DNA of 56,514 nt, from positions 1 to 56,514 of the forward strand of contig JBDIWC010000026.1 of the NCBI GenBank assembly GCA_039794085.1, given 5' to 3'. Under the pieces are notes generated by a model. It made no database searches. It was not told the origin of the DNA and worked only from the letters and a program-made list of their open reading frames with translations. The stretch is from Gemmatimonadales bacterium (GTDB lineage: Bacteria; Gemmatimonadota; Gemmatimonadetes; Gemmatimonadales; GWC2-71-9). This document shows positions 1 to 56,514 of this stretch, one piece after another. Position 1 is the first letter of the stretch. Every line of letters begins with the position of its first letter. The translations under genes were made by a program, and so were the position numbers.

Positions 1-92
1 AGGCCAGGTGTCGGGCCGCATCTGGTCTTGGGAGTAGGAACCCCGCAGACCGCGAGCATACCCGGGCAGTATCTGTGGCTCCGAGTGTGTAA

Positions 93-124
93 GCCTCTTT
101 GGTTCCGGCTCTGCCGGCTTAGGG
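93..124 (+). repeat. Solo right-end motif of the ~340-bp dispersed element (GCCTCTTTGGTTCCGGCTCTGCCGGCTTAGGG)
   Basis: Near-identical to 444-475 and 3630-3661; contains the hairpin CCGGC-TCT-GCCGG. Confidence 0.85.
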
Positions 125-140
125 AGTCGGGAGCAGGGTG

Positions 141-477
141 TAGTCCCTTACGGACAAGATTGAACGCAAAACGACAACAAAACTTCGGAGGCCGCCCGGA
201 AACCCTTGTCGGCAGTGCGTTTGACGGCTCCCCTGAAGGCATCCAACTTTGAGGCGTTTGGTGCGTTCACGTCGCGGATCGCCGCGTCGAGGCGAGTGGT
301 GTTTCCCGGGGCTGACGCCCCTTGCTCGGCCAGGGGAGGTGGCTCACGCCACCGGCAGCCCAGACGAACACCCGGCCGTGTGAACGGCCTCTCGCCGCCG
401 AGCCCGGGGCGAGAGCCCCGGGGAACCCACGCGACCCCGAGGCGCCTCTTTGGTTCCGGGTCTGCCGGCTTAGGGTG
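141..477 (+). mobile_element. ~340-bp structured dispersed repeat, copy 1 (MITE-like or ncRNA-like, non-coding)
   Basis: Aligns end to end with 3322-3663; its 5' ~60 bp recur at 56361; several GC hairpins; no credible ORF. Confidence 0.7.
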
Positions 478-649
478 TAGGCGGCAGAGGGTTGGAGCGA
501 ACGGGCTCCCTTCCCTGGGGCGTCTCCCTGAGGATTGTCCAGGAGTGGAGCATCACCACCGTGGGGACTGAGCGGTCCCTACATGTTCGGCTCTTGATCC
601 CACGACAGAGTGTGCGTAGGTTCCATTTTGGTATCACTATGGAGCCATC

Positions 650-892
650 ATGCCGACGCTGACGATCAAGGGTCTCCCCGACCCTATCTACCGACGCCTG
701 AAGGAACAGGCCGACGCCCACCGGCGGAGCCTCAACGGCGAGATCATCGTCTGCCTGGAACGAGCGGTGGGTGCAAGGCGGGCGGACCCAGGCGCGTGGC
801 TGTCGGCGGCGCAGGCCTTCCGGGAGCGGCTCCGGCTCCAACCGTTGACCGACCATGACCTGCGGACCGCACGCCAGACGGGCCGAGCGTGA
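650..892 (+). CDS. Ribbon-helix-helix antitoxin (FitA/Arc-like, VapB partner)
   Basis: MPTLTIKGLPDPIYRRLKEQADAHRRSLNGEII matches the RHH pattern; GTGA overlap with the downstream PIN toxin. Confidence 0.9.
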   Translation: MPTLTIKGLPDPIYRRLKEQADAHRRSLNGEIIVCLERAVGARRADPGAWLSAAQAFRERLRLQPLTDHDLRTARQTGRA

Positions 893-1299
893 TCGTCGCG
901 GACGTCAACCTGGTCGCGTATCTGCTCCTGGGCGGGCCGGAAACCGCCTTGGCCCAGCGCGTTTTTGAGAAGGATCCGGTCTGGGCCGCGCCCCTCCTGT
1001 GGCGGAGCGAGTTCCGCAGCGTCCTGGCGGCCTTCATGCGCCAGCGCGGATTAAGCGCGAGCGACGCCTGGCGGGCCCATGAGCTTGCCGAGGGGCTCCT
1101 GGGCGGCCATGAGTTCTCGGTCCCCGGGGACCGCATCCTGCACCTGGTGGCCGCCTCCCCCTGCTCCGCGTATGATTGCGAGTATGTCGCGCTGGCGGAG
1201 GAGCTCGGCGTGCCGCTGGTGACGGCGGACCGGCAGGTCCTGCGAGCCTTTGCGGGGATCGCCGTCAGCCCGAAGAACTTCGTCGGCAGCGCGGCCTGA
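889..1299 (+). CDS. vapC: PIN-domain toxin (VapC family)
   Basis: IVADVN N-terminus, SAYDCEYVALAE and LVTAD PIN motifs; 136 aa; coupled to the antitoxin. Confidence 0.9.
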   Translation: MIVADVNLVAYLLLGGPETALAQRVFEKDPVWAAPLLWRSEFRSVLAAFMRQRGLSASDAWRAHELAEGLLGGHEFSVPGDRILHLVAASPCSAYDCEYVALAEELGVPLVTADRQVLRAFAGIAVSPKNFVGSAA

Positions 1300-1378
1300 C
1301 CGGCGCGGGCACTGGAGAACGTCGGCGACCACGTCGGCATGCCGGATCGCGTCCTGAGCGGCAATGCACTGAAGGGGA

Positions 1379-2071
1379 ATGACAAAAATGGGGCTCGACG
1401 GCGTTGAACTCGTCATGGAGCTGGAAGAGCGGTTTCAGATCGTCATTCCCGACGCGGATGCTGCTGACCTCCGCACCCCCCGCAACGTCATCGATTACAT
1501 CTACAAACGCGTCGCTCATGCTTCCGATCCCACCTGCCTCACCCAGAGGGCCTTCTACCGTGTCCGGCAGGCCCTGATACAGGTGCTCGGTATCCCCCGC
1601 GGCACAATCGTCAGGGATGCCCGCCTGGAGCACCTCGTCCCGCGACAACGCCGACGGGCTCTCTGGAAGGCCCTGGCCGACGCCTCGAAGGTTCCGGCGT
1701 GGCCGCCGCTCACGCGTCCTCCATGGGTCACGGTGCCGGTGACGGTTTTTTCCATCGCCATGGGCATGGGACTGGCTGCGATCACGGATTCAGGCGTTTT
1801 CCTCCCGTCCCTGGGTGCGATTGCGGCTCTCACTTTGGGCATCCTCGCGACCAAACCCCTCAGGTTCTCCGTGGCCCGCCAATGGCCGACGGTGGGTGGC
1901 GTCGCACAGTACCTGGCGGTTCACGCTCCGGCGGCCCTCCTCACGCCGACGCCCGCATGGACCCGGGATCAAGTAAGGCAGGTGGTGAGGGCCACGATCA
2001 CCGACGAGCTCGGTATCAGTCCGGACTTCGACGACAGCGCGGAGTTCGTCCGAGACTTGGGGGTCGACTGA
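1379..2071 (+). CDS. Acyl-carrier-protein-like membrane protein (split/permuted ACP fold, two TM segments)
   Basis: N-terminal GLDGVELVMELEERFQIVIPDADA; C-terminal DELGI...FVRDLGVD; central hydrophobic hairpin. Confidence 0.7.
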   Translation: MTKMGLDGVELVMELEERFQIVIPDADAADLRTPRNVIDYIYKRVAHASDPTCLTQRAFYRVRQALIQVLGIPRGTIVRDARLEHLVPRQRRRALWKALADASKVPAWPPLTRPPWVTVPVTVFSIAMGMGLAAITDSGVFLPSLGAIAALTLGILATKPLRFSVARQWPTVGGVAQYLAVHAPAALLTPTPAWTRDQVRQVVRATITDELGISPDFDDSAEFVRDLGVD

Positions 2072-2221
2072 TCCCGGCCGCGGACCGAAGTCGCGGTGAA
2101 GAGGTTGAGGCCCGGTTTCCTTTGGCTTGCGGACATATCGGACAGGAGCCATTCCTTTCGACGCGTTTCAGGTGACTTGTTTTCATTGGTGATAAATGGC
2201 CGACCGCGATATCGAGGGATC

Positions 2222-2638
2222 ATGAGTACCCCGACACTGGTGCACGAGTTCTACGCCCGGATCTGGAACGCGGGCGACCTCGAAGCGGCCTCCGCGCTGC
2301 TCACCCCGGACTTCTCCTTCCGCGGCTCGCTCGGCAATGAACTCCGCGGGCAGGACGCGTTCATCGAGTATGTGCTGTCGGTCCGGGGCTCCCTCTCCGA
2401 GTACCACTGCGAGGTTCTGGCCTGCGTCACCGAAGGCGACAAGGCGTTCGCGAAGATGCTCTTCTCCGGGCGACATACGGCGGAGTTCAGAGGCTTCCCT
2501 CCCACGGGCAGACCGGTGGAATGGCTGGGCGGTGCGTTGTTCCGCTTCGAAGGGGACCGCATCGCCGAGCTGTGGGTGCTTGGTGACTTACAGGGACTGG
2601 ATGCAATGCTCGAATCGGGCCGACCGACAGACCCGTGA
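2222..2638 (+). CDS. SnoaL-like ester cyclase family protein
   Basis: EFYARIWNAGD, FSGRHTAEFRGFPPTGRPVEW, ELWVLGD; ATG at 2222 follows GAGGG. Confidence 0.85.
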   Translation: MSTPTLVHEFYARIWNAGDLEAASALLTPDFSFRGSLGNELRGQDAFIEYVLSVRGSLSEYHCEVLACVTEGDKAFAKMLFSGRHTAEFRGFPPTGRPVEWLGGALFRFEGDRIAELWVLGDLQGLDAMLESGRPTDP

Positions 2639-2681
2639 ACCCCTCCGATCTGACTGTCTCCCTCGAATCGGAGTCAGGTTG

Positions 2682-3194
2682 ATGAACGACGATCTCCGCA
2701 GCCTTCTCCCCAGCGCCATGGTCCTCGGTGTGGCCGCTGCCATCGCGCTCTTCCTCACTCTCGCGCGCGATTGGGCCCACGACAGCAAGCAGATCATCCG
2801 GGGTGCGGTCCACCTTGCCGTGATCACCACCCTCTTCCAGGCCGCCCACTTCACCGAGGAACTCGTGACCGGTTTTCACGAGCAGTTCCCGGCACTGCTC
2901 GGCCTTCCCCCCATGCCGATCCGGGTCTTCGTGGTTTTCAATTTCGCCTGGCTCATGATCTGGAGTCTCTCCGCCTGGGGCCTGGCCGCACGCCGCCGGG
3001 CAGCCCTCTTCCCTCTCTGGTTCCTGGGCATCGCAAGCGCGGTCAACGGGGTGGCACATCCTCTGTTCTCGGTTCTGGCGGGAGGGTATTTCCCCGGCCT
3101 GGTGACCTCTCCCGTCGCCGGCCTCCTGGGTGTTCTGCTCCTTCGGCGTTTGGCTCTCCTCACCCGGGGCGGCTCCTCGCCAGGGTACACCTGA
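2682..3194 (+). CDS. HXXEE-domain membrane protein
   Basis: HFTEE motif, NGVAHP and GYFPGLVTSP motifs, several TM helices. Confidence 0.75.
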   Translation: MNDDLRSLLPSAMVLGVAAAIALFLTLARDWAHDSKQIIRGAVHLAVITTLFQAAHFTEELVTGFHEQFPALLGLPPMPIRVFVVFNFAWLMIWSLSAWGLAARRRAALFPLWFLGIASAVNGVAHPLFSVLAGGYFPGLVTSPVAGLLGVLLLRRLALLTRGGSSPGYT

Positions 3195-3321
3195 CTCGGT
3201 GTTCGGGTGGGAGACTTTGTGAAAGATTTGGCTCTCCAGGCTTTGGCATGGGTTCATGTCCACCCGGAGAGCCTCCTCTCCCCCAGGGAGTTAACCGCGA
3301 GGGAAGTACCAAGAGCAGAAA

Positions 3322-3663
3322 TAGTCCCTTACAAACAGGATTGAACACAAAACGGCAACAATATTATGGGCGACGTCCGGAAACCCGCGCAGGCAGTGCG
3401 TTTGAAGGCGGTTGGGAGGGCATTCAACTTTGAGGCATCTCGATGTTCGCGTCGCGGAGCGTCGCCGTGGCCCGGCGATTGGTTTTTCCCGGGGCTGACG
3501 CCCCTTGCTCGGCCAGGGGAGGTGGCTCACGCCACCGGCAGCCCCGACGAACATCCGGCCGTGTGAACGGCCTCTCGCCGCCGAGCCCGGGGCGAAAGCC
3601 CCGGGGAACTCACGCGAAAAACTCGACGCGCCTCTTTGGTTCCGGCTCTGCCGGCTTAGGGTG
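3322..3663 (+). mobile_element. ~340-bp structured dispersed repeat, copy 2
   Basis: Same termini as copy 1 (TAGTCCCTTAC...CCGGCTTAGGGTG); the hairpin-rich 3' half is nearly identical. Confidence 0.7.
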
Positions 3664-3776
3664 ACAGAATGGGCTCTCCCGAGTTTCATCTGAAGCGGGC
3701 GACCACCCTGCAGCTCTCCGTCCTGGATGGATCCAGAATGGCCTCCCGCACGGAGGCGGTAGACCCCCCACCCCCG

Positions 3777-3804
3777 TTCGTGCCCTTTCGTGCCTTTCGT
3801 GGTT
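3777..3804. repeat. Short imperfect tandem repeat (TTCGTGCC(C)T)n
   Basis: TTCGTGCCCTTTCGTGCCTTTCGTGGTT; related units at 5829-5858, 7121-7165, 7247-7268, 7358-7387 and 56471-56502. Confidence 0.7.
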
Positions 3805-4019
3805 GACTCCTTTTCCCCTCCGCGCCTCCACGTAGCGTGCTCTCGCGGGCCGGCCAGGCCCGACCCACACGAAACCCGGAAGAGCGAAGGATTTCACAAT
3901 TCCGCGGTTGGGGGGATCGGCCCCGTGCCGGGGTTACCAGCATGAACGCCAGGAAGTATGGTTCGGAGAGTCCTCCACAGCACGACCATCATACGCACCC
4001 AGAGCCAGGAGAGGACCGA

Positions 4020-4679
4020 ATGGCGAAGCCGTACCTGGAGCGCCTCGCGGCAATGGTGGTCAGCGATCGCCAGACCGCGTCTGGGCGTCATCCTGCGAGG
4101 TCAAGTTCCATGAGGGATTCAAGGCCCACGGCGGAGCCCCGTCGTGGGCTACGTCCGGCATGGCCGTTTCTCTTCGCCCTCCTGGCCGGATATGCCGGGT
4201 GCCTGGAAGCACAATCCACTGGGGCAGTGCCGTCCGTGACGGGGTTCCTCGGCTACACACCCGAGGAACCCGAGGGGTTTCTGGCTGGGGTGGAACTCCG
4301 TACTCCGGAGCTGGGTCGGTGGTCAGTGGCCGCCAGTGGGAGTACCTGGGGATTCAACGTCGGCTGTGACCTGATCACCGGGCCGCCGTGCCCCGGTGAG
4401 AATGCCAAAGCATTCGACATTGGACCAGTCGTCCGCCTCACCCCACGCGGTCTCTCCTGGCGACTCGAGGCAACCGCCAGGCTCGGTGGCCTCTGGTTCA
4501 ACAGGATCGATGGTGGGGTCTGGAACCCTAGCGCCGGTCTGGCTCTCGGGTTCGGAGAGTTGCGAAGAGTGGGGGTGATGCTCGGACTCCGTTATCACGC
4601 ACTCACCGGCACCATCCCACCCCCTCGGGATACCAATGACCGTGTGGTGGTATCGGCCGGGCTGCAACTTCACCTCTAG
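4020..4679 (+). CDS. Hypothetical exported beta-rich protein (start 4020 or 4110)
   Basis: RBS AGGAGAGG before 4020; hydrophobic signal-like segment; alternating beta-strand pattern ending VSAGLQLHL. Confidence 0.55.
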   Translation: MAKPYLERLAAMVVSDRQTASGRHPARSSSMRDSRPTAEPRRGLRPAWPFLFALLAGYAGCLEAQSTGAVPSVTGFLGYTPEEPEGFLAGVELRTPELGRWSVAASGSTWGFNVGCDLITGPPCPGENAKAFDIGPVVRLTPRGLSWRLEATARLGGLWFNRIDGGVWNPSAGLALGFGELRRVGVMLGLRYHALTGTIPPPRDTNDRVVVSAGLQLHL

Positions 4680-4746
4680 GATCGCCGCATATCCAGCGGC
4701 ACCTTGGGCGCGAGGACTTCGTACATCTTCCACAGGACGGAACCCC

Positions 4747-5100
4747 ATGGAAAGGACCGGAAAGGACCCCTCAGCGTACATCGAGTTGTTACCCGCCGAA
4801 CGCCGGGAGGAAATGAGTCGCCTCGACGCTCTGATATCCGCCCGCATGGAAGGGCACTCGCGGGCACTCTGGGCGGGCACGTTCTGGGGAGGAACCGAGC
4901 AGACCATCCGGGTGCTCTTTCTCATCGGTCCGCTGAACCTGCGTTCCCGGCGGGCCGTGGAAAAGATCGGCGGGGTGGCCGTGGGGTCGCGGGTCGATGC
5001 GGGTGGCCGGGAGAGCATCGTCTACCAGATCACCCCGACCGCAGCACGCCCTGCGCTTCTGTGGAGTCCATCGAACATCCGGAGCGATTTCCCCTCGTGA
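4747..5100 (+). pseudogene. Chimeric ORF: DUF1801-like N-terminus joined to a GNAT acetyltransferase C-terminus
   Basis: LWAGTFWGGTEQTI (DUF1801-like) is followed abruptly by RVLFLIGPLNLRSRRAVEKIGG (RimJ/RimL GNAT C-terminal motif). Confidence 0.6.
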
Positions 5101-5283
5101 GCCACAACGCCGTCTGAGAAGGCCCCCCCCTCCCCTGGCCCGGTCCGAACCACGGGGGTTACCGTAGTCGACGATGGGGGGTACTGTTGTGAGGCTTCTT
5201 CTGGTCACCCAGGTGTTCCGACTGTGGTGTGCCTCCCTCTTGAAGCCCGTACGGTCCGTTGCTCACCACACCAGGAGACCGTC

Positions 5284-5775
5284 ATGAAGTTGCTTACGGG
5301 AGCACTCGCCGCTGCGATCGGGCTCTTCGCCTGTTCACCACAACCGCAGAGCACCGCCGACCCGGATCCGAAGGCCGTACTCCTGGCCTACATCGATGCC
5401 TGGAACCGTCATGATTCGCTGGCGCTGGACACCTTGCTTGCTCCAACCGGCATACACGAAGATTTTGCCTGGGGCTTTCGTGGCGAAGGTCCAGCGGCGG
5501 TGCGGGGTTTCATGCGAGACGTCATCGCCGTGTCGCCGAACTACCGCTGGGAAGTCAACTCGTCCTTCACGGACGGGGAAAGCGTCACGGCGGAGTGGAC
5601 CTGGACGGCCACCTATACCGGTCCCAGCCCGGGCGGGCCCGTCACCAACCAGCCTGTGAGGGGCCGTGGTGCTGCCGTCGCCCGGATCGCGAACGGCAAG
5701 ATCATACTCTTGTCCGATTATTACGACGTGGCCAGCTTCTTCCCAAAACCGGTGGCCGATAGTTCGCGCCGGTGA
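5284..5775 (+). CDS. SnoaL/NTF2-like lipoprotein
   Basis: Lipobox LFAC; YIDAWNRHD; AEWTWTATYTG; DYYD; RBS AGGAG. Confidence 0.85.
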   Translation: MKLLTGALAAAIGLFACSPQPQSTADPDPKAVLLAYIDAWNRHDSLALDTLLAPTGIHEDFAWGFRGEGPAAVRGFMRDVIAVSPNYRWEVNSSFTDGESVTAEWTWTATYTGPSPGGPVTNQPVRGRGAAVARIANGKIILLSDYYDVASFFPKPVADSSRR

Positions 5776-6031
5776 AGGACATTGCCTCGGGACAAATCCT
5801 TTCCGACATTGTGATCTCATCGACGCAGCCTCGGCGTCTCCGCGTCTCCGCGTGAGCCCCTTCTGGGTCCCAGCCCCGTGACCGTCGCTGGACACGGTTG
5901 GAGCCCTGTGGGCTTACCAAATCTGACCGCGCGCTGTACTGTTCTTGAGGCTCCTCCGGCTCTCGCGTGGGTCCGGACGGAGCGAAGCCACAGCCCACCA
6001 AACTCCTGAAGAGCCGGAAAGGAGGAGGACA

Positions 6032-6304
6032 ATGCCGAAGTTCGTGATCGAACGTCACATTCCGGGTGCAGGCCAGCTCTCGTCCGCGGAGTTGCAGGGC
6101 ATCTCGCAGAAGTCGTGCGGGGTCCTTCGGGAGATCGGACCCCAGGTTCAGTGGGTCCACAGCTATGTGACGGACGACAAGATCTACTGCGTGTACATCG
6201 CTCCCGACGAGGCCGCGGTGCGGAAGCATGCTGAGATGGGGGGATTTCCCGCGAACTCCGTGTCGGAGATTCGCTCGGTCATCGATCCGACAACGGCGGA
6301 GTGA
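6032..6304 (+). CDS. DUF4242 domain protein
   Basis: MPKFVIERHIPGAG...WVHSYVTDDKIYCVYIAP...HA...GFPAN; strong RBS GGAGGAGG. Confidence 0.9.
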   Translation: MPKFVIERHIPGAGQLSSAELQGISQKSCGVLREIGPQVQWVHSYVTDDKIYCVYIAPDEAAVRKHAEMGGFPANSVSEIRSVIDPTTAE

Positions 6305-6332
6305 GAAGGCTCCCCGGAAAAGGAGGTTCACA

Positions 6333-6989
6333 ATGCACCCGCTCGCTGCTGTGATGCTGGTTGCCCTGGCGACTCCTGAGGGACGATTGCCCCAGACCAC
6401 GGATTCGTTCGTCACGGTGACGCTGCCCCACGGCGTGTCGGTCGAGGTGCCGGGCACCTGGGTCGTTCACTCCAACAATCAGCCTGTCACCCGGGATTCC
6501 TCTCTTCCGTCGCGCCTCGATCTGTCGCGTGTGTCGTTCGATCACCCTCGGCCTCCCTTCGAAGCCAACCTCTCCGATGAGACCGGCCACACGATCGGGA
6601 TGGTGAGCGCCCGTTACTTCCCCCACCTGGATCTCTCCCAGGCTGACGCACGGGCCATCTCCACCGGCGAACTCCACCAGCTCGATGTCGAGCTCGAGAA
6701 AGAGGTCCGTCGTGGCGTGGCAGATGCGGGGATGTCGCTGACTTCATGGAGAGGCACGACGCGAAAGGATCTCAATGGACTCAGGGTACTCGTCTCCGAA
6801 TACCACCTCCACTCGAAGGATGTGCAGGGTGACTTCCGGGTACGCGTCTTCCACGTGTGGGCAGACCAGAGGTCCTTCACGCTGACCGTCTCGTACTGGG
6901 AGCCTCAGGCGCGCTTGTCGGAGCCCGTTGCGGACCGGATCGTGGGATCTCTGCGGGTGGAAGGGGCGGCTCGCCTTCCTCCGGGATGA
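6333..6989 (+). CDS. Hypothetical secreted protein
   Basis: RBS AGGAGG; signal-peptide-like N-terminus MHPLAAVMLVALA. Confidence 0.65.
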   Translation: MHPLAAVMLVALATPEGRLPQTTDSFVTVTLPHGVSVEVPGTWVVHSNNQPVTRDSSLPSRLDLSRVSFDHPRPPFEANLSDETGHTIGMVSARYFPHLDLSQADARAISTGELHQLDVELEKEVRRGVADAGMSLTSWRGTTRKDLNGLRVLVSEYHLHSKDVQGDFRVRVFHVWADQRSFTLTVSYWEPQARLSEPVADRIVGSLRVEGAARLPPG

Positions 6990-7183
6990 GTCCACAGGTG
7001 CCTCGGGGATCCCCACGGCTGAAGCCGTGAGCCATGCCCTGTGGCCGCTCCGCGGCCGTGTCATGCACTGTTCACCCCACCACAACCGCACCTCGGTTCA
7101 TCCTCCACACACCGTCGTTGCTCCTCGTGACTTCGTGACTTTGTGGCTTCGTGTCCTCGTGTGAGTCATTGCATCCTCGACCC

Positions 7184-7206
7184 TGGACCCCGGCGTCCGC
7201 CGGGTG
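7184..7206. repeat. REP-like palindrome (degenerate)
   Basis: TGGACCCCGGCGTCCGCCGGGTG, same family as 8132 and 8960. Confidence 0.7.
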
Positions 7207-7393
7207 CCGTTCGATGTACGGCCGGGACCTCGACTTCCTTCCCAACCTTCGCGGCTTCGCGTGAGCCCGTTTTCCCGGCTTGAAGACAGGCTCGGGGAAC
7301 GCAACCCCTTCAGGGTTGTCCACCTTCTGCTCATCCGAGTTCCCAGGGCGTTGCGTTTCTTCGTGGCTTCGTGTCTTCGTGTGAGCCCCCTGT

Positions 7394-7484
7394 GAAGTTC
7401 GAAGTTCGAAGTTCGAAGTTCGAAGTGTGAAAAGTGAGCGATGTCACACCTCCTTCACACTTCAAGTTTCCGCCTTCGAACTTC
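7394..7484. repeat. Heptamer tandem repeat (GAAGTTC)x4 with a downstream inverted degenerate copy
   Basis: Read directly; reverse-complement-like units CACTTCAAG and CTTCGAACTTC lie at 7454-7484. Confidence 0.85.
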
Positions 7485-7522
7485 CGTCTTGCGGATCCCG
7501 ACAGCAATCCATACAATCGCTC

Positions 7523-7678
7523 ATGAATATTCCGCTGGAATGCCACCCGTTGACCCCCGAGCGCTGGAGCGACTGCGAGCAGCTGTTCGGCCGGAACGGT
7601 CATCGACCATGTCCGCGGGAAGGGTGGTACCCTCGTGGCGAGGTCGAAGCAGGCGATAGGCGGTTCTTCGAACCATGA
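7523..7678 (+). pseudogene. Truncated GNAT acetyltransferase N-terminus
   Basis: LECHPLTPERWSDCEQLFGRNG resembles the start of the GNAT family that normally continues GACGGCWC; similarity is lost after ~26 aa. Confidence 0.55.
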
Positions 7679-8115
7679 ACATCCCGTCTCCCGGATCCCT
7701 CGACGAGCGCTCCGCCCACGAGGAACTCCAGTGCTACACCCTCACGCTCGGCGATCCAACCTTCATCCACCAGCATGTGGTGGATGCCTGGACGGCGCAG
7801 CACGCCGACCCCGGGGGCAAACCCATCGCCCTGGCCTTTGCGCTGGCCGGTCTCCATCTCCACCTGGAGCGAGGATTCTCCGGCCGCGAAGTCCAACGGG
7901 CCCACATGGCCATGGCACGGGCAACGAAGGAAACGAAGGAATGGCCCCGCTTTCCGATCCCGGAGGATCGAGGCGCCGTCACCGCCATCGACGTGATGAG
8001 GGCCGCTCCCGGCCCTGACCGGGTGCAAGCGCTCCACGCCTGGTGCGCCTCGGTGTGGGCCGCGTTCCACGAGAGCCACCGGGCGGTCGCAGAACTCGTT
8101 CAAGTTCGAAGTTAG
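7675..8115 (+). CDS. DUF5946 family protein
   Basis: HQHVVDAWTAQH...FALAGLHLHLERGFSGREVQRAH...WCASVWAAF. Confidence 0.8.
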   Translation: MNIPSPGSLDERSAHEELQCYTLTLGDPTFIHQHVVDAWTAQHADPGGKPIALAFALAGLHLHLERGFSGREVQRAHMAMARATKETKEWPRFPIPEDRGAVTAIDVMRAAPGPDRVQALHAWCASVWAAFHESHRAVAELVQVRS

Positions 8116-8131
8116 AAGTTCGACGTGTGAA

Positions 8132-8159
8132 GTGGACCCCGGCGTTCGCCGGGGTGACG
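8132..8159. repeat. REP-like palindrome
   Basis: GTGGACCCCGGCGTTCGCCGGGGTGACG, preceded by GAAGTTC-type heptamers that overlap the DUF5946 stop codon. Confidence 0.85.
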
Positions 8160-8219
8160 CTCCGACGTGAGCTCCATGTGCCGACTTACAAAACAGAACA
8201 CGAGTACTATTCTTGTGTT

Positions 8220-8873
8220 ATGCGACCGGAACCCGCCGAGCCCCAGCAGACGCGCAGTCGAAGGACGCGCAAGGCGATTCTCAAGGCCGCTTTGGAGCTC
8301 CTCGCCACGAAACCGTTTCATGATGTCTCCGTCACGGAGATTGTGACTCGGGCTGGCGTCTCTGTCGGGGCCTTCTACTCCCGATTCGCGTCCAAGGAGT
8401 CCCTCCTCGACGCCCTCGACGCTCAGCTTTCTGACGAATTCCACCATTTCCTCGACCAAGCCTTTCCCGACCCTGAGGAGGAGATCCCGGAGCCCATCAC
8501 CCCCGGTTTCGCGCCGGGACCCATGGAGATCCTGGCCCGGTACACCTCGGCCAATGTTCGTTTTTGCCGGACTCACCGGGAACCCCTAGTCCAGATCAAC
8601 CGCCACGCGGACCCCACCTCTCCCGCCCGATCGGCACGCTGGCGGCGCCTCCACACCATCTCCCAGACTCGCCTCGCCACTCGCCTCCAGCAGGTCAACC
8701 CGGCAATCCCCACCGGCCTTCGGCTCCATCTCGCCCTCTTCATGATCCGCGCGGCCACCCGGGATGGCGTCCTCCGGGATGCCCTGCGGGAGTGCCCGGT
8801 CGCCATCAACGACGACATCCTGATCCGCGAGATCGCCCGGTCGGCCGTGGCTTACCTCGTGTCTTCACCCTGA
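8220..8873 (+). CDS. TetR/AcrR family transcriptional regulator
   Basis: QTRSRRTRKAILKAA...SVTEIVTRAGVSVGAFYSRFASKE helix-turn-helix. Confidence 0.92.
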   Translation: MRPEPAEPQQTRSRRTRKAILKAALELLATKPFHDVSVTEIVTRAGVSVGAFYSRFASKESLLDALDAQLSDEFHHFLDQAFPDPEEEIPEPITPGFAPGPMEILARYTSANVRFCRTHREPLVQINRHADPTSPARSARWRRLHTISQTRLATRLQQVNPAIPTGLRLHLALFMIRAATRDGVLRDALRECPVAINDDILIREIARSAVAYLVSSP

Positions 8874-8959
8874 GGTCGTCTGACCCGCTGGCCCCTCAGA
8901 CACTCACCGATGTGTTCATCACCGTCTCGAGGGTACCGTCGGCCAGTCCCTTCAAGGAA

Positions 8960-9028
8960 CGTCACCCCGGCGAAAGCCGGGGTCCACTCTCCGCCTTGGC
9001 ATGGATTCCGGCGTGCGCCGGAATGACG
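8960..9028. repeat. Inverted pair of REP-like palindromes (BIME-like doublet)
   Basis: CGTCACCCCGGCGAAAGCCGGGGTCCAC (8960-8987) and TGGATTCCGGCGTGCGCCGGAATGACG (9002-9028). Confidence 0.85.
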
Positions 9029-9144
9029 GCCCGTGGGGACCTGAAGTCCAGGTGTCCGTCGTCCGGCTGACATTGATTTCCGAGTAAACCTGTCGCATAC
9101 TCTCCAGGCTGGCTCTTCACCATCCACATGATCCGGAGGTACCC

Positions 9145-9813
9145 ATGACCGCTCACATCTCACAGGGCTTGTCGAAGGTCCGGAGGCTGCTGGGTGTTGC
9201 CGCCCTCGGCCTGGTCGCCGCCTGTAACACCACAGGCCAGGCCACTGATGCCCCGGCCACCGCCGCCGCCCAGGAGACTCCCGCCTGGCTCGCCCAGCTC
9301 GACGGCTCCCACCGGATGCTTTTCGACGCCGCGGCTCCCGGTGGCGGCATCCCCCTCGTTCACGTCATGAACTATTACGACACCTTCAACAAGGCGTACC
9401 AGGTGACCGACGCCGAGGTCGACGCGGTGTTGACCTTCTACGGCGGCACCACCCTCTACGGTCTGAACGACGCGATGTGGTCCAAGTACCAGCTCGGCGC
9501 TTTCACCAACGCCCAGGACGCGGGCGGCACTCCCTTCACCGTGAATCCGTGGCGCGCCAGCCCGACCATTTTGGGCGGTCCGATGCCTCAGGCAAGCGTG
9601 GAAGCACTCCAGCAGCGGGGAGCTACCTTCATCCTCTGCGACAACGCCCTCGGACTCATGGCGGGGATGGTGGCCCAGGCCCGGGGACTCGAATCGAACG
9701 CGGTGTATGAGGACATGAAGGCCAACATCCTCCCCGGCGTCACGTTGGTGCCGGCGATGGTGATCGCGATCGACCAGGCCCAGCAGGCCGGAGTGTCGTA
9801 CCATCGGCAATGA
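9145..9813 (+). CDS. Lipoprotein, DsrE-like fold
   Basis: Lipobox VAAC; HRMLFD; GATFILCDNAL; PGVTLVPAMV...QQAG. Confidence 0.7.
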   Translation: MTAHISQGLSKVRRLLGVAALGLVAACNTTGQATDAPATAAAQETPAWLAQLDGSHRMLFDAAAPGGGIPLVHVMNYYDTFNKAYQVTDAEVDAVLTFYGGTTLYGLNDAMWSKYQLGAFTNAQDAGGTPFTVNPWRASPTILGGPMPQASVEALQQRGATFILCDNALGLMAGMVAQARGLESNAVYEDMKANILPGVTLVPAMVIAIDQAQQAGVSYHRQ

Positions 9814-9936
9814 CCAATGATCAATGATCAATGATCAATGATCAGGGACCAATGATCTTCATATAGGATTCCCCTATTGTTCATTGTTGTTTGCTGATTG
9901 TTCATTGGTCATTGTTGATTGTTCATTGGTCATTGG
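9808..9936. repeat. Heptamer repeat (CAATGAT/C)n facing its inverted copy (ATTGTTC/ATTGGTC)n
   Basis: Direct arm 9808-9857 begins at the upstream stop codon; inverted arm is 9876-9936. Confidence 0.85.
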
Positions 9937-9943
9937 AGCTGTC

Positions 9944-10711
9944 ATGTCGCCCTGGCTCACCCGGTCCGGTCTCGTTCTGTCCCTCGCGGTACTCTCCGGG
10001 TGCGGGGGTTCGCCGGACAGTTCTCCGGTACCTCCCCCCGCCCCTCCCGCGCAGCCGGCCGGGGAGGTGGATCCCGCCGTCGAGCTGATCCTCGCGGCCT
10101 CGATCCGTGCGATGGGGGGAGCGGAGGCGCTGGATACCATCCGGTCCATCGACGCGGTCGCCGACGGGACCGGCCCCGGGGGGAGCTTCCAGACCCATGT
10201 CTCCAGTGCCCGGGACGGGCGGATGCGTTTCATGCAGATCACCCCCGGCGGCCACTTTGCCGCCGGAATCGACTCGGCCGGATCGTGGCATGTCGCAGGC
10301 GACTCAACGGTTCCCCTGGACTCAGCCACCCGTTCATTTCTCCGGGGCCACGAGCTGCACATGCTGGCCCTGGCGCCCACGTCCCGGTGGCGCCCGATCG
10401 CGGCCACCGGTCCCCTTACGGTCCAGAATCGTGAGGCGATCGGGATCCGCTTCATCGATGAGATGGGGGGGGAGGCCACCATCTTCTACCGCCCCACCGA
10501 CACCCTGCCGCTCGGGTACCGTTTGCTCGACCACAGCAGCCCGGCGGCTCCCCCGGTCGAGGTTCTCTTCGGTCACTGGGGGGTGCACGGCGGTCCGCCG
10601 CTCTTCACCGACGCCATTTTCGCGCAAGGCGAGGAGAAGGTGAATTGGCATTACACCCGGGTCGGGGTGAACACCGCCGCCGACTCCCTCTTCCGGCGTC
10701 CACAGCCGTAG
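9944..10711 (+). CDS. Hypothetical lipoprotein
   Basis: Lipobox LSGC, Pro-rich linker, AMGGAEALDTIRS motif typical of lipoprotein-sorting-like proteins. Confidence 0.7.
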   Translation: MSPWLTRSGLVLSLAVLSGCGGSPDSSPVPPPAPPAQPAGEVDPAVELILAASIRAMGGAEALDTIRSIDAVADGTGPGGSFQTHVSSARDGRMRFMQITPGGHFAAGIDSAGSWHVAGDSTVPLDSATRSFLRGHELHMLALAPTSRWRPIAATGPLTVQNREAIGIRFIDEMGGEATIFYRPTDTLPLGYRLLDHSSPAAPPVEVLFGHWGVHGGPPLFTDAIFAQGEEKVNWHYTRVGVNTAADSLFRRPQP

Positions 10712-10829
10712 TCGCCTTGGGGACCCCAACCCTGCATTCGTGAGTTTCGCGATCGTCCTCGGGACCTCCGGTGCCCCGGGCCGAGCTTTCTGTCATCTGC
10801 CCCACGTGTGACTGCACGTGCGGGTTGGT

Positions 10830-10952
10830 GGGTGATTTCCCCCGAACCGGAAGTGCCATCCCCCACCGTTCCGTCGAACCCCGAGACAACGCCCTCCGAT
10901 ACTCGATTGGCACAAAGGACTTGGAACTCCCCCTGACCGGCTCGATTCCTGC
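10830..10952 (+). promoter_or_regulatory. Enhancer box GGGTGATTTCCCCC plus sigma-54 promoter GGctcgattcctGC
   Basis: Box at 10830-10843; GG 10939-40 and GC 10951-52 (N10); spacing 109 bp. Confidence 0.7.
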
Positions 10953-11016
10953 GCGTTCAGACAGAACGGATATCGACCACTGGGCTGAAACCGAGCGTCG
11001 CGCAGGGAGGTTGTGA

Positions 11017-12213
11017 GTGCATCACGAAACCTGGGACGTGATTGTGGCGGGAGCCGGTCCGGCGGGCAGTCGAGCTGCGGAACTGCTGGGCCGCCACGGG
11101 AGAAGCGTTCTCCTCCTCGATCCCAAAGCACCCTGGGAGAAACCGTGCGGTGGTGGTCTCACTGCGGCGGCGCTGGCCAACACACCTGAACTTGGCGAGC
11201 TGCTCGATCGCACCCAAGCGGTTCGAGAGATCCTGATCGTCGCACCACGCGGGGCGAGTGTGCTCATTCCAGTACGTCGTCCGTACCAGGTCATCAGCAG
11301 GCTGGCCCTGGCGGAGTGGGGCCTGGAGCGGGCCCGTGCGGCAGGCGCAGTCTTCCTCTCCGCTGGGATCACGCGCGTCGAGCGCACGCCGCAGGGATGG
11401 CGGGTCGAAGACTCGGCTGGAGACGTTCGCTTCGCTCGATGGCTGGTGGGTGCCGACGGCGCCGCGAGCCGCGTCCGCGGCAGTGTCGCACCGAACCTCA
11501 TCCCGGAACTTGCTCCGACCCGGGTCGCATATCCCACCCAAGGCGCCCCGGCAGGACGGGCTGTGTTCCAGTTTCTTCGCCGGGCGGAGGGCTACCTCTG
11601 GGACTTTCCTCGGCTGGAACGACACTCCGTGGGAATCGGCGTGGCACCGAGCACCTTTCGCCGGGGGGCACTCGACTCGGCGCTGACCCAGTATCAGGTT
11701 GCTGAAACCGGCGAAACCTGGGAATCAACGCAGCTGCGTGGAGCGGTCATCGCGACATCCGCCTGGGTTCGGGGAGGATTCGAGGACCTTGGGGGCCGGG
11801 ACTACGCCCTCCTGGGCGATGCGGGAGGACTCGCGGATCCGGCCACGGGAGAGGGGATCGATTATGCCCTTCGATCGGCGACAATCGCCGCACAGGTGTT
11901 CAATGCCACCACGGGGTTCGCAGAATATCCGTCCGCGGTGCGGCGGGCCTTTGGAGGCGAAATACGGCGGGCAAAGTTAATCCGACGCTGGCTCTACCAC
12001 CCGGCGGTAGCGGAACGAATGGTTCGTCTCGCGCGCAGGTCTCCGCGCGGTGCGCTGTTGCTCATGTCCTTCTCCGACGCGATCAACGAACACAGGAGTC
12101 TGTCCAGCGCCCTCTGGAGGACACTTCGGGGAGAGGCCCGTGAACTTGTCGTGGCGCGCGCGGTTTGTGACTGTCCGGACGGCGCCGGGGCATCTGCCCC
12201 GGTGGGAGGGTGA
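11017..12213 (+). CDS. Geranylgeranyl reductase family FAD oxidoreductase
   Basis: GAGPAG Rossmann motif, KPCGGG, GADG, GYLWDFP, LLGDAGGLADPATGEGI. Confidence 0.9.
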   Translation: MHHETWDVIVAGAGPAGSRAAELLGRHGRSVLLLDPKAPWEKPCGGGLTAAALANTPELGELLDRTQAVREILIVAPRGASVLIPVRRPYQVISRLALAEWGLERARAAGAVFLSAGITRVERTPQGWRVEDSAGDVRFARWLVGADGAASRVRGSVAPNLIPELAPTRVAYPTQGAPAGRAVFQFLRRAEGYLWDFPRLERHSVGIGVAPSTFRRGALDSALTQYQVAETGETWESTQLRGAVIATSAWVRGGFEDLGGRDYALLGDAGGLADPATGEGIDYALRSATIAAQVFNATTGFAEYPSAVRRAFGGEIRRAKLIRRWLYHPAVAERMVRLARRSPRGALLLMSFSDAINEHRSLSSALWRTLRGEARELVVARAVCDCPDGAGASAPVGG

Positions 12214-12347
12214 AATGAAGGTCCTGAATGCGTCGGATGAGGACTAAACAAATCGCAATCCCTTGTCCCCTCGGAGGATCGGGGATTTCGGAGGTCGGCG
12301 CCGACATTGCATCTGGAAGGAACGACGCCACCAAGGAGTCACCTGTC

Positions 12348-14864
12348 ATGAGTTCAGTACTCACTCCCCAAAGCGGTCGGCTCGCGGCCCAGCGCATCGA
12401 GGTCGGCATTCGGCATCTGTCCTGTGCGGGCGCGGCGGCGCCGCTCGCGGCCAGGATCAAGCGCGTTCCCGGGGTTCAGGACGCACTCGTGAACCCGATC
12501 ACGGAGCGCGCCGTCGTCGTGTTCGATCCCGGCGTTGTGGGTGCGGAGGAGATCGTCCACCAGATCGCCGAAACGGAAGGTGCGGACGTGGGCTGGTCCA
12601 CTGCTCGCTGGCACCTGCGGATCGGAGGTGTGACCTGTGGCAGTTGTGTGGCCCGGATCGAGAGGGTGGTCGAGGCGGTTTCCGGGGTCCAGGCCGCGAT
12701 CGTCAACGTGGCCGCTGACAGTCTCACGGTTGAATACACACCGCGTCACACCGACCTGGAGACAGTGCGCGCGGTCGTGAAGGGGGAGGGCTTTACGCTC
12801 GGGACGAGATCAAACGTACCCCCGGCAACCTCAGGGTCGGCCGGACAGCCCGTCGACCCGTCGGTTCGTGAGTTCCGGTCGTTGATGCGGAAGTTCTGGC
12901 TCGCGGCGGTGATCTCCCTCCCCGTGATTTTCTTCTCGTATCCCACGCTCTTTGGTTTGACGGATGTGCTTCCGGCCGGCAGCATCTCACTCCGGATCGT
13001 GTGGGGTGCGCTGGGTGTCCTGACCCTTCCGGTGGTGTTCCATTCCGGCTGGCATTTCTATACCGGTGCGTGGTCGGCCTTTCGACACCGGACCGCGGAC
13101 ATGAATACCCTTATCGCGGTCGGAATATCGTCCGCCTGGCTCTATTCGACGGTTGCCGTGCTTGTTCCGTCCCTGTTTCCAAGCGCGGAGTTGGCTGAGG
13201 TATTCTATGATGTCACCGCCGTGGTCGTGGCGCTGGTCGTGCTCGGGCAAGCGCTTGAAGCGCGGGCCAAGGGCCGGTCGTCCGAGGCGATCAAGAAGCT
13301 GATCGGGTTGCAGCCCAAGACGGCTCTCGTCGTTCGCGGCGCCCAGGAAATGACCATCCCGGTGGAGGAGGTCGTCACCGGAGACGTGGTGCTCGTCCGC
13401 CCGGGGGAACGGGTCCCCGTGGATGGCGAGATCATCTCGGGCACCTCGGCACTGGACGAATCGATGGTAACCGGCGAGTCCCTGCCTGTGGAGAAGGGCG
13501 TCGGTGACAAGGTCATCGGCGCCACCATCAACAAGACGGGCAGTTTTCGGTTCACGGCCACGAAAGTTGGCAAGGACACCGTCCTGAGTCAGATCATCCA
13601 TATGGTGGAACAGGCACAAGGATCGAAGGCGCCGATCCAGCGGGTCGTGGACCAGGTCTCGAGTTACTTCACGCCGGCGGTGCTGATCCTGGCCCTCCTC
13701 GGTTTCATGGCCTGGTACACTTTCGGACCAGAGCCGGTGCTGGTCTACGCGCTGATCGTCTTCGTCACGGTTCTCATCATCGCGTGCCCCTGCGCCCTGG
13801 GCCTGGCCACCCCGACATCGCTGATGGTGGGTGTGGGCAAGGCGGCCGAGAACGGCATTCTGATCCGGTCGGGTCAGGCGATGGAGACCGCTCACAAGCT
13901 GGATATCATCGTGCTGGACAAGACAGGCACGATCACCAGGGGCGAGCCCTCCGTGACCGATATCGTTGCCCTCGACGGCCAGACGGAGGAGGAGGTGCTG
14001 CGACTCGCCGCCAGTGTGGAGCGCAACTCGGAGCACCCCCTCGGCGAGGCAATCCTCTCGGGCGCCAGGGATCGCGAGCTCACGCTGGGCGAGCCGACAA
14101 ACTTCGAGGCACTTCCCGGACGCGGCGTGGAGGCCACTGTCGGCGGACGCCGTGTCACCCTGGGCAACCGTCGGCTCATGGAGGAGCGCGGCTACGGGCT
14201 TGGCGATCTGGTTGTGGCCGCTGAACGTCTGGCCGACGAGGGCAAGACGCCGATGTTCGTTGCGCTGGACGGGACCGTGGCAGGAATCGTGGCCGTCGCC
14301 GATACCGTGAAGGAAGACTCCCGGTCGGCTATTGCTGCTCTGCAGGCGATGGGGCTGGAGGTTGTGATGCTCACCGGGGACAACGAACGGACCGCGAACG
14401 CCATCGCGCGGCAGGTGGGAGTGGATCGGGTCCTGGCCGAGGTACTCCCGGAGACCAAGGCGGAGCAGATCCGGACCCTGCAGTCGGAGGGGAAGCGGGT
14501 GGCCATGGTTGGCGACGGGATCAATGATGCGCCAGCCCTGGCACAGGCTGATGTCGGCATCGCGATGGGGACCGGGACGGACGTGGCGATGGAGGCGGCC
14601 GGCATCACGCTCGTCAAGGGAAGCCTGCGCGGCGTCGTGGCCGCGGTCATGCTCAGCCGGGCCACCATGCGAAACATCAAGCAGAATCTCTTCGGTGCCT
14701 TCATCTACAACGCCCTGGGGCTTCCAGTGGCCGCCGGGTTGCTCTACCCCGCCTTCGGCATCCTGCTGTCTCCCCTGATCGCCGCGGCTGCGATGGCCTT
14801 CAGTTCCGTGACGGTGGTGACCAACGCCAACCGTTTGCGGCGGTTCCAGTTGAAAGGAGTGTAG
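12348..14864 (+). CDS. copA: Cu(I)-translocating P1B-1 ATPase
   Basis: HMA domain [33 protein letters not shown] and MAFSS; RBS AAGGAG. Confidence 0.97.
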
Positions 14865-14867
14865 ATC

Positions 14868-15242
14868 ATGTCCCTGGATGTCATCCTGGTGGACCTCGCG
14901 GGGTTCGGGTTGATCGGCTGGATCGTGTGGTACTTCTGGCTGTCCCACGGCGCCGGCGTGCAGGCCGATGTCAAGGATGGGTTCCAGAGTGCCCTGGTGG
15001 TGGTCAAGGGTGGCTATTCGCCCGACACCATCGTTGTCGAACGCGGACGCCCCGTACGGCTGATTTTTCGTCGCGAAGAGTCGGCACTCTGCAGCGAGCG
15101 CGTCGTCATTCCGGCCTTCGACAAGAGCGCGGTGCTCCCCGAGGGTGAGGAAGTGCCGATCGAATTCCTGCCTGTCCAGAAGGGGGAGTACTCGTTCGCG
15201 TGCCAGATGGGGATGCTGCGCGGGCGGATCGTGGTTGACTGA
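14868..15242 (+). CDS. Membrane-anchored cupredoxin-domain protein (CupA-like)
   Basis: N-terminal TM; VKGGYSP; C...FACQMGMLRG. Confidence 0.9.
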   Translation: MSLDVILVDLAGFGLIGWIVWYFWLSHGAGVQADVKDGFQSALVVVKGGYSPDTIVVERGRPVRLIFRREESALCSERVVIPAFDKSAVLPEGEEVPIEFLPVQKGEYSFACQMGMLRGRIVVD

Positions 15243-15264
15243 TATAGCGGAGAGGAGAGCCCCA

Positions 15265-15426
15265 ATGAAAGTCACCGATCCCGTATGTGGAATGCAGCTG
15301 CAGCCTGACAGGGCCGCGGCCTCGGTCGACTACAAGGGTCAGACCTACTACTTCTGCACCGACGCCTGCCGGAAGCAGTTTGAGACGGAGCCGGAACGCT
15401 ACGTCTCCGGTTCGCGCGGGGAATAG
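15265..15426 (+). CDS. YHS/TRASH domain protein
   Basis: DPVCGM...YYFCTDACRKQF; RBS GAGGAG. Confidence 0.9.
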   Translation: MKVTDPVCGMQLQPDRAAASVDYKGQTYYFCTDACRKQFETEPERYVSGSRGE

Positions 15427-16068
15427 ATGAATCCGGCGGTCGCCCTTACCCAGGCCTATCTGCAGTTGAACGGGTATCTGACCGTCACCGAGTTTCCGAT
15501 CATCAGCGGGACGGGGCCGGAGGCGCAGGCGGTGACCGACATCGATCTGATCGCCCTTCGGTTCCCCAGGGCGCGGGTGTTGGGACAAAGCCCAGAGTAC
15601 CATGAGGACCATCCTGAAACAGACCCACTCCTTCAGGTGGGCGATGAGGCGATGGACCTCCTCATCTGCGAGGTCAAGGAGGGGAAGGCACGACTCAATA
15701 CCAACCTGACTCGGAGCGACACCCTGACCCGAACTCTGGAGCGAGTGGGGTGCTGTCCCCGAGAACATGTGGGGCACCACGTCGACAGTCTCCTGCGTCG
15801 CGGCATGGCCACCATGGATCACGGTGGTGTTTCCTGTCGTGCACGTATCGCAGTGTTCGCTGGTCGGCTCGGCAATCCACGGCATGCCCTGGTCGTGCCA
15901 CTGGCGCACGCCGCACGCGAAGTGTGTCGCGTCCTGCTCGACCATGAGGCTGAACTGCATGTGACGTCGTTCAGTCAACCTGCGTTGGCACACATGGGTC
16001 TGTTGACCAAACTTGGCCTGCTGCGAAACGTGGACAGCGGTCGCGCCCCGAACGGCACCCCTGGATGA
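15427..16068 (+). CDS. Hypothetical protein with PD-(D/E)XK-like motif
   Basis: AYLQLNGY...TDIDLIA...LICEVKEG; directly abuts the YHS gene. Confidence 0.7.
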   Translation: MNPAVALTQAYLQLNGYLTVTEFPIISGTGPEAQAVTDIDLIALRFPRARVLGQSPEYHEDHPETDPLLQVGDEAMDLLICEVKEGKARLNTNLTRSDTLTRTLERVGCCPREHVGHHVDSLLRRGMATMDHGGVSCRARIAVFAGRLGNPRHALVVPLAHAAREVCRVLLDHEAELHVTSFSQPALAHMGLLTKLGLLRNVDSGRAPNGTPG

Positions 16069-16148
16069 TCTCGCCCCACTCCACACCGTGACACACGTCT
16101 CTGTCGACTTTCCGGCATCCTCCTGCCTCTCGGCCCGACTCGTCGGGT

Positions 16149-16272
16149 GGGTGATCTCCCCCCGCCAGGTCGCCAATTCCCCCGGCGGGATCGCCGTGGT
16201 TTCAAGTGGAAATCTCGCATCTCTTCACGGCGCGGGGATTTCAGTCACTCCGGGATCCGGTTCAAGGATTGC
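16149..16272 (+). promoter_or_regulatory. Enhancer box GGGTGATCTCCCCC plus sigma-54 promoter GGttcaaggattGC
   Basis: Box starts at 16149; GG 16259-60 and GC 16271-72; spacing 110 bp. Confidence 0.72.
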
Positions 16273-16343
16273 GCGACCTTGTCCAGGAGGAGGACGCATG
16301 AGCGTGGAACGAGAACGTCAACTTCAAGAAGGAGGTGTCAACC

Positions 16344-16977
16344 GTGACAAAAGGAATCGGAATTGGGTTCATCGCGCTTGCCCTGGTTGCAAATCCGGGG
16401 TCGGCACAGCAGCACCAGCATGAGGCCGAAAAGGCCACGAAGGACTCTCCCCAGACCGAAGTGCCCGGCTGCTCGATGATGACGGCGATGATGGGTGGTG
16501 GCGAGGTGGCCATGATGCCGTGGATGCCGTTCTTCCCCGACCATGTGCTGAAGAACAAGGGCGCCCCTGAAGCTGAGCGCCGATCAGGTGTCCCAGATCG
16601 AAGCGATGAAGGGGGGAATGTCCACCCCGCACGGGATGGCAGGCATGGCGATGGAGGATGCGCCCATGGAGAACATGCCGATGATGACGGAGATGCATGC
16701 GGAGCAACAGCATCTGCGGGCGGCGTTCGAGGAGACGCCCACGGACACTGCTGCCATCCGAGCTGCCGTGGGGAAGGTGACCGCACTTCACGGCACGATG
16801 ATGGCCGCACACCTCGTCACAGACGCACAGGTGCGCGATGTCCTGAGCAAGGCGCAGCGGGAGCAGTTGGCAAAGATGCCCTCGTTCTGCAGGGAGAATG
16901 GGGCGGGAATGATGCAGAGGGGTGAGCCCAACGACGGATCATCCCCGGAGCAGCACCACAAACCGCCTGTCGCATGA
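16344..16977 (+). pseudogene. Met/His-rich Spy/CpxP/ZraP-like periplasmic protein, frameshifted near 16564-16567
   Basis: Signal peptide and QQHQH in one frame; LKLSADQVSQI...VRDVLSKAQREQL in the next frame; one extra C in GCCCC explains the shift. Confidence 0.75.
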
Positions 16978-17303
16978 GTTGGTGCCCTCCGCCCTGGCTG
17001 CTGCGGTGAGGCTTCTTTTCGCTGGCCCGGCGGCTCATGCCGTTGGGTCAGAGCCGAACCCCGTCCCTGGAGGAAGCGATGAATCGGCTCGGCCACACCG
17101 CCACGGTGGCGGGATATGTGATCGAGGGACATGTCCCTGCTGTCCTGATCCTGCGCGTGCTTGCGGAGCGGCCGGAGATTGCAGGGTTGGCCGCACCCGG
17201 CATGCCGGGTGGATCGCCCGGGATGGAGAATGCCCGTAAGGTGCCCTACGACGTGATCGTGTTTGACGCCGCCGGGAGAACGTCGCTCTATGCGAGGCGG
17301 TGA
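16974..17303 (+). pseudogene. copG: DUF411/CopG remnant lacking the CxCC N-terminal part
   Basis: HTATVAGYVIEGHVPA...GLAAPGMPGGSPGME...YDVIVFD present; no in-frame CGCC segment. Confidence 0.7.
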
Positions 17304-17314
17304 GGCAGGGAGGC

Positions 17315-18226
17315 TCAGGAACGGCGAGTGCGAACGAACAGCGCACGGTGTCGTTCCAGAACGGAGACGACGTCGGTCAGACACGCCTCCGCCGCGGCTT
17401 CGCCGGCCCGGATCAGCCCTTCAGGGTCCGAGAAGTCGGCGAAGTGCCGTGGTGGCACTCGGACGCGAACCACGAAATCGGCCCTCCGCACCTGCTCCTC
17501 CTCCAGAAGGCCCCGGGTCATGGCATCGGCGCGCAACGCGGTGGCCATCGAGTGCGAGTTCGCGTGGTAGGATACGGAGCCCGGTACATCCACGGCGACG
17601 ATATGGATCGCCCCGAGATGGTGGCACGTGTCCACCGGAACCGGTTCGGCCCATCCCCCGTCCACCAGAATGGCCCCGTCCAGCGTGAGGGGTTCAAAGA
17701 GGCCGGGGATCGCGATGGAAGCGTAGACCGCGTCGACCAGGGAGCCACCGGCGAAAATCAGCTTGCGGCCGGTGACAAGATCCAGCGCCGTCGTGGCCAG
17801 GGGCAGTCGGGCGTCCGCGAAGGTGGCATCGCCCAAGAGTGCATGGAGAGCTGCTCGCATGGCCTCCTTGTCCACCACCACTCCGCCGCCCGTTCGGACC
17901 GCCCGCCACATGCTCCTCGCGACCCCCAACACCCCAGCCGGTAGCGTCGCGTCCTCTGTCGCCAGTCCGCGGAATGTCTCGCGGTTGAACCCCATCCCCT
18001 TGGAATCGAGATGGGTGAGAATCCGTTCCTCGGTCTCCGTCGCATCTCGCGATGTGGCATGGATCGCCCCGATCAGAGCTCCCGCGCTCGTCCCCGCCAG
18101 GTACGAGACAGGGACACCCTCTCGCTCCAGGACCTTGAGCACCCCGACCTGGGCCAACCCCTTGGCTCCACCACCGGACAGGGCAATGCCGAGTTCACCA
18201 CTCGAGGAGCAGGCGCAGTCATTCAT
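17315..18226 (-). CDS. Patatin-like phospholipase
   Basis: LSGGGAKG, GTSAG, ASIAIPG and DGG motifs. Confidence 0.93.
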   Translation of the reverse strand: MNDCACSSSGELGIALSGGGAKGLAQVGVLKVLEREGVPVSYLAGTSAGALIGAIHATSRDATETEERILTHLDSKGMGFNRETFRGLATEDATLPAGVLGVARSMWRAVRTGGGVVVDKEAMRAALHALLGDATFADARLPLATTALDLVTGRKLIFAGGSLVDAVYASIAIPGLFEPLTLDGAILVDGGWAEPVPVDTCHHLGAIHIVAVDVPGSVSYHANSHSMATALRADAMTRGLLEEEQVRRADFVVRVRVPPRHFADFSDPEGLIRAGEAAAEACLTDVVSVLERHRALFVRTRRS

Positions 18227-18515
18227 CCCCGTGCGCTCTCCCCGGGAAAACCGACAACGGTCCACGGTGCCGCCGAGCCAGGGCATTGTGGATCGGTGAG
18301 AACACCAGCCCCGCGTAGGCACCGTACAGGAACGATTCCACCAGGCCAAGGAAGAACCCTCCCACGGTCAGCCACCGGAAGCCCGGCAGCACCTGCTCCA
18401 GCCACATGGACATGTGGAGCCGTTCCGGCACCACGAGCCCGTAGAGCACACACACCACGAATGTCACGGCGCCGAATAGGCCGAGTGACCACGTAACCAC
18501 CCTAGTGTTGAGCAT
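18219..18515 (-). CDS. DUF5676 family membrane protein
   Basis: TFVVCVLYGL...LEQVLPGFRWLT...LGLVESFLYG; RBS AGGAGG. Confidence 0.8.
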   Translation of the reverse strand: MLNTRVVTWSLGLFGAVTFVVCVLYGLVVPERLHMSMWLEQVLPGFRWLTVGGFFLGLVESFLYGAYAGLVFSPIHNALARRHRGPLSVFPGRAHGDE

Positions 18516-18671
18516 TGTGTTCCTCCTTGTCGTTTGGGGCGCTGCGCTTCGATCGTCCCGAGTGGTCTGGCCCTCCGCAGCCCCCGTGACTCCCGTGCCT
18601 CTCAGGTGCGTGCCGAGAAAGAGCACCGCAATCACCACCCAGAACCAGTTCTCCCGCAGCCAATTCATCAC
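18502..18671 (-). pseudogene. DUF2933-like small His-rich membrane protein, frameshifted near 18600
   Basis: MNWLRENWFWVVIAVLFLGTHL in one frame; HGSHGGCGG...HNAQH* in another frame. Confidence 0.6.
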
Positions 18672-18704
18672 ATTCCTCCGCCGTCAGTGATGTCACCGTC
18701 TTAC

Positions 18705-18830
18705 GCATCGGGCGTGCCGCGCCTCAAGCCCTCCGTAACTGCAACCATGCCCATGAGTTAAGTCACATCCTCGGTGCACACCGGTACTCCTGAGTGGGTG
18801 AAATGGCCATGTTCCGGCGTAACCTCACCC
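18705..18830 (-). promoter_or_regulatory. Sigma-54 promoter CGGCACGCCCGATGC with degenerate enhancer GGGTGAGGTTACGCC
   Basis: On the minus strand GG is at 18718-17 and GC at 18706-05; the box starts at 18830 (112 bp). Confidence 0.7.
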
Positions 18831-18896
18831 GCTTTGACCCCTGAGCCCGAGACATGCGGCGGTTGGTTGGAAGAGAGCGCCATCACCGGCAGTATA

Positions 18897-19020
18897 GGGT
18901 TATCTCCCCCACTTGACGGGGCAACACACTGTTGCCTCCGCAGGTCCAGGGAGCCGGGGGGCTCGCAAGTTCTTGATCCCCATGACGGACCCCCCGACCG
19001 GGATGCGGGCTACTTCTTGC
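18897..19020 (+). promoter_or_regulatory. Enhancer box GGGTTATCTCCCCC plus sigma-54 promoter GGgctacttcttGC
   Basis: GG 19007-08 and GC 19019-20; spacing 110 bp. Confidence 0.72.
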
Positions 19021-19070
19021 CTTGATGAGCGAGGGCGGCGGCCAAGGTGATCACCCGAAGGGAAGACACC

Positions 19071-19751
19071 ATGCCAGTGGATGAACCAATTGCGCATTCC
19101 GGGGTGTGGGCTATCGCTGTCATCATGATCGTGATTGTATCCTGGGCGCTCTACCGCTACCTCGCTCCGAAAACATGGCGGGAGTGGGCCAGCGCTGGTC
19201 TGGTGCAGGCATTCATTATCGCGCTGTATGCCGAGATGTATGGCTTCCCGCTCACGATCTACCTGCTGGTGAGGTTCTTCGGGCTGGACCGGAGCTATCT
19301 CAATGCCAATCTCTGGTCCACATTGTTGGGCCTTGGCGAAACCGGCATGCTGATCTCCATGGTGCTCGGCTACGGGCTGCTGTTTGCGGGCATCGGGATC
19401 TTTCTTCGAGGTTGGCGGCAACTCTACCGTGCCCGCCAGGAACAGCGGCTCGCCCAGGATGGGATGTACCGCATGGTGCGGCACCCACAGTATACGGGGC
19501 TGTTCCTCGGGCTCCTCGGCGAGGGGGTGGTGCATTGGCCGACCATATTCTCGGTGGCTGTGCTTCCCTTCATCGTGCTGGCCTACGGCCTGCTCGCGCG
19601 TCGGGAAGAGGAACGAATGGTCGAACTGTTTGGGGACGAATACCGGGCGTATCAGCGGCAGGTACCAATGTTCATACCACGCATGACGCAATGGCGGCAG
19701 TTTCTGACCCGCCCGAATGAGGAAGCGCGGGCCCGACCATCGGAACGCTGA
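19071..19751 (+). CDS. Isoprenylcysteine carboxylmethyltransferase / PEMT family membrane protein
   Basis: ALYAEMYGFPLTIYLL; GMYRMVRHPQYTG; EE...FGDEYRAYQRQVPMFIP. Confidence 0.9.
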   Translation: MPVDEPIAHSGVWAIAVIMIVIVSWALYRYLAPKTWREWASAGLVQAFIIALYAEMYGFPLTIYLLVRFFGLDRSYLNANLWSTLLGLGETGMLISMVLGYGLLFAGIGIFLRGWRQLYRARQEQRLAQDGMYRMVRHPQYTGLFLGLLGEGVVHWPTIFSVAVLPFIVLAYGLLARREEERMVELFGDEYRAYQRQVPMFIPRMTQWRQFLTRPNEEARARPSER

Positions 19752-19855
19752 TCGGCGACCCAACCTCCTGAGGGATTGGCAGCCCACCCGTGGACGGCAG
19801 GCTGTTGAGCCCGAGGAACCATGCGGTCGGGGCGAAATCTTCTGGAGGTGCCTGA

Positions 19856-20548
19856 GTGCTCGAAAGCTCGTCCGGTTCCAGTTTGGAAGCGCGCATTCTG
19901 CGTGAAGTCGGCTTGGCGCTCCATGGCCTGACGTCCCCCCGGCCCATGGTGGCGGTTTTTGGTTCCGCACGCATTTCGCCCTTCGGTGAGCCTTACATCG
20001 TGGCCCGCAAGCTGGCCGCGAGTCTGGGACAGGCCGGATTCGGAATCATCACCGGCGGCGGCCCGGGAATCATGGAAGCGGCCAACCGCGGGGCTCGCGA
20101 ATCCGGGGCTCCCTCGCTGGGCGCTTCGATCACTCTTCCGCATGAGCAGGGCAGCAACCCCTACCTGGAGCGCGACATCCGGTTCGAGTTCTTCTTCACA
20201 CGAAAGCTCGCGCTCCTGAGGTCGTCATGCGGGTTTCTCTGTTTCCCCGGCGGTTTCGGTACTGCGGACGAGTTGTTCGAGGCCGCAACGTTGATCCAGA
20301 CCGACAAACTTCCCCACTTTCCTGTGGTACTCTTCGGGTCGTCATACTGGCGCGGGCTCCTCGACTGGATGACGACCAGGATGGTGGAGACCGGTGCCAT
20401 AAGGGCCCGGGAGAGTGGCTTGCTTCTGGTCACGGACGATCCGGTGGTCGTGGTCGAGAAATTTCGAGCGTGTCACCAGACCCTCTGCGCCACTCTTGGG
20501 CCCGGGCCACACTACCCCGCGGCCGACCCGGTGGGCCGCCTGGGCTGA
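19856..20548 (+). CDS. LOG family Rossmann-fold protein (TIGR00730-like); start uncertain
   Basis: VFGSAR, TGGGPGIMEAANRGA, PGGFGTADE. Confidence 0.85.
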   Translation: MLESSSGSSLEARILREVGLALHGLTSPRPMVAVFGSARISPFGEPYIVARKLAASLGQAGFGIITGGGPGIMEAANRGARESGAPSLGASITLPHEQGSNPYLERDIRFEFFFTRKLALLRSSCGFLCFPGGFGTADELFEAATLIQTDKLPHFPVVLFGSSYWRGLLDWMTTRMVETGAIRARESGLLLVTDDPVVVVEKFRACHQTLCATLGPGPHYPAADPVGRLG

Positions 20549-20589
20549 CGTCATCAAGCCGAGCTGAGGCGCCCGGACGAAGGTGCGCA

Positions 20590-20774
20590 GGGAGCCGCCC
20601 TTGTCCAACCGGGTGATTTGCCCCAGGGACCGCGCCAAACGGCCGCGGAATTCCTACCGGTTGGTTCTGGATACGGATGTAAGGCGCTGGCAACACATCA
20701 GTTACCTCCGGGCGCTGGACTGGACTGTTCCCTGCGTTTCAGGGAATCACGAGGAAAGGTGTCGGTAAGCGTGG
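20590..20774 (+). repeat. Duplicated promoter block, copy A (box GGGTGATTTGCCCC at 20611; sigma-54 GGactgttccctGC at 20722-20735)
   Basis: 20621-20738 is identical to 23904-24021. Confidence 0.9.
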
Positions 20775-21011
20775 ACGTGGGGATGCAGAGCCCGGAAGGG
20801 TGGCTGCAATCTGACGCGACCAGAGAGGACCAGAAGGAGCGCCGGGCCACACTGCCGCCGGAGGTCGCGATCCTGCTGGGCGAGCCGGAGGCGCTCAGCC
20901 ACGACGAACTGCCCACTGTCCGGGAGGTCGCCTGATTTGCACCGTCGGCCTGGTCCGGTCCAATTCGAGGCCGCCGGAAGGAGCCCAAACACAGTGACAA
21001 CCGACAGATCC

Positions 21012-22784
21012 ATGAGCCGGCGGAGCTTCCTCCGCTACGCGGCGTTGCTCCCCATGACGCCCGGCCTCGAACGCCTCCTGCCGGGATATGCACGTCCGGC
21101 CGGGGAGGTGCCCCGTGCGCAGCCTCGCCTGCCCGGCGACGGCATGATCGATCTGCGGATCGCCGAGACCCCGTTTACCATCGGCAGCCGGCATGGGGTG
21201 GCCACCGCGCTCAACGGGACCGTGCCCGGGCCCCTTCTGCGTCTGCGCGAGGGCGAGGACGTGGTACTGCGAGTCACCAACGGGCTCCGGGAGGACACTT
21301 CCATTCATTGGCACGGTCTGCTCGTCCCATTCGAAATGGACGGGGTACCCGGGGTCAGCTTTCCCGGCATCAAGCCCGGCGAGACCTTCACCTACCGATT
21401 CCGGACCCGGCAGAGCGGCACCTATTGGTATCACAGCCACAGCGGCCTCCAGGAGCAGACCGGTGTATACGGCCCGATCATCATCGATCCCCGGGAGCCG
21501 GACCCGTACCGCTACGACCGCGAGTACGTCGTGATGCTGGGGGACTGGACCTTTGAGAACCCTCATCGGGTCCTGGACAAGCTCCGCAAGGAGGCGGGCT
21601 ATTTCAACTTCGCGCGCAATACGCTGCTCGGCGGTGACCCCGCCCGGCAGGAACCGATGTCGTATTCGGAACGCCGGGCCTGGGCCCGCATGCGCATGGA
21701 TCCGACCGACATCGCGGACGTGACCGGCTACACCTATACCTATCTCGTGAACGGGCTGTCACCCCACGACAATTGGACCGGGCTGTTCCGACCGGGCGAG
21801 CGGGTCCGGTTGCGCTTCATCAATGCCGGCGCTGGAACCTACTTCGACGTGCGCATCCCGGGCCTCGAGCTGACCGTGGTCCAGGCGGATGGCCAGGACA
21901 TCCAGCCCGTCACCGTGGACGAGTTTCGGATCGCCATCGCGGAGACCTACGACGTGATCGTCCACCCCGCGGAAGACCGGGCCTACACCATCTTCGCGGA
22001 GGCGATGGACCGGAGCGGCTACGCCCGGGGAACGCTGGCCCCCCGCCAGGGAATGAAGGCGGCGATTCCGCTCGGGCGGCCGCGCCCCGTCCGCACCATG
22101 GCCGACATGGGGATGGCCCACGATATGGCCGGGATGAAGGGCCCCGGCGCGGCGACGACGGAAGGCCACGAAGGCCACGTCATGCCGGGTATGGGACCGG
22201 ACACCAAGCTGGCGCCGCCCGGCACCATTCCGGCTCCCCTCCCGCACGGGCCGGACCAGCACGGCCGCGGCAACTCGATGGTCCCGATGCAGACGAGCAG
22301 CCGGCTTGGGGAGCCTGGGGTCGGCCTCGGCAAGGATGGCCGGCGCGTGCTCCTCTATTCCGACCTCAAGGGTCTCGCGCCCACCTACGACCGGAGGGCC
22401 CCCGGCCGGGAGATCGAGCTGCACCTGACCGGCAACATGGAGCGATATCTCTGGTCATTCGACGGGAAGGCGTTCTCTCAGGCGCGGGAGCCGATCCCCT
22501 TCGAGTTCGGCGAGCGCGTGCGGCTCACCTTCGTCAACGACACGATGATGGAGCACCCCATCCACCTGCACGGCATGTGGATGGAGCTGGAGAACGGAAA
22601 CGGGGAATACCTCCCGAAGAAACACACCGTCAACGTGAAGCCCGCCGAGCGACTGTCCGTGTTGGTGACCGCGGACGCCCTGGGCAGATGGGCAATGCAC
22701 TGCCACATCCTCTATCACATGGATATGGGCATGTTCCGAACTGTCGAAGTGACGGGGCCAGTGCAGGAGGTGGTGGGGCGATGA
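21012..22784 (+). CDS. pcoA: Copper-resistance multicopper oxidase (CopA/PcoA type), Tat-exported
   Basis: SRRSFL Tat motif; HWHG, WYHSH, HPIHLHG, HCHILYHM; Met/His-rich insert. Confidence 0.97.
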   Translation: MSRRSFLRYAALLPMTPGLERLLPGYARPAGEVPRAQPRLPGDGMIDLRIAETPFTIGSRHGVATALNGTVPGPLLRLREGEDVVLRVTNGLREDTSIHWHGLLVPFEMDGVPGVSFPGIKPGETFTYRFRTRQSGTYWYHSHSGLQEQTGVYGPIIIDPREPDPYRYDREYVVMLGDWTFENPHRVLDKLRKEAGYFNFARNTLLGGDPARQEPMSYSERRAWARMRMDPTDIADVTGYTYTYLVNGLSPHDNWTGLFRPGERVRLRFINAGAGTYFDVRIPGLELTVVQADGQDIQPVTVDEFRIAIAETYDVIVHPAEDRAYTIFAEAMDRSGYARGTLAPRQGMKAAIPLGRPRPVRTMADMGMAHDMAGMKGPGAATTEGHEGHVMPGMGPDTKLAPPGTIPAPLPHGPDQHGRGNSMVPMQTSSRLGEPGVGLGKDGRRVLLYSDLKGLAPTYDRRAPGREIELHLTGNMERYLWSFDGKAFSQAREPIPFEFGERVRLTFVNDTMMEHPIHLHGMWMELENGNGEYLPKKHTVNVKPAERLSVLVTADALGRWAMHCHILYHMDMGMFRTVEVTGPVQEVVGR

Positions 22785-23524
22785 CTCGGCAACGCGCGGT
22801 ACGCGCGGCCTGGAGCGGGGCCGGAGTCGCGGCGGTGCTGCTGGGCCTCGCGAGCCCGGCCTCCGCGCAGTTCATCGATAAGCGGATCACGGTATTCACC
22901 CGGGCCGACCAGCTCGAGTACAATCGGACCGGCTCCGGGCGGCCGGTCCAATGGGACGCATCCGGATGGATCGGCAACAGCTACACCCGCCTCTGGATCA
23001 AGAGTGAAGGCGATTGGAATACGGTCGGCCGCGCCGCGCAGTTCGACCTGCGAGCCGAGTACAGCCGCCTCATCACCCCCTTCTGGGACATTCAGGCAGG
23101 TGTGCGCCTCGAGGCGCGCCGCAGCGACACCGGTACCGACACCCGGGGCCACCTCACCTTCGGGTTCCTGGGCCTCGCGCCCTACTGGTTCGAGCTCGAA
23201 CCCGAACTGTTCATCGCGCAGGACGGACAAGTGGCGGTTCGCCTGACAGCCGAGTACGATCTCCTCCTCACCCAGCGGCTGATTGCCCAACCGCGGTTCG
23301 AGACGTACGCTGCCTTCTCGGAGAACCAGACCTTCGGCGTCGGGTCCGGCCTCAATTATGTCGAACCGGGGTTGCGCCTCCGCTATGAAATTCGGCGGGA
23401 GTTTGCCCCGTACATCGGACTCGACTGGCAGCGCCGGTTGGGGGGCACGGCGCGTCTCGCCCGCGCTGACGGCGAAGACTCCGGCGATCTCGCCCTCATC
23501 GCCGGCGTGCGCGTCTGGCACTGA
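22781..23524 (+). CDS. copB: Copper resistance protein B (outer membrane)
   Basis: RLWIKSEG, GLAPYWFE, EYDLLLTQRLI, GLRLRYEIRREFAPYIG. Confidence 0.95.
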   Translation: MTRQRAVRAAWSGAGVAAVLLGLASPASAQFIDKRITVFTRADQLEYNRTGSGRPVQWDASGWIGNSYTRLWIKSEGDWNTVGRAAQFDLRAEYSRLITPFWDIQAGVRLEARRSDTGTDTRGHLTFGFLGLAPYWFELEPELFIAQDGQVAVRLTAEYDLLLTQRLIAQPRFETYAAFSENQTFGVGSGLNYVEPGLRLRYEIRREFAPYIGLDWQRRLGGTARLARADGEDSGDLALIAGVRVWH

Positions 23525-23551
23525 CTCGGCGCGATAGCAGGAGTCTCCGGC

Positions 23552-23840
23552 ATGACTACGACCCAATCAGACTTCACGCCGATCATCGATCTGGTCGCGA
23601 AGCCGGGCGCCGGACCGGTGCGCACACGACGTCCGGTCTACGTCGATCTCCTGCCGCCTTGAACCCATGCCTGCCCGGCTGGGGAGAACATCCAGGCGTG
23701 GCTGGCCCATGCCCAAGCCGGTTGCTACCACCAAGCGTGGCTGACGCTGGTCAGGGACAACCCGTTGCCGGCCGTGCACGGACGGGTCTGTTATCACCCG
23801 TGCGAAGCCGGCTGCAACCGGCAAGAGCTCGACACCGAAC
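23552..23840 (+). pseudogene. 5' fragment of a GltD/SudA-like Fe-S NAD(P) oxidoreductase, frameshifted and truncated
   Basis: RPVYVDLLPP [frame break] CPAGENIQAWL...NPLPAVHGRVCYHPCEAGCNR; ends at the promoter duplicate. Confidence 0.8.
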
Positions 23841-23872
23841 CGAGCCGCGGGGCGCCCAGACGAGGGCCCGCC

Positions 23873-24058
23873 GGGAGCCGGACGTGTCCGACCGGGTCAT
23901 TTCCCCCAGGGACCGCGCCAAACGGCCGCGGAATTCCTACCGGTTGGTTCTGGATACGGATGTAAGGCGCTGGCAACACATCAGTTACCTCCGGGCGCTG
24001 GACTGGACTGTTCCCTGCGTTCCAAAGAATCGCGAGGAAAAGGTGTCGGTAAGCGTGG
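23873..24058 (+). repeat. Duplicated promoter block, copy B (box GGGTCATTTCCCCC at 23894; sigma-54 at 24005-24018)
   Basis: Direct repeat of 20590-20774. Confidence 0.9.
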
Positions 24059-24111
24059 CGGGTGCAGGGTGGGCGGGGCGACCGTGGTGAGACCCGATCA
24101 GGGAGGACCAG

Positions 24112-24288
24112 ATGAACGTTCGGGATGAAGTATGCGGGATGGAAATTCAAGCCGAAAAAGCGGCTGCCTCCCTCAGGTTTGAGGGCAAGATCTATTATTT
24201 CTGCGCCGATCGGTGCAGGAGACGGTTTCAGGAGCATCCGCACTGGTATGTGCCGATCGAGGAGACGCCCAGCGATCCGCCTGCATGA
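24112..24288 (+). CDS. YHS/TRASH domain protein (58 aa, absent from the ORF track)
   Basis: Manual translation MNVRDEVCGMEIQAEKAAASLRFEGKIYYFCADRCRRRFQEHPHWYVP...; RBS GGAGG. Confidence 0.85.
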   Translation: MNVRDEVCGMEIQAEKAAASLRFEGKIYYFCADRCRRRFQEHPHWYVPIEETPSDPPA

Positions 24289-24346
24289 TCGGGAGATGCT
24301 CCGTCATGCACCATCTGATATCAACGAACACTCCCACAGAGGGAAG

Positions 24347-25606
24347 ATGATCCTTCCGCGTGCCCTTCTTGGATTATTTCTGGCCACCGGATGGCCGATA
24401 CCGGCCAGCGCCCAGTCGCCAGCCGACACACTGCGCCTCGTCGAGGCCGTCGCGATGTCCAGGTCCGCCAATCCTCGCCTGATCGCCGCGCGACTCCAGG
24501 CCGACGCCGCCTCGGAACGGATCGCGCCGGCCGGTGCCCTGCCTGATCCACGGCTCACGCTCGGATTCCGGAACCGTCCCCTGGGCTCCTTTGGATCCGA
24601 CGAGCGGATGACGATGAATGAAGTTCAGGTGAGTCAGGTGCTCCCATGGCCGGGAAAGCTCCGGTTCGCGCAGGAGCGCGCTCGCCTTCTCGCCTCCGCC
24701 GAGACCTTTTCCGCCACCGAGGCCGAGGTCACGGTGGTGAGCCGAGTTGAACAGGTCTACTACGAGTTGGGCGCCATCGATCGCGCCATCGCGATCATGG
24801 AACGGACCCGGGATCTTCTGCGGGATTTCTTCCAAGTCTCCCAGGCGCGGTACGCCGTCGGTGAGGGTCTCCAGCAGGATGTGTTGCAGGCCCAGGTGGC
24901 GGTAGCCAGGATGACGGAGGATATCACCGTCATGGTGCAGCGCCGAGTGTCCACCGTGGCTCGGCTCAACGCATTGCTGGGACGGGATGCGGGGACTCCC
25001 ATTGTCGGGGTGGACCTTCCGCCGGTGGGTGGGGCAATCGCCTCCGCCGACTCGCTCCTGGCCATCGCCACGGAACACCGGCCGGCCCTCCAAGCAGCGC
25101 GTGAACGAACCCGGGCCGCGACGGCGGGCTATCAGGCGGCACGCCGGGAGCTGTACCCAGACCTCATGGTCACGTTCGCCTATGGGCAGCGCCCGCAATT
25201 CGTGGATTTTGGAACGCTGATGGTCGGGTTCAGCCTTCCGCTCTGGGCCGGGTCCCGGCAACTCCCGCTCCGCCGGGAGATGGAGGCGATGCGGGTTTCG
25301 GAGGGAGCGCTGGCCGAGGACCTCTACAACGAGACCTTCGCGGAGTTGACCGAAGCCCGAGCCGAAGCGGAACGCGCCCGCGAACTGCATACCCTCTACG
25401 CCACCGCGATCCTGCCGCAAGCCATCGCCTCCGTGGAATCGGCTCTGTCGGCCTACCGGGTCGGCCGACTCGACTACATGTCCCTGGTGGAGAACGAAAT
25501 GACCGTGAACCGCTATGAAATCGAGCTGGTCCGGATCGCCGCCCAATACCACCAGGCCGTGTCCCGGATCGACGCCTTGCTGGGCCTCGCGGGAGGTGAC
25601 CGATGA
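24347..25606 (+). CDS. cusC: TolC-family outer-membrane efflux protein (CusC-like)
   Basis: Signal peptide; AGALPDP, QVLPWPGK, QQDVLQAQ; lies upstream of the MFP and RND genes. Confidence 0.9.
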   Translation: MILPRALLGLFLATGWPIPASAQSPADTLRLVEAVAMSRSANPRLIAARLQADAASERIAPAGALPDPRLTLGFRNRPLGSFGSDERMTMNEVQVSQVLPWPGKLRFAQERARLLASAETFSATEAEVTVVSRVEQVYYELGAIDRAIAIMERTRDLLRDFFQVSQARYAVGEGLQQDVLQAQVAVARMTEDITVMVQRRVSTVARLNALLGRDAGTPIVGVDLPPVGGAIASADSLLAIATEHRPALQAARERTRAATAGYQAARRELYPDLMVTFAYGQRPQFVDFGTLMVGFSLPLWAGSRQLPLRREMEAMRVSEGALAEDLYNETFAELTEARAEAERARELHTLYATAILPQAIASVESALSAYRVGRLDYMSLVENEMTVNRYEIELVRIAAQYHQAVSRIDALLGLAGGDR

Positions 25607-26847
25607 CGCGCATGACTGCGACTGGGTTGGCGACCGTGCTGCTCCTGCTCGGCGCCTGCTCGAAGGACGCTCCTGCACCCGCCGCGGGCGAGATGACGCC
25701 GGAGGAGCATGCCCGGATGCTGGGGGGCGGAGCCCAGGGCGCGATGGACACCACCGGCCAGGCCCTGCGCCAGGCAGTGCACTTGACGGCGGAGCAGGAA
25801 CGTGCGCTGGGGGTCGTGTATACCCAGGTAACCCGCGAGACCCTCGGCAAGACCGTCCGCACCGTGGGTACCATCCAGGCACCGGAGCCCAACATCGCCG
25901 ATGTCACCCCCAAGATCGAGGGCTTCGTGGAGAAGCTCCTGGTCAACACGACCGGTGAGACCGTGCGCCGAGGGCAACCGTTACTGGCCCTGTACAGTCC
26001 GATCCTGGTGGCAGCGCAGGAGGAATTTCTTACCGCCCAACGCCTGGTGTCGCGCCTCGACTCGTCGGCGGGTGAAGCGTGGCAGAGCGCCCAGAGCACG
26101 TTGGAGGCGGGGCGTCGCCGGCTGTCGTACTGGGACATCACCTCCGAGCAGATCGCGACCCTGGAGCAGTCGGGGCAGGTGACCAAGACCCTCACCCTGG
26201 TGTCCCCGGTGAATGGGATCGTGTTGGAGAAGGACGTACTGGAGGGGCAGCGGGTGATGCCGGGACAGCGTCTCTACCGGATCGCGGATCTCTCGGAGGT
26301 CTGGGTGGAGGGAGAGGTGTTTGAGCAGGACCTCCCGCTGGTGAAGGAAGGCATGCAGGTGCACATCGAGATCGCCGCCCGCCCGGGGGAACACCTGATG
26401 GGACGGGTCAGCTTCATCTATCCCACGGTCGACGCCGTGAGCCGGACGAACCGGGTCCGGTTGACGGTGCCCAACCCGGGGCTTCTGCTGAAACCGGGGA
26501 TGTTCGCCACCGTGTTCTTCGACGCCATCATCGGGCGCGACGTGATCGCGGTTCCCCGTGCGGCGGTGGTGGTGACCGGCCAGCGCAACCTGGTGTTCGT
26601 GCGCGACGCCGAGGGCATGCTGCAACCCCGGGAGGTTGTCCTGGGGGCGCGCTCCGCGGATAGAGTGGTGGTTCTGAGTGGGCTGGCAGAGGGCGAGACC
26701 ATCGTCGCGTCGGCCAACTTCCTCGTGGACGCGGAGTCGCGACTGTCCTCCTCGGGTGGGGGAATGCCGGGGATGCAGCATGGAGCCAAGGAGCCTCCCT
26801 CGGAAACGCCAGCACCTCCGATGCCGGAGCACCTCCATGATCAATAG
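25603..26847 (+). CDS. cusB: RND efflux periplasmic adaptor (CusB-like)
   Basis: GFVEKL..GETVRRGQPL..YSP; IADLSEVWV; LKPGMF; ANFLVDAES. Confidence 0.95.
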   Translation: MTRMTATGLATVLLLLGACSKDAPAPAAGEMTPEEHARMLGGGAQGAMDTTGQALRQAVHLTAEQERALGVVYTQVTRETLGKTVRTVGTIQAPEPNIADVTPKIEGFVEKLLVNTTGETVRRGQPLLALYSPILVAAQEEFLTAQRLVSRLDSSAGEAWQSAQSTLEAGRRRLSYWDITSEQIATLEQSGQVTKTLTLVSPVNGIVLEKDVLEGQRVMPGQRLYRIADLSEVWVEGEVFEQDLPLVKEGMQVHIEIAARPGEHLMGRVSFIYPTVDAVSRTNRVRLTVPNPGLLLKPGMFATVFFDAIIGRDVIAVPRAAVVVTGQRNLVFVRDAEGMLQPREVVLGARSADRVVVLSGLAEGETIVASANFLVDAESRLSSSGGGMPGMQHGAKEPPSETPAPPMPEHLHDQ

Positions 26848-29800
26848 AGTCATCGCCTGGTCGCTCCAGAACCGTATTCTGGTACTGCTCGGCACCGTCG
26901 GCATCATCGGTGCCGGGATATGGGCGATCAGCACCACCCCGCTCGACGCCATTCCAGATCTCTCGGACGTTCAGGTCATCGTCCAGACCGATTTCTCGGA
27001 ACAGGCACCCCAGATCGTCGAGGACCAGATCACCTATCCGATCGCCTCCGAGATGCTGAAGGTGCCGGGTGCGCGGGTCGTGCGCGGGTACTCATTCTTC
27101 GGGCTCAGTCTCGTCTACGTGATTTTCGAGGATGGGACCGACATCTACTGGGCCCGTTCCCGGGTGTTGGAATACCTGAATGGGCTTCAGCGTCAGCTTC
27201 CGACTGGTGTCGAGCCCTCTCTGGGGCCCGATGCCACCGGGGTGGGCTGGGTCTTCGAATACACCCTGGAGTCTGACAGCCTCGACCTGGCACAGCTCCG
27301 GAGCCTTCAGGACTGGAACATTCGCTTCCAGTTGACCGCCGTTCCCGGCGTGTCGGAGGTGGCCAGTCTCGGCGGGTTCGTGAAGCAGTATCAGGTCGAG
27401 GTCGACCCCGAGCGGCTCCGGGCGTTCAACATTCCGGTGACCCGGGTGACGATGGCCATCGGGGACCACAACGCGGACATCGGCGCCCGGGTGCTCGAGA
27501 TGGGGGGCCGCGAATACATGATCCGGGGTCTGGGGTATCTCGACGGCGTCGGCGACATCGAGAACGTGTCCGTCGGCGTCACGGACAACGGAACCCCGAT
27601 TCGAGTGGCCGACGTGGCCACGGTACAGGTCGGCCCTGCTCCCCGGCGCGGCGCCGCCGACCTCGACGGCAAGGGAGAGGTGGTGGCGGGAATCGTGGTC
27701 ATGCGATTCGGCTCTGATGCGCTCAAGACGATCGAGGCGGTCAAGGCGCGATTGGAGGAGATCCAGAAGACACTCCCGCCCGGAGTCCGGCTTCGCGTCG
27801 CGTATGACCGGAGTGACCTGATCCACCGGGCCATCGACACCCTGCGGGACAAGCTGCTGGAGGAATCGCTGATCGTCGCGGCGGTCACGGTCCTGTTCCT
27901 GCTGCATTTTCGGTCGGCGCTCGTGGCCATCCTGCTCATTCCGGTCGGCATATTGATGTCGTTCATCGTCATGCGGTTGATCGGAGTGTCCGCCAATATC
28001 ATGAGCCTCGGCGGCATTGCCATCGCCATCGGTGCCATGATCGACGGGGCGATCGTGATGGTCGAGAACATGCACAAACATCTCGACCGGTCCGAGCCCG
28101 GCACGTCACGCTGGGCCATCGTCCTGGAGAGCGCCAAGCAGGTCGGGCCGCCCCTCTTCTACTCGCTGCTGATCATCACATTCAGTTTCCTGCCGGTGTT
28201 CTCGATGGAGGCGCAGGAGGGGCGACTCTTCAAACCCCTGGCCTTCACCAAGACGTTCGCCATGGCAGCGTCGGCATTCCTCTCCATCACCCTGGTGCCG
28301 GTGCTGATGGGGTACTTCATCCGCGGCCGGATCATGCCGGAGCACCGGAATCCTCTCAACCGATTGTTGCAGCGCGCCTACCGACCGGTCATCGACTTCA
28401 CGTTGCGGCGGCCCTGGCTCGTCATCGCCATCAGCGCGGTCATCCTGGGAGTCACCCTCCTGCCCTGGCGACGGCTCGGCAGCGAATTCATGCCCACGCT
28501 GCACGAGGGTTCGGTGCTCTTCATGCCCACCACCGTCCCCGGGGTGTCGATCGCACAGTCAATCCAGATCATGCGCCACCAGGACAGCATTCTCGCAACC
28601 TTCCCGGAGGTCCAGCGGGTTCTGGGCAAGGCCGGGAGGGCGGGAACCGCCACCGACCCCGCCCCACTGGACATGTACGAAACGACGATCACGCTCCGGC
28701 CCGAGGAAGAATGGCGGTCTGGAATCACCTACGATGGTCTGATCGCGGAAATGGACAGCGCGGTCCAGCTGCCCGGTGTGACCAACGCCTGGACCATGCC
28801 CATCAAGGGCCGCATCGACATGCTGGCCACCGGCATCCGCACGGCGGTGGGAATCAAGATCTTCGGCCCCGACCTCGACACGCTCCAGACGCTGGGGATG
28901 CGGGTAGAAGAGATCATGCAAGAGGTTCCCGGAACCCGGAGCGCCTTCGCCGAGCGCGGCGTGTCCGGGTACTACGTGGATCTGGACATCAACCGTGCGG
29001 AGGCGGCGCGCTATGGGCTCAACGTTGGCGAGATTCATGCCGCGATCATGGCCACCGTCGGGGGAATGAACGCCGCCACCACAGTGGAAGGACGGGAGCG
29101 CTACACTGTCAATGTGCGGTACCCCCGGGAGCTCCGGGATGACGTCCAGAAACTCCGGGAGGTCATCCTCCCCACGATGAGCGGAGCCCAGATCCCTCTT
29201 GGGCAAGTTGCGACCGTGACGGTCCTTCAGGGTCCGATGGCGGTGAAGACCGAGGACGCGTTCCCCGTCACCACCATTTTCGTCGACATCAACACGTCGG
29301 ACGTCGGAGGTTATGTGCGTACCGCGCAGCGGGCTGTCGCCGCGCAACTCTCGCTGCCGCCGGGATACACCCTCCTCTGGAGCGGCCAGTTCGAGGCGAT
29401 GCAGCGCGTGGGCCAGAAACTGCGCATCGTGGTGCCCGTGACCCTGGGCATCATCTTCCTCCTGCTCTATCTCAACTTCCGGGGGGTCACGGAGTCACTG
29501 ATCGTCATGCTCTCCGTCCCGTTCGCCTTGGTAGGCGGCGTGTGGTATCTGTGGCTCGCCGGGTACAACACCAGCGTGGCCGTGTGGGTCGGGTTCATCG
29601 CCTTGGCGGGAGTGGCGGCGGAAACCGGCGTGGTGATGCTCATCTACCTGGACGAGGCCTTTCACCGCCGGGGCCTCGAGGGACAGATGAGGGGACCGTT
29701 GGATGTGGCCGCGGCGGTGCGAGAAGGTGCGGTGGACCGGCTGCGGCCCAAGATCATGACCGTGGTGGCCATCACCGCGGGTCTGGCGCCGATCCTCTGG

Positions 29801-30010
29801 AGCCAGGGGACGGGCGCCGACGTCATGAAGCGGATCGCGGCGCCGATGGTCGGAGGGATGATCACGTCGACGATCCTCACGCTGGTCGTCATTCCAGCCA
29901 TTTACCTGATCTGGCGACGGTGGCAGATCGCCCGCCGCCCGGCATCGGTGGTGCGCGGAGCGCTCGGGGACCCGATGGCACTCACACCGGTAGACAGGGA
30001 GACGTCATGA
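26837..30010 (+). CDS. cusA: Heavy-metal RND efflux pump, CusA type
   Basis: LDAIPDLSDVQV, GPDATGVGW, DPAPLDM, RIDMLATG, GVAAETGVVM, RLRPKIMT. Confidence 0.97.
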   Translation: MINRVIAWSLQNRILVLLGTVGIIGAGIWAISTTPLDAIPDLSDVQVIVQTDFSEQAPQIVEDQITYPIASEMLKVPGARVVRGYSFFGLSLVYVIFEDGTDIYWARSRVLEYLNGLQRQLPTGVEPSLGPDATGVGWVFEYTLESDSLDLAQLRSLQDWNIRFQLTAVPGVSEVASLGGFVKQYQVEVDPERLRAFNIPVTRVTMAIGDHNADIGARVLEMGGREYMIRGLGYLDGVGDIENVSVGVTDNGTPIRVADVATVQVGPAPRRGAADLDGKGEVVAGIVVMRFGSDALKTIEAVKARLEEIQKTLPPGVRLRVAYDRSDLIHRAIDTLRDKLLEESLIVAAVTVLFLLHFRSALVAILLIPVGILMSFIVMRLIGVSANIMSLGGIAIAIGAMIDGAIVMVENMHKHLDRSEPGTSRWAIVLESAKQVGPPLFYSLLIITFSFLPVFSMEAQEGRLFKPLAFTKTFAMAASAFLSITLVPVLMGYFIRGRIMPEHRNPLNRLLQRAYRPVIDFTLRRPWLVIAISAVILGVTLLPWRRLGSEFMPTLHEGSVLFMPTTVPGVSIAQSIQIMRHQDSILATFPEVQRVLGKAGRAGTATDPAPLDMYETTITLRPEEEWRSGITYDGLIAEMDSAVQLPGVTNAWTMPIKGRIDMLATGIRTAVGIKIFGPDLDTLQTLGMRVEEIMQEVPGTRSAFAERGVSGYYVDLDINRAEAARYGLNVGEIHAAIMATVGGMNAATTVEGRERYTVNVRYPRELRDDVQKLREVILPTMSGAQIPLGQVATVTVLQGPMAVKTEDAFPVTTIFVDINTSDVGGYVRTAQRAVAAQLSLPPGYTLLWSGQFEAMQRVGQKLRIVVPVTLGIIFLLLYLNFRGVTESLIVMLSVPFALVGGVWYLWLAGYNTSVAVWVGFIALAGVAAETGVVMLIYLDEAFHRRGLEGQMRGPLDVAAAVREGAVDRLRPKIMTVVAITAGLAPILWSQGTGADVMKRIAAPMVGGMITSTILTLVVIPAIYLIWRRWQIARRPASVVRGALGDPMALTPVDRETS

Positions 30011-30357
30011 TCACAATGGTCGAGGTGAAGGCGGTGGTAAGGACGGAGATGCTGGATCGCGTCATCCGCATGCTCCGAGAGGCGGGCGTACCCCGGATGA
30101 CCGTGGTGCCGGTTCACGCAATCGGTCAGGGGGTGGACCCGGCGTCCGCCAGGCTCTCGGTCCGGGAAGGGACGGAGTACGCCGACAAGACGATGGTCCA
30201 GTTCGTGTGCGACGGTGAACGTGGCCAGATGTACGCCGAACTGATCCGCCGGGCGGCCGGCACGGGACGGCAAGGGGACGGCATCGTGTATGTCCAGCCG
30301 GTTCTCAGTGTCATCAAGATCCGCACCGGGGCCCAGGGACTGGACGCCCTGGGATAG
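30007..30357 (+). CDS. PII-like protein (heavy-metal-efflux-associated)
   Basis: EVKAVVR...TGRQGDGIVYV...IKIRTG; overlaps the cusA stop. Confidence 0.88.
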   Translation: MITMVEVKAVVRTEMLDRVIRMLREAGVPRMTVVPVHAIGQGVDPASARLSVREGTEYADKTMVQFVCDGERGQMYAELIRRAAGTGRQGDGIVYVQPVLSVIKIRTGAQGLDALG

Positions 30358-30417
30358 GTTGTCGCGCGTTCTGTGCGGACAACGGGAACGTCAACACCAT
30401 AGTGTCGGAGGAACAAC

Positions 30418-31437
30418 ATGCTGGATGAATCGCCGACGGGCGGCGCGTTGCGCTGGTTCCGTACCCGCTTCGCGCTCGATGCGATGGACTACCCCGTCTC
30501 CGCCCGAGCAAACCGACTGGACTTCATGATCGGAGCCCTCACGCTCGTGGCCATCGTGGTTCTGGCCGTCACCGGAATCGTCCTGACCCAGTTCTACAAC
30601 CCGAGCCCGCTGGGCGCCCACGAGTCGATTCGGTACATCATGACCACCACCCCGGGAGTGACGATCCTCCGGGACGCCCATGTGTGGAGCGCCTCCGCCG
30701 CGCTTGCTCTCGTTTTCGCTCACCTCGCGGCGGTGTTCTGGCGCCGTGGATTCCGCACCCCGCGCGAGGGCCTCTGGTGGACCGGTGTTCTCCTGCTTGC
30801 CATTCTCTTCGCCCTCGCATTCACCGGCACCGTCTTGCGCGCGGATCAGGAAGCGGTCGAGGCCCTGGCACACGCGACCGCCGGGGCGGGTTACGCCGGG
30901 CCCCTTGGCGCCATCCTCACACCGGACTTCACTCCCGCCACGCCCCTTCTGGCTCGGCTCTATGGGCTGCATGTCTCCGTGCTGCCGTTGGTACTGCTCT
31001 CCCTTGTGGCGTTGCACCTCTGGCTGATCCGTCACCTCGGGGTGAGCGCCCCCGGGCCGGCATCCGCCACGTTCCGGTCCCACCTGCGGCCCCTCGGCGG
31101 GTTCTCCCTGATCCTCGTGGGGCTTCTCGCGGCGGCCGCGCTGAGTTGGCCCGCAAACCTTCTGCCGCCCGGGGTGGCGGGAAGCGAACTCACCAAGCCG
31201 TTCTGGCCGTTTCTCTGGATCTATGCCGCGGAGAACCTCTTCGGAATGTCGGGGATGCTGGTGGCGCCAGCAGTGCTGTTCGGGTTTCTGGCTCTCGCCC
31301 CCATCACCGATCGCCAGGATGGTACATCGGCGAAGATCACCCGGGTGGCGGGGGTTGTTCTGTTTGTCCTGATGATCGCAGCGATTGTCTATGCGGCTGT
31401 GGCTCCGGGGCAATCCCACCTTGACATGGGCATGTAA
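30418..31437 (+). CDS. Cytochrome b/b6-like membrane protein (orphan)
   Basis: TGIVL..FY; heme His pairs in RDAHVW...FAH and YGLHV...LHL; PRE..WWTG; KPFWPF at the PEWY position. Confidence 0.85.
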   Translation: MLDESPTGGALRWFRTRFALDAMDYPVSARANRLDFMIGALTLVAIVVLAVTGIVLTQFYNPSPLGAHESIRYIMTTTPGVTILRDAHVWSASAALALVFAHLAAVFWRRGFRTPREGLWWTGVLLLAILFALAFTGTVLRADQEAVEALAHATAGAGYAGPLGAILTPDFTPATPLLARLYGLHVSVLPLVLLSLVALHLWLIRHLGVSAPGPASATFRSHLRPLGGFSLILVGLLAAAALSWPANLLPPGVAGSELTKPFWPFLWIYAAENLFGMSGMLVAPAVLFGFLALAPITDRQDGTSAKITRVAGVVLFVLMIAAIVYAAVAPGQSHLDMGM

Positions 31438-31451
31438 CCGGAGGTCCAGTG

Positions 31452-32009
31452 ATGCGAGCAGGAATGTCCAAAACCATGATCGTGTCCGCTCTGATGGTCG
31501 CTTCGGGTGCCGTCGCCTTCAGTGGGCCCGCGTGGGCACACGAGAAGGGGGTCCTGCAACCGGCCTCCCGGACGTTGGTCGCGGGAGGGACGGTCGAGCT
31601 CCTTGGCAAGGAGTTCGGGAAGAACGTCCAGCTCTCACTCATGCTGATCGGCACCCGGGGGCGACGCGAACTCCTGAAGGTCAGGACAGATTCCACCGGT
31701 CGGTTTACGGTCGAGTTGTCCATTCCTCCTGAGACGATCGAGGCCGAGTATCGACTGGCGGCCATGGCGGCGGATGGGGACGTCGTCGCCTCGGTGGATG
31801 TGGTGGTCGTGGCCGGCGCGCTCGTCTCTCCTTCCGGCATGGATGAACATGCCGGCCACGAGGAAGGTGGGGCACAGATGACGACCGCCGAACCTCTGGC
31901 CCTGGAGCGGGCCCGGAGCGGGATCGTGACCATCGGAGCAGTCGTCTTCGCGGTCGTCAGCATTCTCGCAGGAGGTCTCCTCTTGCGACACCGCGTGGCT
32001 GATGAGTAG
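31452..32009 (+). CDS. Exported, C-terminally membrane-anchored protein with mature N-terminal His
   Basis: Signal cleavage AWA|HEKG; beta-rich core; MDEHAGHE; C-terminal TM. Confidence 0.7.
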   Translation: MRAGMSKTMIVSALMVASGAVAFSGPAWAHEKGVLQPASRTLVAGGTVELLGKEFGKNVQLSLMLIGTRGRRELLKVRTDSTGRFTVELSIPPETIEAEYRLAAMAADGDVVASVDVVVVAGALVSPSGMDEHAGHEEGGAQMTTAEPLALERARSGIVTIGAVVFAVVSILAGGLLLRHRVADE

Positions 32010-32053
32010 CCTTTGATCGGTTCCCGTTTCCGTCTTCCCTCGCCGAGGTCGCC

Positions 32054-32521
32054 ATGTCCAGGATCCCGTCAGTCGGGTCGTTCGCGTTCCTTGTTCTTGC
32101 TTCCGCGTCACCACTGAGGGCGCAGACCGACGAGACGGCCGCCGTGCGCCGAGTGGTGGAGTCGGTCGCCATCTACACCCAGGCCAGTAATCTGACGGCG
32201 ATGGACACCTTGTTTGCGCCCGGACGCGGCGTCCACATCATCGAGGGAGTCGGAGCGAATCACGGATGGGAGGAATACCGTGACCACCATCTCGGTCCGG
32301 AGCTGGCCACCTTTCGGAACTTCTCCTACCGGTACTTCGCGATCGAGCCCCAGGTCCGGGGGGCTATCGCCTGGACCGCATTCCGCTATGAGCTTGGGGC
32401 CGATACTCCGAACGGCCGGATTGAGACCGAAGGCCGCGGTTCGGCGGTGCTGGAAAAGAGGGAGGGGCGATGGGTCATCGTCCACCTGCACACCTCCGGT
32501 CGTCGGAAAACAGCACCGTAG
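32054..32521 (+). CDS. Exported NTF2/SnoaL-like protein
   Basis: Signal peptide; IIEG..ANHG..EYRDHHLGPEL; WVIVHLHTS. Confidence 0.85.
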   Translation: MSRIPSVGSFAFLVLASASPLRAQTDETAAVRRVVESVAIYTQASNLTAMDTLFAPGRGVHIIEGVGANHGWEEYRDHHLGPELATFRNFSYRYFAIEPQVRGAIAWTAFRYELGADTPNGRIETEGRGSAVLEKREGRWVIVHLHTSGRRKTAP

Positions 32522-32559
32522 GAGGGGACTCGCTGATCCGTCGACGTCAATCCACGCCT

Positions 32560-33963
32560 CTAACCCTCATCAATGTCGGGATCGGCGATCTCATACTTCT
32601 CCAACCGGTACCGCAGCGTATCACGCGACAGACCCAGTAGCTCGGCGCCACGGGTCTTGTTTCCCCGTGCCTGCTCCATGGCCTGGCGGATCAGATCCTT
32701 CTCAAGGTCCTCAAGGTTGATCCCTCCCGCCGGGAGCCGGAATCCGGGCTGGAGGTCCAAACCTCGACTGCCCGGCTTCATCTCTTCGGGAAGGTGATCG
32801 GGGAGAATCTCCAGTCCGTCCTCCAGGATCACCGCCCGTTCAATCACGTTCTTCAGTTCACGCACATTGCCCGGCCATCCATACCGTTCCAGCATCGCCA
32901 TGGCCGAGCGAGCGATCCCGCGGACGGGGCGTCGAAGCCTGGTCGTGATCCGACTCAGGAAAAAATGCGCCAGCGGCTCGATGTCCTCGGGTCGCTCCCG
33001 CAGGGGAGGGATGGTGATGGGTACCACATTGAGCCGGAAGAACAGGTCCTGACGAAAAGCGCCCTCCCGCATCGCCTGTTCCAGATTGCGGTTGGTCGAG
33101 GCCAGAATTCGCACATCCACCGTGATGTCCCGGACGCCGCCGACCCGCTTGAACGTCCTGGTTTCCAGAAACCGGAGGAGTTTGGCCTGGGCTCCCGGAG
33201 GAAGGTCACCAATCTCGTCCAGGAGAATGGTCCCTCGGTCCGCCAGTTCCAGCAGACCCTGCTTTCGGGCCCTGGCATCGGTGAAGGCGCCCTTTTCATG
33301 GCCGAACAGCTCCGATTCAAGCAGACTCTCCGGGAGGGCCGTGCAGTTGATTTCCAGGAAGGGAAAGTCGCGGCGCGCACTGCGCGCGTGGATGGCTTGG
33401 GCTGCGACCTCCTTGCCGACCCCGCTTTCTCCACGCAGGATCACGGTGGTACCTTCGCTGGCAGCGACTCGCCCCACCAGCGCCACCACTCGCTCCATGG
33501 CCCGCGACCTCCCGATGACCTCCACCCCGGCGAATTGCCACCCGGTCTGGCGGCGAAGGCCGCTCACCATGCGGCGCAGGCTCCGGTTTTCCAGGCCTCG
33601 GGCCAGTGTCACCCGGATGTCCTCGAGCCGGGGGGGCTTTTCGAGGAAATGATGCGCGCCCAGCTTCACCGCTTCCACGGCGGTCGCGATGTCTCCATGC
33701 GCGCTGAGAATGATCACCACCAGATCGGGGTCGACCTCCAGGAACTCCCGGAGCAGATCCATCCCGTTTCCATCGGGAAGCCGGAGATCCAGCAGCGCCG
33801 CATCCGGCGGGTGGGAATGGAACCGTTCCCGGGCCCTGGCCGCGCTCTCCGCGACATCGATGAGGTACCCGGCCTCCCCGACGTGGGCTTCCAGCCAGAC
33901 CCGGATGAGGTTCTCATCGTCGATGACCAGGACGCGGGGCTTGGGAGCATCACTCACCGGCAT
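32560..33963 (-). CDS. Sigma-54-dependent response regulator (NtrC/ZraR family)
   Basis: Receiver domain (DD, DLRLPD); GESGVGKE; ESELFGHEKGAFTDA; WPGNVREL; Fis HTH. Confidence 0.97.
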   Translation of the reverse strand: MPVSDAPKPRVLVIDDENLIRVWLEAHVGEAGYLIDVAESAARARERFHSHPPDAALLDLRLPDGNGMDLLREFLEVDPDLVVIILSAHGDIATAVEAVKLGAHHFLEKPPRLEDIRVTLARGLENRSLRRMVSGLRRQTGWQFAGVEVIGRSRAMERVVALVGRVAASEGTTVILRGESGVGKEVAAQAIHARSARRDFPFLEINCTALPESLLESELFGHEKGAFTDARARKQGLLELADRGTILLDEIGDLPPGAQAKLLRFLETRTFKRVGGVRDITVDVRILASTNRNLEQAMREGAFRQDLFFRLNVVPITIPPLRERPEDIEPLAHFFLSRITTRLRRPVRGIARSAMAMLERYGWPGNVRELKNVIERAVILEDGLEILPDHLPEEMKPGSRGLDLQPGFRLPAGGINLEDLEKDLIRQAMEQARGNKTRGAELLGLSRDTLRYRLEKYEIADPDIDEG

Positions 33964-35686
33964 CTCTCCTTGCGTCGCTCAAAGGCAGGGTGACCACGAA
34001 GGTTGCCCCACCCCCGTGCTTGTCTTCCAGAGTGAGGCTACCTCCGTGGCGCGAGACGATCTCCTTCGAGATCGGGAGCCCGAGACCCGTGCCCTGGTGT
34101 TTGGTCGTAAAGAACGGCCGAAAAATGTCGGGACGGCGATCCGGGTTTACCCCCGGTCCCGCATCAGATACACCCATCCAGACCTCCGGGGCGTGACGCG
34201 CGACCCATATCGTCAGGGGTCCACCGCTAACCATGGCCTCGATTCCGTTGAGCAGGAGGTTCACCATCACCTGTACCATCAATTCCGAGTCCACCCGGAC
34301 ATTGACTGGAGTCGGGCACAGCTCCAGCGTGACCTGGACGCCGGCGGCGGCGGCGCGTGGTGCCACGATCGCCGCCGCCCGCTCGACCAGAAGATTCGCA
34401 TCAACCGTGATCTCCTTCAGGGCAGGCGGGCGGGCATACTGGAGGAGCTGGCTCGTCGTCCCGTCGATCCGGTTGAGCTGCTGCTGCGCCTCCGCCAGCA
34501 GGGAACGCGAGGGGTCCCCTTCGGGGATGGTGCGCAGCGCCAGCTCGATCGCCCCCCGAACACCCGTCAGCGGGTTTCGAATCTCGTGGGCAACCCCGCT
34601 GGCCAGCTCACCGACGGTGGCAAGCTGCTGAGCGCGCTCCATGTCCCGCGCATGCAATCGCTCCACCTCTTGCCGGGACCGATCCAGGTTGGCGGCCATC
34701 GCATTGAATGAGTCGATCAGTGTCCCCACTTCATCCGTGGAATGAACCGGGATGGGGGTGAACCGCTCCGCTCTCCCCAACCGGCTCGCGGCGTCCGCGA
34801 CCTCGCGGAGGGGGTTGGTCACGGACCGGGACGTGACGATCCCCGTCACCGCAATCACAACCACCAGCAGGATGGCACCGAGCGTTGCGGACGTCCGGAG
34901 CCGGGAAAGAGGCGCCAGTGCGAATTCAACCGGGAGTGTGGCGACGAAGGCCCAGCCGGATTCGGGTATGGGGGCGACGCTGATGAGGCTCCCCCCGGCC
35001 CCGGCCACCTGATGCGAACCGGCGGAGTCGAGGGTGATGGAGCGCGCCAACTCCGTCAGGTCGCCGGCCGCATGGTCGTGAACTCCGAAGATCGGCTGGC
35101 CATCGCGCTCAAAGACCGCCGATTCCACCCCGGCCAGCAGATGTTCCGGCACCGAGAAAATCCTCCGAAAGTCCTCTTCTCGAACGTGCCCTTCCAGCCA
35201 GGCGATCCGATCACTCGACACCGGTGCTGCGACCAGATAGGCCAGCACCCGGCCCCGGTCTCGGTGCACGATCACCGACGCGCCGTCCCAGTTGGTCGCG
35301 GGAGCCACTGATGGCCAGTGGGGCGCACTCTGCCTGAGCGCCACACTCGCGAGCACCCGTCCGTCTGGCAGGGCGAGACGCAATCCGTCGAACACCCCGT
35401 TTTCCGGCAGACTTCGGACGAGGAGATCCGACAGTTGCTGCCGCGACATGGTCTCCAGTGAACCGACTTCGGGCAATTGGCCCGCGATGGTCTGGAGCAA
35501 CAGCCGTTCCCGGCTCAATTCGGTCGTGAAGTGAATCGCCTGCGCCTCGGCGATGGACTCGAGTGCCCGACGAGCCTGGCCCAGAATGGCACCACGACTG
35601 ACCGTATACCCGACCGTAATGACGATCAGGAGCGGCGTAACCCCGAAGGCCAGGAGGAGCAGGAGGAGTTTGCTGCCAAGGCTCAC
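33950..35686 (-). CDS. Sensor histidine kinase (periplasmic Cache-like domain, HAMP, HisKA, HATPase); start inferred at GTG 35686
   Basis: Two TMs; DEVGTL..SFN.M; AHEIRNPL; NLLLNG; PFFTTK..GTGLGL. Confidence 0.93.
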   Translation of the reverse strand: MSLGSKLLLLLLAFGVTPLLIVITVGYTVSRGAILGQARRALESIAEAQAIHFTTELSRERLLLQTIAGQLPEVGSLETMSRQQLSDLLVRSLPENGVFDGLRLALPDGRVLASVALRQSAPHWPSVAPATNWDGASVIVHRDRGRVLAYLVAAPVSSDRIAWLEGHVREEDFRRIFSVPEHLLAGVESAVFERDGQPIFGVHDHAAGDLTELARSITLDSAGSHQVAGAGGSLISVAPIPESGWAFVATLPVEFALAPLSRLRTSATLGAILLVVVIAVTGIVTSRSVTNPLREVADAASRLGRAERFTPIPVHSTDEVGTLIDSFNAMAANLDRSRQEVERLHARDMERAQQLATVGELASGVAHEIRNPLTGVRGAIELALRTIPEGDPSRSLLAEAQQQLNRIDGTTSQLLQYARPPALKEITVDANLLVERAAAIVAPRAAAAGVQVTLELCPTPVNVRVDSELMVQVMVNLLLNGIEAMVSGGPLTIWVARHAPEVWMGVSDAGPGVNPDRRPDIFRPFFTTKHQGTGLGLPISKEIVSRHGGSLTLEDKHGGGATFVVTLPLSDARRDAGE

Positions 35687-35754
35687 CTGTGCGGCTCGGT
35701 CCCGCACGGGGTCCCGAACGCCTGAGCCAGCCGACGTCACCTGACCCAGCACTT

Positions 35755-35768
35755 GGGGGAAATGACCC
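35755..35768 (-). promoter_or_regulatory. Enhancer-type box GGGTCATTTCCCCC upstream of the two-component operon
   Basis: Exact reverse-complement match to the 23894 box. Confidence 0.65.
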
Positions 35769-35984
35769 AGTGAACAAGGTGCATGGAAGCGCACAACATA
35801 CCAGACAACCCCCGTGTCGCCAGTCGATTGATTCAATCACAGTGAAAGAACGAATCCTCCGCGTGGAGGACGTGCAACGATCAGACCGTGCCGGTCCCTT
35901 GCCCTGACGTTCAACTCCACGACGGCCCCCGACACTGCGCCCTACACCCCATTCCGGTTCCCGGACACCTGGGCATCGTATCAG

Positions 35985-36695
35985 TCAACGTTTGTGATGC
36001 CCGCTGCCCTCTGTCTGCCGCCACGTCCAATGTTCATAGACCCCGGCCCAATACATACCGAAAGTGAACGCGAAGGCGAGTTCCTCCAGCGGGGTGGTGT
36101 GGATGAGAATGCCGCTCAGATCGGAAAGATTCCAGACGCGCTCAACATACCCCGGCGAGAGAAGCCCAAGGCCCTCGACAAAGATCAAATAGTAACCGGT
36201 AAAGAGGAAGCCTCCGACCCAGGTTTTCCGCGTCAGATCCGGTCGGCAGAGGATCGTCGCGATCGATCCGACCACCATCGAGGCCAGCGCGGGGTATATC
36301 GGGTTCCACGGGAGGAAATAGAGGGCTGGAAACGTCAGGAACGGCGCGGCAATCGCCCACTTGTGGTGCCGGTGCCGTGGGTGGCGCCTGTATTGCTCCT
36401 CGACGGGGTTGATCTGGGAACCTGTCCACACGTTGTAAAGCACCGCTCCGACTCCTCCGATGCCGAACGAGAAGATCAGGCTTTCGATGTCGAACCCGGT
36501 CCGAAGCGCCAGATCGAACAGGCTTGGCGGCATCCAGTACTCCGGAACGAAAAGTGGCTCCGTCAAGCCGAAGGGTGCAGTAAAGACACTCGCCCACAGC
36601 ATGGCTCTCCGATGGGGCCTGAAGACGACGTACAGAACTGCCCATGGCGCGAGGAAGGCGCTGGACCATATCAGCCATACGTAGTGGTCGGGCAT
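35985..36695 (-). CDS. Lycopene-cyclase-domain membrane protein
   Basis: MPDHYVWLIWS; TEPLFVPEYW.PPSLFDLA..GFDIES; PLEELAFAF. Confidence 0.8.
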   Translation of the reverse strand: MPDHYVWLIWSSAFLAPWAVLYVVFRPHRRAMLWASVFTAPFGLTEPLFVPEYWMPPSLFDLALRTGFDIESLIFSFGIGGVGAVLYNVWTGSQINPVEEQYRRHPRHRHHKWAIAAPFLTFPALYFLPWNPIYPALASMVVGSIATILCRPDLTRKTWVGGFLFTGYYLIFVEGLGLLSPGYVERVWNLSDLSGILIHTTPLEELAFAFTFGMYWAGVYEHWTWRQTEGSGHHKR

Positions 36696-36889
36696 GGTCC
36701 CCTCCGCGATTGCGTGCGCGCGGTTGTGGCATTCGACGCGTACCCTATCAGTCGGGATGGGCGCGACATTGAGTGCTTCGCCATCCCGTGTGTCACGCTC
36801 TTCGCAAGTCCGGTGCCAGCGGAGCTGATTCCGGGCGGAATCACCCTCCTCACTCAAACGATACGATGGCCGCCGGGTCGACGCCAGCC

Positions 36890-37065
36890 TGACGATGCCG
36901 ACAAGCGTGATGATCGCCACCACGCCCATGTTGATCCAGTAAGCCGGCGCCATCATGGTATGTGAGCCGCGATCGACGCCGCCCCCGTGGCCATGACCAT
37001 GGCGAAGTAGCCGGGAAGGAGATCCCGCGACTCGGCGATGATCGTGCGGAACGCGGTGTCGGGGC
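36890..37065 (-). pseudogene. Internally deleted TDT/SLAC1 (tellurite-resistance/dicarboxylate) transporter remnant
   Basis: PGYFAMVMATGAASIAAH (TM1 motif) directly followed, in another frame, by PAYWINMGVVAIITLVG (an internal motif). Confidence 0.7.
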
Positions 37066-38283
37066 CTACCCCGTCCGCTGCGACTCCGGCGCAAACCACC
37101 GGGCGTGCCCCTGCAGCGCCAGCAGATTGACGACCAGGCACGCAAGCGCGAACTCCGACAGCAGCATGAAGGCGACCGCGTACGAACCGGTGACGTCGCG
37201 CACGACACCGAGAACCAGGGGCGGGAAGAAGCCGCCGAGACCCCCTGCGGCGCCGACCAGACCGGCGAGCGTCCCGGTCTGTCCCGGAAACCGGTCGGCC
37301 ACGAGCTTGAACACCGCGCCATTGCCGAGGCCAAGCACGGCGGCCGACCCGAGAAAGCCGACGGTCACCCCGACCATCCCCGGCTCGAATGCCAACACGA
37401 TGGCAAAGAACGCCTCCGCCACGAACACCAGGTTCAGCACGATCGCCCCACCCCAGCGGTCGGAGAGCGCGCCACCGAGCGGGCGGGCGAGGGTCGCCAT
37501 GATCACGAAACCGGCCGTGCGCGCCCCCGCGTCGGTTGGCGTGAGACCATGCGTCGCCGTCAGGAAGGATGGCAGAAAGTTGCCCATCGCCACAAACCCG
37601 CCGAAGGTCACGAAATAGAAGAGGACAAGCACCCACGCCACGGGCTGGTGGACGAGCACCCGGGCCCGCGAGGCGAGCGTCTCCGTGCGCGGTGCGAAGT
37701 GCGGACTTTCCCGTCCCATGACCCAGAAGATCACCGCGAAGGCCGCGACGAGCGGAACGAAGATCCAGAACGCGGAGGGCCAACCCGGACCGGCGGCCAC
37801 GCGCGGCGCGGCCAGCGCCGCGACCGCCGTCCCGATGTTGCCCATGCCGTAGATGCCCAGCGCAAAACCCTGCCTGTGGGCCGGAAACCAGGAGGCCACA
37901 AACGGAATCCCGACGGCAAACGACGCACCGGACACGCCGAGCAGGAACCCCGCGCCGAGGAGTGCGCCATAGGAGCGCGACAGCGCCGCCAGGGCGAGCG
38001 GGACCACGAGCAGCGCCATCAGGACGGGGAAGACCCGTCGGGCACCCCAGCGATCGGTCAGGATGCCCGCCGGAACACGCAGCAGCGATCCGAGGATCAC
38101 CGGTATCGACACCAGGAATCCCACCTGAGTATTGGAGAGTCCATACATGTCGCGGAACTGTGACGCGAGAGGGGCGATCAGACCCCACACCGAGAAGCTG
38201 AGTGTGAAGGCGATCGTCGCCAGCACCAGCGCACGCATCCCTCCGCGGGTCTCCCCGGCACGGGCGATGTTCGTTCCCGACAT
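37066..38283 (-). CDS. narK: NarK family nitrate/nitrite MFS transporter
   Basis: PVILGSLLRVPAG.LTDRWG; GASFAVG; QGFALGIYGMGNIG; RPLGG.LSDR; GNGAVFK; GGLGGFFPP. Confidence 0.95.
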   Translation of the reverse strand: MSGTNIARAGETRGGMRALVLATIAFTLSFSVWGLIAPLASQFRDMYGLSNTQVGFLVSIPVILGSLLRVPAGILTDRWGARRVFPVLMALLVVPLALAALSRSYGALLGAGFLLGVSGASFAVGIPFVASWFPAHRQGFALGIYGMGNIGTAVAALAAPRVAAGPGWPSAFWIFVPLVAAFAVIFWVMGRESPHFAPRTETLASRARVLVHQPVAWVLVLFYFVTFGGFVAMGNFLPSFLTATHGLTPTDAGARTAGFVIMATLARPLGGALSDRWGGAIVLNLVFVAEAFFAIVLAFEPGMVGVTVGFLGSAAVLGLGNGAVFKLVADRFPGQTGTLAGLVGAAGGLGGFFPPLVLGVVRDVTGSYAVAFMLLSEFALACLVVNLLALQGHARWFAPESQRTG

Positions 38284-38296
38284 TCGACGGAAGCCC

Positions 38297-39721
38297 TCAA
38301 CGCCGTCGGACGAAGCGCGCTTCCACATGGTTGACCACCGCCCAGATCGATTCCGGTGACAGGACCGTCCGGAATGACGGCATCAGGGGCGGTATCCCGG
38401 CGGCTACCCGAAGGTAGATCTGCACCGGATCGGCTCCGGCCTTGAGCTCCCCGGCGGCGAGGTTGGCGGGTGGGGTGGGAAGCGAGGCCGCGACCGGACC
38501 GTCACCCCGGCCGAGTTCCCCGTGACAGGACATGCAGTGAGTGCGGTAGGTGGCCTCACCCTCGCCCGCGGTGTCCGATTCGAAGGCCGGCCGGGGAGGA
38601 ACCTCCACGGCCGGGCCGACGGGCGGACGATTCTTCCACAGCGCGTCCAGGACGGCGACCAGCGACGTCACCTGGGCCTCGGTGAGTTGAGAGAACGCGG
38701 GCATCCCCGACAGGGGAAGGCCATGGCGGATGATCCGGCGGAGATCGTCATCCGATGCCATGCCGTTGATGGTGGAGATGAAGCGGTATTGGCCGGCGGT
38801 CAGGTCGCGCGGAGTGGCACGGAAGGTGGGCGAGGCGGCCCCCGCACCATCACCCCGGCCGGACACGCCGTGGCAGCGCGCGCATTGGGACACATAGAGC
38901 GCGGGCCCGGAGAGCCGTCCGTCCGGGAGCGTCTCCGCGCCGAGGGGACCGGAGGCACCGGCGACGGAGGCCCGCCCCAGCAGGGTGCCCGCCAGCGCCA
39001 GCACCAGCGCGGCACCTCCCAGCCCGTAAAGCAACCACGATTTGTCGCTGCGCAGGGCAAACTCCCATCGCCGCTGGAACCGGTAGCGCATGGTGCGTAC
39101 CGACTGGTACGGTCGCACGAAGTAGTTGATCGGGTAGGTCCACACATGGACCAGTTTGGTGAACGGGAAGTAGGCGAAGAAGGTGAGGGCCAGAAGCACG
39201 TGAAGCTGAGTGAGGAGGCTCGCCGCGCTCATCAGCTCGGGTTGCGGCGCCAGTTGCCAGAGGCTGGCAAACCAGGAGGAGGCATTGTAGGCGATCCCGA
39301 AGATCCGATGGACCAGCACCTGGTAGAGTGCCAGTCCCACGATCGGAATGAGGAATAGGTGCACCACGTAGTCGTCCACCTGGCTCATCGCCCGGACCTC
39401 GGGAATCGCGAGTCGGCGATAGAGAGCGATCCCGGAACCGACCAGGATCGCCCCTCCTCCGATCAGAGCCGACCAGAAGAAGAACTGGATGGCCACTTCC
39501 GAACCGAGCAACCCGCCAAACAGCCCGGCCAGGTGGCCGAGCAGCACGAGGACGATGCCCCAATGGAGCAGCAGCGAGGCCACTCCGAGCGTCCGGCGGT
39601 TGAACAAACCGCTGGCGCGGGTGCTCCAACTGTAGGGGCGGGTCACCATCCGCATCACCGGGACGACAAAGAACAGCGTCGCACAGATGTAGGGGTACAC
39701 ACCCCACAGGAAGCGGGTCAC
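38297..39721 (-). CDS. narI: Nitrate reductase gamma subunit fused to a two-heme cytochrome c
   Basis: Four heme-b His (LLHWG...GHL; LHV...PFTKLVH), an extra TM, then CARCH...MPAF and CMSCH...MPSF. Confidence 0.92.
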   Translation of the reverse strand: MTRFLWGVYPYICATLFFVVPVMRMVTRPYSWSTRASGLFNRRTLGVASLLLHWGIVLVLLGHLAGLFGGLLGSEVAIQFFFWSALIGGGAILVGSGIALYRRLAIPEVRAMSQVDDYVVHLFLIPIVGLALYQVLVHRIFGIAYNASSWFASLWQLAPQPELMSAASLLTQLHVLLALTFFAYFPFTKLVHVWTYPINYFVRPYQSVRTMRYRFQRRWEFALRSDKSWLLYGLGGAALVLALAGTLLGRASVAGASGPLGAETLPDGRLSGPALYVSQCARCHGVSGRGDGAGAASPTFRATPRDLTAGQYRFISTINGMASDDDLRRIIRHGLPLSGMPAFSQLTEAQVTSLVAVLDALWKNRPPVGPAVEVPPRPAFESDTAGEGEATYRTHCMSCHGELGRGDGPVAASLPTPPANLAAGELKAGADPVQIYLRVAAGIPPLMPSFRTVLSPESIWAVVNHVEARFVRRR

Positions 39722-40392
39722 GCGGGCACCTCCGGTCGGCGGGTTCGTTCCATCAGGGGGGCCTCGAGGACCGGCAGGCGCCGACCGGCCTCCGGGACCG
39801 GTTCCGGCGGCCGCCAGGCGGGAACATCGCCCAGGGACTGGATGTCCTCCGCGATGGTGCTCTCGAGGGCCTCGATCAGGAGCGCGTAGGGACTGGTGTA
39901 CTGATTCAATTTCTCCTTCAGGGGACCCAGTCCCGGGCGTACATACCGCTCGAGGAGCCTCCGCCGAATCCCGATCCGATCCTCCGCACGCCGCCGCACG
40001 CTGATCCCCAGAAACTCCACCAGCGCCGGCAGGTAGTCGGGCAGTTCCCGGCCCGAGAGTTCGAATCCGAAGTGACGGTAGATGGCCGAGAGTTCGAGCA
40101 TGTAGGTGTTCCGGCCCGAGGTGGCGATGCCGCGGCAGGTCGATGGTTCCTCGAAGAGATAGGCTCCGAGATAGAGGGGACAGGGGGGCGACAGCTCCAG
40201 CGTCTGGACGTACTCGTCCCGTGACGAGGCCACGGGATCCGCCACGAAGAGCCGCACCGGCTCCAGTTCCGGCACGATCTCGGCCTCGAGTCGTGCCAGG
40301 AGGGAACGGGTTTTCGCTTCCTCACGGTCGTCGGGATGGAGGAGCAGCTCGGCGATCAGCTCGTAGCTCGGTGCCAGCCATCGGGTGTGCAT
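39718..40392 (-). CDS. narJ: Molybdenum cofactor assembly chaperone (NarJ)
   Basis: EYVQTLE..PPCPLYL; ELPDYLP..VEF; SPYALL; lies between narH and narI. Confidence 0.9.
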   Translation of the reverse strand: MHTRWLAPSYELIAELLLHPDDREEAKTRSLLARLEAEIVPELEPVRLFVADPVASSRDEYVQTLELSPPCPLYLGAYLFEEPSTCRGIATSGRNTYMLELSAIYRHFGFELSGRELPDYLPALVEFLGISVRRRAEDRIGIRRRLLERYVRPGLGPLKEKLNQYTSPYALLIEALESTIAEDIQSLGDVPAWRPPEPVPEAGRRLPVLEAPLMERTRRPEVPA

Positions 40393-40395
40393 GAT

Positions 40396-41937
40396 TCAGC
40401 TCCCCACCTCGGGTCGGCCGCCATGGAAGGACGTCCGTCGCCCCGGGGACGCCGTGGGCGTCATCTCGCGGAAGCCCGCAAATCCTCTCTCCAGATACGG
40501 GGCGTTGTCGGTCCGTTCGCGCCGCGTCGTGGGGATGACGAACCGCTCGTGGTAGTGGGCCAGGGCCAGCAGACGGTGCATCGCGCGGGCGTCCTCGACC
40601 GTGAGCCCCACGGCCGTCAGCACCTCGGTGTCCGGCGTCCGCTCGACACGCTCCGAGCGCCGGAAGGCGCGCACGGCCAGCTGCCGGAGCAGAGCGACCC
40701 GCACCGGATCCTCGTTCCCCGCGCTGAACAACCCCGCGAGGAATCGGAGCGGAAGGCGGAACTGATCCAGGTCGGGGAGCACACCCGAGCCGTTCTCCAT
40801 GTTGAGAAGCCCCGTACCGGCCACTGTCCGGACCGGGCTTTCCGGTGGGATGTAGAACAGGCAGGGTAGGGTACGAAACTCGGGATGGAGGGGTAGCGCG
40901 ATCTTCCACTCGTTCACCATGCGGTACACGGGCGAGCGGCGGCAGGCATCCAGCCACGCCTCGCTGATACCCGCCTCCCGGGCGGCGGCCTGTACCACCG
41001 GGTCATGAGGATCGAGAATGATGTCCCGCTGTGCGTCGACCAGATCCTTCTCGTCGGCGTTGGCCGCCTCCGCGACCCGGTCCATGTCATACAGGAGAGG
41101 GCCGAGATACCGGATCCGGCCCGGGCAGGCCTGGAAACATGCCGGAGGCTGTCCGGTTTCCAGCCTGGGATAGCAGAGCAGGCACTTCTCCATCTTGCCC
41201 GTGCGCCAGTTGTAATAGGGCTTCTTGTAGGGACAGGCGGAGATGCAGTAGCGCCAGGCCCGGCAGCGGTTCTGGTCGATCAGGACCACCCCGTCCTCGT
41301 CGCGCTTGTAGGCGGCTCCGCTCGGGCAGGCCGCGACGCACCCCGGGTTGAGGCAGTGATTGCAGATCCGCGGCAGGTACATGATGAAGGCGTCGCGGAA
41401 CCGGAGAAACGCGCGTCGCTCGTCGTCGGACATCCCGGCGAAGTTGACATCCTGTCCACCGAACCCGTCGTCCGTGGCACCGGCGCCGTTGTCCTCCCAG
41501 TTGGCGGCGTACTCGATCGGGATGTCCTCTTCCCCCGTGATCTGGGACGTGGGCCGCGCTACCGGCTGCGAGTACCGGGTGGCCTTGTCCGAATGGAGAT
41601 CCTCGTAAGTGAAGGTGAACGGCCCCTTGCCGTAGTACTCCTCCATCTGGGGCACGACCGGGTTGTAGAACAGGTTCATCATGGTCCAGAACCGTGACCC
41701 GATGCGAAGGCGCGGCGTGTCCTGTCCGGGACGGTGCTCCCAACCTCCCCGGTACTTCTTCTGGTCCTCCCACTGCTTCGGATAGCCGATCCCCGGCTTG
41801 GTCTCGACGTTGTTCCAGAACATGTATTCCGCGCCCTCGCGGTTGGTCCACACGTTCTTGCATGCCAATGTGCAGGTGTTGCACCCCAGACACTTGTCCA
41901 GGTTGAACACCATGGCCATCTGCTGCTTCACCCGCAT
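40396..41937 (-). CDS. narH: Nitrate reductase / nitrite oxidoreductase beta subunit
   Basis: CLGCNTCTLAC, CNHCLNPGCVAAC, CRAWRYCISAC and CLLC...CFQAC Fe-S motifs; ALPLHPEFRTLP. Confidence 0.96.
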   Translation of the reverse strand: MRVKQQMAMVFNLDKCLGCNTCTLACKNVWTNREGAEYMFWNNVETKPGIGYPKQWEDQKKYRGGWEHRPGQDTPRLRIGSRFWTMMNLFYNPVVPQMEEYYGKGPFTFTYEDLHSDKATRYSQPVARPTSQITGEEDIPIEYAANWEDNGAGATDDGFGGQDVNFAGMSDDERRAFLRFRDAFIMYLPRICNHCLNPGCVAACPSGAAYKRDEDGVVLIDQNRCRAWRYCISACPYKKPYYNWRTGKMEKCLLCYPRLETGQPPACFQACPGRIRYLGPLLYDMDRVAEAANADEKDLVDAQRDIILDPHDPVVQAAAREAGISEAWLDACRRSPVYRMVNEWKIALPLHPEFRTLPCLFYIPPESPVRTVAGTGLLNMENGSGVLPDLDQFRLPLRFLAGLFSAGNEDPVRVALLRQLAVRAFRRSERVERTPDTEVLTAVGLTVEDARAMHRLLALAHYHERFVIPTTRRERTDNAPYLERGFAGFREMTPTASPGRRTSFHGGRPEVGS

Positions 41938-41956
41938 CGGAGTTCCTCCCGGGTTG

Positions 41957-44900
41957 TCACCGCAGGTTATAGCGGGCGATCAGCTCCCGCTCCTGGTAGA
42001 TCACCTTTTTCGCGCCCGACTCCAGCGGCATCTTCCGGATCAGCACCGCACAGTCGCGCTCCGACGGACTGGGCCCCCAGTAGTTCAGGAAGTAGGTCCA
42101 GTTGGCATATCCGCCGATCATGGTGGACGGGTTCATCATGATCCGGGTCGGCGCATTGTTGTTTCCCCCTCGGAGGTCGCTGACCCCCCGGGTGCGCGCC
42201 AGGGGCGAGAAGGGCACGTTGATGTGCCGCTCCGAGGAGTGGTACATGATCGCCGAATCCCGGGGTATCGTGCCGCTCAGCACCGCGCGCACCACGGAGA
42301 TCCCGTTCTCGTTGTAGATCTCCACCCAGTCGTTGTCCTTGACGTCGATCTCGCGGGCATCCTCCTCGTTCAGCCACACGACCTGTCCCCCGCGGAACAT
42401 GTTCAGCATGTGCCACGTGTCCCAGAACATGCTGTGGATCGACCACTTGCCGTGCGGGGTCAGGAAGCGGAAGACCTTCGAGGCCGACTCGGCCGTTCCC
42501 GGCTGACAGTCGCCGATCTGCACCATGTCCACCGGAGGCTTGTAGACCGGCAGTGCCTCGCCGAGTTCCCGGTAGGCCCGGTGGTCGAAGTAGATCTCCT
42601 GCCGGCCGCTCAGGGTGTGGAACGGTTTCAGCGTCTCGATGTTGAGGGTCCAGGGACAGTAGGTCCGCCCCGGACTTTCGATCGCCGACCAGTGGGGCGA
42701 GGTGAGACTCCGTCGCGGCTGGGACTCGAGATCGGGGAAGTGATGGTGGATCTCCCGATCACCCTCGACGAGGTGCGCCAGCGGAACCCCACAGCGCCGC
42801 TCCAGATTCTGGAAAATCATGTGCGACACCTCGCCGTCGCTCTCGGGCGAGATGCGCAGGATCACCTCCGCCACCTGCCTCGGATCCTCCAGGGAGGGTC
42901 GGCCATTCTTCTCGCCGACCAGATGGCTCGCCTTGAGGTCGGCATACACCTGGGTCAGGTCACCCGTGATCCCCTTGGCTCCGAAACCATCCGGCCGACA
43001 GACCTTGGGACCGAACGTCGTGTACTTGTCCAGGATGCTGCCATAGTCCCGCCGGACCACGTGGATCGCGGGGAAGGTTTTCCCCGGCACCGGTTCGACG
43101 TCTCCCGACTTCCAGTCCTTCAACTCTCCCATCGGCTGGGCGAGCTCGTCCGGGCTGTCGGTGATCAGGGGAGTGAGGACCAGGTCCTCCACCTCCGTGG
43201 GGAGGTATTCCGCGGCCAGTTCGCTCACCTTCGCGGCCACGGCCTTGAAGGCCTCCCAGTCGTGGCGGGTTTCCCACGGGGGGTCGTGGGCCGGCGTGAA
43301 GGGGTGGAAGAACGAGTGCAGGTCGGTGCAGGTGAGATCGTACTTCTCGTACCAGTGCGCCGTGGGGAGCACGATGTCGGAGTAGTTGGCCGACGAGTCC
43401 ATCCGCAGGTTGACGTTCACCACGAGGTCGAGCTTGCCGAGCGGCGCCTTCTCATGCCATTCCACGTCCTCGACAAGGCCCTTGGCGCGGTCCTCACCCA
43501 GCACGTTGTTATGGGTGCCGAGGAGATGCTTGAGGGCGTACTCGTGGCCCCGCATGCTGGTTCCTATCAGATTTCCCCGATAGATCCAGAGCACCTTCGG
43601 GTGATTGTCGGCCGCGTCCACGTCCTCCAGGGCAAACTTGAGCGTCCCCGCCTTGAACCCCGCCACCACATGGTCCCGGATCGCCGCGTCGTCCGTGGCC
43701 CCCGCGGCCCGCGCCTCGCGCACCACGGCCAGCGGGTTCTTCTTGTCGAACTGCGGATAGAACGGCAGCCACCCCAAGCGGACCGCCATCATGTTCTGGT
43801 CGGCCACGTGCCGGCCCTTCGCCGGAAACTGCGTGGCCCAGGGCGCCCAGAGCGGATCGAGCACCATCCCATCGTAGCGCCACTGGTCGGTATGGAAATA
43901 GAAGTACGACGTGCTGTTCTGGTGCCGGGGGGGACCACCCCAGTCCGCCGCATTGCCCAGGGTTCCGATGGCGGCGTAGGGGCGGATCTTCTCGGTCCCC
44001 ACGTAGTGGGCGAATCCACCACCGTTCTTCCCCATGCAGCCCGTGAGGATCCCCATCACCGCCTGGGCCCGGTAGGTGAGCGAGCCGCCGTGGTACCAGT
44101 GGAGCACGCCGGATCCGGTGATGAAGAGGCTCTTCCCCTCGGTTTTCTCCGCATTGTCCGCCCATTCCCGGGCCACTCGAGTCACCAGGGCCCGATCCAC
44201 CCCGGTCTCCTGTTCCTGCCATGCCGGAGTGTAGGGAAGGTCGGGATCATCGTACCCCACCGGGTAGTCGCCCGGGAGCCCGCGCGACACGCCCATCTGC
44301 GCGAGCAGCAGGTCGAAGGCCGTGGTCACAAGAACCTCACCGTTCCGGGTCCCCACCCGGCGCGCCGGGACGGTCCGGATGACCGCCCGGGCCGCTTGCC
44401 CCTTGCCCTCGGTCTTCCCCAGGGAGGTGTCGAAGGTGTCGGTGAAGTCGGCGAACTGCACCCGAACCTCCTCCGACGTCCCATCGTCGGCATCGAGCAT
44501 ACTCAACAACGGATCGAACGCCGCGCCCGACGGGGCATCCTCGGACTTCAGGTTCCAGCGACCGGTTTTCTGCGTCTCCCACCGGAACCCGACCGACCCA
44601 CCGGGAAGCCGCACCTCGCCGCTCCAGCGGTCCATCATGAGCAGCTTCCACTCCGCAAGCTCCTCGCCCTCGTACCCTTCCACGTCGCTGGCGCGGAGGA
44701 ACCGTCCCTTCAGGTGAGTGCCGCCCTCGTGCGGGTCCAGGATCACCAGGAACGGCAGGTTGGTGTACTTCTTGATGTAATCGCGGAAGTAGGGAACCTG
44801 CCGGTCGACGTAGTACTCCGTGAGGATCACATGGATGCACGCGAGCAGGAACGCGGCGTCGGTTCCCGGCCGCACCGGCACCCACAGATCCGCGAACTTG

Positions 44901-45736
44901 GTGACGTCGGAGTAGTTCGGCGCCAGGTTGACGATCTTGCCGCCATTGTACTTGTGTTCCGAGGCGAAATGCGCATCGGGTGTGCGGGTCATCGGCAGGT
45001 TCGATCCGATGACCATCCAGTACGTGCTCTGGTACCAGTCCGCCGACTCGTGGACATCGGTCTGATCGCCCCACATCATCGGCATGACGTGCGGAAGATC
45101 GTGGTACCATTCGTAGAAGCTGAGCATGGTGCCGCCCAGCAGGTTGCAGAAACGATGGCCGGACAGAAAGCTCACCATGCTCATGGCCGGGATGGGCGAG
45201 AAGGACGCCAGGTGATCCGCCCCGTAGCGGCGGATCGTGTGGATGATCGCGGCGGCCCACATCTCGGTGGCCTGATCCCAGGTCGCCCGGGTCCAGCCCG
45301 CCTTGCCGCGCGCCGCCTGATAGGTCCGTTTCCGCTCGGGATCCTCCACGATCGCAGCCCATGCTTCGACCGGCCCCTTGCCCGCGGCGCGTTCGCTCTG
45401 GTAGAAGTCGAACAGCACGCCACGCACGTAGGGATACTTCGGACGGACGGGACTGTAGGGATACCAGGACGAGGAGATTCCCCGCTGGCACCCCCGAGGT
45501 TCGTAGTTCGGCGTCTCCGAATCGATCTGCGGCCAGTCGGTCTTCTGCAGCTCCCAGCAGATCAATCCATCCTTGACGAACACCTCCCACGAGCACGATC
45601 CCGAGCAGTTGACGCTGTGGCTGGTGCGTACCGACCGGTCATAGGACCACCGCTCGCGGTAGAAATCCTCCCAGTCCCGCGGCTCATCGGCCACCCGGAA
45701 CCAGCGAGAGCCACGACCTCCATTCTCAACACTCAT
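41957..45736 (-). CDS. narG: Nitrate reductase / nitrite oxidoreductase alpha subunit (type II DMSO reductase family, no Tat signal), 1259 aa
   Basis: WEDFYRERW; HSVNCSGSC...PRGCQRG FS0 motif; SFYEWYHDLP; TPHGKWSIHS; RBS GGAG before ATG 45736. Confidence 0.95.
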   Translation of the reverse strand: MSVENGGRGSRWFRVADEPRDWEDFYRERWSYDRSVRTSHSVNCSGSCSWEVFVKDGLICWELQKTDWPQIDSETPNYEPRGCQRGISSSWYPYSPVRPKYPYVRGVLFDFYQSERAAGKGPVEAWAAIVEDPERKRTYQAARGKAGWTRATWDQATEMWAAAIIHTIRRYGADHLASFSPIPAMSMVSFLSGHRFCNLLGGTMLSFYEWYHDLPHVMPMMWGDQTDVHESADWYQSTYWMVIGSNLPMTRTPDAHFASEHKYNGGKIVNLAPNYSDVTKFADLWVPVRPGTDAAFLLACIHVILTEYYVDRQVPYFRDYIKKYTNLPFLVILDPHEGGTHLKGRFLRASDVEGYEGEELAEWKLLMMDRWSGEVRLPGGSVGFRWETQKTGRWNLKSEDAPSGAAFDPLLSMLDADDGTSEEVRVQFADFTDTFDTSLGKTEGKGQAARAVIRTVPARRVGTRNGEVLVTTAFDLLLAQMGVSRGLPGDYPVGYDDPDLPYTPAWQEQETGVDRALVTRVAREWADNAEKTEGKSLFITGSGVLHWYHGGSLTYRAQAVMGILTGCMGKNGGGFAHYVGTEKIRPYAAIGTLGNAADWGGPPRHQNSTSYFYFHTDQWRYDGMVLDPLWAPWATQFPAKGRHVADQNMMAVRLGWLPFYPQFDKKNPLAVVREARAAGATDDAAIRDHVVAGFKAGTLKFALEDVDAADNHPKVLWIYRGNLIGTSMRGHEYALKHLLGTHNNVLGEDRAKGLVEDVEWHEKAPLGKLDLVVNVNLRMDSSANYSDIVLPTAHWYEKYDLTCTDLHSFFHPFTPAHDPPWETRHDWEAFKAVAAKVSELAAEYLPTEVEDLVLTPLITDSPDELAQPMGELKDWKSGDVEPVPGKTFPAIHVVRRDYGSILDKYTTFGPKVCRPDGFGAKGITGDLTQVYADLKASHLVGEKNGRPSLEDPRQVAEVILRISPESDGEVSHMIFQNLERRCGVPLAHLVEGDREIHHHFPDLESQPRRSLTSPHWSAIESPGRTYCPWTLNIETLKPFHTLSGRQEIYFDHRAYRELGEALPVYKPPVDMVQIGDCQPGTAESASKVFRFLTPHGKWSIHSMFWDTWHMLNMFRGGQVVWLNEEDAREIDVKDNDWVEIYNENGISVVRAVLSGTIPRDSAIMYHSSERHINVPFSPLARTRGVSDLRGGNNNAPTRIMMNPSTMIGGYANWTYFLNYWGPSPSERDCAVLIRKMPLESGAKKVIYQERELIARYNLR

Positions 45737-46322
45737 GGGAAGGCTCCATGGTGGCGGGTCCCGGTTCGTCACCCAGCTTCCCCGCGATCCGGAACGCCTC
45801 GACAAAGGGACGGAAATCGCGGGCCGTGCCGTAGATCGCCACGACTCCTGAGCGCCTCCGGTCGTAGACCAGGTTGACCACGACGTTGCGGCCCACCGGA
45901 TGCCGGCGTTCGGGGCCCTCGGCCGGATCCCCCTCCATCGCCTGGATCGAGGCATACACCAGGTTGCCGGGATGCACCTGAAACCAGACCTCGAACTCCC
46001 AGTCGCCGATCCGCACGCTGGCCTCACCGCTCTCGAGCGAGGGATCCCCGGGGTCTATCTCCCATTGGAAGACCGGGGGCCAGCCCAGGTACCGATCACC
46101 GGAATCATCCGACATCGGCGACGGGAGGGGCTCGGGCCCCGCCTCACCGTACCCGGCCTCCGGGGCCACGCCCATCCGGTGGAGAGCCACACCCATCGCG
46201 TCGAGGTCGGGCACCTTGTTCTCCTCCAGCAACTCGGCCTGGAGGGGGGTCATCAGGCGCCCAGGGCGATCGGGGGGATCCCCGAGCCGCGGAAGTCGTT
46301 CCTGGTCGATATTCGGCATCAT
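45726..46322 (-). CDS. Hypothetical acidic protein, first gene of the nar operon
   Basis: RBS GGAGA; 198 aa; 3' end overlaps the narG start; no family recognised. Confidence 0.7.
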   Translation of the reverse strand: MMPNIDQERLPRLGDPPDRPGRLMTPLQAELLEENKVPDLDAMGVALHRMGVAPEAGYGEAGPEPLPSPMSDDSGDRYLGWPPVFQWEIDPGDPSLESGEASVRIGDWEFEVWFQVHPGNLVYASIQAMEGDPAEGPERRHPVGRNVVVNLVYDRRRSGVVAIYGTARDFRPFVEAFRIAGKLGDEPGPATMEPSHEC

Positions 46323-46422
46323 CCGTTCTCCCGGTGGCACTGGTGTCGAGGGCCCCGGAACCTGACCGGCGTGCACCCCGAATCTCGCGTCTCCCCTCCA
46401 GGAGAGACGTTACACCGGGGGT

Positions 46423-46441
46423 CTTACAGGCGACTTACAGG
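46423..46441 (-). promoter_or_regulatory. Direct repeat CCTGTAAG-N3-CCTGTAAG (putative SARP/OmpR-type operator)
   Basis: CTTACAGG at 46423 and 46434 (11-bp period), with TGTAAC just downstream on the minus strand; ~100 bp upstream of the operon. Confidence 0.65.
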
Positions 46442-46481
46442 AAGATTGCGGGAGGGAGAGGAGAGGGCATTCGGGGTGCGG

Positions 46482-48263
46482 CTACTGAAGCAGGTCCGCG
46501 AGTCGTCGAGTTTCCGGAAGGGGGTCCACGCCAAGTTCGTCGTGCAAGAGGCGGGCACAGACCTCATACTGTGCCCGCGCCTCCGCACGGTGTCCGTGGG
46601 CGGTCAAGGTTCGGATCAGCGTCTGGTGCAGGTCTTCCCGCAGCGGATCGGCGAGCAGGCCCCGGCGGAGCCAGGTGATTCCTCGAAGGGCCTCTCGCTC
46701 CGCAACCCAGAGACCGGCAAGCCGGGCGCTCAGGTCCACGTAACGGTGCCGGAGTTCTGATCGTTCAAGATCGCACCAGCCGGCGTACGGCTCGTCACCG
46801 AAGAGATCGCCGCGGTACAGCTCCAGCGCGGCTTCCAGGTGGTGGATCGCCTCCTCGCGCCGACCCCGGCGCTCCGCGTCGTGCGCGCTGGCAGCGTGCC
46901 GGCGAAACGCGAAGATGTCGGTCCAGTGCGGCGACTCCATGTTGAAGTAGCACAGATCGCCGATATTGCACACGAAGATCCAACGCCGCTGCTCTCGATA
47001 GGGTTCGATGGCCATGCGAAGGGCGTGCAGGACTCCGTGGAGCCGGTTGGCCCCGGTTCGCGCGCCCACTCCGGGCCACAGGCGATCGGCCAGAGCCTCG
47101 CGGCTGATGGGGTTGCCCGCGCCCAGCACCAGAAGCTTGAGCAGAGTGAGTGCCTTGCGGCGCACGAATGCTTCCGGCGGGACGGGTTGCCCGTGCAGCA
47201 GAACATCGAAACTACCGAAACACCGGAGTTCCAGCACAGGCGTGACCGAGCCCGGCACGACATCGGCGGGCGGGCGTCCCGCCCGAGACGGTGCCAGCCG
47301 CACCGCCGCCGCATGGGCCATCGTGAGCAGCGGAACAAGATCGCGACCCGGCGGGATCGGCGGATCCTCTCCCCGGTCCAGCACCACCACTCCGTGCAAT
47401 CGTCGACCCGACCGGAGCGGAAGACACAGCGGAGAGGTCGTCGCGTCCGGGAGACAACGACACGCCTCGGGCCAGGTGCTCCGCACGCTGGTGAGCGCGA
47501 TCCCGTGCCCGTCCGCGACCATGCGGCACCGGAGCCGCCCGTCGGCCGCAGCTGCACAGATGAGCGTCCCCTCGGAGGTGCTGAAGAGGGTAGTCTCACC
47601 CCCATCCGCGTCGTAGAGGGCCAGGGTGCCGCCCCGAGCGCCCGCGGCCTGAATGATGGCATCCAGGCACACTTTTCCACGCACCGCCGGCTCGGGGCCC
47701 GCGTCGTCCACCGCACGATCAACCAGGTCTTGCGCCACGAGCAACCCCGCCTGGATCGCCGTCGCAATCGGCCTGGCAACGACGGACAACAGCTCCGCGC
47801 ATCGCTCGACGGGCGCACGGAGGTCACGCCACGCAAAGTCGATGCATCCCAGCGCTCCGTCCGTCCCCTGGAGAGGAACGCTCACGAAGCAGACGATGCC
47901 GCGGCGGGTCACCCCGTGGCGCAGGAAACGCCGATCGCGATCGAGGTGACGAGCGAGGATCCGTTCCCCGGTGGCGGCGACCAGACCCGGATATCCTGCT
48001 CCCGTCTCGAAACGCACGATCTCCATGAGTGCGTCGCGATCCGGGCCGCAGCACGCCGCGAGGATGAGATCCCCTCCCTCCGGCTCCCGCAGAAAGATTT
48101 CGCAGTCATCGGCACCGGTCGCGGTCCGCAGGAGGTTCACGGCCGCGTCGAGACTGCGGCCAAGATTCTTCGGCGCCAGCTCCGCGGTAAGTCGCCCGAG
48201 GAGCAGAAGATCCCCGGACGGGGTTCCAGGGTTCGCGTTTTCGCCCACATGTCCTGAATCCAT
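46482..48263 (-). CDS. GAF-domain SARP-family (wHTH + BTAD) transcriptional activator
   Basis: N-terminal GAF-like domains; LELRCFGSF..RRKALTLLKLL..SREALADRLWP; ALELYRGDL; DPLREDLHQ..ELGVDPLPET. Confidence 0.9.
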   Translation of the reverse strand: MDSGHVGENANPGTPSGDLLLLGRLTAELAPKNLGRSLDAAVNLLRTATGADDCEIFLREPEGGDLILAACCGPDRDALMEIVRFETGAGYPGLVAATGERILARHLDRDRRFLRHGVTRRGIVCFVSVPLQGTDGALGCIDFAWRDLRAPVERCAELLSVVARPIATAIQAGLLVAQDLVDRAVDDAGPEPAVRGKVCLDAIIQAAGARGGTLALYDADGGETTLFSTSEGTLICAAAADGRLRCRMVADGHGIALTSVRSTWPEACRCLPDATTSPLCLPLRSGRRLHGVVVLDRGEDPPIPPGRDLVPLLTMAHAAAVRLAPSRAGRPPADVVPGSVTPVLELRCFGSFDVLLHGQPVPPEAFVRRKALTLLKLLVLGAGNPISREALADRLWPGVGARTGANRLHGVLHALRMAIEPYREQRRWIFVCNIGDLCYFNMESPHWTDIFAFRRHAASAHDAERRGRREEAIHHLEAALELYRGDLFGDEPYAGWCDLERSELRHRYVDLSARLAGLWVAEREALRGITWLRRGLLADPLREDLHQTLIRTLTAHGHRAEARAQYEVCARLLHDELGVDPLPETRRLADLLQ

Positions 48264-48352
48264 CCGAGCACCTCCCTTTGGACTTCAGGCCTCTGTAATC
48301 TGGCCCCATTCCGGGTGCGGCACCAGCGCCCGGGGGGGAGTGTTGGACAACG

Positions 48353-48435
48353 TAGGCGGTAGGCGGTAGCGGTAGGCGGTAGCGGTAGGCGGTAGGCGGT
48401 AGGCGGTAGCGGTAGGCGGTAGGCGGTAGGCGGTG
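48353..48435. repeat. Tandem (TAGGCGG/TAGCGG)n repeat
   Basis: About 12 units of 6-7 bp, read directly. Confidence 0.9.
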
Positions 48436-48543
48436 GGCGAATGTACTACGCCCTATGTCCCATGTCCTGGGTGTCGGGGCGTTGGACGCCGGGTATAGAT
48501 TCCGACCTTCGACCCGAACCATTCCTTCCGAGGAGAGATTCCG

Positions 48544-49230
48544 ATGCACTGGACCCGACTGACGACGGTCACGACACTGAGCCTCGCGGGCGTGGCCGTG
48601 GCCTTGCTCGTCCTGCCCGGTGGCACAACGGCCCAGGACCCGACCCAGCAGGAGATGGGCTTCTTCATTACCAGCGTGGGAGTGGGGAAGGGCGCGGACC
48701 TTGGCGGACTGGAGGGTGCCGACCGGCACTGCCAGACCCTCGCGGCCGCCGTGGGAGCGGGAAATCGCACCTGGCGCGCCTACCTGAGCACCCAGGCGGC
48801 CGACGGAAAGCCCGCCGTCAACGCCCGGGATCGGATCGGCGCCGGACCATGGCACAACGCGGCGGGGCTCCTGATCGCGTCAAGCGTGGATCATCTCCAC
48901 TATGACAACTCGAACATCAACTACGACCACGCTCTCAATGAGCGGGGTGAGAAGGTCAACTCCGGTGCCAAGGGAAACCAGCCCAACATGCACGATATCC
49001 TGACCGGCACCCGGCTCGACGGCACCGCCTTCCCCGCCGGCGAGGACCGGACCTGCGGCAACTGGACCAGCGCCGGCACCGGGAGTGCGATGGTGGGTCA
49101 TCACGACCGGTTCACTCGGACCACTCCGGGCGGTTCGTGGAATTCGGCCCACCCGAGCCGAGGGTGCAGCCAGGAGGATCTGGCTGGCAGCGGTGGAGCT
49201 GGGCTCTTCTACTGCTTCGCCACCAACTGA
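48544..49230 (+). CDS. Secreted lectin-like (endostatin/collagen NC10-like) protein
   Basis: FFITS.G...GADLGGLEGADRHCQ.LA; TWRAYLS; HDILTG; CGNWTS; GLFYCFA. Confidence 0.8.
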   Translation: MHWTRLTTVTTLSLAGVAVALLVLPGGTTAQDPTQQEMGFFITSVGVGKGADLGGLEGADRHCQTLAAAVGAGNRTWRAYLSTQAADGKPAVNARDRIGAGPWHNAAGLLIASSVDHLHYDNSNINYDHALNERGEKVNSGAKGNQPNMHDILTGTRLDGTAFPAGEDRTCGNWTSAGTGSAMVGHHDRFTRTTPGGSWNSAHPSRGCSQEDLAGSGGAGLFYCFATN

Positions 49231-49252
49231 GATCCCTGTGTTTCATCCAAGC

Positions 49253-49276
49253 CCCCCCTCCAAACGTGGAGGGGGG
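49253..49276 (+). terminator. GC hairpin after the lectin-like gene
   Basis: CCCCCCTCCA-AACG-TGGAGGGGGG; no U-tract. Confidence 0.4.
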
Positions 49277-49488
49277 AATCAGGGCTTCTGGACTGAGACC
49301 GTCAGTGAATTGACACCCACGGAGAGTTCCTGCTGATCCCTTGACCCTGTTCACCCCGCTTCGTCATCAGGCATAATCGACATGTGAGATTCCCCGCACG
49401 CAGAATGTTGCATCTCGCCCGAGTACCCGGCGGGCATGACGGGCGTCGCCCTCGCCGAAGTCACTTAGTGACAACCACTTTGTAACAC

Positions 49489-49504
49489 CGGCACCAAGCT
49501 TGCC
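49489..49504 (+). promoter_or_regulatory. Sigma-54 promoter CGGCACCAAGCTTGCC
   Basis: Near-consensus GGCAC-N5-TTGC, ~80 bp before the pilin-like gene. Confidence 0.75.
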
Positions 49505-49585
49505 TGAAGCTTCGCGGCAACATGCCGACAATTGTGGAATCTCACCCCGTACCAGGGATGACTCACTGTCGTGATTCCTTGCGCG

Positions 49586-50074
49586 ATGCCGAATCCTCTC
49601 CGGCCCGTCGCTCCGGCGCCGAACCGGGCCGGACTCACCCTCATCGAGTTGATCTCGGTGCTGGTGATTCTTGGCATTCTCACTGCGATGGGAACGCGAC
49701 AGTTGACCGAGGTTCGGCACCAGGCCCAGGTGGCACGCGCTATCGGTGACATTCGGGCCATTCAAACCGACCTGACCACCATCGAGATCGGCGGCCAGCC
49801 GCTGCCGGGGTCTTTGAACGAGATCGGTCGGGGGGGAATGGTGGACCCGTGGGGGGAGCCCTATGTGTACTTCCCCTTTCCTCCCACGAAGGGCGGCGCT
49901 CCTCCTGCGGGGTCCCGGCGGGATCGTTTCCTTGTTCCCATCAACAGTACGTATGACCTGTACAGCAAGGGCCGGGATCGCGCGACGAACGTCACGCTGA
50001 CGTCACCGGCCGGCCGGGATGACATCGTGCGCGGCAACGACGGCGGGTTCATCGGACTCGGATCCCGGTTCTGA
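49586..50074 (+). CDS. Prepilin-type N-terminal cleavage/methylation protein (GspG-like C-terminus)
   Basis: AG|LTLIELISVLVILGIL; DPWGEPY; YDLYSKGRD; DDIV. Confidence 0.88.
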   Translation: MPNPLRPVAPAPNRAGLTLIELISVLVILGILTAMGTRQLTEVRHQAQVARAIGDIRAIQTDLTTIEIGGQPLPGSLNEIGRGGMVDPWGEPYVYFPFPPTKGGAPPAGSRRDRFLVPINSTYDLYSKGRDRATNVTLTSPAGRDDIVRGNDGGFIGLGSRF

Positions 50075-50075
50075 C

Positions 50076-52214
50076 ATGTGGTGGAACATACCCCTCTTCG
50101 ACACCCGGGTTGGCCGACGTCTCGTCGCCCTCTTCCTGCTGTGCGCCATCGCGCCGATCTCCCTCATGGCGGTCTTCGCCTACCATCATGTGGGGCGGCA
50201 GCTCGAGGCGCAGTCCCGCGGCCGCCTCGAGACTCTCGCAAAAACCACCGGTATGGGGATTGCCCAGCGCCTCCTGATGACTCGGCGGGTGCTCGAGGAG
50301 CACGCCCTGAGAATGAATGAGCACATCAACGAGAATGGAGACCGGGAACTCCCTCCCGGCGTTGTGGGCTTGACCCGCGCCTCCCTCGGGGAGGTGGCCA
50401 AACGTCATCCCCGGGCTGTGGATCAGCTTCTGGCCGACCGGGCCCTCCTCGAAACAGAGCCGACGTCGGGAGGCGTTCGGATCGGCGTTCTCATCCCAGG
50501 CACCGAGACGGTACTCTGGGGCACGGCCGACCCGGAGTTTCTCTGGGGAGTACGCGATGGCACTCTTCCCCTTCCCGAGGGTGTGGACCTCTGCGTCTTT
50601 GCCTCGGGCGGTCGCTCCCTGGCCTGCACGGTCGCGGACTCGCTTGATCTCCGCCGGGCTCTCTTCGCGGAGGGCTTGGAGACCGGGGTTCCCCGGGAAA
50701 TCCGGTGGGACGGGGAAAGCGGGGCGCAGATTGGAAGCGCCTGGAATCTGTTCCTTGCCTTCGAGTTCGGAGCCGAGCCGTGGCACACGGTGGTGAGTGA
50801 GCAGATGGCCTCGGTCACGTCTCCGATTCGAACTTTCGGTACCACATTCATGGGCCTCGTGGTGCTCACCACGTTTCTGGTCCTCGGCTTGTCCGCCTGG
50901 CTGATCCGCCGCAGCATGGCGCCGTTACGGGAGCTGCAGGAGGCCACGGTGCGGCTCGCCAGCCAGGACCTCCAGCATCGGGTGGCCATCCGGTCCACCT
51001 CCCGGGACGAGTTCCACGATCTGGCCCACTCCTTCAATCGGATGGCGAGCCAGATCGAGCGACATGTCGACACTCTCCAACACACCAACGCCATCGATCG
51101 TGCGATCCTGTCCACGCTCAATCGCACCGAGGCTGCCGAGGTCATCCTTCAGCATGGCCTCGACCTGCTCCCGTGCGATGTCCTGGGATTTGGCCTCGCG
51201 CGCACCGAGGACCCCGCGGCGCCCTGGGATGTCACGATCCGGCATCCCGGAACCCCCATGTCGTGCGTCGGTTCGGTGTGTCTGCCGGGTGGCCAGCGGG
51301 AACGACTGGCCTCGGAACCTGACGGAATCTCCATGCCACCCGACATGGTGGAAATGCTGCACCGCGCACGGCTGATCCCGGAGGTCATCATGCACTGTGT
51401 GGCCTTCCCCGTCGCGGTTGATCACCGCCTGGCGGGAATACTCCTTCTCGGTTCGCGCACTCCGAGCGACCTGGACAACCCGACGAGGCTGCTGATCCGG
51501 CATCTCGCCGACCAGGCAGCGGTCGCCATCTCCAACATCCTCCTCGTGGAGGCCCTCGGACACTTGCATCGCGGCGCTCTGCAGGCGCTGGCCCGCACGA
51601 TTGACGCGAAGTCACCGTGGACGGCCGGACATTCGGAACGCGTCACCTCCATCGCCGTCGCGCTTGGCGAGTGGATCGGCCTTCCCGAGCCGGAACTCGA
51701 GCGACTCTATCGCGGAGGATTGCTGCACGACATCGGGAAGATCGGAATCCCGGGGGAGATTCTCGACAAGGCGGGCCCGTTGACCGAGGACGAACGTGCC
51801 ATCATCGAAACTCACCCCGTGGTGGGAGCCAGGATCCTCACTCCGGTCACTCCCTATGCGGACGTGCTCGGCATGGTGCGAAGCCACCATGAACGATGGG
51901 ATGGCCACGGGTATCCGGACCAGCTCGCTGGAGAGGCCATTCCGCGCCTCGCCCGTATCCTGTCGGTGGCCGATGTCTACGACGCCATCTCCTCCGCACG
52001 TCCCTATCGCGACCGGATGGCCCCCGACGAGGTCCTGGCCATCATTCGGAAGGGGGTCGGAACCAGCTTCGATCCGGCCGTGGCCACGGCCTTCCTCGCC
52101 ATGATGGAACAGACCCAACCCGGACGTGATCCCGTTCCCCGCTGGAACCGGGGGGATCTCACCGAGTCGATCGTTTTGACCGGCGGGGTTGCAACACCGG
52201 AGAGCGCGGCATGA
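50076..52214 (+). CDS. Membrane HD-GYP cyclic-dinucleotide phosphodiesterase (periplasmic sensor, HAMP, GAF)
   Basis: Two TMs; DEF.DLA.SFN.M; GHSERV; LLHDIGK; HHERWDGHGYPD; ADVYDA. Confidence 0.93.
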   Translation: MWWNIPLFDTRVGRRLVALFLLCAIAPISLMAVFAYHHVGRQLEAQSRGRLETLAKTTGMGIAQRLLMTRRVLEEHALRMNEHINENGDRELPPGVVGLTRASLGEVAKRHPRAVDQLLADRALLETEPTSGGVRIGVLIPGTETVLWGTADPEFLWGVRDGTLPLPEGVDLCVFASGGRSLACTVADSLDLRRALFAEGLETGVPREIRWDGESGAQIGSAWNLFLAFEFGAEPWHTVVSEQMASVTSPIRTFGTTFMGLVVLTTFLVLGLSAWLIRRSMAPLRELQEATVRLASQDLQHRVAIRSTSRDEFHDLAHSFNRMASQIERHVDTLQHTNAIDRAILSTLNRTEAAEVILQHGLDLLPCDVLGFGLARTEDPAAPWDVTIRHPGTPMSCVGSVCLPGGQRERLASEPDGISMPPDMVEMLHRARLIPEVIMHCVAFPVAVDHRLAGILLLGSRTPSDLDNPTRLLIRHLADQAAVAISNILLVEALGHLHRGALQALARTIDAKSPWTAGHSERVTSIAVALGEWIGLPEPELERLYRGGLLHDIGKIGIPGEILDKAGPLTEDERAIIETHPVVGARILTPVTPYADVLGMVRSHHERWDGHGYPDQLAGEAIPRLARILSVADVYDAISSARPYRDRMAPDEVLAIIRKGVGTSFDPAVATAFLAMMEQTQPGRDPVPRWNRGDLTESIVLTGGVATPESAA

Positions 52215-52834
52215 GTCCCTCCGATCCACGAGGAGACGCCCCCGAAGCGCGACGCCAGGGTGACGAAGTCCGCGACGAGCTTCGGGAGTTCCTGGCTCAA
52301 GCCGCTGTGAGTCTCGTGCTCGAGGGGGGTAACCCACCGAAGTCCACGGAGCCGGAACCGACCCCTTCTTCGGTCCCCCTCTCCGGGAGGCGGACCCGTC
52401 AGGCCCATCGTTCCACCTCGCTCTCGGCGTTCCTCCTTGTCTCGGCGACTGCCATCGCCGTCGTGCTGTGGTGGCCAGAGCCGGTGCAGCTTCCGGAGGC
52501 GCTGCAGGGTCGTTGGACCACCCGCGCGCCAGCGTTCACCGGCCGGGAACTGATCATCGGATCGCGCACCCTTGGCTTCCGTGTGGACCCCGAGGAGCCG
52601 GAGCAGATCTACCCCGTCACGGCGCGGCGCATCACGGCGAGGGGAGACGCCCGGGACATCCGGATCGAATACGACACGCCGGAGGGACGGTTCACCGTCG
52701 TCCTCTCGCTGTCTCCCGACGGAATCCGACTGGCCAATCGGAGCGAGGTGCTGTGGACTCGCGCCGAATCGATGTCACCCGGACGCAGTGAGAAACTTCG
52801 GTTCACACCGATCCATTCCCGCTCCCTGGAATAA
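52211..52834 (+). CDS. Hypothetical membrane-anchored protein
   Basis: ATGA overlap with the HD-GYP gene; one TM followed by a beta-rich domain. Confidence 0.65.
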   Translation: MSPSDPRGDAPEARRQGDEVRDELREFLAQAAVSLVLEGGNPPKSTEPEPTPSSVPLSGRRTRQAHRSTSLSAFLLVSATAIAVVLWWPEPVQLPEALQGRWTTRAPAFTGRELIIGSRTLGFRVDPEEPEQIYPVTARRITARGDARDIRIEYDTPEGRFTVVLSLSPDGIRLANRSEVLWTRAESMSPGRSEKLRFTPIHSRSLE

Positions 52835-53023
52835 CCGACAAGACTTCCCTGGCCGCGCGTATGGGATCGAGAGCGGGTCAAGTGCACCGCGAGGAATCTG
52901 GCGCCGGTTCGCATTTCGGGTGTCATCAGTCCAGACCATCATCTGAAGTGACTCGGCCTGAGGGCGACGTCCCATGTCGAGACCGCGCGACTGCATGCGG
53001 GGCCATCACCCGGGAGGGATACG

Positions 53024-53533
53024 ATGAGACCGGTGCGCTATTCGGTAGCTGCGAGTCTGGATGGTTACATCGCCGGACCGAACGGCGAGTTCGACTGGAT
53101 CCCGATGGATCCGGAGATCGATTTCGGGGTCATGATGAGCCGGTTCGACACCCTGATCATGGGCCGACGGAGCTGGGAGGCAGCGCAGGCGACGGGGGGA
53201 GTGGGAATGCCGGGAATGGAGACGTTTGTCGTCTCCCGCTCTCTCAAACGCGTCGGCAAGGGAGTCACTGTGGAGCGGGATCCCGTGGACCTGGTGAGTA
53301 CCCTGAAAACACGGGAGGGGAAGGAGATCTGGCTCTGGGGCGGAGGGAACCTCTTCCGCAGTATGCTCGACGCCCGCCTGGTCGACGTCGTCGAGGTGGC
53401 CGTGATCCCCATCCTGCTCGGCGGGGGGGGTCCGCTGGTCGTGCCCACCGACAGCCGCGTGCCGCTCCGGCTCGTGAGCCATCGGGTCTACCCGACCACC
53501 GGCACCGTCATGCTCGAGTATGGAATGGCGTGA
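53024..53533 (+). CDS. Dihydrofolate reductase / RibD C-terminal family protein
   Basis: SLDGYIAGPNG, MGRRSW, IWLWGGG, VIPILLGGG. Confidence 0.92.
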   Translation: MRPVRYSVAASLDGYIAGPNGEFDWIPMDPEIDFGVMMSRFDTLIMGRRSWEAAQATGGVGMPGMETFVVSRSLKRVGKGVTVERDPVDLVSTLKTREGKEIWLWGGGNLFRSMLDARLVDVVEVAVIPILLGGGGPLVVPTDSRVPLRLVSHRVYPTTGTVMLEYGMA

Positions 53534-53540
53534 AGGCCCT

Positions 53541-53651
53541 CAGATCCCTCGCCTGCGGCTCGGGATGACCCGATGGCTTGTCCTATGTCCTAAAATGTCC
53601 TATGTCCTACGTCCTAATGTCCTACGTCCTAATGTCCTACGTCCTATGTCC
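53541..53651. repeat. REP-like palindrome (53541-53569) followed by a (TGTCCTA/CGTCCTA)n heptamer tract (53579-53651)
   Basis: Read directly; the tract includes the stop codon of the convergent ADH gene. Confidence 0.85.
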
Positions 53652-54702
53652 TCTCCTGGATCGTCGACATGTCGATCACGAAGCGGTACTTCACGTCGCC
53701 CGCCAGCATCCGGTCCCACGCGGTGTTCACCTCGGGCATGCGAATGACCTCCACGTCGGCGGTGATGCCGTGCGCCGCACAGAAATCAAGCATTTCCTGG
53801 GTTTCGGGGAGCCCCCCGATGAGGGATCCCGCCAGGCTGCGCCGCTTCAGGATCAGGGAGAAGGCCTGGTGTTCCGGATGAGGTGACGCCGGGGCACCGA
53901 GCAGAACATGGGTACCGTCGCGGACGAGGGTGTTCAGGTAGGGATCGAGCGCGTGGGGTGCCGCGACCGTGTCGAGAAGGAGATCGAGGGACCCGGCGGC
54001 GGCCTCCATGTCGGACTCGCTTCGGGAGACCACTGTGCGTTTCGCTCCGAGCCGTGCGGCGTCCACCGCCTTCCCCGGCGAGGTGGTGAAGAGGGTGACG
54101 TGAGCCCCCATCGCGGTGGCGAGCTTCACCGCCATGTGACCGAGCCCTCCGAGGCCGACCACCCCGACGCGCATGCCGGGTGCGCAATTCCAGTGGCGGA
54201 GCGGGGAGTAGGTGGTAATCCCCGCGCAGAGCAGCGGAGCGGTCGCCGCCGGATCGACCCCCTCCGGCATGCGCAGCACGAAGTGGCGATTCACCACGAT
54301 GGTGTCGGAGTAGCCACCATAGGTGGGGCGCCCCGTCTCCTGCTCGACACCGAAGTAGGTCCCGGTGTACCCCGTCTCACAATAGTTCTCCAACCCCGCG
54401 GAACACGAGGGGCAGGTCCGGCAACTGTCGACCAGACACCCGACCCCGACCAGGTCGCCCACGTGGAGGTCGCCCACGGCGGAACCGACCGCCGCGACGT
54501 GACCGACGATCTCGTGGCCGGGCACGGCGGGGTACTCGATCGGCGCCCAATCGCCGCGGGTAAAGTGCAGGTCGGAATGACAGATGCCGCAGAAGCGGAT
54601 GTCGATGCGAACGTCGTGGGCACCGACATCCCGGCGCTCGAACGACCACGGGGCGAGGGGTGCGTCGGCGGCGGGGGCGGCCCAGGCGCGGGCGGGAATC
54701 AT
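53644..54702 (-). CDS. Zn-dependent NAD(P) alcohol/aldehyde dehydrogenase (cinnamyl-ADH/YahK type)
   Basis: CGICHSD, PGHEIVG, CRTCPSC..C, APLLCAGITTYSPL, GLGGLG, DVKYRFVID. Confidence 0.96.
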   Translation of the reverse strand: MIPARAWAAPAADAPLAPWSFERRDVGAHDVRIDIRFCGICHSDLHFTRGDWAPIEYPAVPGHEIVGHVAAVGSAVGDLHVGDLVGVGCLVDSCRTCPSCSAGLENYCETGYTGTYFGVEQETGRPTYGGYSDTIVVNRHFVLRMPEGVDPAATAPLLCAGITTYSPLRHWNCAPGMRVGVVGLGGLGHMAVKLATAMGAHVTLFTTSPGKAVDAARLGAKRTVVSRSESDMEAAAGSLDLLLDTVAAPHALDPYLNTLVRDGTHVLLGAPASPHPEHQAFSLILKRRSLAGSLIGGLPETQEMLDFCAAHGITADVEVIRMPEVNTAWDRMLAGDVKYRFVIDMSTIQERT

Positions 54703-54924
54703 TGGAATCTCGTTGCGGGAGGGTGAGCCATGCGTGAAGGTATTCTGGGGGCCATCGGATCTCCAGTGCGGGACTACACCTCACTCAGTCATCCAGGTGG
54801 CAGCAAGCGTCCCTGACATCACCTTTGTAGTGAAGCAGTGATCCTCTTGCGTTTTGGTTCTCCGACCTGCATTGTCGCAATGTCATTCTGCCGACAGCCG
54901 ACCGTTTTCCAAGGAGGCACCCAT

Positions 54925-55539
54925 ATGTCGCGTCTCATGTCCCTCGCCGCCGCTCTCGCCTTCCTGGCCTGCAGCCCGGTTCCTTCCCCCGACTCTACCG
55001 ACTCGGGCGCCGCAGCCGCTGGCCCGGCCCCGGGATCGGTGGAGTGGAAGATCGAGGCCTACTCCAGCGCGGCCCCCCCGGCGATAGCCGCGGGCGCCAC
55101 CGTCCTCGACTGGAACGATTCACTCACGGCACACAGCGTGGAGCTCCGGGCTGGGACCAACGGCTGGACCTGCCTGCCCTTCATGCCGCCGCCGGCCGGG
55201 GGCTATACCAGTGCCGTTCAGGCGGCACCGATGTGCGCCGACTCGCTCTCCATGGTGTGGGCCGCCGGGTACGTGGGGCGCGTCACGCCCGCCAACACGT
55301 CCATTGGCCTGGCCTACATGCTCCATGGGGATCTCGGCGCGAGCAATACCGACCCGTTTGCCACGGAGTCCTCTGCCGAGAACGACTGGGTGGTGACGGG
55401 CCCCCACGTGATGGTGTTCCCCGCCAATCCGGCATCCCTCGATGCGATCCCGGCCGACCACCGGACGGGCGGTCCCTACGTCATGTGGAAGGGGACACCC
55501 TACGCCCATGTGATGATGCCGGTCAGCTCGCCGGAGTAG
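54925..55539 (+). CDS. Hypothetical lipoprotein
   Basis: RBS AAGGAGG; lipobox FLAC; GTNGWTC, PMC, YML.GD, GPHVM, PYVMW.GTPYAHVM. Confidence 0.8.
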   Translation: MSRLMSLAAALAFLACSPVPSPDSTDSGAAAAGPAPGSVEWKIEAYSSAAPPAIAAGATVLDWNDSLTAHSVELRAGTNGWTCLPFMPPPAGGYTSAVQAAPMCADSLSMVWAAGYVGRVTPANTSIGLAYMLHGDLGASNTDPFATESSAENDWVVTGPHVMVFPANPASLDAIPADHRTGGPYVMWKGTPYAHVMMPVSSPE

Positions 55540-55903
55540 ACGGGGCGGGCTCCCAGAGCTGGATCGGATTGCCCTCGGGGTCGTACACGGTGGCGAAGCG
55601 CCCGTTCGGATAGAGCTCCGGGTCCACCTCCACGGCGATCCCGGCGGCCTCGAGCTGGGCGACCATCGCCGCAAGGTCCCGGACCCGGAAGTTCACCATC
55701 CACATCTGCTCCGCTCGCCCGAAATAGGTCGTGTCTCCGGGAAAGGGCTGAAACACCGTCGGTCCCGCCTCCTGGAGCCAGGGTTCCGATCCGTAATCCG
55801 TTGGCGTCAGGGTCACGCCGAGGTGGTCCTGATACCACTGGGCGATGTCCTTCGGGGCGTTGGCACGGAAGAAGAGGCCGCCGATACCGGTCACACGTTC
55901 CAT
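55523..55903 (-). CDS. VOC/glyoxalase family protein
   Basis: MERVTGIGGLFFRA; MVNFRVRDL; DPEGNPIQLWEP. Confidence 0.93.
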   Translation of the reverse strand: MERVTGIGGLFFRANAPKDIAQWYQDHLGVTLTPTDYGSEPWLQEAGPTVFQPFPGDTTYFGRAEQMWMVNFRVRDLAAMVAQLEAAGIAVEVDPELYPNGRFATVYDPEGNPIQLWEPAPSTPAS

Positions 55904-55961
55904 GGTGTTCTCCTGATGTTCTGGCTCGCCGTATGGGAAACTCTGATCAGTTGCCCAGCTC

Positions 55962-56041
55962 CGTCATTCCCGCGCACGCGGGAATCCATTTTCCTCTTGA
56001 AGCCCTCGTTTACATGGATCCCCGCGTCCGCGGGGATGACG
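55962..56041. repeat. Inverted pair of REP-like palindromes
   Basis: CGTCATTCCCGCGCACGCGGGAATCCA and TGGATCCCCGCGTCCGCGGGGATGACG. Confidence 0.85.
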
Positions 56042-56180
56042 ATCGACCAGAGATTCCCAAGTCAGATGATCGGTTTGGGGACGAAATTGCGCAAGGGCAG
56101 TTGTGAGCATCTTCCGGCGGACCCGGTGCTGACCGACGATGCGGGCAGATATCCCCTCTTCGATCTGGAAGGAGTGCCCG

Positions 56181-56363
56181 ATGAGCAATATGACTGCGTG
56201 CCCTGACTGTGGGGAGCAGGTGTCCCGGAAGGCGGAGGCCTGCATCAAGTGCGGGCGCAAGCTCAAAGGGGGCTTCTTCGAGCGGATGTTCAAGGGATAT
56301 CTCTGGTTTCTCCTGATCATCACCGTGCTGGTGGTGGGAACGTGTACCGTCTCCATGATGTAG
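56181..56363 (+). CDS. Small zinc-ribbon membrane protein
   Basis: CPDCG...CIKCG plus a C-terminal TM; RBS AAGGAG. Confidence 0.75.
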   Translation: MSNMTACPDCGEQVSRKAEACIKCGRKLKGGFFERMFKGYLWFLLIITVLVVGTCTVSMM

Positions 56364-56419
56364 TCCCTTACGGACAGGATTGAACGCAAAACGGCAACAA
56401 TATTGTGGGCGACGCCCGA
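56361..56419 (+). mobile_element. Truncated 5' copy of the ~340-bp dispersed element
   Basis: TAGTCCCTTACGGACAGGATTGAACGCAAAACGGCAACAATATTGTGGGCGACG matches 141 and 3322. Confidence 0.75.
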
Positions 56420-56514
56420 CCCCCCCGTCAGACCCGTCGATCGCCCCGGCCCCGCCGTGCGAGGGGGATGGCCACAAAAAGCACAGAAATCACAAGAGGC
56501 ACACCTCGGGGCGC

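What the first reader, a model, noticed from the sequence alone, without database searches (positions are those of the whole stretch)
38297..39721. NarI fused to a two-heme cytochrome c: a Nar/Nxr-type complex with a built-in periplasmic electron port
Seen: one uninterrupted 474-aa ORF holds a full NarI (all four heme-b His), a sixth hydrophobic helix (WLLYGLGGAALVLALAGTLLG), and two class-I cytochrome c domains (CARCH...MPAF and CMSCH...MPSF). Established: canonical NarI is about 225 aa with 5 TMs and a cytoplasmic C-terminus; Thermus thermophilus uses a separate cytochrome c subunit, NarC. Inference: the extra TM puts both c hemes in the periplasm, which would wire the cytoplasmic Mo site to the cytochrome c pool. 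This could feed downstream denitrification enzymes without bc1, accept electrons from periplasmic donors, or export electrons if the enzyme runs as a nitrite oxidoreductase.
Basis: partly seen in the sequence, partly recalled or inferred. Interest (0 to 1): 0.88.

Follow-up and report, generated by a model that had tools for sequence, protein, structure and literature searches.

The report
Nitrate reductase anchor fused to cytochrome c
The gene is intact and joins the membrane anchor of a nitrate reductase (NarI) through one extra membrane helix to a two-haem cytochrome c that is predicted to sit outside the membrane, but it is one member of a widespread, already deposited family whose direction of electron flow has not been tested.

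Summary
On the minus strand, 39721..38297 is one 474-aa ORF. It contains a NarI domain with all four haem-b histidines, a sixth hydrophobic helix, and two class-I cytochrome c domains (CARCH..MPAF, CMSCH..MPSF). It is the last structural gene of a cytoplasmic-type narG-narH-narJ-narI operon, followed by a NarK-like transporter.

Independent contigs from other samples cross the NarI/cytochrome junction without indels. The charge distribution predicts that the c haems face the periplasm. A complex prediction docks the first c domain onto the periplasmic loops of NarI, above the distal haem b (score 0.77; best control 0.00).

The fusion is not new as an architecture:
- All 120 listed homologues have it.
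- 58 of 79 genome loci match through both haem c domains (Planctomycetota, Alpha- and Gammaproteobacteria, Gemmatimonadales).
- The Thiocapsa sp. KS1 orthologue is deposited as "NxrC (modular protein)" of a nitrite oxidoreductase.
- This scan found the same thing before on other DNA (e1-2953783).

The partner NarG proteins form one clade with KS1 (72% identity to the window's NarG). Thermus NarC is the split-gene analogue.

Whether the enzyme reduces nitrate or oxidises nitrite cannot be told from sequence. This genome lacks a photosynthetic reaction centre, RuBisCO, NirS and NirK, but has NosZ. I favour nitrate reduction with a cytochrome c port.

The parts
41957..45736 (-). narG, catalytic Mo-bisPGD subunit (1259 aa from MSVENGG...). 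The listed ORF runs on to 46027, but that upstream part is read-through.
   Evidence: TIGR01580 narG scores 1374 bits (cut-off 1084). It scores 1144 bits to E. coli NarG 1q16_A over residues 17-1236. The FS0 motif HSVNCSGSCSW is present and the N-terminus shows no Tat-like signal.
40396..41937 (-). narH, iron-sulfur subunit (513 aa)
   Evidence: TIGR01660 narH scores 645.8 bits (cut-off 524). Pfam finds Fer4_11 and Nitr_red_bet_C.
39718..40392 (-). narJ-like chaperone (224 aa)
   Evidence: Pfam Nitrate_red_del scores 29 bits (cut-off 22.2). TIGR00684 narJ scores 55.9 bits, just under its cut-off of 59.35.
38297..39721 (-). narI-dihaem cytochrome c fusion, the whole gene (474 aa plus stop)
39092..39715 (-). 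NarI domain, residues 3-210: five predicted TM helices and the haem-b ligands H53, H63, H174 and H192
   Evidence: Pfam PF02665, E 5.8e-51. Aligned to E. coli NarI. Hydropathy analysis.
38972..39091 (-). Conserved basic cytoplasmic linker (..RYRFQRRWEFALRSDKSW) and the sixth TM helix, residues 211-250
   Evidence: The 194-229 loop holds 8 K+R, and there is a hydrophobic peak at 230-248. The linker and TM6 are conserved in fused and short forms and absent from unfused relatives.
38645..38908 (-). Cytochrome c domain 1, residues 272-359 (C280ARCH284, M340). This is the domain predicted to dock on NarI.
   Evidence: Pfam. Invariant columns in the alignment. Interface residues 264-299 and 341-361.
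38324..38569 (-). Cytochrome c domain 2, residues 385-466 (C396MSCH400, M447)
   Evidence: Pfam. C396, C399 and H400 are invariant; M447 is conserved in at least 90% of rows. Both domains together match the dihaem cytochrome 6h5l_B, E 3.6e-28.
37066..38328 (-). MFS transporter, NarK-like (420 aa as listed). It overlaps the end of narI by 32 nt, so the true start may lie further in.
   Evidence: Pfam MFS_1. The best NCBIfam hit is the NarK family TIGR00886 at 237.8 bits, below its cut-off of 311.7.
46482..48263 (-). GAF + BTAD transcriptional-activator-like protein upstream on the same strand. It is a possible regulator, on adjacency only.
   Evidence: Pfam BTAD and GAF_2. No functional link was tested.

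Best explanation
This is the membrane anchor of a cytoplasm-facing NarGHI-type nitrate reductase that carries, on the same polypeptide, a two-haem cytochrome c predicted to lie in the periplasm. It would let the enzyme exchange electrons with periplasmic carriers as well as with the Mo site.

Shown:
- The gene is intact and sits in a narGHJI-narK operon.
- All four b-haem histidines are conserved.
- Both CxxCH motifs and one methionine ligand are conserved family-wide; the second methionine is conserved in at least 90% of rows.

Predicted:
- Six TM helices, with the N-terminus and the C-terminal dihaem part outside.
- The first c domain is packed on the TM2-3 and TM4-5 loops, directly above the distal haem b (ligands H63 and H174).

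Inferred wire: Mo-bisPGD - FS0..FS4 (NarG/NarH) - haem bP - haem bD - haem c1 - haem c2 - soluble periplasmic carrier.

My commitment for this organism is net nitrate reduction, with the c haems acting as in Thermus NarC. On that reading they form a side port at the level of haem bD that passes quinol-derived electrons out to periplasmic acceptors (here NosZ and cytochrome c oxidases) when nitrate is scarce. The port is probably also needed for assembly. The same wire could run the other way, and sequence does not decide the direction.
For: Architecture and ligands.

Operon: NarG, NarH and NarI score over the NCBIfam equivalog cut-offs. NarJ and NarK are the best hits but score just under or under their cut-offs.

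No frameshift at the junction in independent contigs.

Topology follows the positive-inside rule.

Docking: ipSAE 0.77 (three runs: 0.70, 0.80, 0.77) against a best control of 0.00. The runs agree in at least 90% of contacts and the partner pLDDT is at least 86. The tool's calibration has 116 of 157 solved complexes and 2 of 215 mismatched pairs reaching the mark. The interface covers NarI residues 2, 70-82, 138-166 and 248-255, and cytochrome residues 264-299 and 341-361, which include the first CxxCH.

Haem c maturation genes are present in the genome.

Genome context favours a non-phototrophic organism with no sign of the Calvin cycle. There is no Photo_RC, no RuBisCO large subunit, and no NirS or NirK over cut-off. 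NosZ is present, with two haem-copper oxidases (genome 94.7% complete).

Thermus precedent, from passages of the review PMC7694296: NarC is a membrane-bound periplasmic dihaem c and the fourth Nar subunit. It interacts strongly with NarI, is needed for maturation, and is proposed to bridge electrons to Nir/Nor when complex III is repressed.
Against: - No experiment exists for any fused member that I could find.
- The only member tied to a phenotype is in Thiocapsa KS1, a nitrite oxidiser, and its NarG is 72% identical to this one and in the same clade. The opposite direction is therefore equally compatible with the sequence.
- Homology of the c part to Thermus NarC was not tested, because no NarC sequence was on hand.
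- E. coli Lys86, which I recall as needed at the quinol site, aligns to Ala77 here. The position is also unconserved in the unfused sister forms, and the loop alignment is gapped, so quinol oxidation is assumed, not shown.
- The docking job used my own alignment, two halves of one chain, and ligands riding along. Its calibration counts therefore hold only roughly.
- Only NosZ was found as a periplasmic denitrification acceptor.
Confidence: 0.55

Rival explanations
1. The enzyme is a nitrite oxidoreductase (NXR). Nitrite is oxidised at the cytoplasmic Mo site, and the electrons travel outward through the b haems to the fused c haems. The membrane potential helps this step. The electrons then pass to a cytochrome c oxidase, or in phototrophs to the reaction centre.
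For: - The KS1 orthologue is deposited as NxrC of an NXR.
- The window's NarG is 72% identical to KS1's, and both lie in one clade with SH-aLRT 99.
- Cytoplasm-facing NXRs of the Nitrobacter type group with Nar, and Nitrobacter NXR is described with a c-type haem gamma subunit (passages of PMC8387239, and PMC12300631).
- All 7 cultured holders are purple phototrophs (their physiology is recalled, not from a call).
- This genome has two haem-copper oxidases.
Against: - This genome has no reaction centre and no RuBisCO large subunit. Other CO2-fixation routes were not searched.
- Thiocapsa roseopersicina carries a nearly identical NarG (tree branch lengths 0.004 and 0.005), so the enzyme is not peculiar to the nitrite oxidiser.
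- The family is spread across heterotroph-like lineages.
Confidence: 0.2
2. The enzyme is a cytochrome c:nitrate oxidoreductase. The c haems are the entry port. Electrons from a bc-type complex or from periplasmic donors cross the membrane inward through the two b haems to nitrate. The quinol site is bypassed, and nitrate respiration would move more charge per electron pair than the classical redox loop.
For: - The same wire and docking as in the best explanation.
- Lys86 of the E. coli quinol site is not conserved.
- Four Rieske-domain genes and cytochrome b genes are in the genome, so a bc-type feeder is possible.
Against: - Inward electron transfer from a His/Met c haem to nitrate works against the membrane potential with a small driving force. 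This rests on textbook midpoint potentials (recalled), not on any measurement here.
- The missing Lys is shared with unfused relatives, so it says nothing specific about the fused form.
- There is no experimental precedent.
Confidence: 0.2
3. The fusion is an assembly or gene-calling artefact: a missed stop or frameshift between narI and a separate cytochrome c gene.
For: Some database entries start at the internal 'MRT..RWEF' and look like stand-alone TM plus dihaem proteins (P0151, P0152, P0159). One of them lies on a 111,818-base contig.
Against: - Contigs from three other runs cross the junction with no gap.
- 120 of 120 listed homologues from many assemblies carry all three Pfam domains.
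- 58 of 79 genome loci match through both haem c domains in one frame.
Confidence: 0.02

Closest known systems
Thiocapsa sp. KS1 NxrC, deposited as CRI68045.1 'putative Nitrite oxidoreductase, gamma subunit NxrC (modular protein)'; RefSeq names it 'respiratory nitrate reductase subunit gamma'
   Same: It has the same architecture: NarI, linker, TM6 and two CxxCH domains. It sits in the same operon position after narJ. The partner NarG is 72% identical and in the same clade.
   Different: It is about 48-50% identical, is 513 aa long, and has small insertions in the linker. Its host is a purple sulfur bacterium that oxidises nitrite in the light. The window's genome has no reaction centre. I could not read Hemp et al. 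2016 (not held), so I do not know how far the fusion is discussed in print.
Thermus thermophilus NarCGHI, where NarC is a separate membrane-bound periplasmic dihaem cytochrome c
   Same: It is a cytoplasm-facing Nar with two extra periplasmic c haems attached to NarI. It is proposed as an electron bridge to periplasmic reductases without complex III (review PMC7694296, passages).
   Different: NarC is a separate gene at the 5' end of the operon, whereas here the c part is the C-terminus of NarI behind an added helix. Sequence relatedness of the two c parts was not tested.
E. coli NarI (PDB 1Q16 chain C)
   Same: The two align over residues 3-210 (E about 1e-20). All four haem ligands and the five-helix core are shared.
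   Different: E. coli NarI is 225 aa and ends in the cytoplasm after TM5. The TM2-3 loop is 6 residues longer in E. coli, and its Lys86 aligns to Ala77 here.
Kuenenia stuttgartiensis dihaem cytochrome c, PDB 6H5L chain B ('conserved hypothetical cytochrome protein')
   Same: It is the best solved relative of the c part: residues 272-466 align to chain residues 11-215, E 3.6e-28, with both CxxCH motifs aligned.
   Different: It is a soluble stand-alone protein with no NarI part. That it partners a hydroxylamine-oxidoreductase-like protein is my recollection only.
Six-helix NarI without cytochrome c (255 aa), found in Alphaproteobacteria MAGs L063, L064 and L068
   Same: It has the same NarI core, the same WEFALRSDKS linker and a sixth helix. 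The partner NarG proteins are 75-76% identical and nest inside the fused clade.
   Different: It stops right after TM6 with no haem c domain. No cytochrome c gene follows in L064 or L068.

Membership tests
NarI, respiratory nitrate reductase gamma subunit (PF02665 / TIGR00351) | Profile match above the curated cut-off | tested here: met
   PF02665 scores 173.6 bits (cut-off 22.9). TIGR00351 scores 115.5 bits (cut-off 105.55).
NarI, respiratory nitrate reductase gamma subunit (PF02665 / TIGR00351) | Four histidine ligands for two b haems on TM2 and TM5 | tested here: met
   H53, H63, H174 and H192 align to E. coli H56, H66, H187 and H205. They are invariant in 99 sequences.
NarI, respiratory nitrate reductase gamma subunit (PF02665 / TIGR00351) | Encoded with narG, narH and narJ | tested here: met
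   narG and narH score over their equivalog cut-offs. narJ is over the Pfam cut-off and just under the NCBIfam one.
NarI, respiratory nitrate reductase gamma subunit (PF02665 / TIGR00351) | About 225 aa, five TM helices, cytoplasmic C-terminus | tested here: not met
   The protein is 474 aa with a sixth hydrophobic helix at about 230-250. The C-terminal 220 aa carry two CxxCH motifs.
NarI, respiratory nitrate reductase gamma subunit (PF02665 / TIGR00351) | Quinol-site lysine (E. coli Lys86; its role is recalled) | tested here: not met
   Lys86 aligns to Ala77 in a gapped loop. The position is also unconserved in unfused relatives, so this is weak evidence either way.
NarI-dihaem c fusion family ('modular NxrC' of Thiocapsa KS1) | NarI + linker + TM6 + two class-I cytochrome c domains in one chain | tested here: met
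   120 of 120 listed homologues share the three Pfam domains.
NarI-dihaem c fusion family ('modular NxrC' of Thiocapsa KS1) | Partner NarG belongs to the same clade | tested here: met
   A 16-row clade holds all partners of fused or short six-helix NarI, including the window and KS1, with SH-aLRT 99 (quick IQ-TREE tree; the careful search did not finish).
NarI-dihaem c fusion family ('modular NxrC' of Thiocapsa KS1) | Nitrite-oxidising activity | not testable with these tools
   The direction of catalysis cannot be read from sequence.
Class I cytochrome c (PF00034 / PF13442) | CxxCH haem attachment with a distal Met ligand, located in the periplasm | tested here: met
   There are two domains. 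CARCH with M340 and CMSCH are invariant; M447 is conserved in at least 90% of rows. The location is predicted only. Maturation genes are present.
Thermus-type NarC subunit | Separate dihaem c gene at the head of the nar operon | tested here: not met
   No CxxCH ORF lies upstream of narG. The 216-aa ORF at 45726-46376 has no family hit and no CxxCH. The c part is fused to NarI instead.
Thermus-type NarC subunit | Sequence homology of the c part to NarC | not tested
   No NarC sequence was available. The Thermus control genome does not match the NarI family.
Cytoplasm-facing Nar/Nxr (as opposed to periplasmic, Tat-exported forms) | No Tat signal on the alpha subunit; NarK-type transporter in the operon | tested here: met
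   The NarG N-terminus MSVENGGRGSRWFRV.. runs straight into the FS0 motif at residue 40. A NarK-like MFS gene lies downstream.

The most novel reading that the evidence does not exclude
The whole NarI-dihaem c clade is a near-equilibrium, membrane-potential-gated nitrite/nitrate:cytochrome c oxidoreductase that does not use quinol at all. In non-phototrophs such as this hot-spring bacterium, and in the many Planctomycetota of oxygen-minimum zones, it would either double the charge yield of nitrate respiration (bc complex, then cytochrome c, then inward across NarI) or make these lineages unrecognised nitrite oxidisers.
Probability: 0.15. Interest if true: 0.75.

Novelty: new member of a known kind. 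Interest (0 to 1): 0.4.

Why it matters
Nar and Nitrobacter-type Nxr enzymes have their active site in the cytoplasm, while most of the rest of nitrogen-oxide respiration, and the cytochrome c pool, lie in the periplasm. How electrons cross between the two is settled only for the quinol loop of E. coli.

A NarI that carries its own periplasmic c haems is the simplest possible hard-wired link. It occurs in at least 58 sampled species-level genomes, including marine oxygen-minimum-zone Planctomycetota and seven cultured purple bacteria.

This window adds one more member, apparently from a hot spring. It also adds:
- a predicted docking geometry of haem c1 over the distal haem b;
- evidence that the NarG partners form one horizontally spread clade with the Thiocapsa KS1 enzyme;
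- evidence that short six-helix forms without cytochrome nest within that clade.

The family is a good target for biochemistry, because genetically tractable holders exist. The find itself is not a surprise to specialists.

Tried and rejected
There is therefore no AlphaFold model and no fold search, and no haem-haem distances could be measured.

Literature: Hemp et al. 2016 (the KS1 genome paper) is not held by DOI or by PMC id. Nine literature searches found no paper in the held library that describes a NarI-cytochrome c fusion biochemically. The hits I opened were word coincidences. The held library lacks most subscription journals, so this is not proof that nothing is in print.

Quinol site: I considered using the missing Lys86 and the shorter TM2-3 loop as evidence that the fused form lost its quinol site. 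I rejected this because unfused sister forms share both traits.

Stand-alone cytochromes: I looked for stand-alone TM plus dihaem relatives. Most high scorers are fragments of the fused protein on short contigs. A few (P0151, P0152, P0159) may be genuinely split genes or miscalled starts, and I could not fetch their DNA.

Read laying: depth figures come from contigs and were not used to rank anything. The X6 'joint' 39002/39526 has only 21 letters on its short side, comes from a soil contig with 991 other letters in between, and was ignored.

NarG tree: rows left out are L092 (in-frame TGA), L111 (in-frame TAG), and the fragmentary matches of G305, G317, G320 and G326:C83.

Taxonomy: it was not established. 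The only pointer is that the best named hit of this one gene is a Gemmatimonadales MAG (71% identity).
Full report
**1. What is in the sequence**

A GGAGG lies 7 nt upstream of the start, and the start overlaps the stop of the preceding gene by 4 nt.

Pfam finds Nitrate_red_gam at residues 3-210 (E 5.8e-51). It also finds two cytochrome c domains, at 272-359 and 385-466. The NCBIfam equivalog narI is passed (115.5 bits; cut-off 105.55).

Against E. coli NarI (PDB 1Q16 chain C), residues 3-210 align to 6-223. H53, H63, H174 and H192 fall on H56, H66, H187 and H205. The c part is C280ARCH284 ... M340PAF and C396MSCH400 ... M447PSF.

**2. The operon**

The genes on the same strand are:
- narG, 45736-41957, 1259 aa. 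TIGR01580 scores 1374 bits (cut-off 1084). It scores 1144 bits to E. coli NarG.
- narH, 41937-40396. TIGR01660 scores 645.8 bits (cut-off 524).
- a narJ-like chaperone, 40392-39718. It is over the Pfam cut-off; TIGR00684 scores 55.9 against a cut-off of 59.35.
- the fusion gene.
- an MFS transporter whose best family is NarK, at 237.8 bits, under the cut-off of 311.7.

The NarG N-terminus (MSVENGGRGSRWFRV...) runs into the FS0 motif HSVNCSGSCSW at residue 40 and shows no Tat-type signal. The Mo site therefore faces the cytoplasm.

The 216-aa ORF upstream (46376-45726) has no family hit and no CxxCH. A GAF-BTAD regulator-like gene lies further upstream.

**3. Is the fusion an artefact?**

No. 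Runs holding this DNA are hot-spring metagenomes, which are probably the source, and related DNA occurs in groundwater and soil runs. Three contigs bear on the junction:
- A contig from a groundwater RNA library covers 38200-39796 with 93 substitutions and no gap.
- A contig of another run of the probable source sample covers 38832-39800 with no difference.
- A soil contig covers 38869-39528 with no gap.

These are assembled contigs, not raw reads.

Stronger evidence comes from the homologues. All 120 listed (54-96% identity, many assemblies) carry PF02665, PF13442 and PF00034. In an alignment of 99 of them, the four b-haem histidines, both CxxCH motifs and M340 are invariant, and M447 is conserved in at least 90% of rows.

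**4. Topology (predicted)**

Hydropathy gives six helices: about 4-26, 48-70, 78-100, 117-140, 165-193 and 230-250.

K+R counts per loop are:

| Loop | K+R |
|---|---|
| 27-49 | 4 |
| 101-114 | 3 |
| 194-229 | 8 |
| 141-162 | 0 |

This pattern fits the N-out, C-in topology of a five-helix NarI. The sixth helix then carries the C-terminal 220 residues back out to the periplasm. The periplasm is also the only compartment where c haems are attached. That is established knowledge, and the genome has two Cytochrom_C_asm genes.

**5. Docking (predicted)**

I split the chain at residue 256/257 and folded both halves with four haems riding along.
- The c part scored ipSAE 0.77 (runs 0.70, 0.80, 0.77) against 0.00 for the best of three controls.
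- The runs agree in at least 90% of contacts, and the partner pLDDT is at least 86.
- In the tool's calibration, 116 of 157 solved complexes and 2 of 215 mismatched pairs reach the mark.
- Those counts hold only roughly here, because I used my own alignment, ligands were present, and the two chains are halves of one protein.

The confident contacts join NarI residues 2, 70-82 (TM2-3 loop), 138-166 (TM4-5 loop) and 248-255 to cytochrome residues 264-299 and 341-361. That is the first c domain, including its CxxCH.

H63 and H174, the ligands of the distal haem by homology, sit just below these loops. The inferred wire is Mo - FeS - bP - bD - c1 - c2. I know of no solved complex of this kind (recalled, not searched structurally).

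No AlphaFold model could be made, because the machine was busy at seven attempts.

**6. How common it is, and what is known**

In one genome per species (GTDB set), 204 stretches encode a relative.
- Of the 79 loci kept, 58 match through both haem c domains (to residue 440 or beyond).
- By record title these are Planctomycetota (Phycisphaerae, Isosphaeraceae and others), Alphaproteobacteria (Bauldia, Hyphomicrobiales, Rhodovulum), Chromatiaceae, Verrucomicrobiota, and one Gemmatimonadales MAG, which is the closest at 71%.
- Seven are cultured strains: Thiocapsa sp. KS1, T. roseopersicina DSM 217, Thiocystis violacea DSM 207, Thiorhodococcus mannitoliphagus, Thioalkalicoccus limnaeus, Halochromatium glycolicum and Rhodovulum imhoffii. 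All are purple phototrophs by my recollection.

The KS1 protein is deposited as 'putative Nitrite oxidoreductase, gamma subunit NxrC (modular protein)', and by RefSeq as 'respiratory nitrate reductase subunit gamma'. This confirms a lead from an earlier report of this scan on another genome (e1-2953783).

At 50% clustering the full-length family collapses to about three representatives (P0238-P0240), so it is compact.

In a sample of 301 genomes of the window's own phylum:
- 14 have a full-length NarI.
- Only 4 of those, G000 included, have an open frame of 465 aa or more.
- The one other genome of the same genus has none.

The operon is therefore patchy, which fits horizontal spread.

**7. 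The partner NarG**

The window's NarG compares as follows:

| Partner set | Identity to the window's NarG |
|---|---|
| Partners of fused or short NarI in Planctomycetota and Alphaproteobacteria | 75-78% |
| Chromatiaceae, including KS1 | 71-72% |
| Partners of ordinary unfused NarI (Myxococcota, Chitinophaga, Actinomycetota, Neomarinimicrobiota) | 60-61% |
| Second Nar copies in the same genomes | 44-51% |

A quick IQ-TREE tree of 24 rows puts all 16 partners of fused or short forms in one clade (SH-aLRT 99), sister to the unfused set. The KS1 and T. roseopersicina rows are almost identical (branch lengths 0.005 and 0.004). The careful search did not finish, and six rows were left out as broken or partial.

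**8. Variants**

Some Alphaproteobacteria have a 255-aa NarI with the same linker (WEFALRSDKS) and a sixth helix but no cytochrome. Their NarG proteins nest inside the fused clade, which suggests loss of the c part.

Other members carry N-terminal extensions or a third CxxCH domain (P0031 and P0062). One has a single CxxCH (L061).

Unfused relatives end right after TM5.

**9. Function**

The Thermus review PMC7694296 (passages read) gives the closest worked example.
- NarC is a separate membrane-bound periplasmic dihaem c.
- It binds NarI and is needed for maturation.
- It is proposed to pass electrons to Nir/Nor when complex III is repressed.
- The review also notes a similar cluster in Nitrobacter, where electrons run the other way.

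Another review (PMC12300631, passages) describes Nitrobacter NXR with a c-haem gamma subunit.

The window's genome (94.7% complete) contains:
- no reaction centre;
- no RuBisCO large subunit;
- no NirS or NirK over cut-off;
- NosZ;
- two haem-copper oxidases;
- four Rieske-domain genes.

I therefore favour nitrate reduction with a Thermus-like cytochrome c port (0.55). The two other directions of use get 0.2 each.

The missing Lys86 equivalent cannot decide between them, because unfused relatives lack it too.

**10. Verdict**

The periplasmic port is supported by prediction. The architecture is already deposited and widespread, and a split-gene analogue is known. This is a new member of a known kind. 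It is worth biochemical work in the cultured purple-bacterial holders, but it is not a surprise to specialists.

Noticed in passing
window 12228-31437 (+): A copper-resistance block is followed by a 339-aa cytochrome b-like gene. The block holds a CopA-type P-type ATPase (12228-14864), a cupredoxin (14868-15242), a multicopper oxidase (20937-22784) and a CusC/CusB/CusA-like efflux set (24125-30010). The cytochrome b-like gene (30418-31437) has ExtP / cytochrome b6 as its best NCBIfam hits, below cut-off. A 186-aa ORF with no family hit follows it.
   Followed up: partly
L063, L064, L068 (match at 3001-3768): These loci encode 255-aa NarI proteins with the fused family's linker and sixth helix but no cytochrome c. 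No cytochrome gene follows in L064 or L068. Their NarG proteins nest within the fused clade, which suggests secondary loss.
   Followed up: partly
L105 and L106 (NarG of Thiocapsa roseopersicina DSM 217 and Thiocapsa sp. KS1): The NarG of the phototrophic nitrite oxidiser KS1 and that of T. roseopersicina are almost identical (tree branch lengths 0.005 and 0.004). The 'NXR' is therefore not peculiar to the nitrite-oxidising strain.
   Followed up: no
loci L036, L039, L043, L048, L050, L052, L054: All seven cultured strains that carry the fusion are anoxygenic purple bacteria. Their physiology is recalled, not taken from a call. Every other holder is a MAG.
   Followed up: no
L092 (G310:C337) and L111 (G323:C18): The narG homologues of a Phycisphaeraceae MAG and an Armatimonadota MAG each show one in-frame stop (TGA and TAG). 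The narG of the Gemmatimonadales MAG G305 matches in three pieces. These could be assembly errors or broken genes.
   Followed up: no
P0151, P0152, P0159: These database proteins begin at the internal 'MRT..RWEF' of the linker and contain only TM6 plus the dihaem part. P0152 lies on a 111,818-base contig. They may be genuinely split narI/cytochrome genes or miscalled starts.
   Followed up: partly
window 45726-46376 (-): This 216-aa ORF ends 10 nt inside the start of narG. It has no Pfam or NCBIfam hit and no CxxCH. Whether it is a gene is unclear.
   Followed up: partly
window 32560-37334 (-): Downstream of the NarK-like gene lie a protein with a C-terminal lycopene-cyclase domain (35985-37334) and a sigma-54 two-component pair: a HAMP histidine kinase (33950-35836) and a response regulator (32560-33963). 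No link to nar was tested.
   Followed up: no
window 650-1299 (+): A FitA-like ribbon-helix-helix antitoxin gene (650-892) overlaps a 136-aa ORF with no family hit at E 1e-5. This may be a toxin-antitoxin pair.
   Followed up: no
P0031, P0062: Longer family members were seen: an N-terminal extension of about 100 aa (P0031, 592 aa) and a third CxxCH-containing C-terminal domain (P0062, 614 aa, labelled Desulfobacterales).
   Followed up: no
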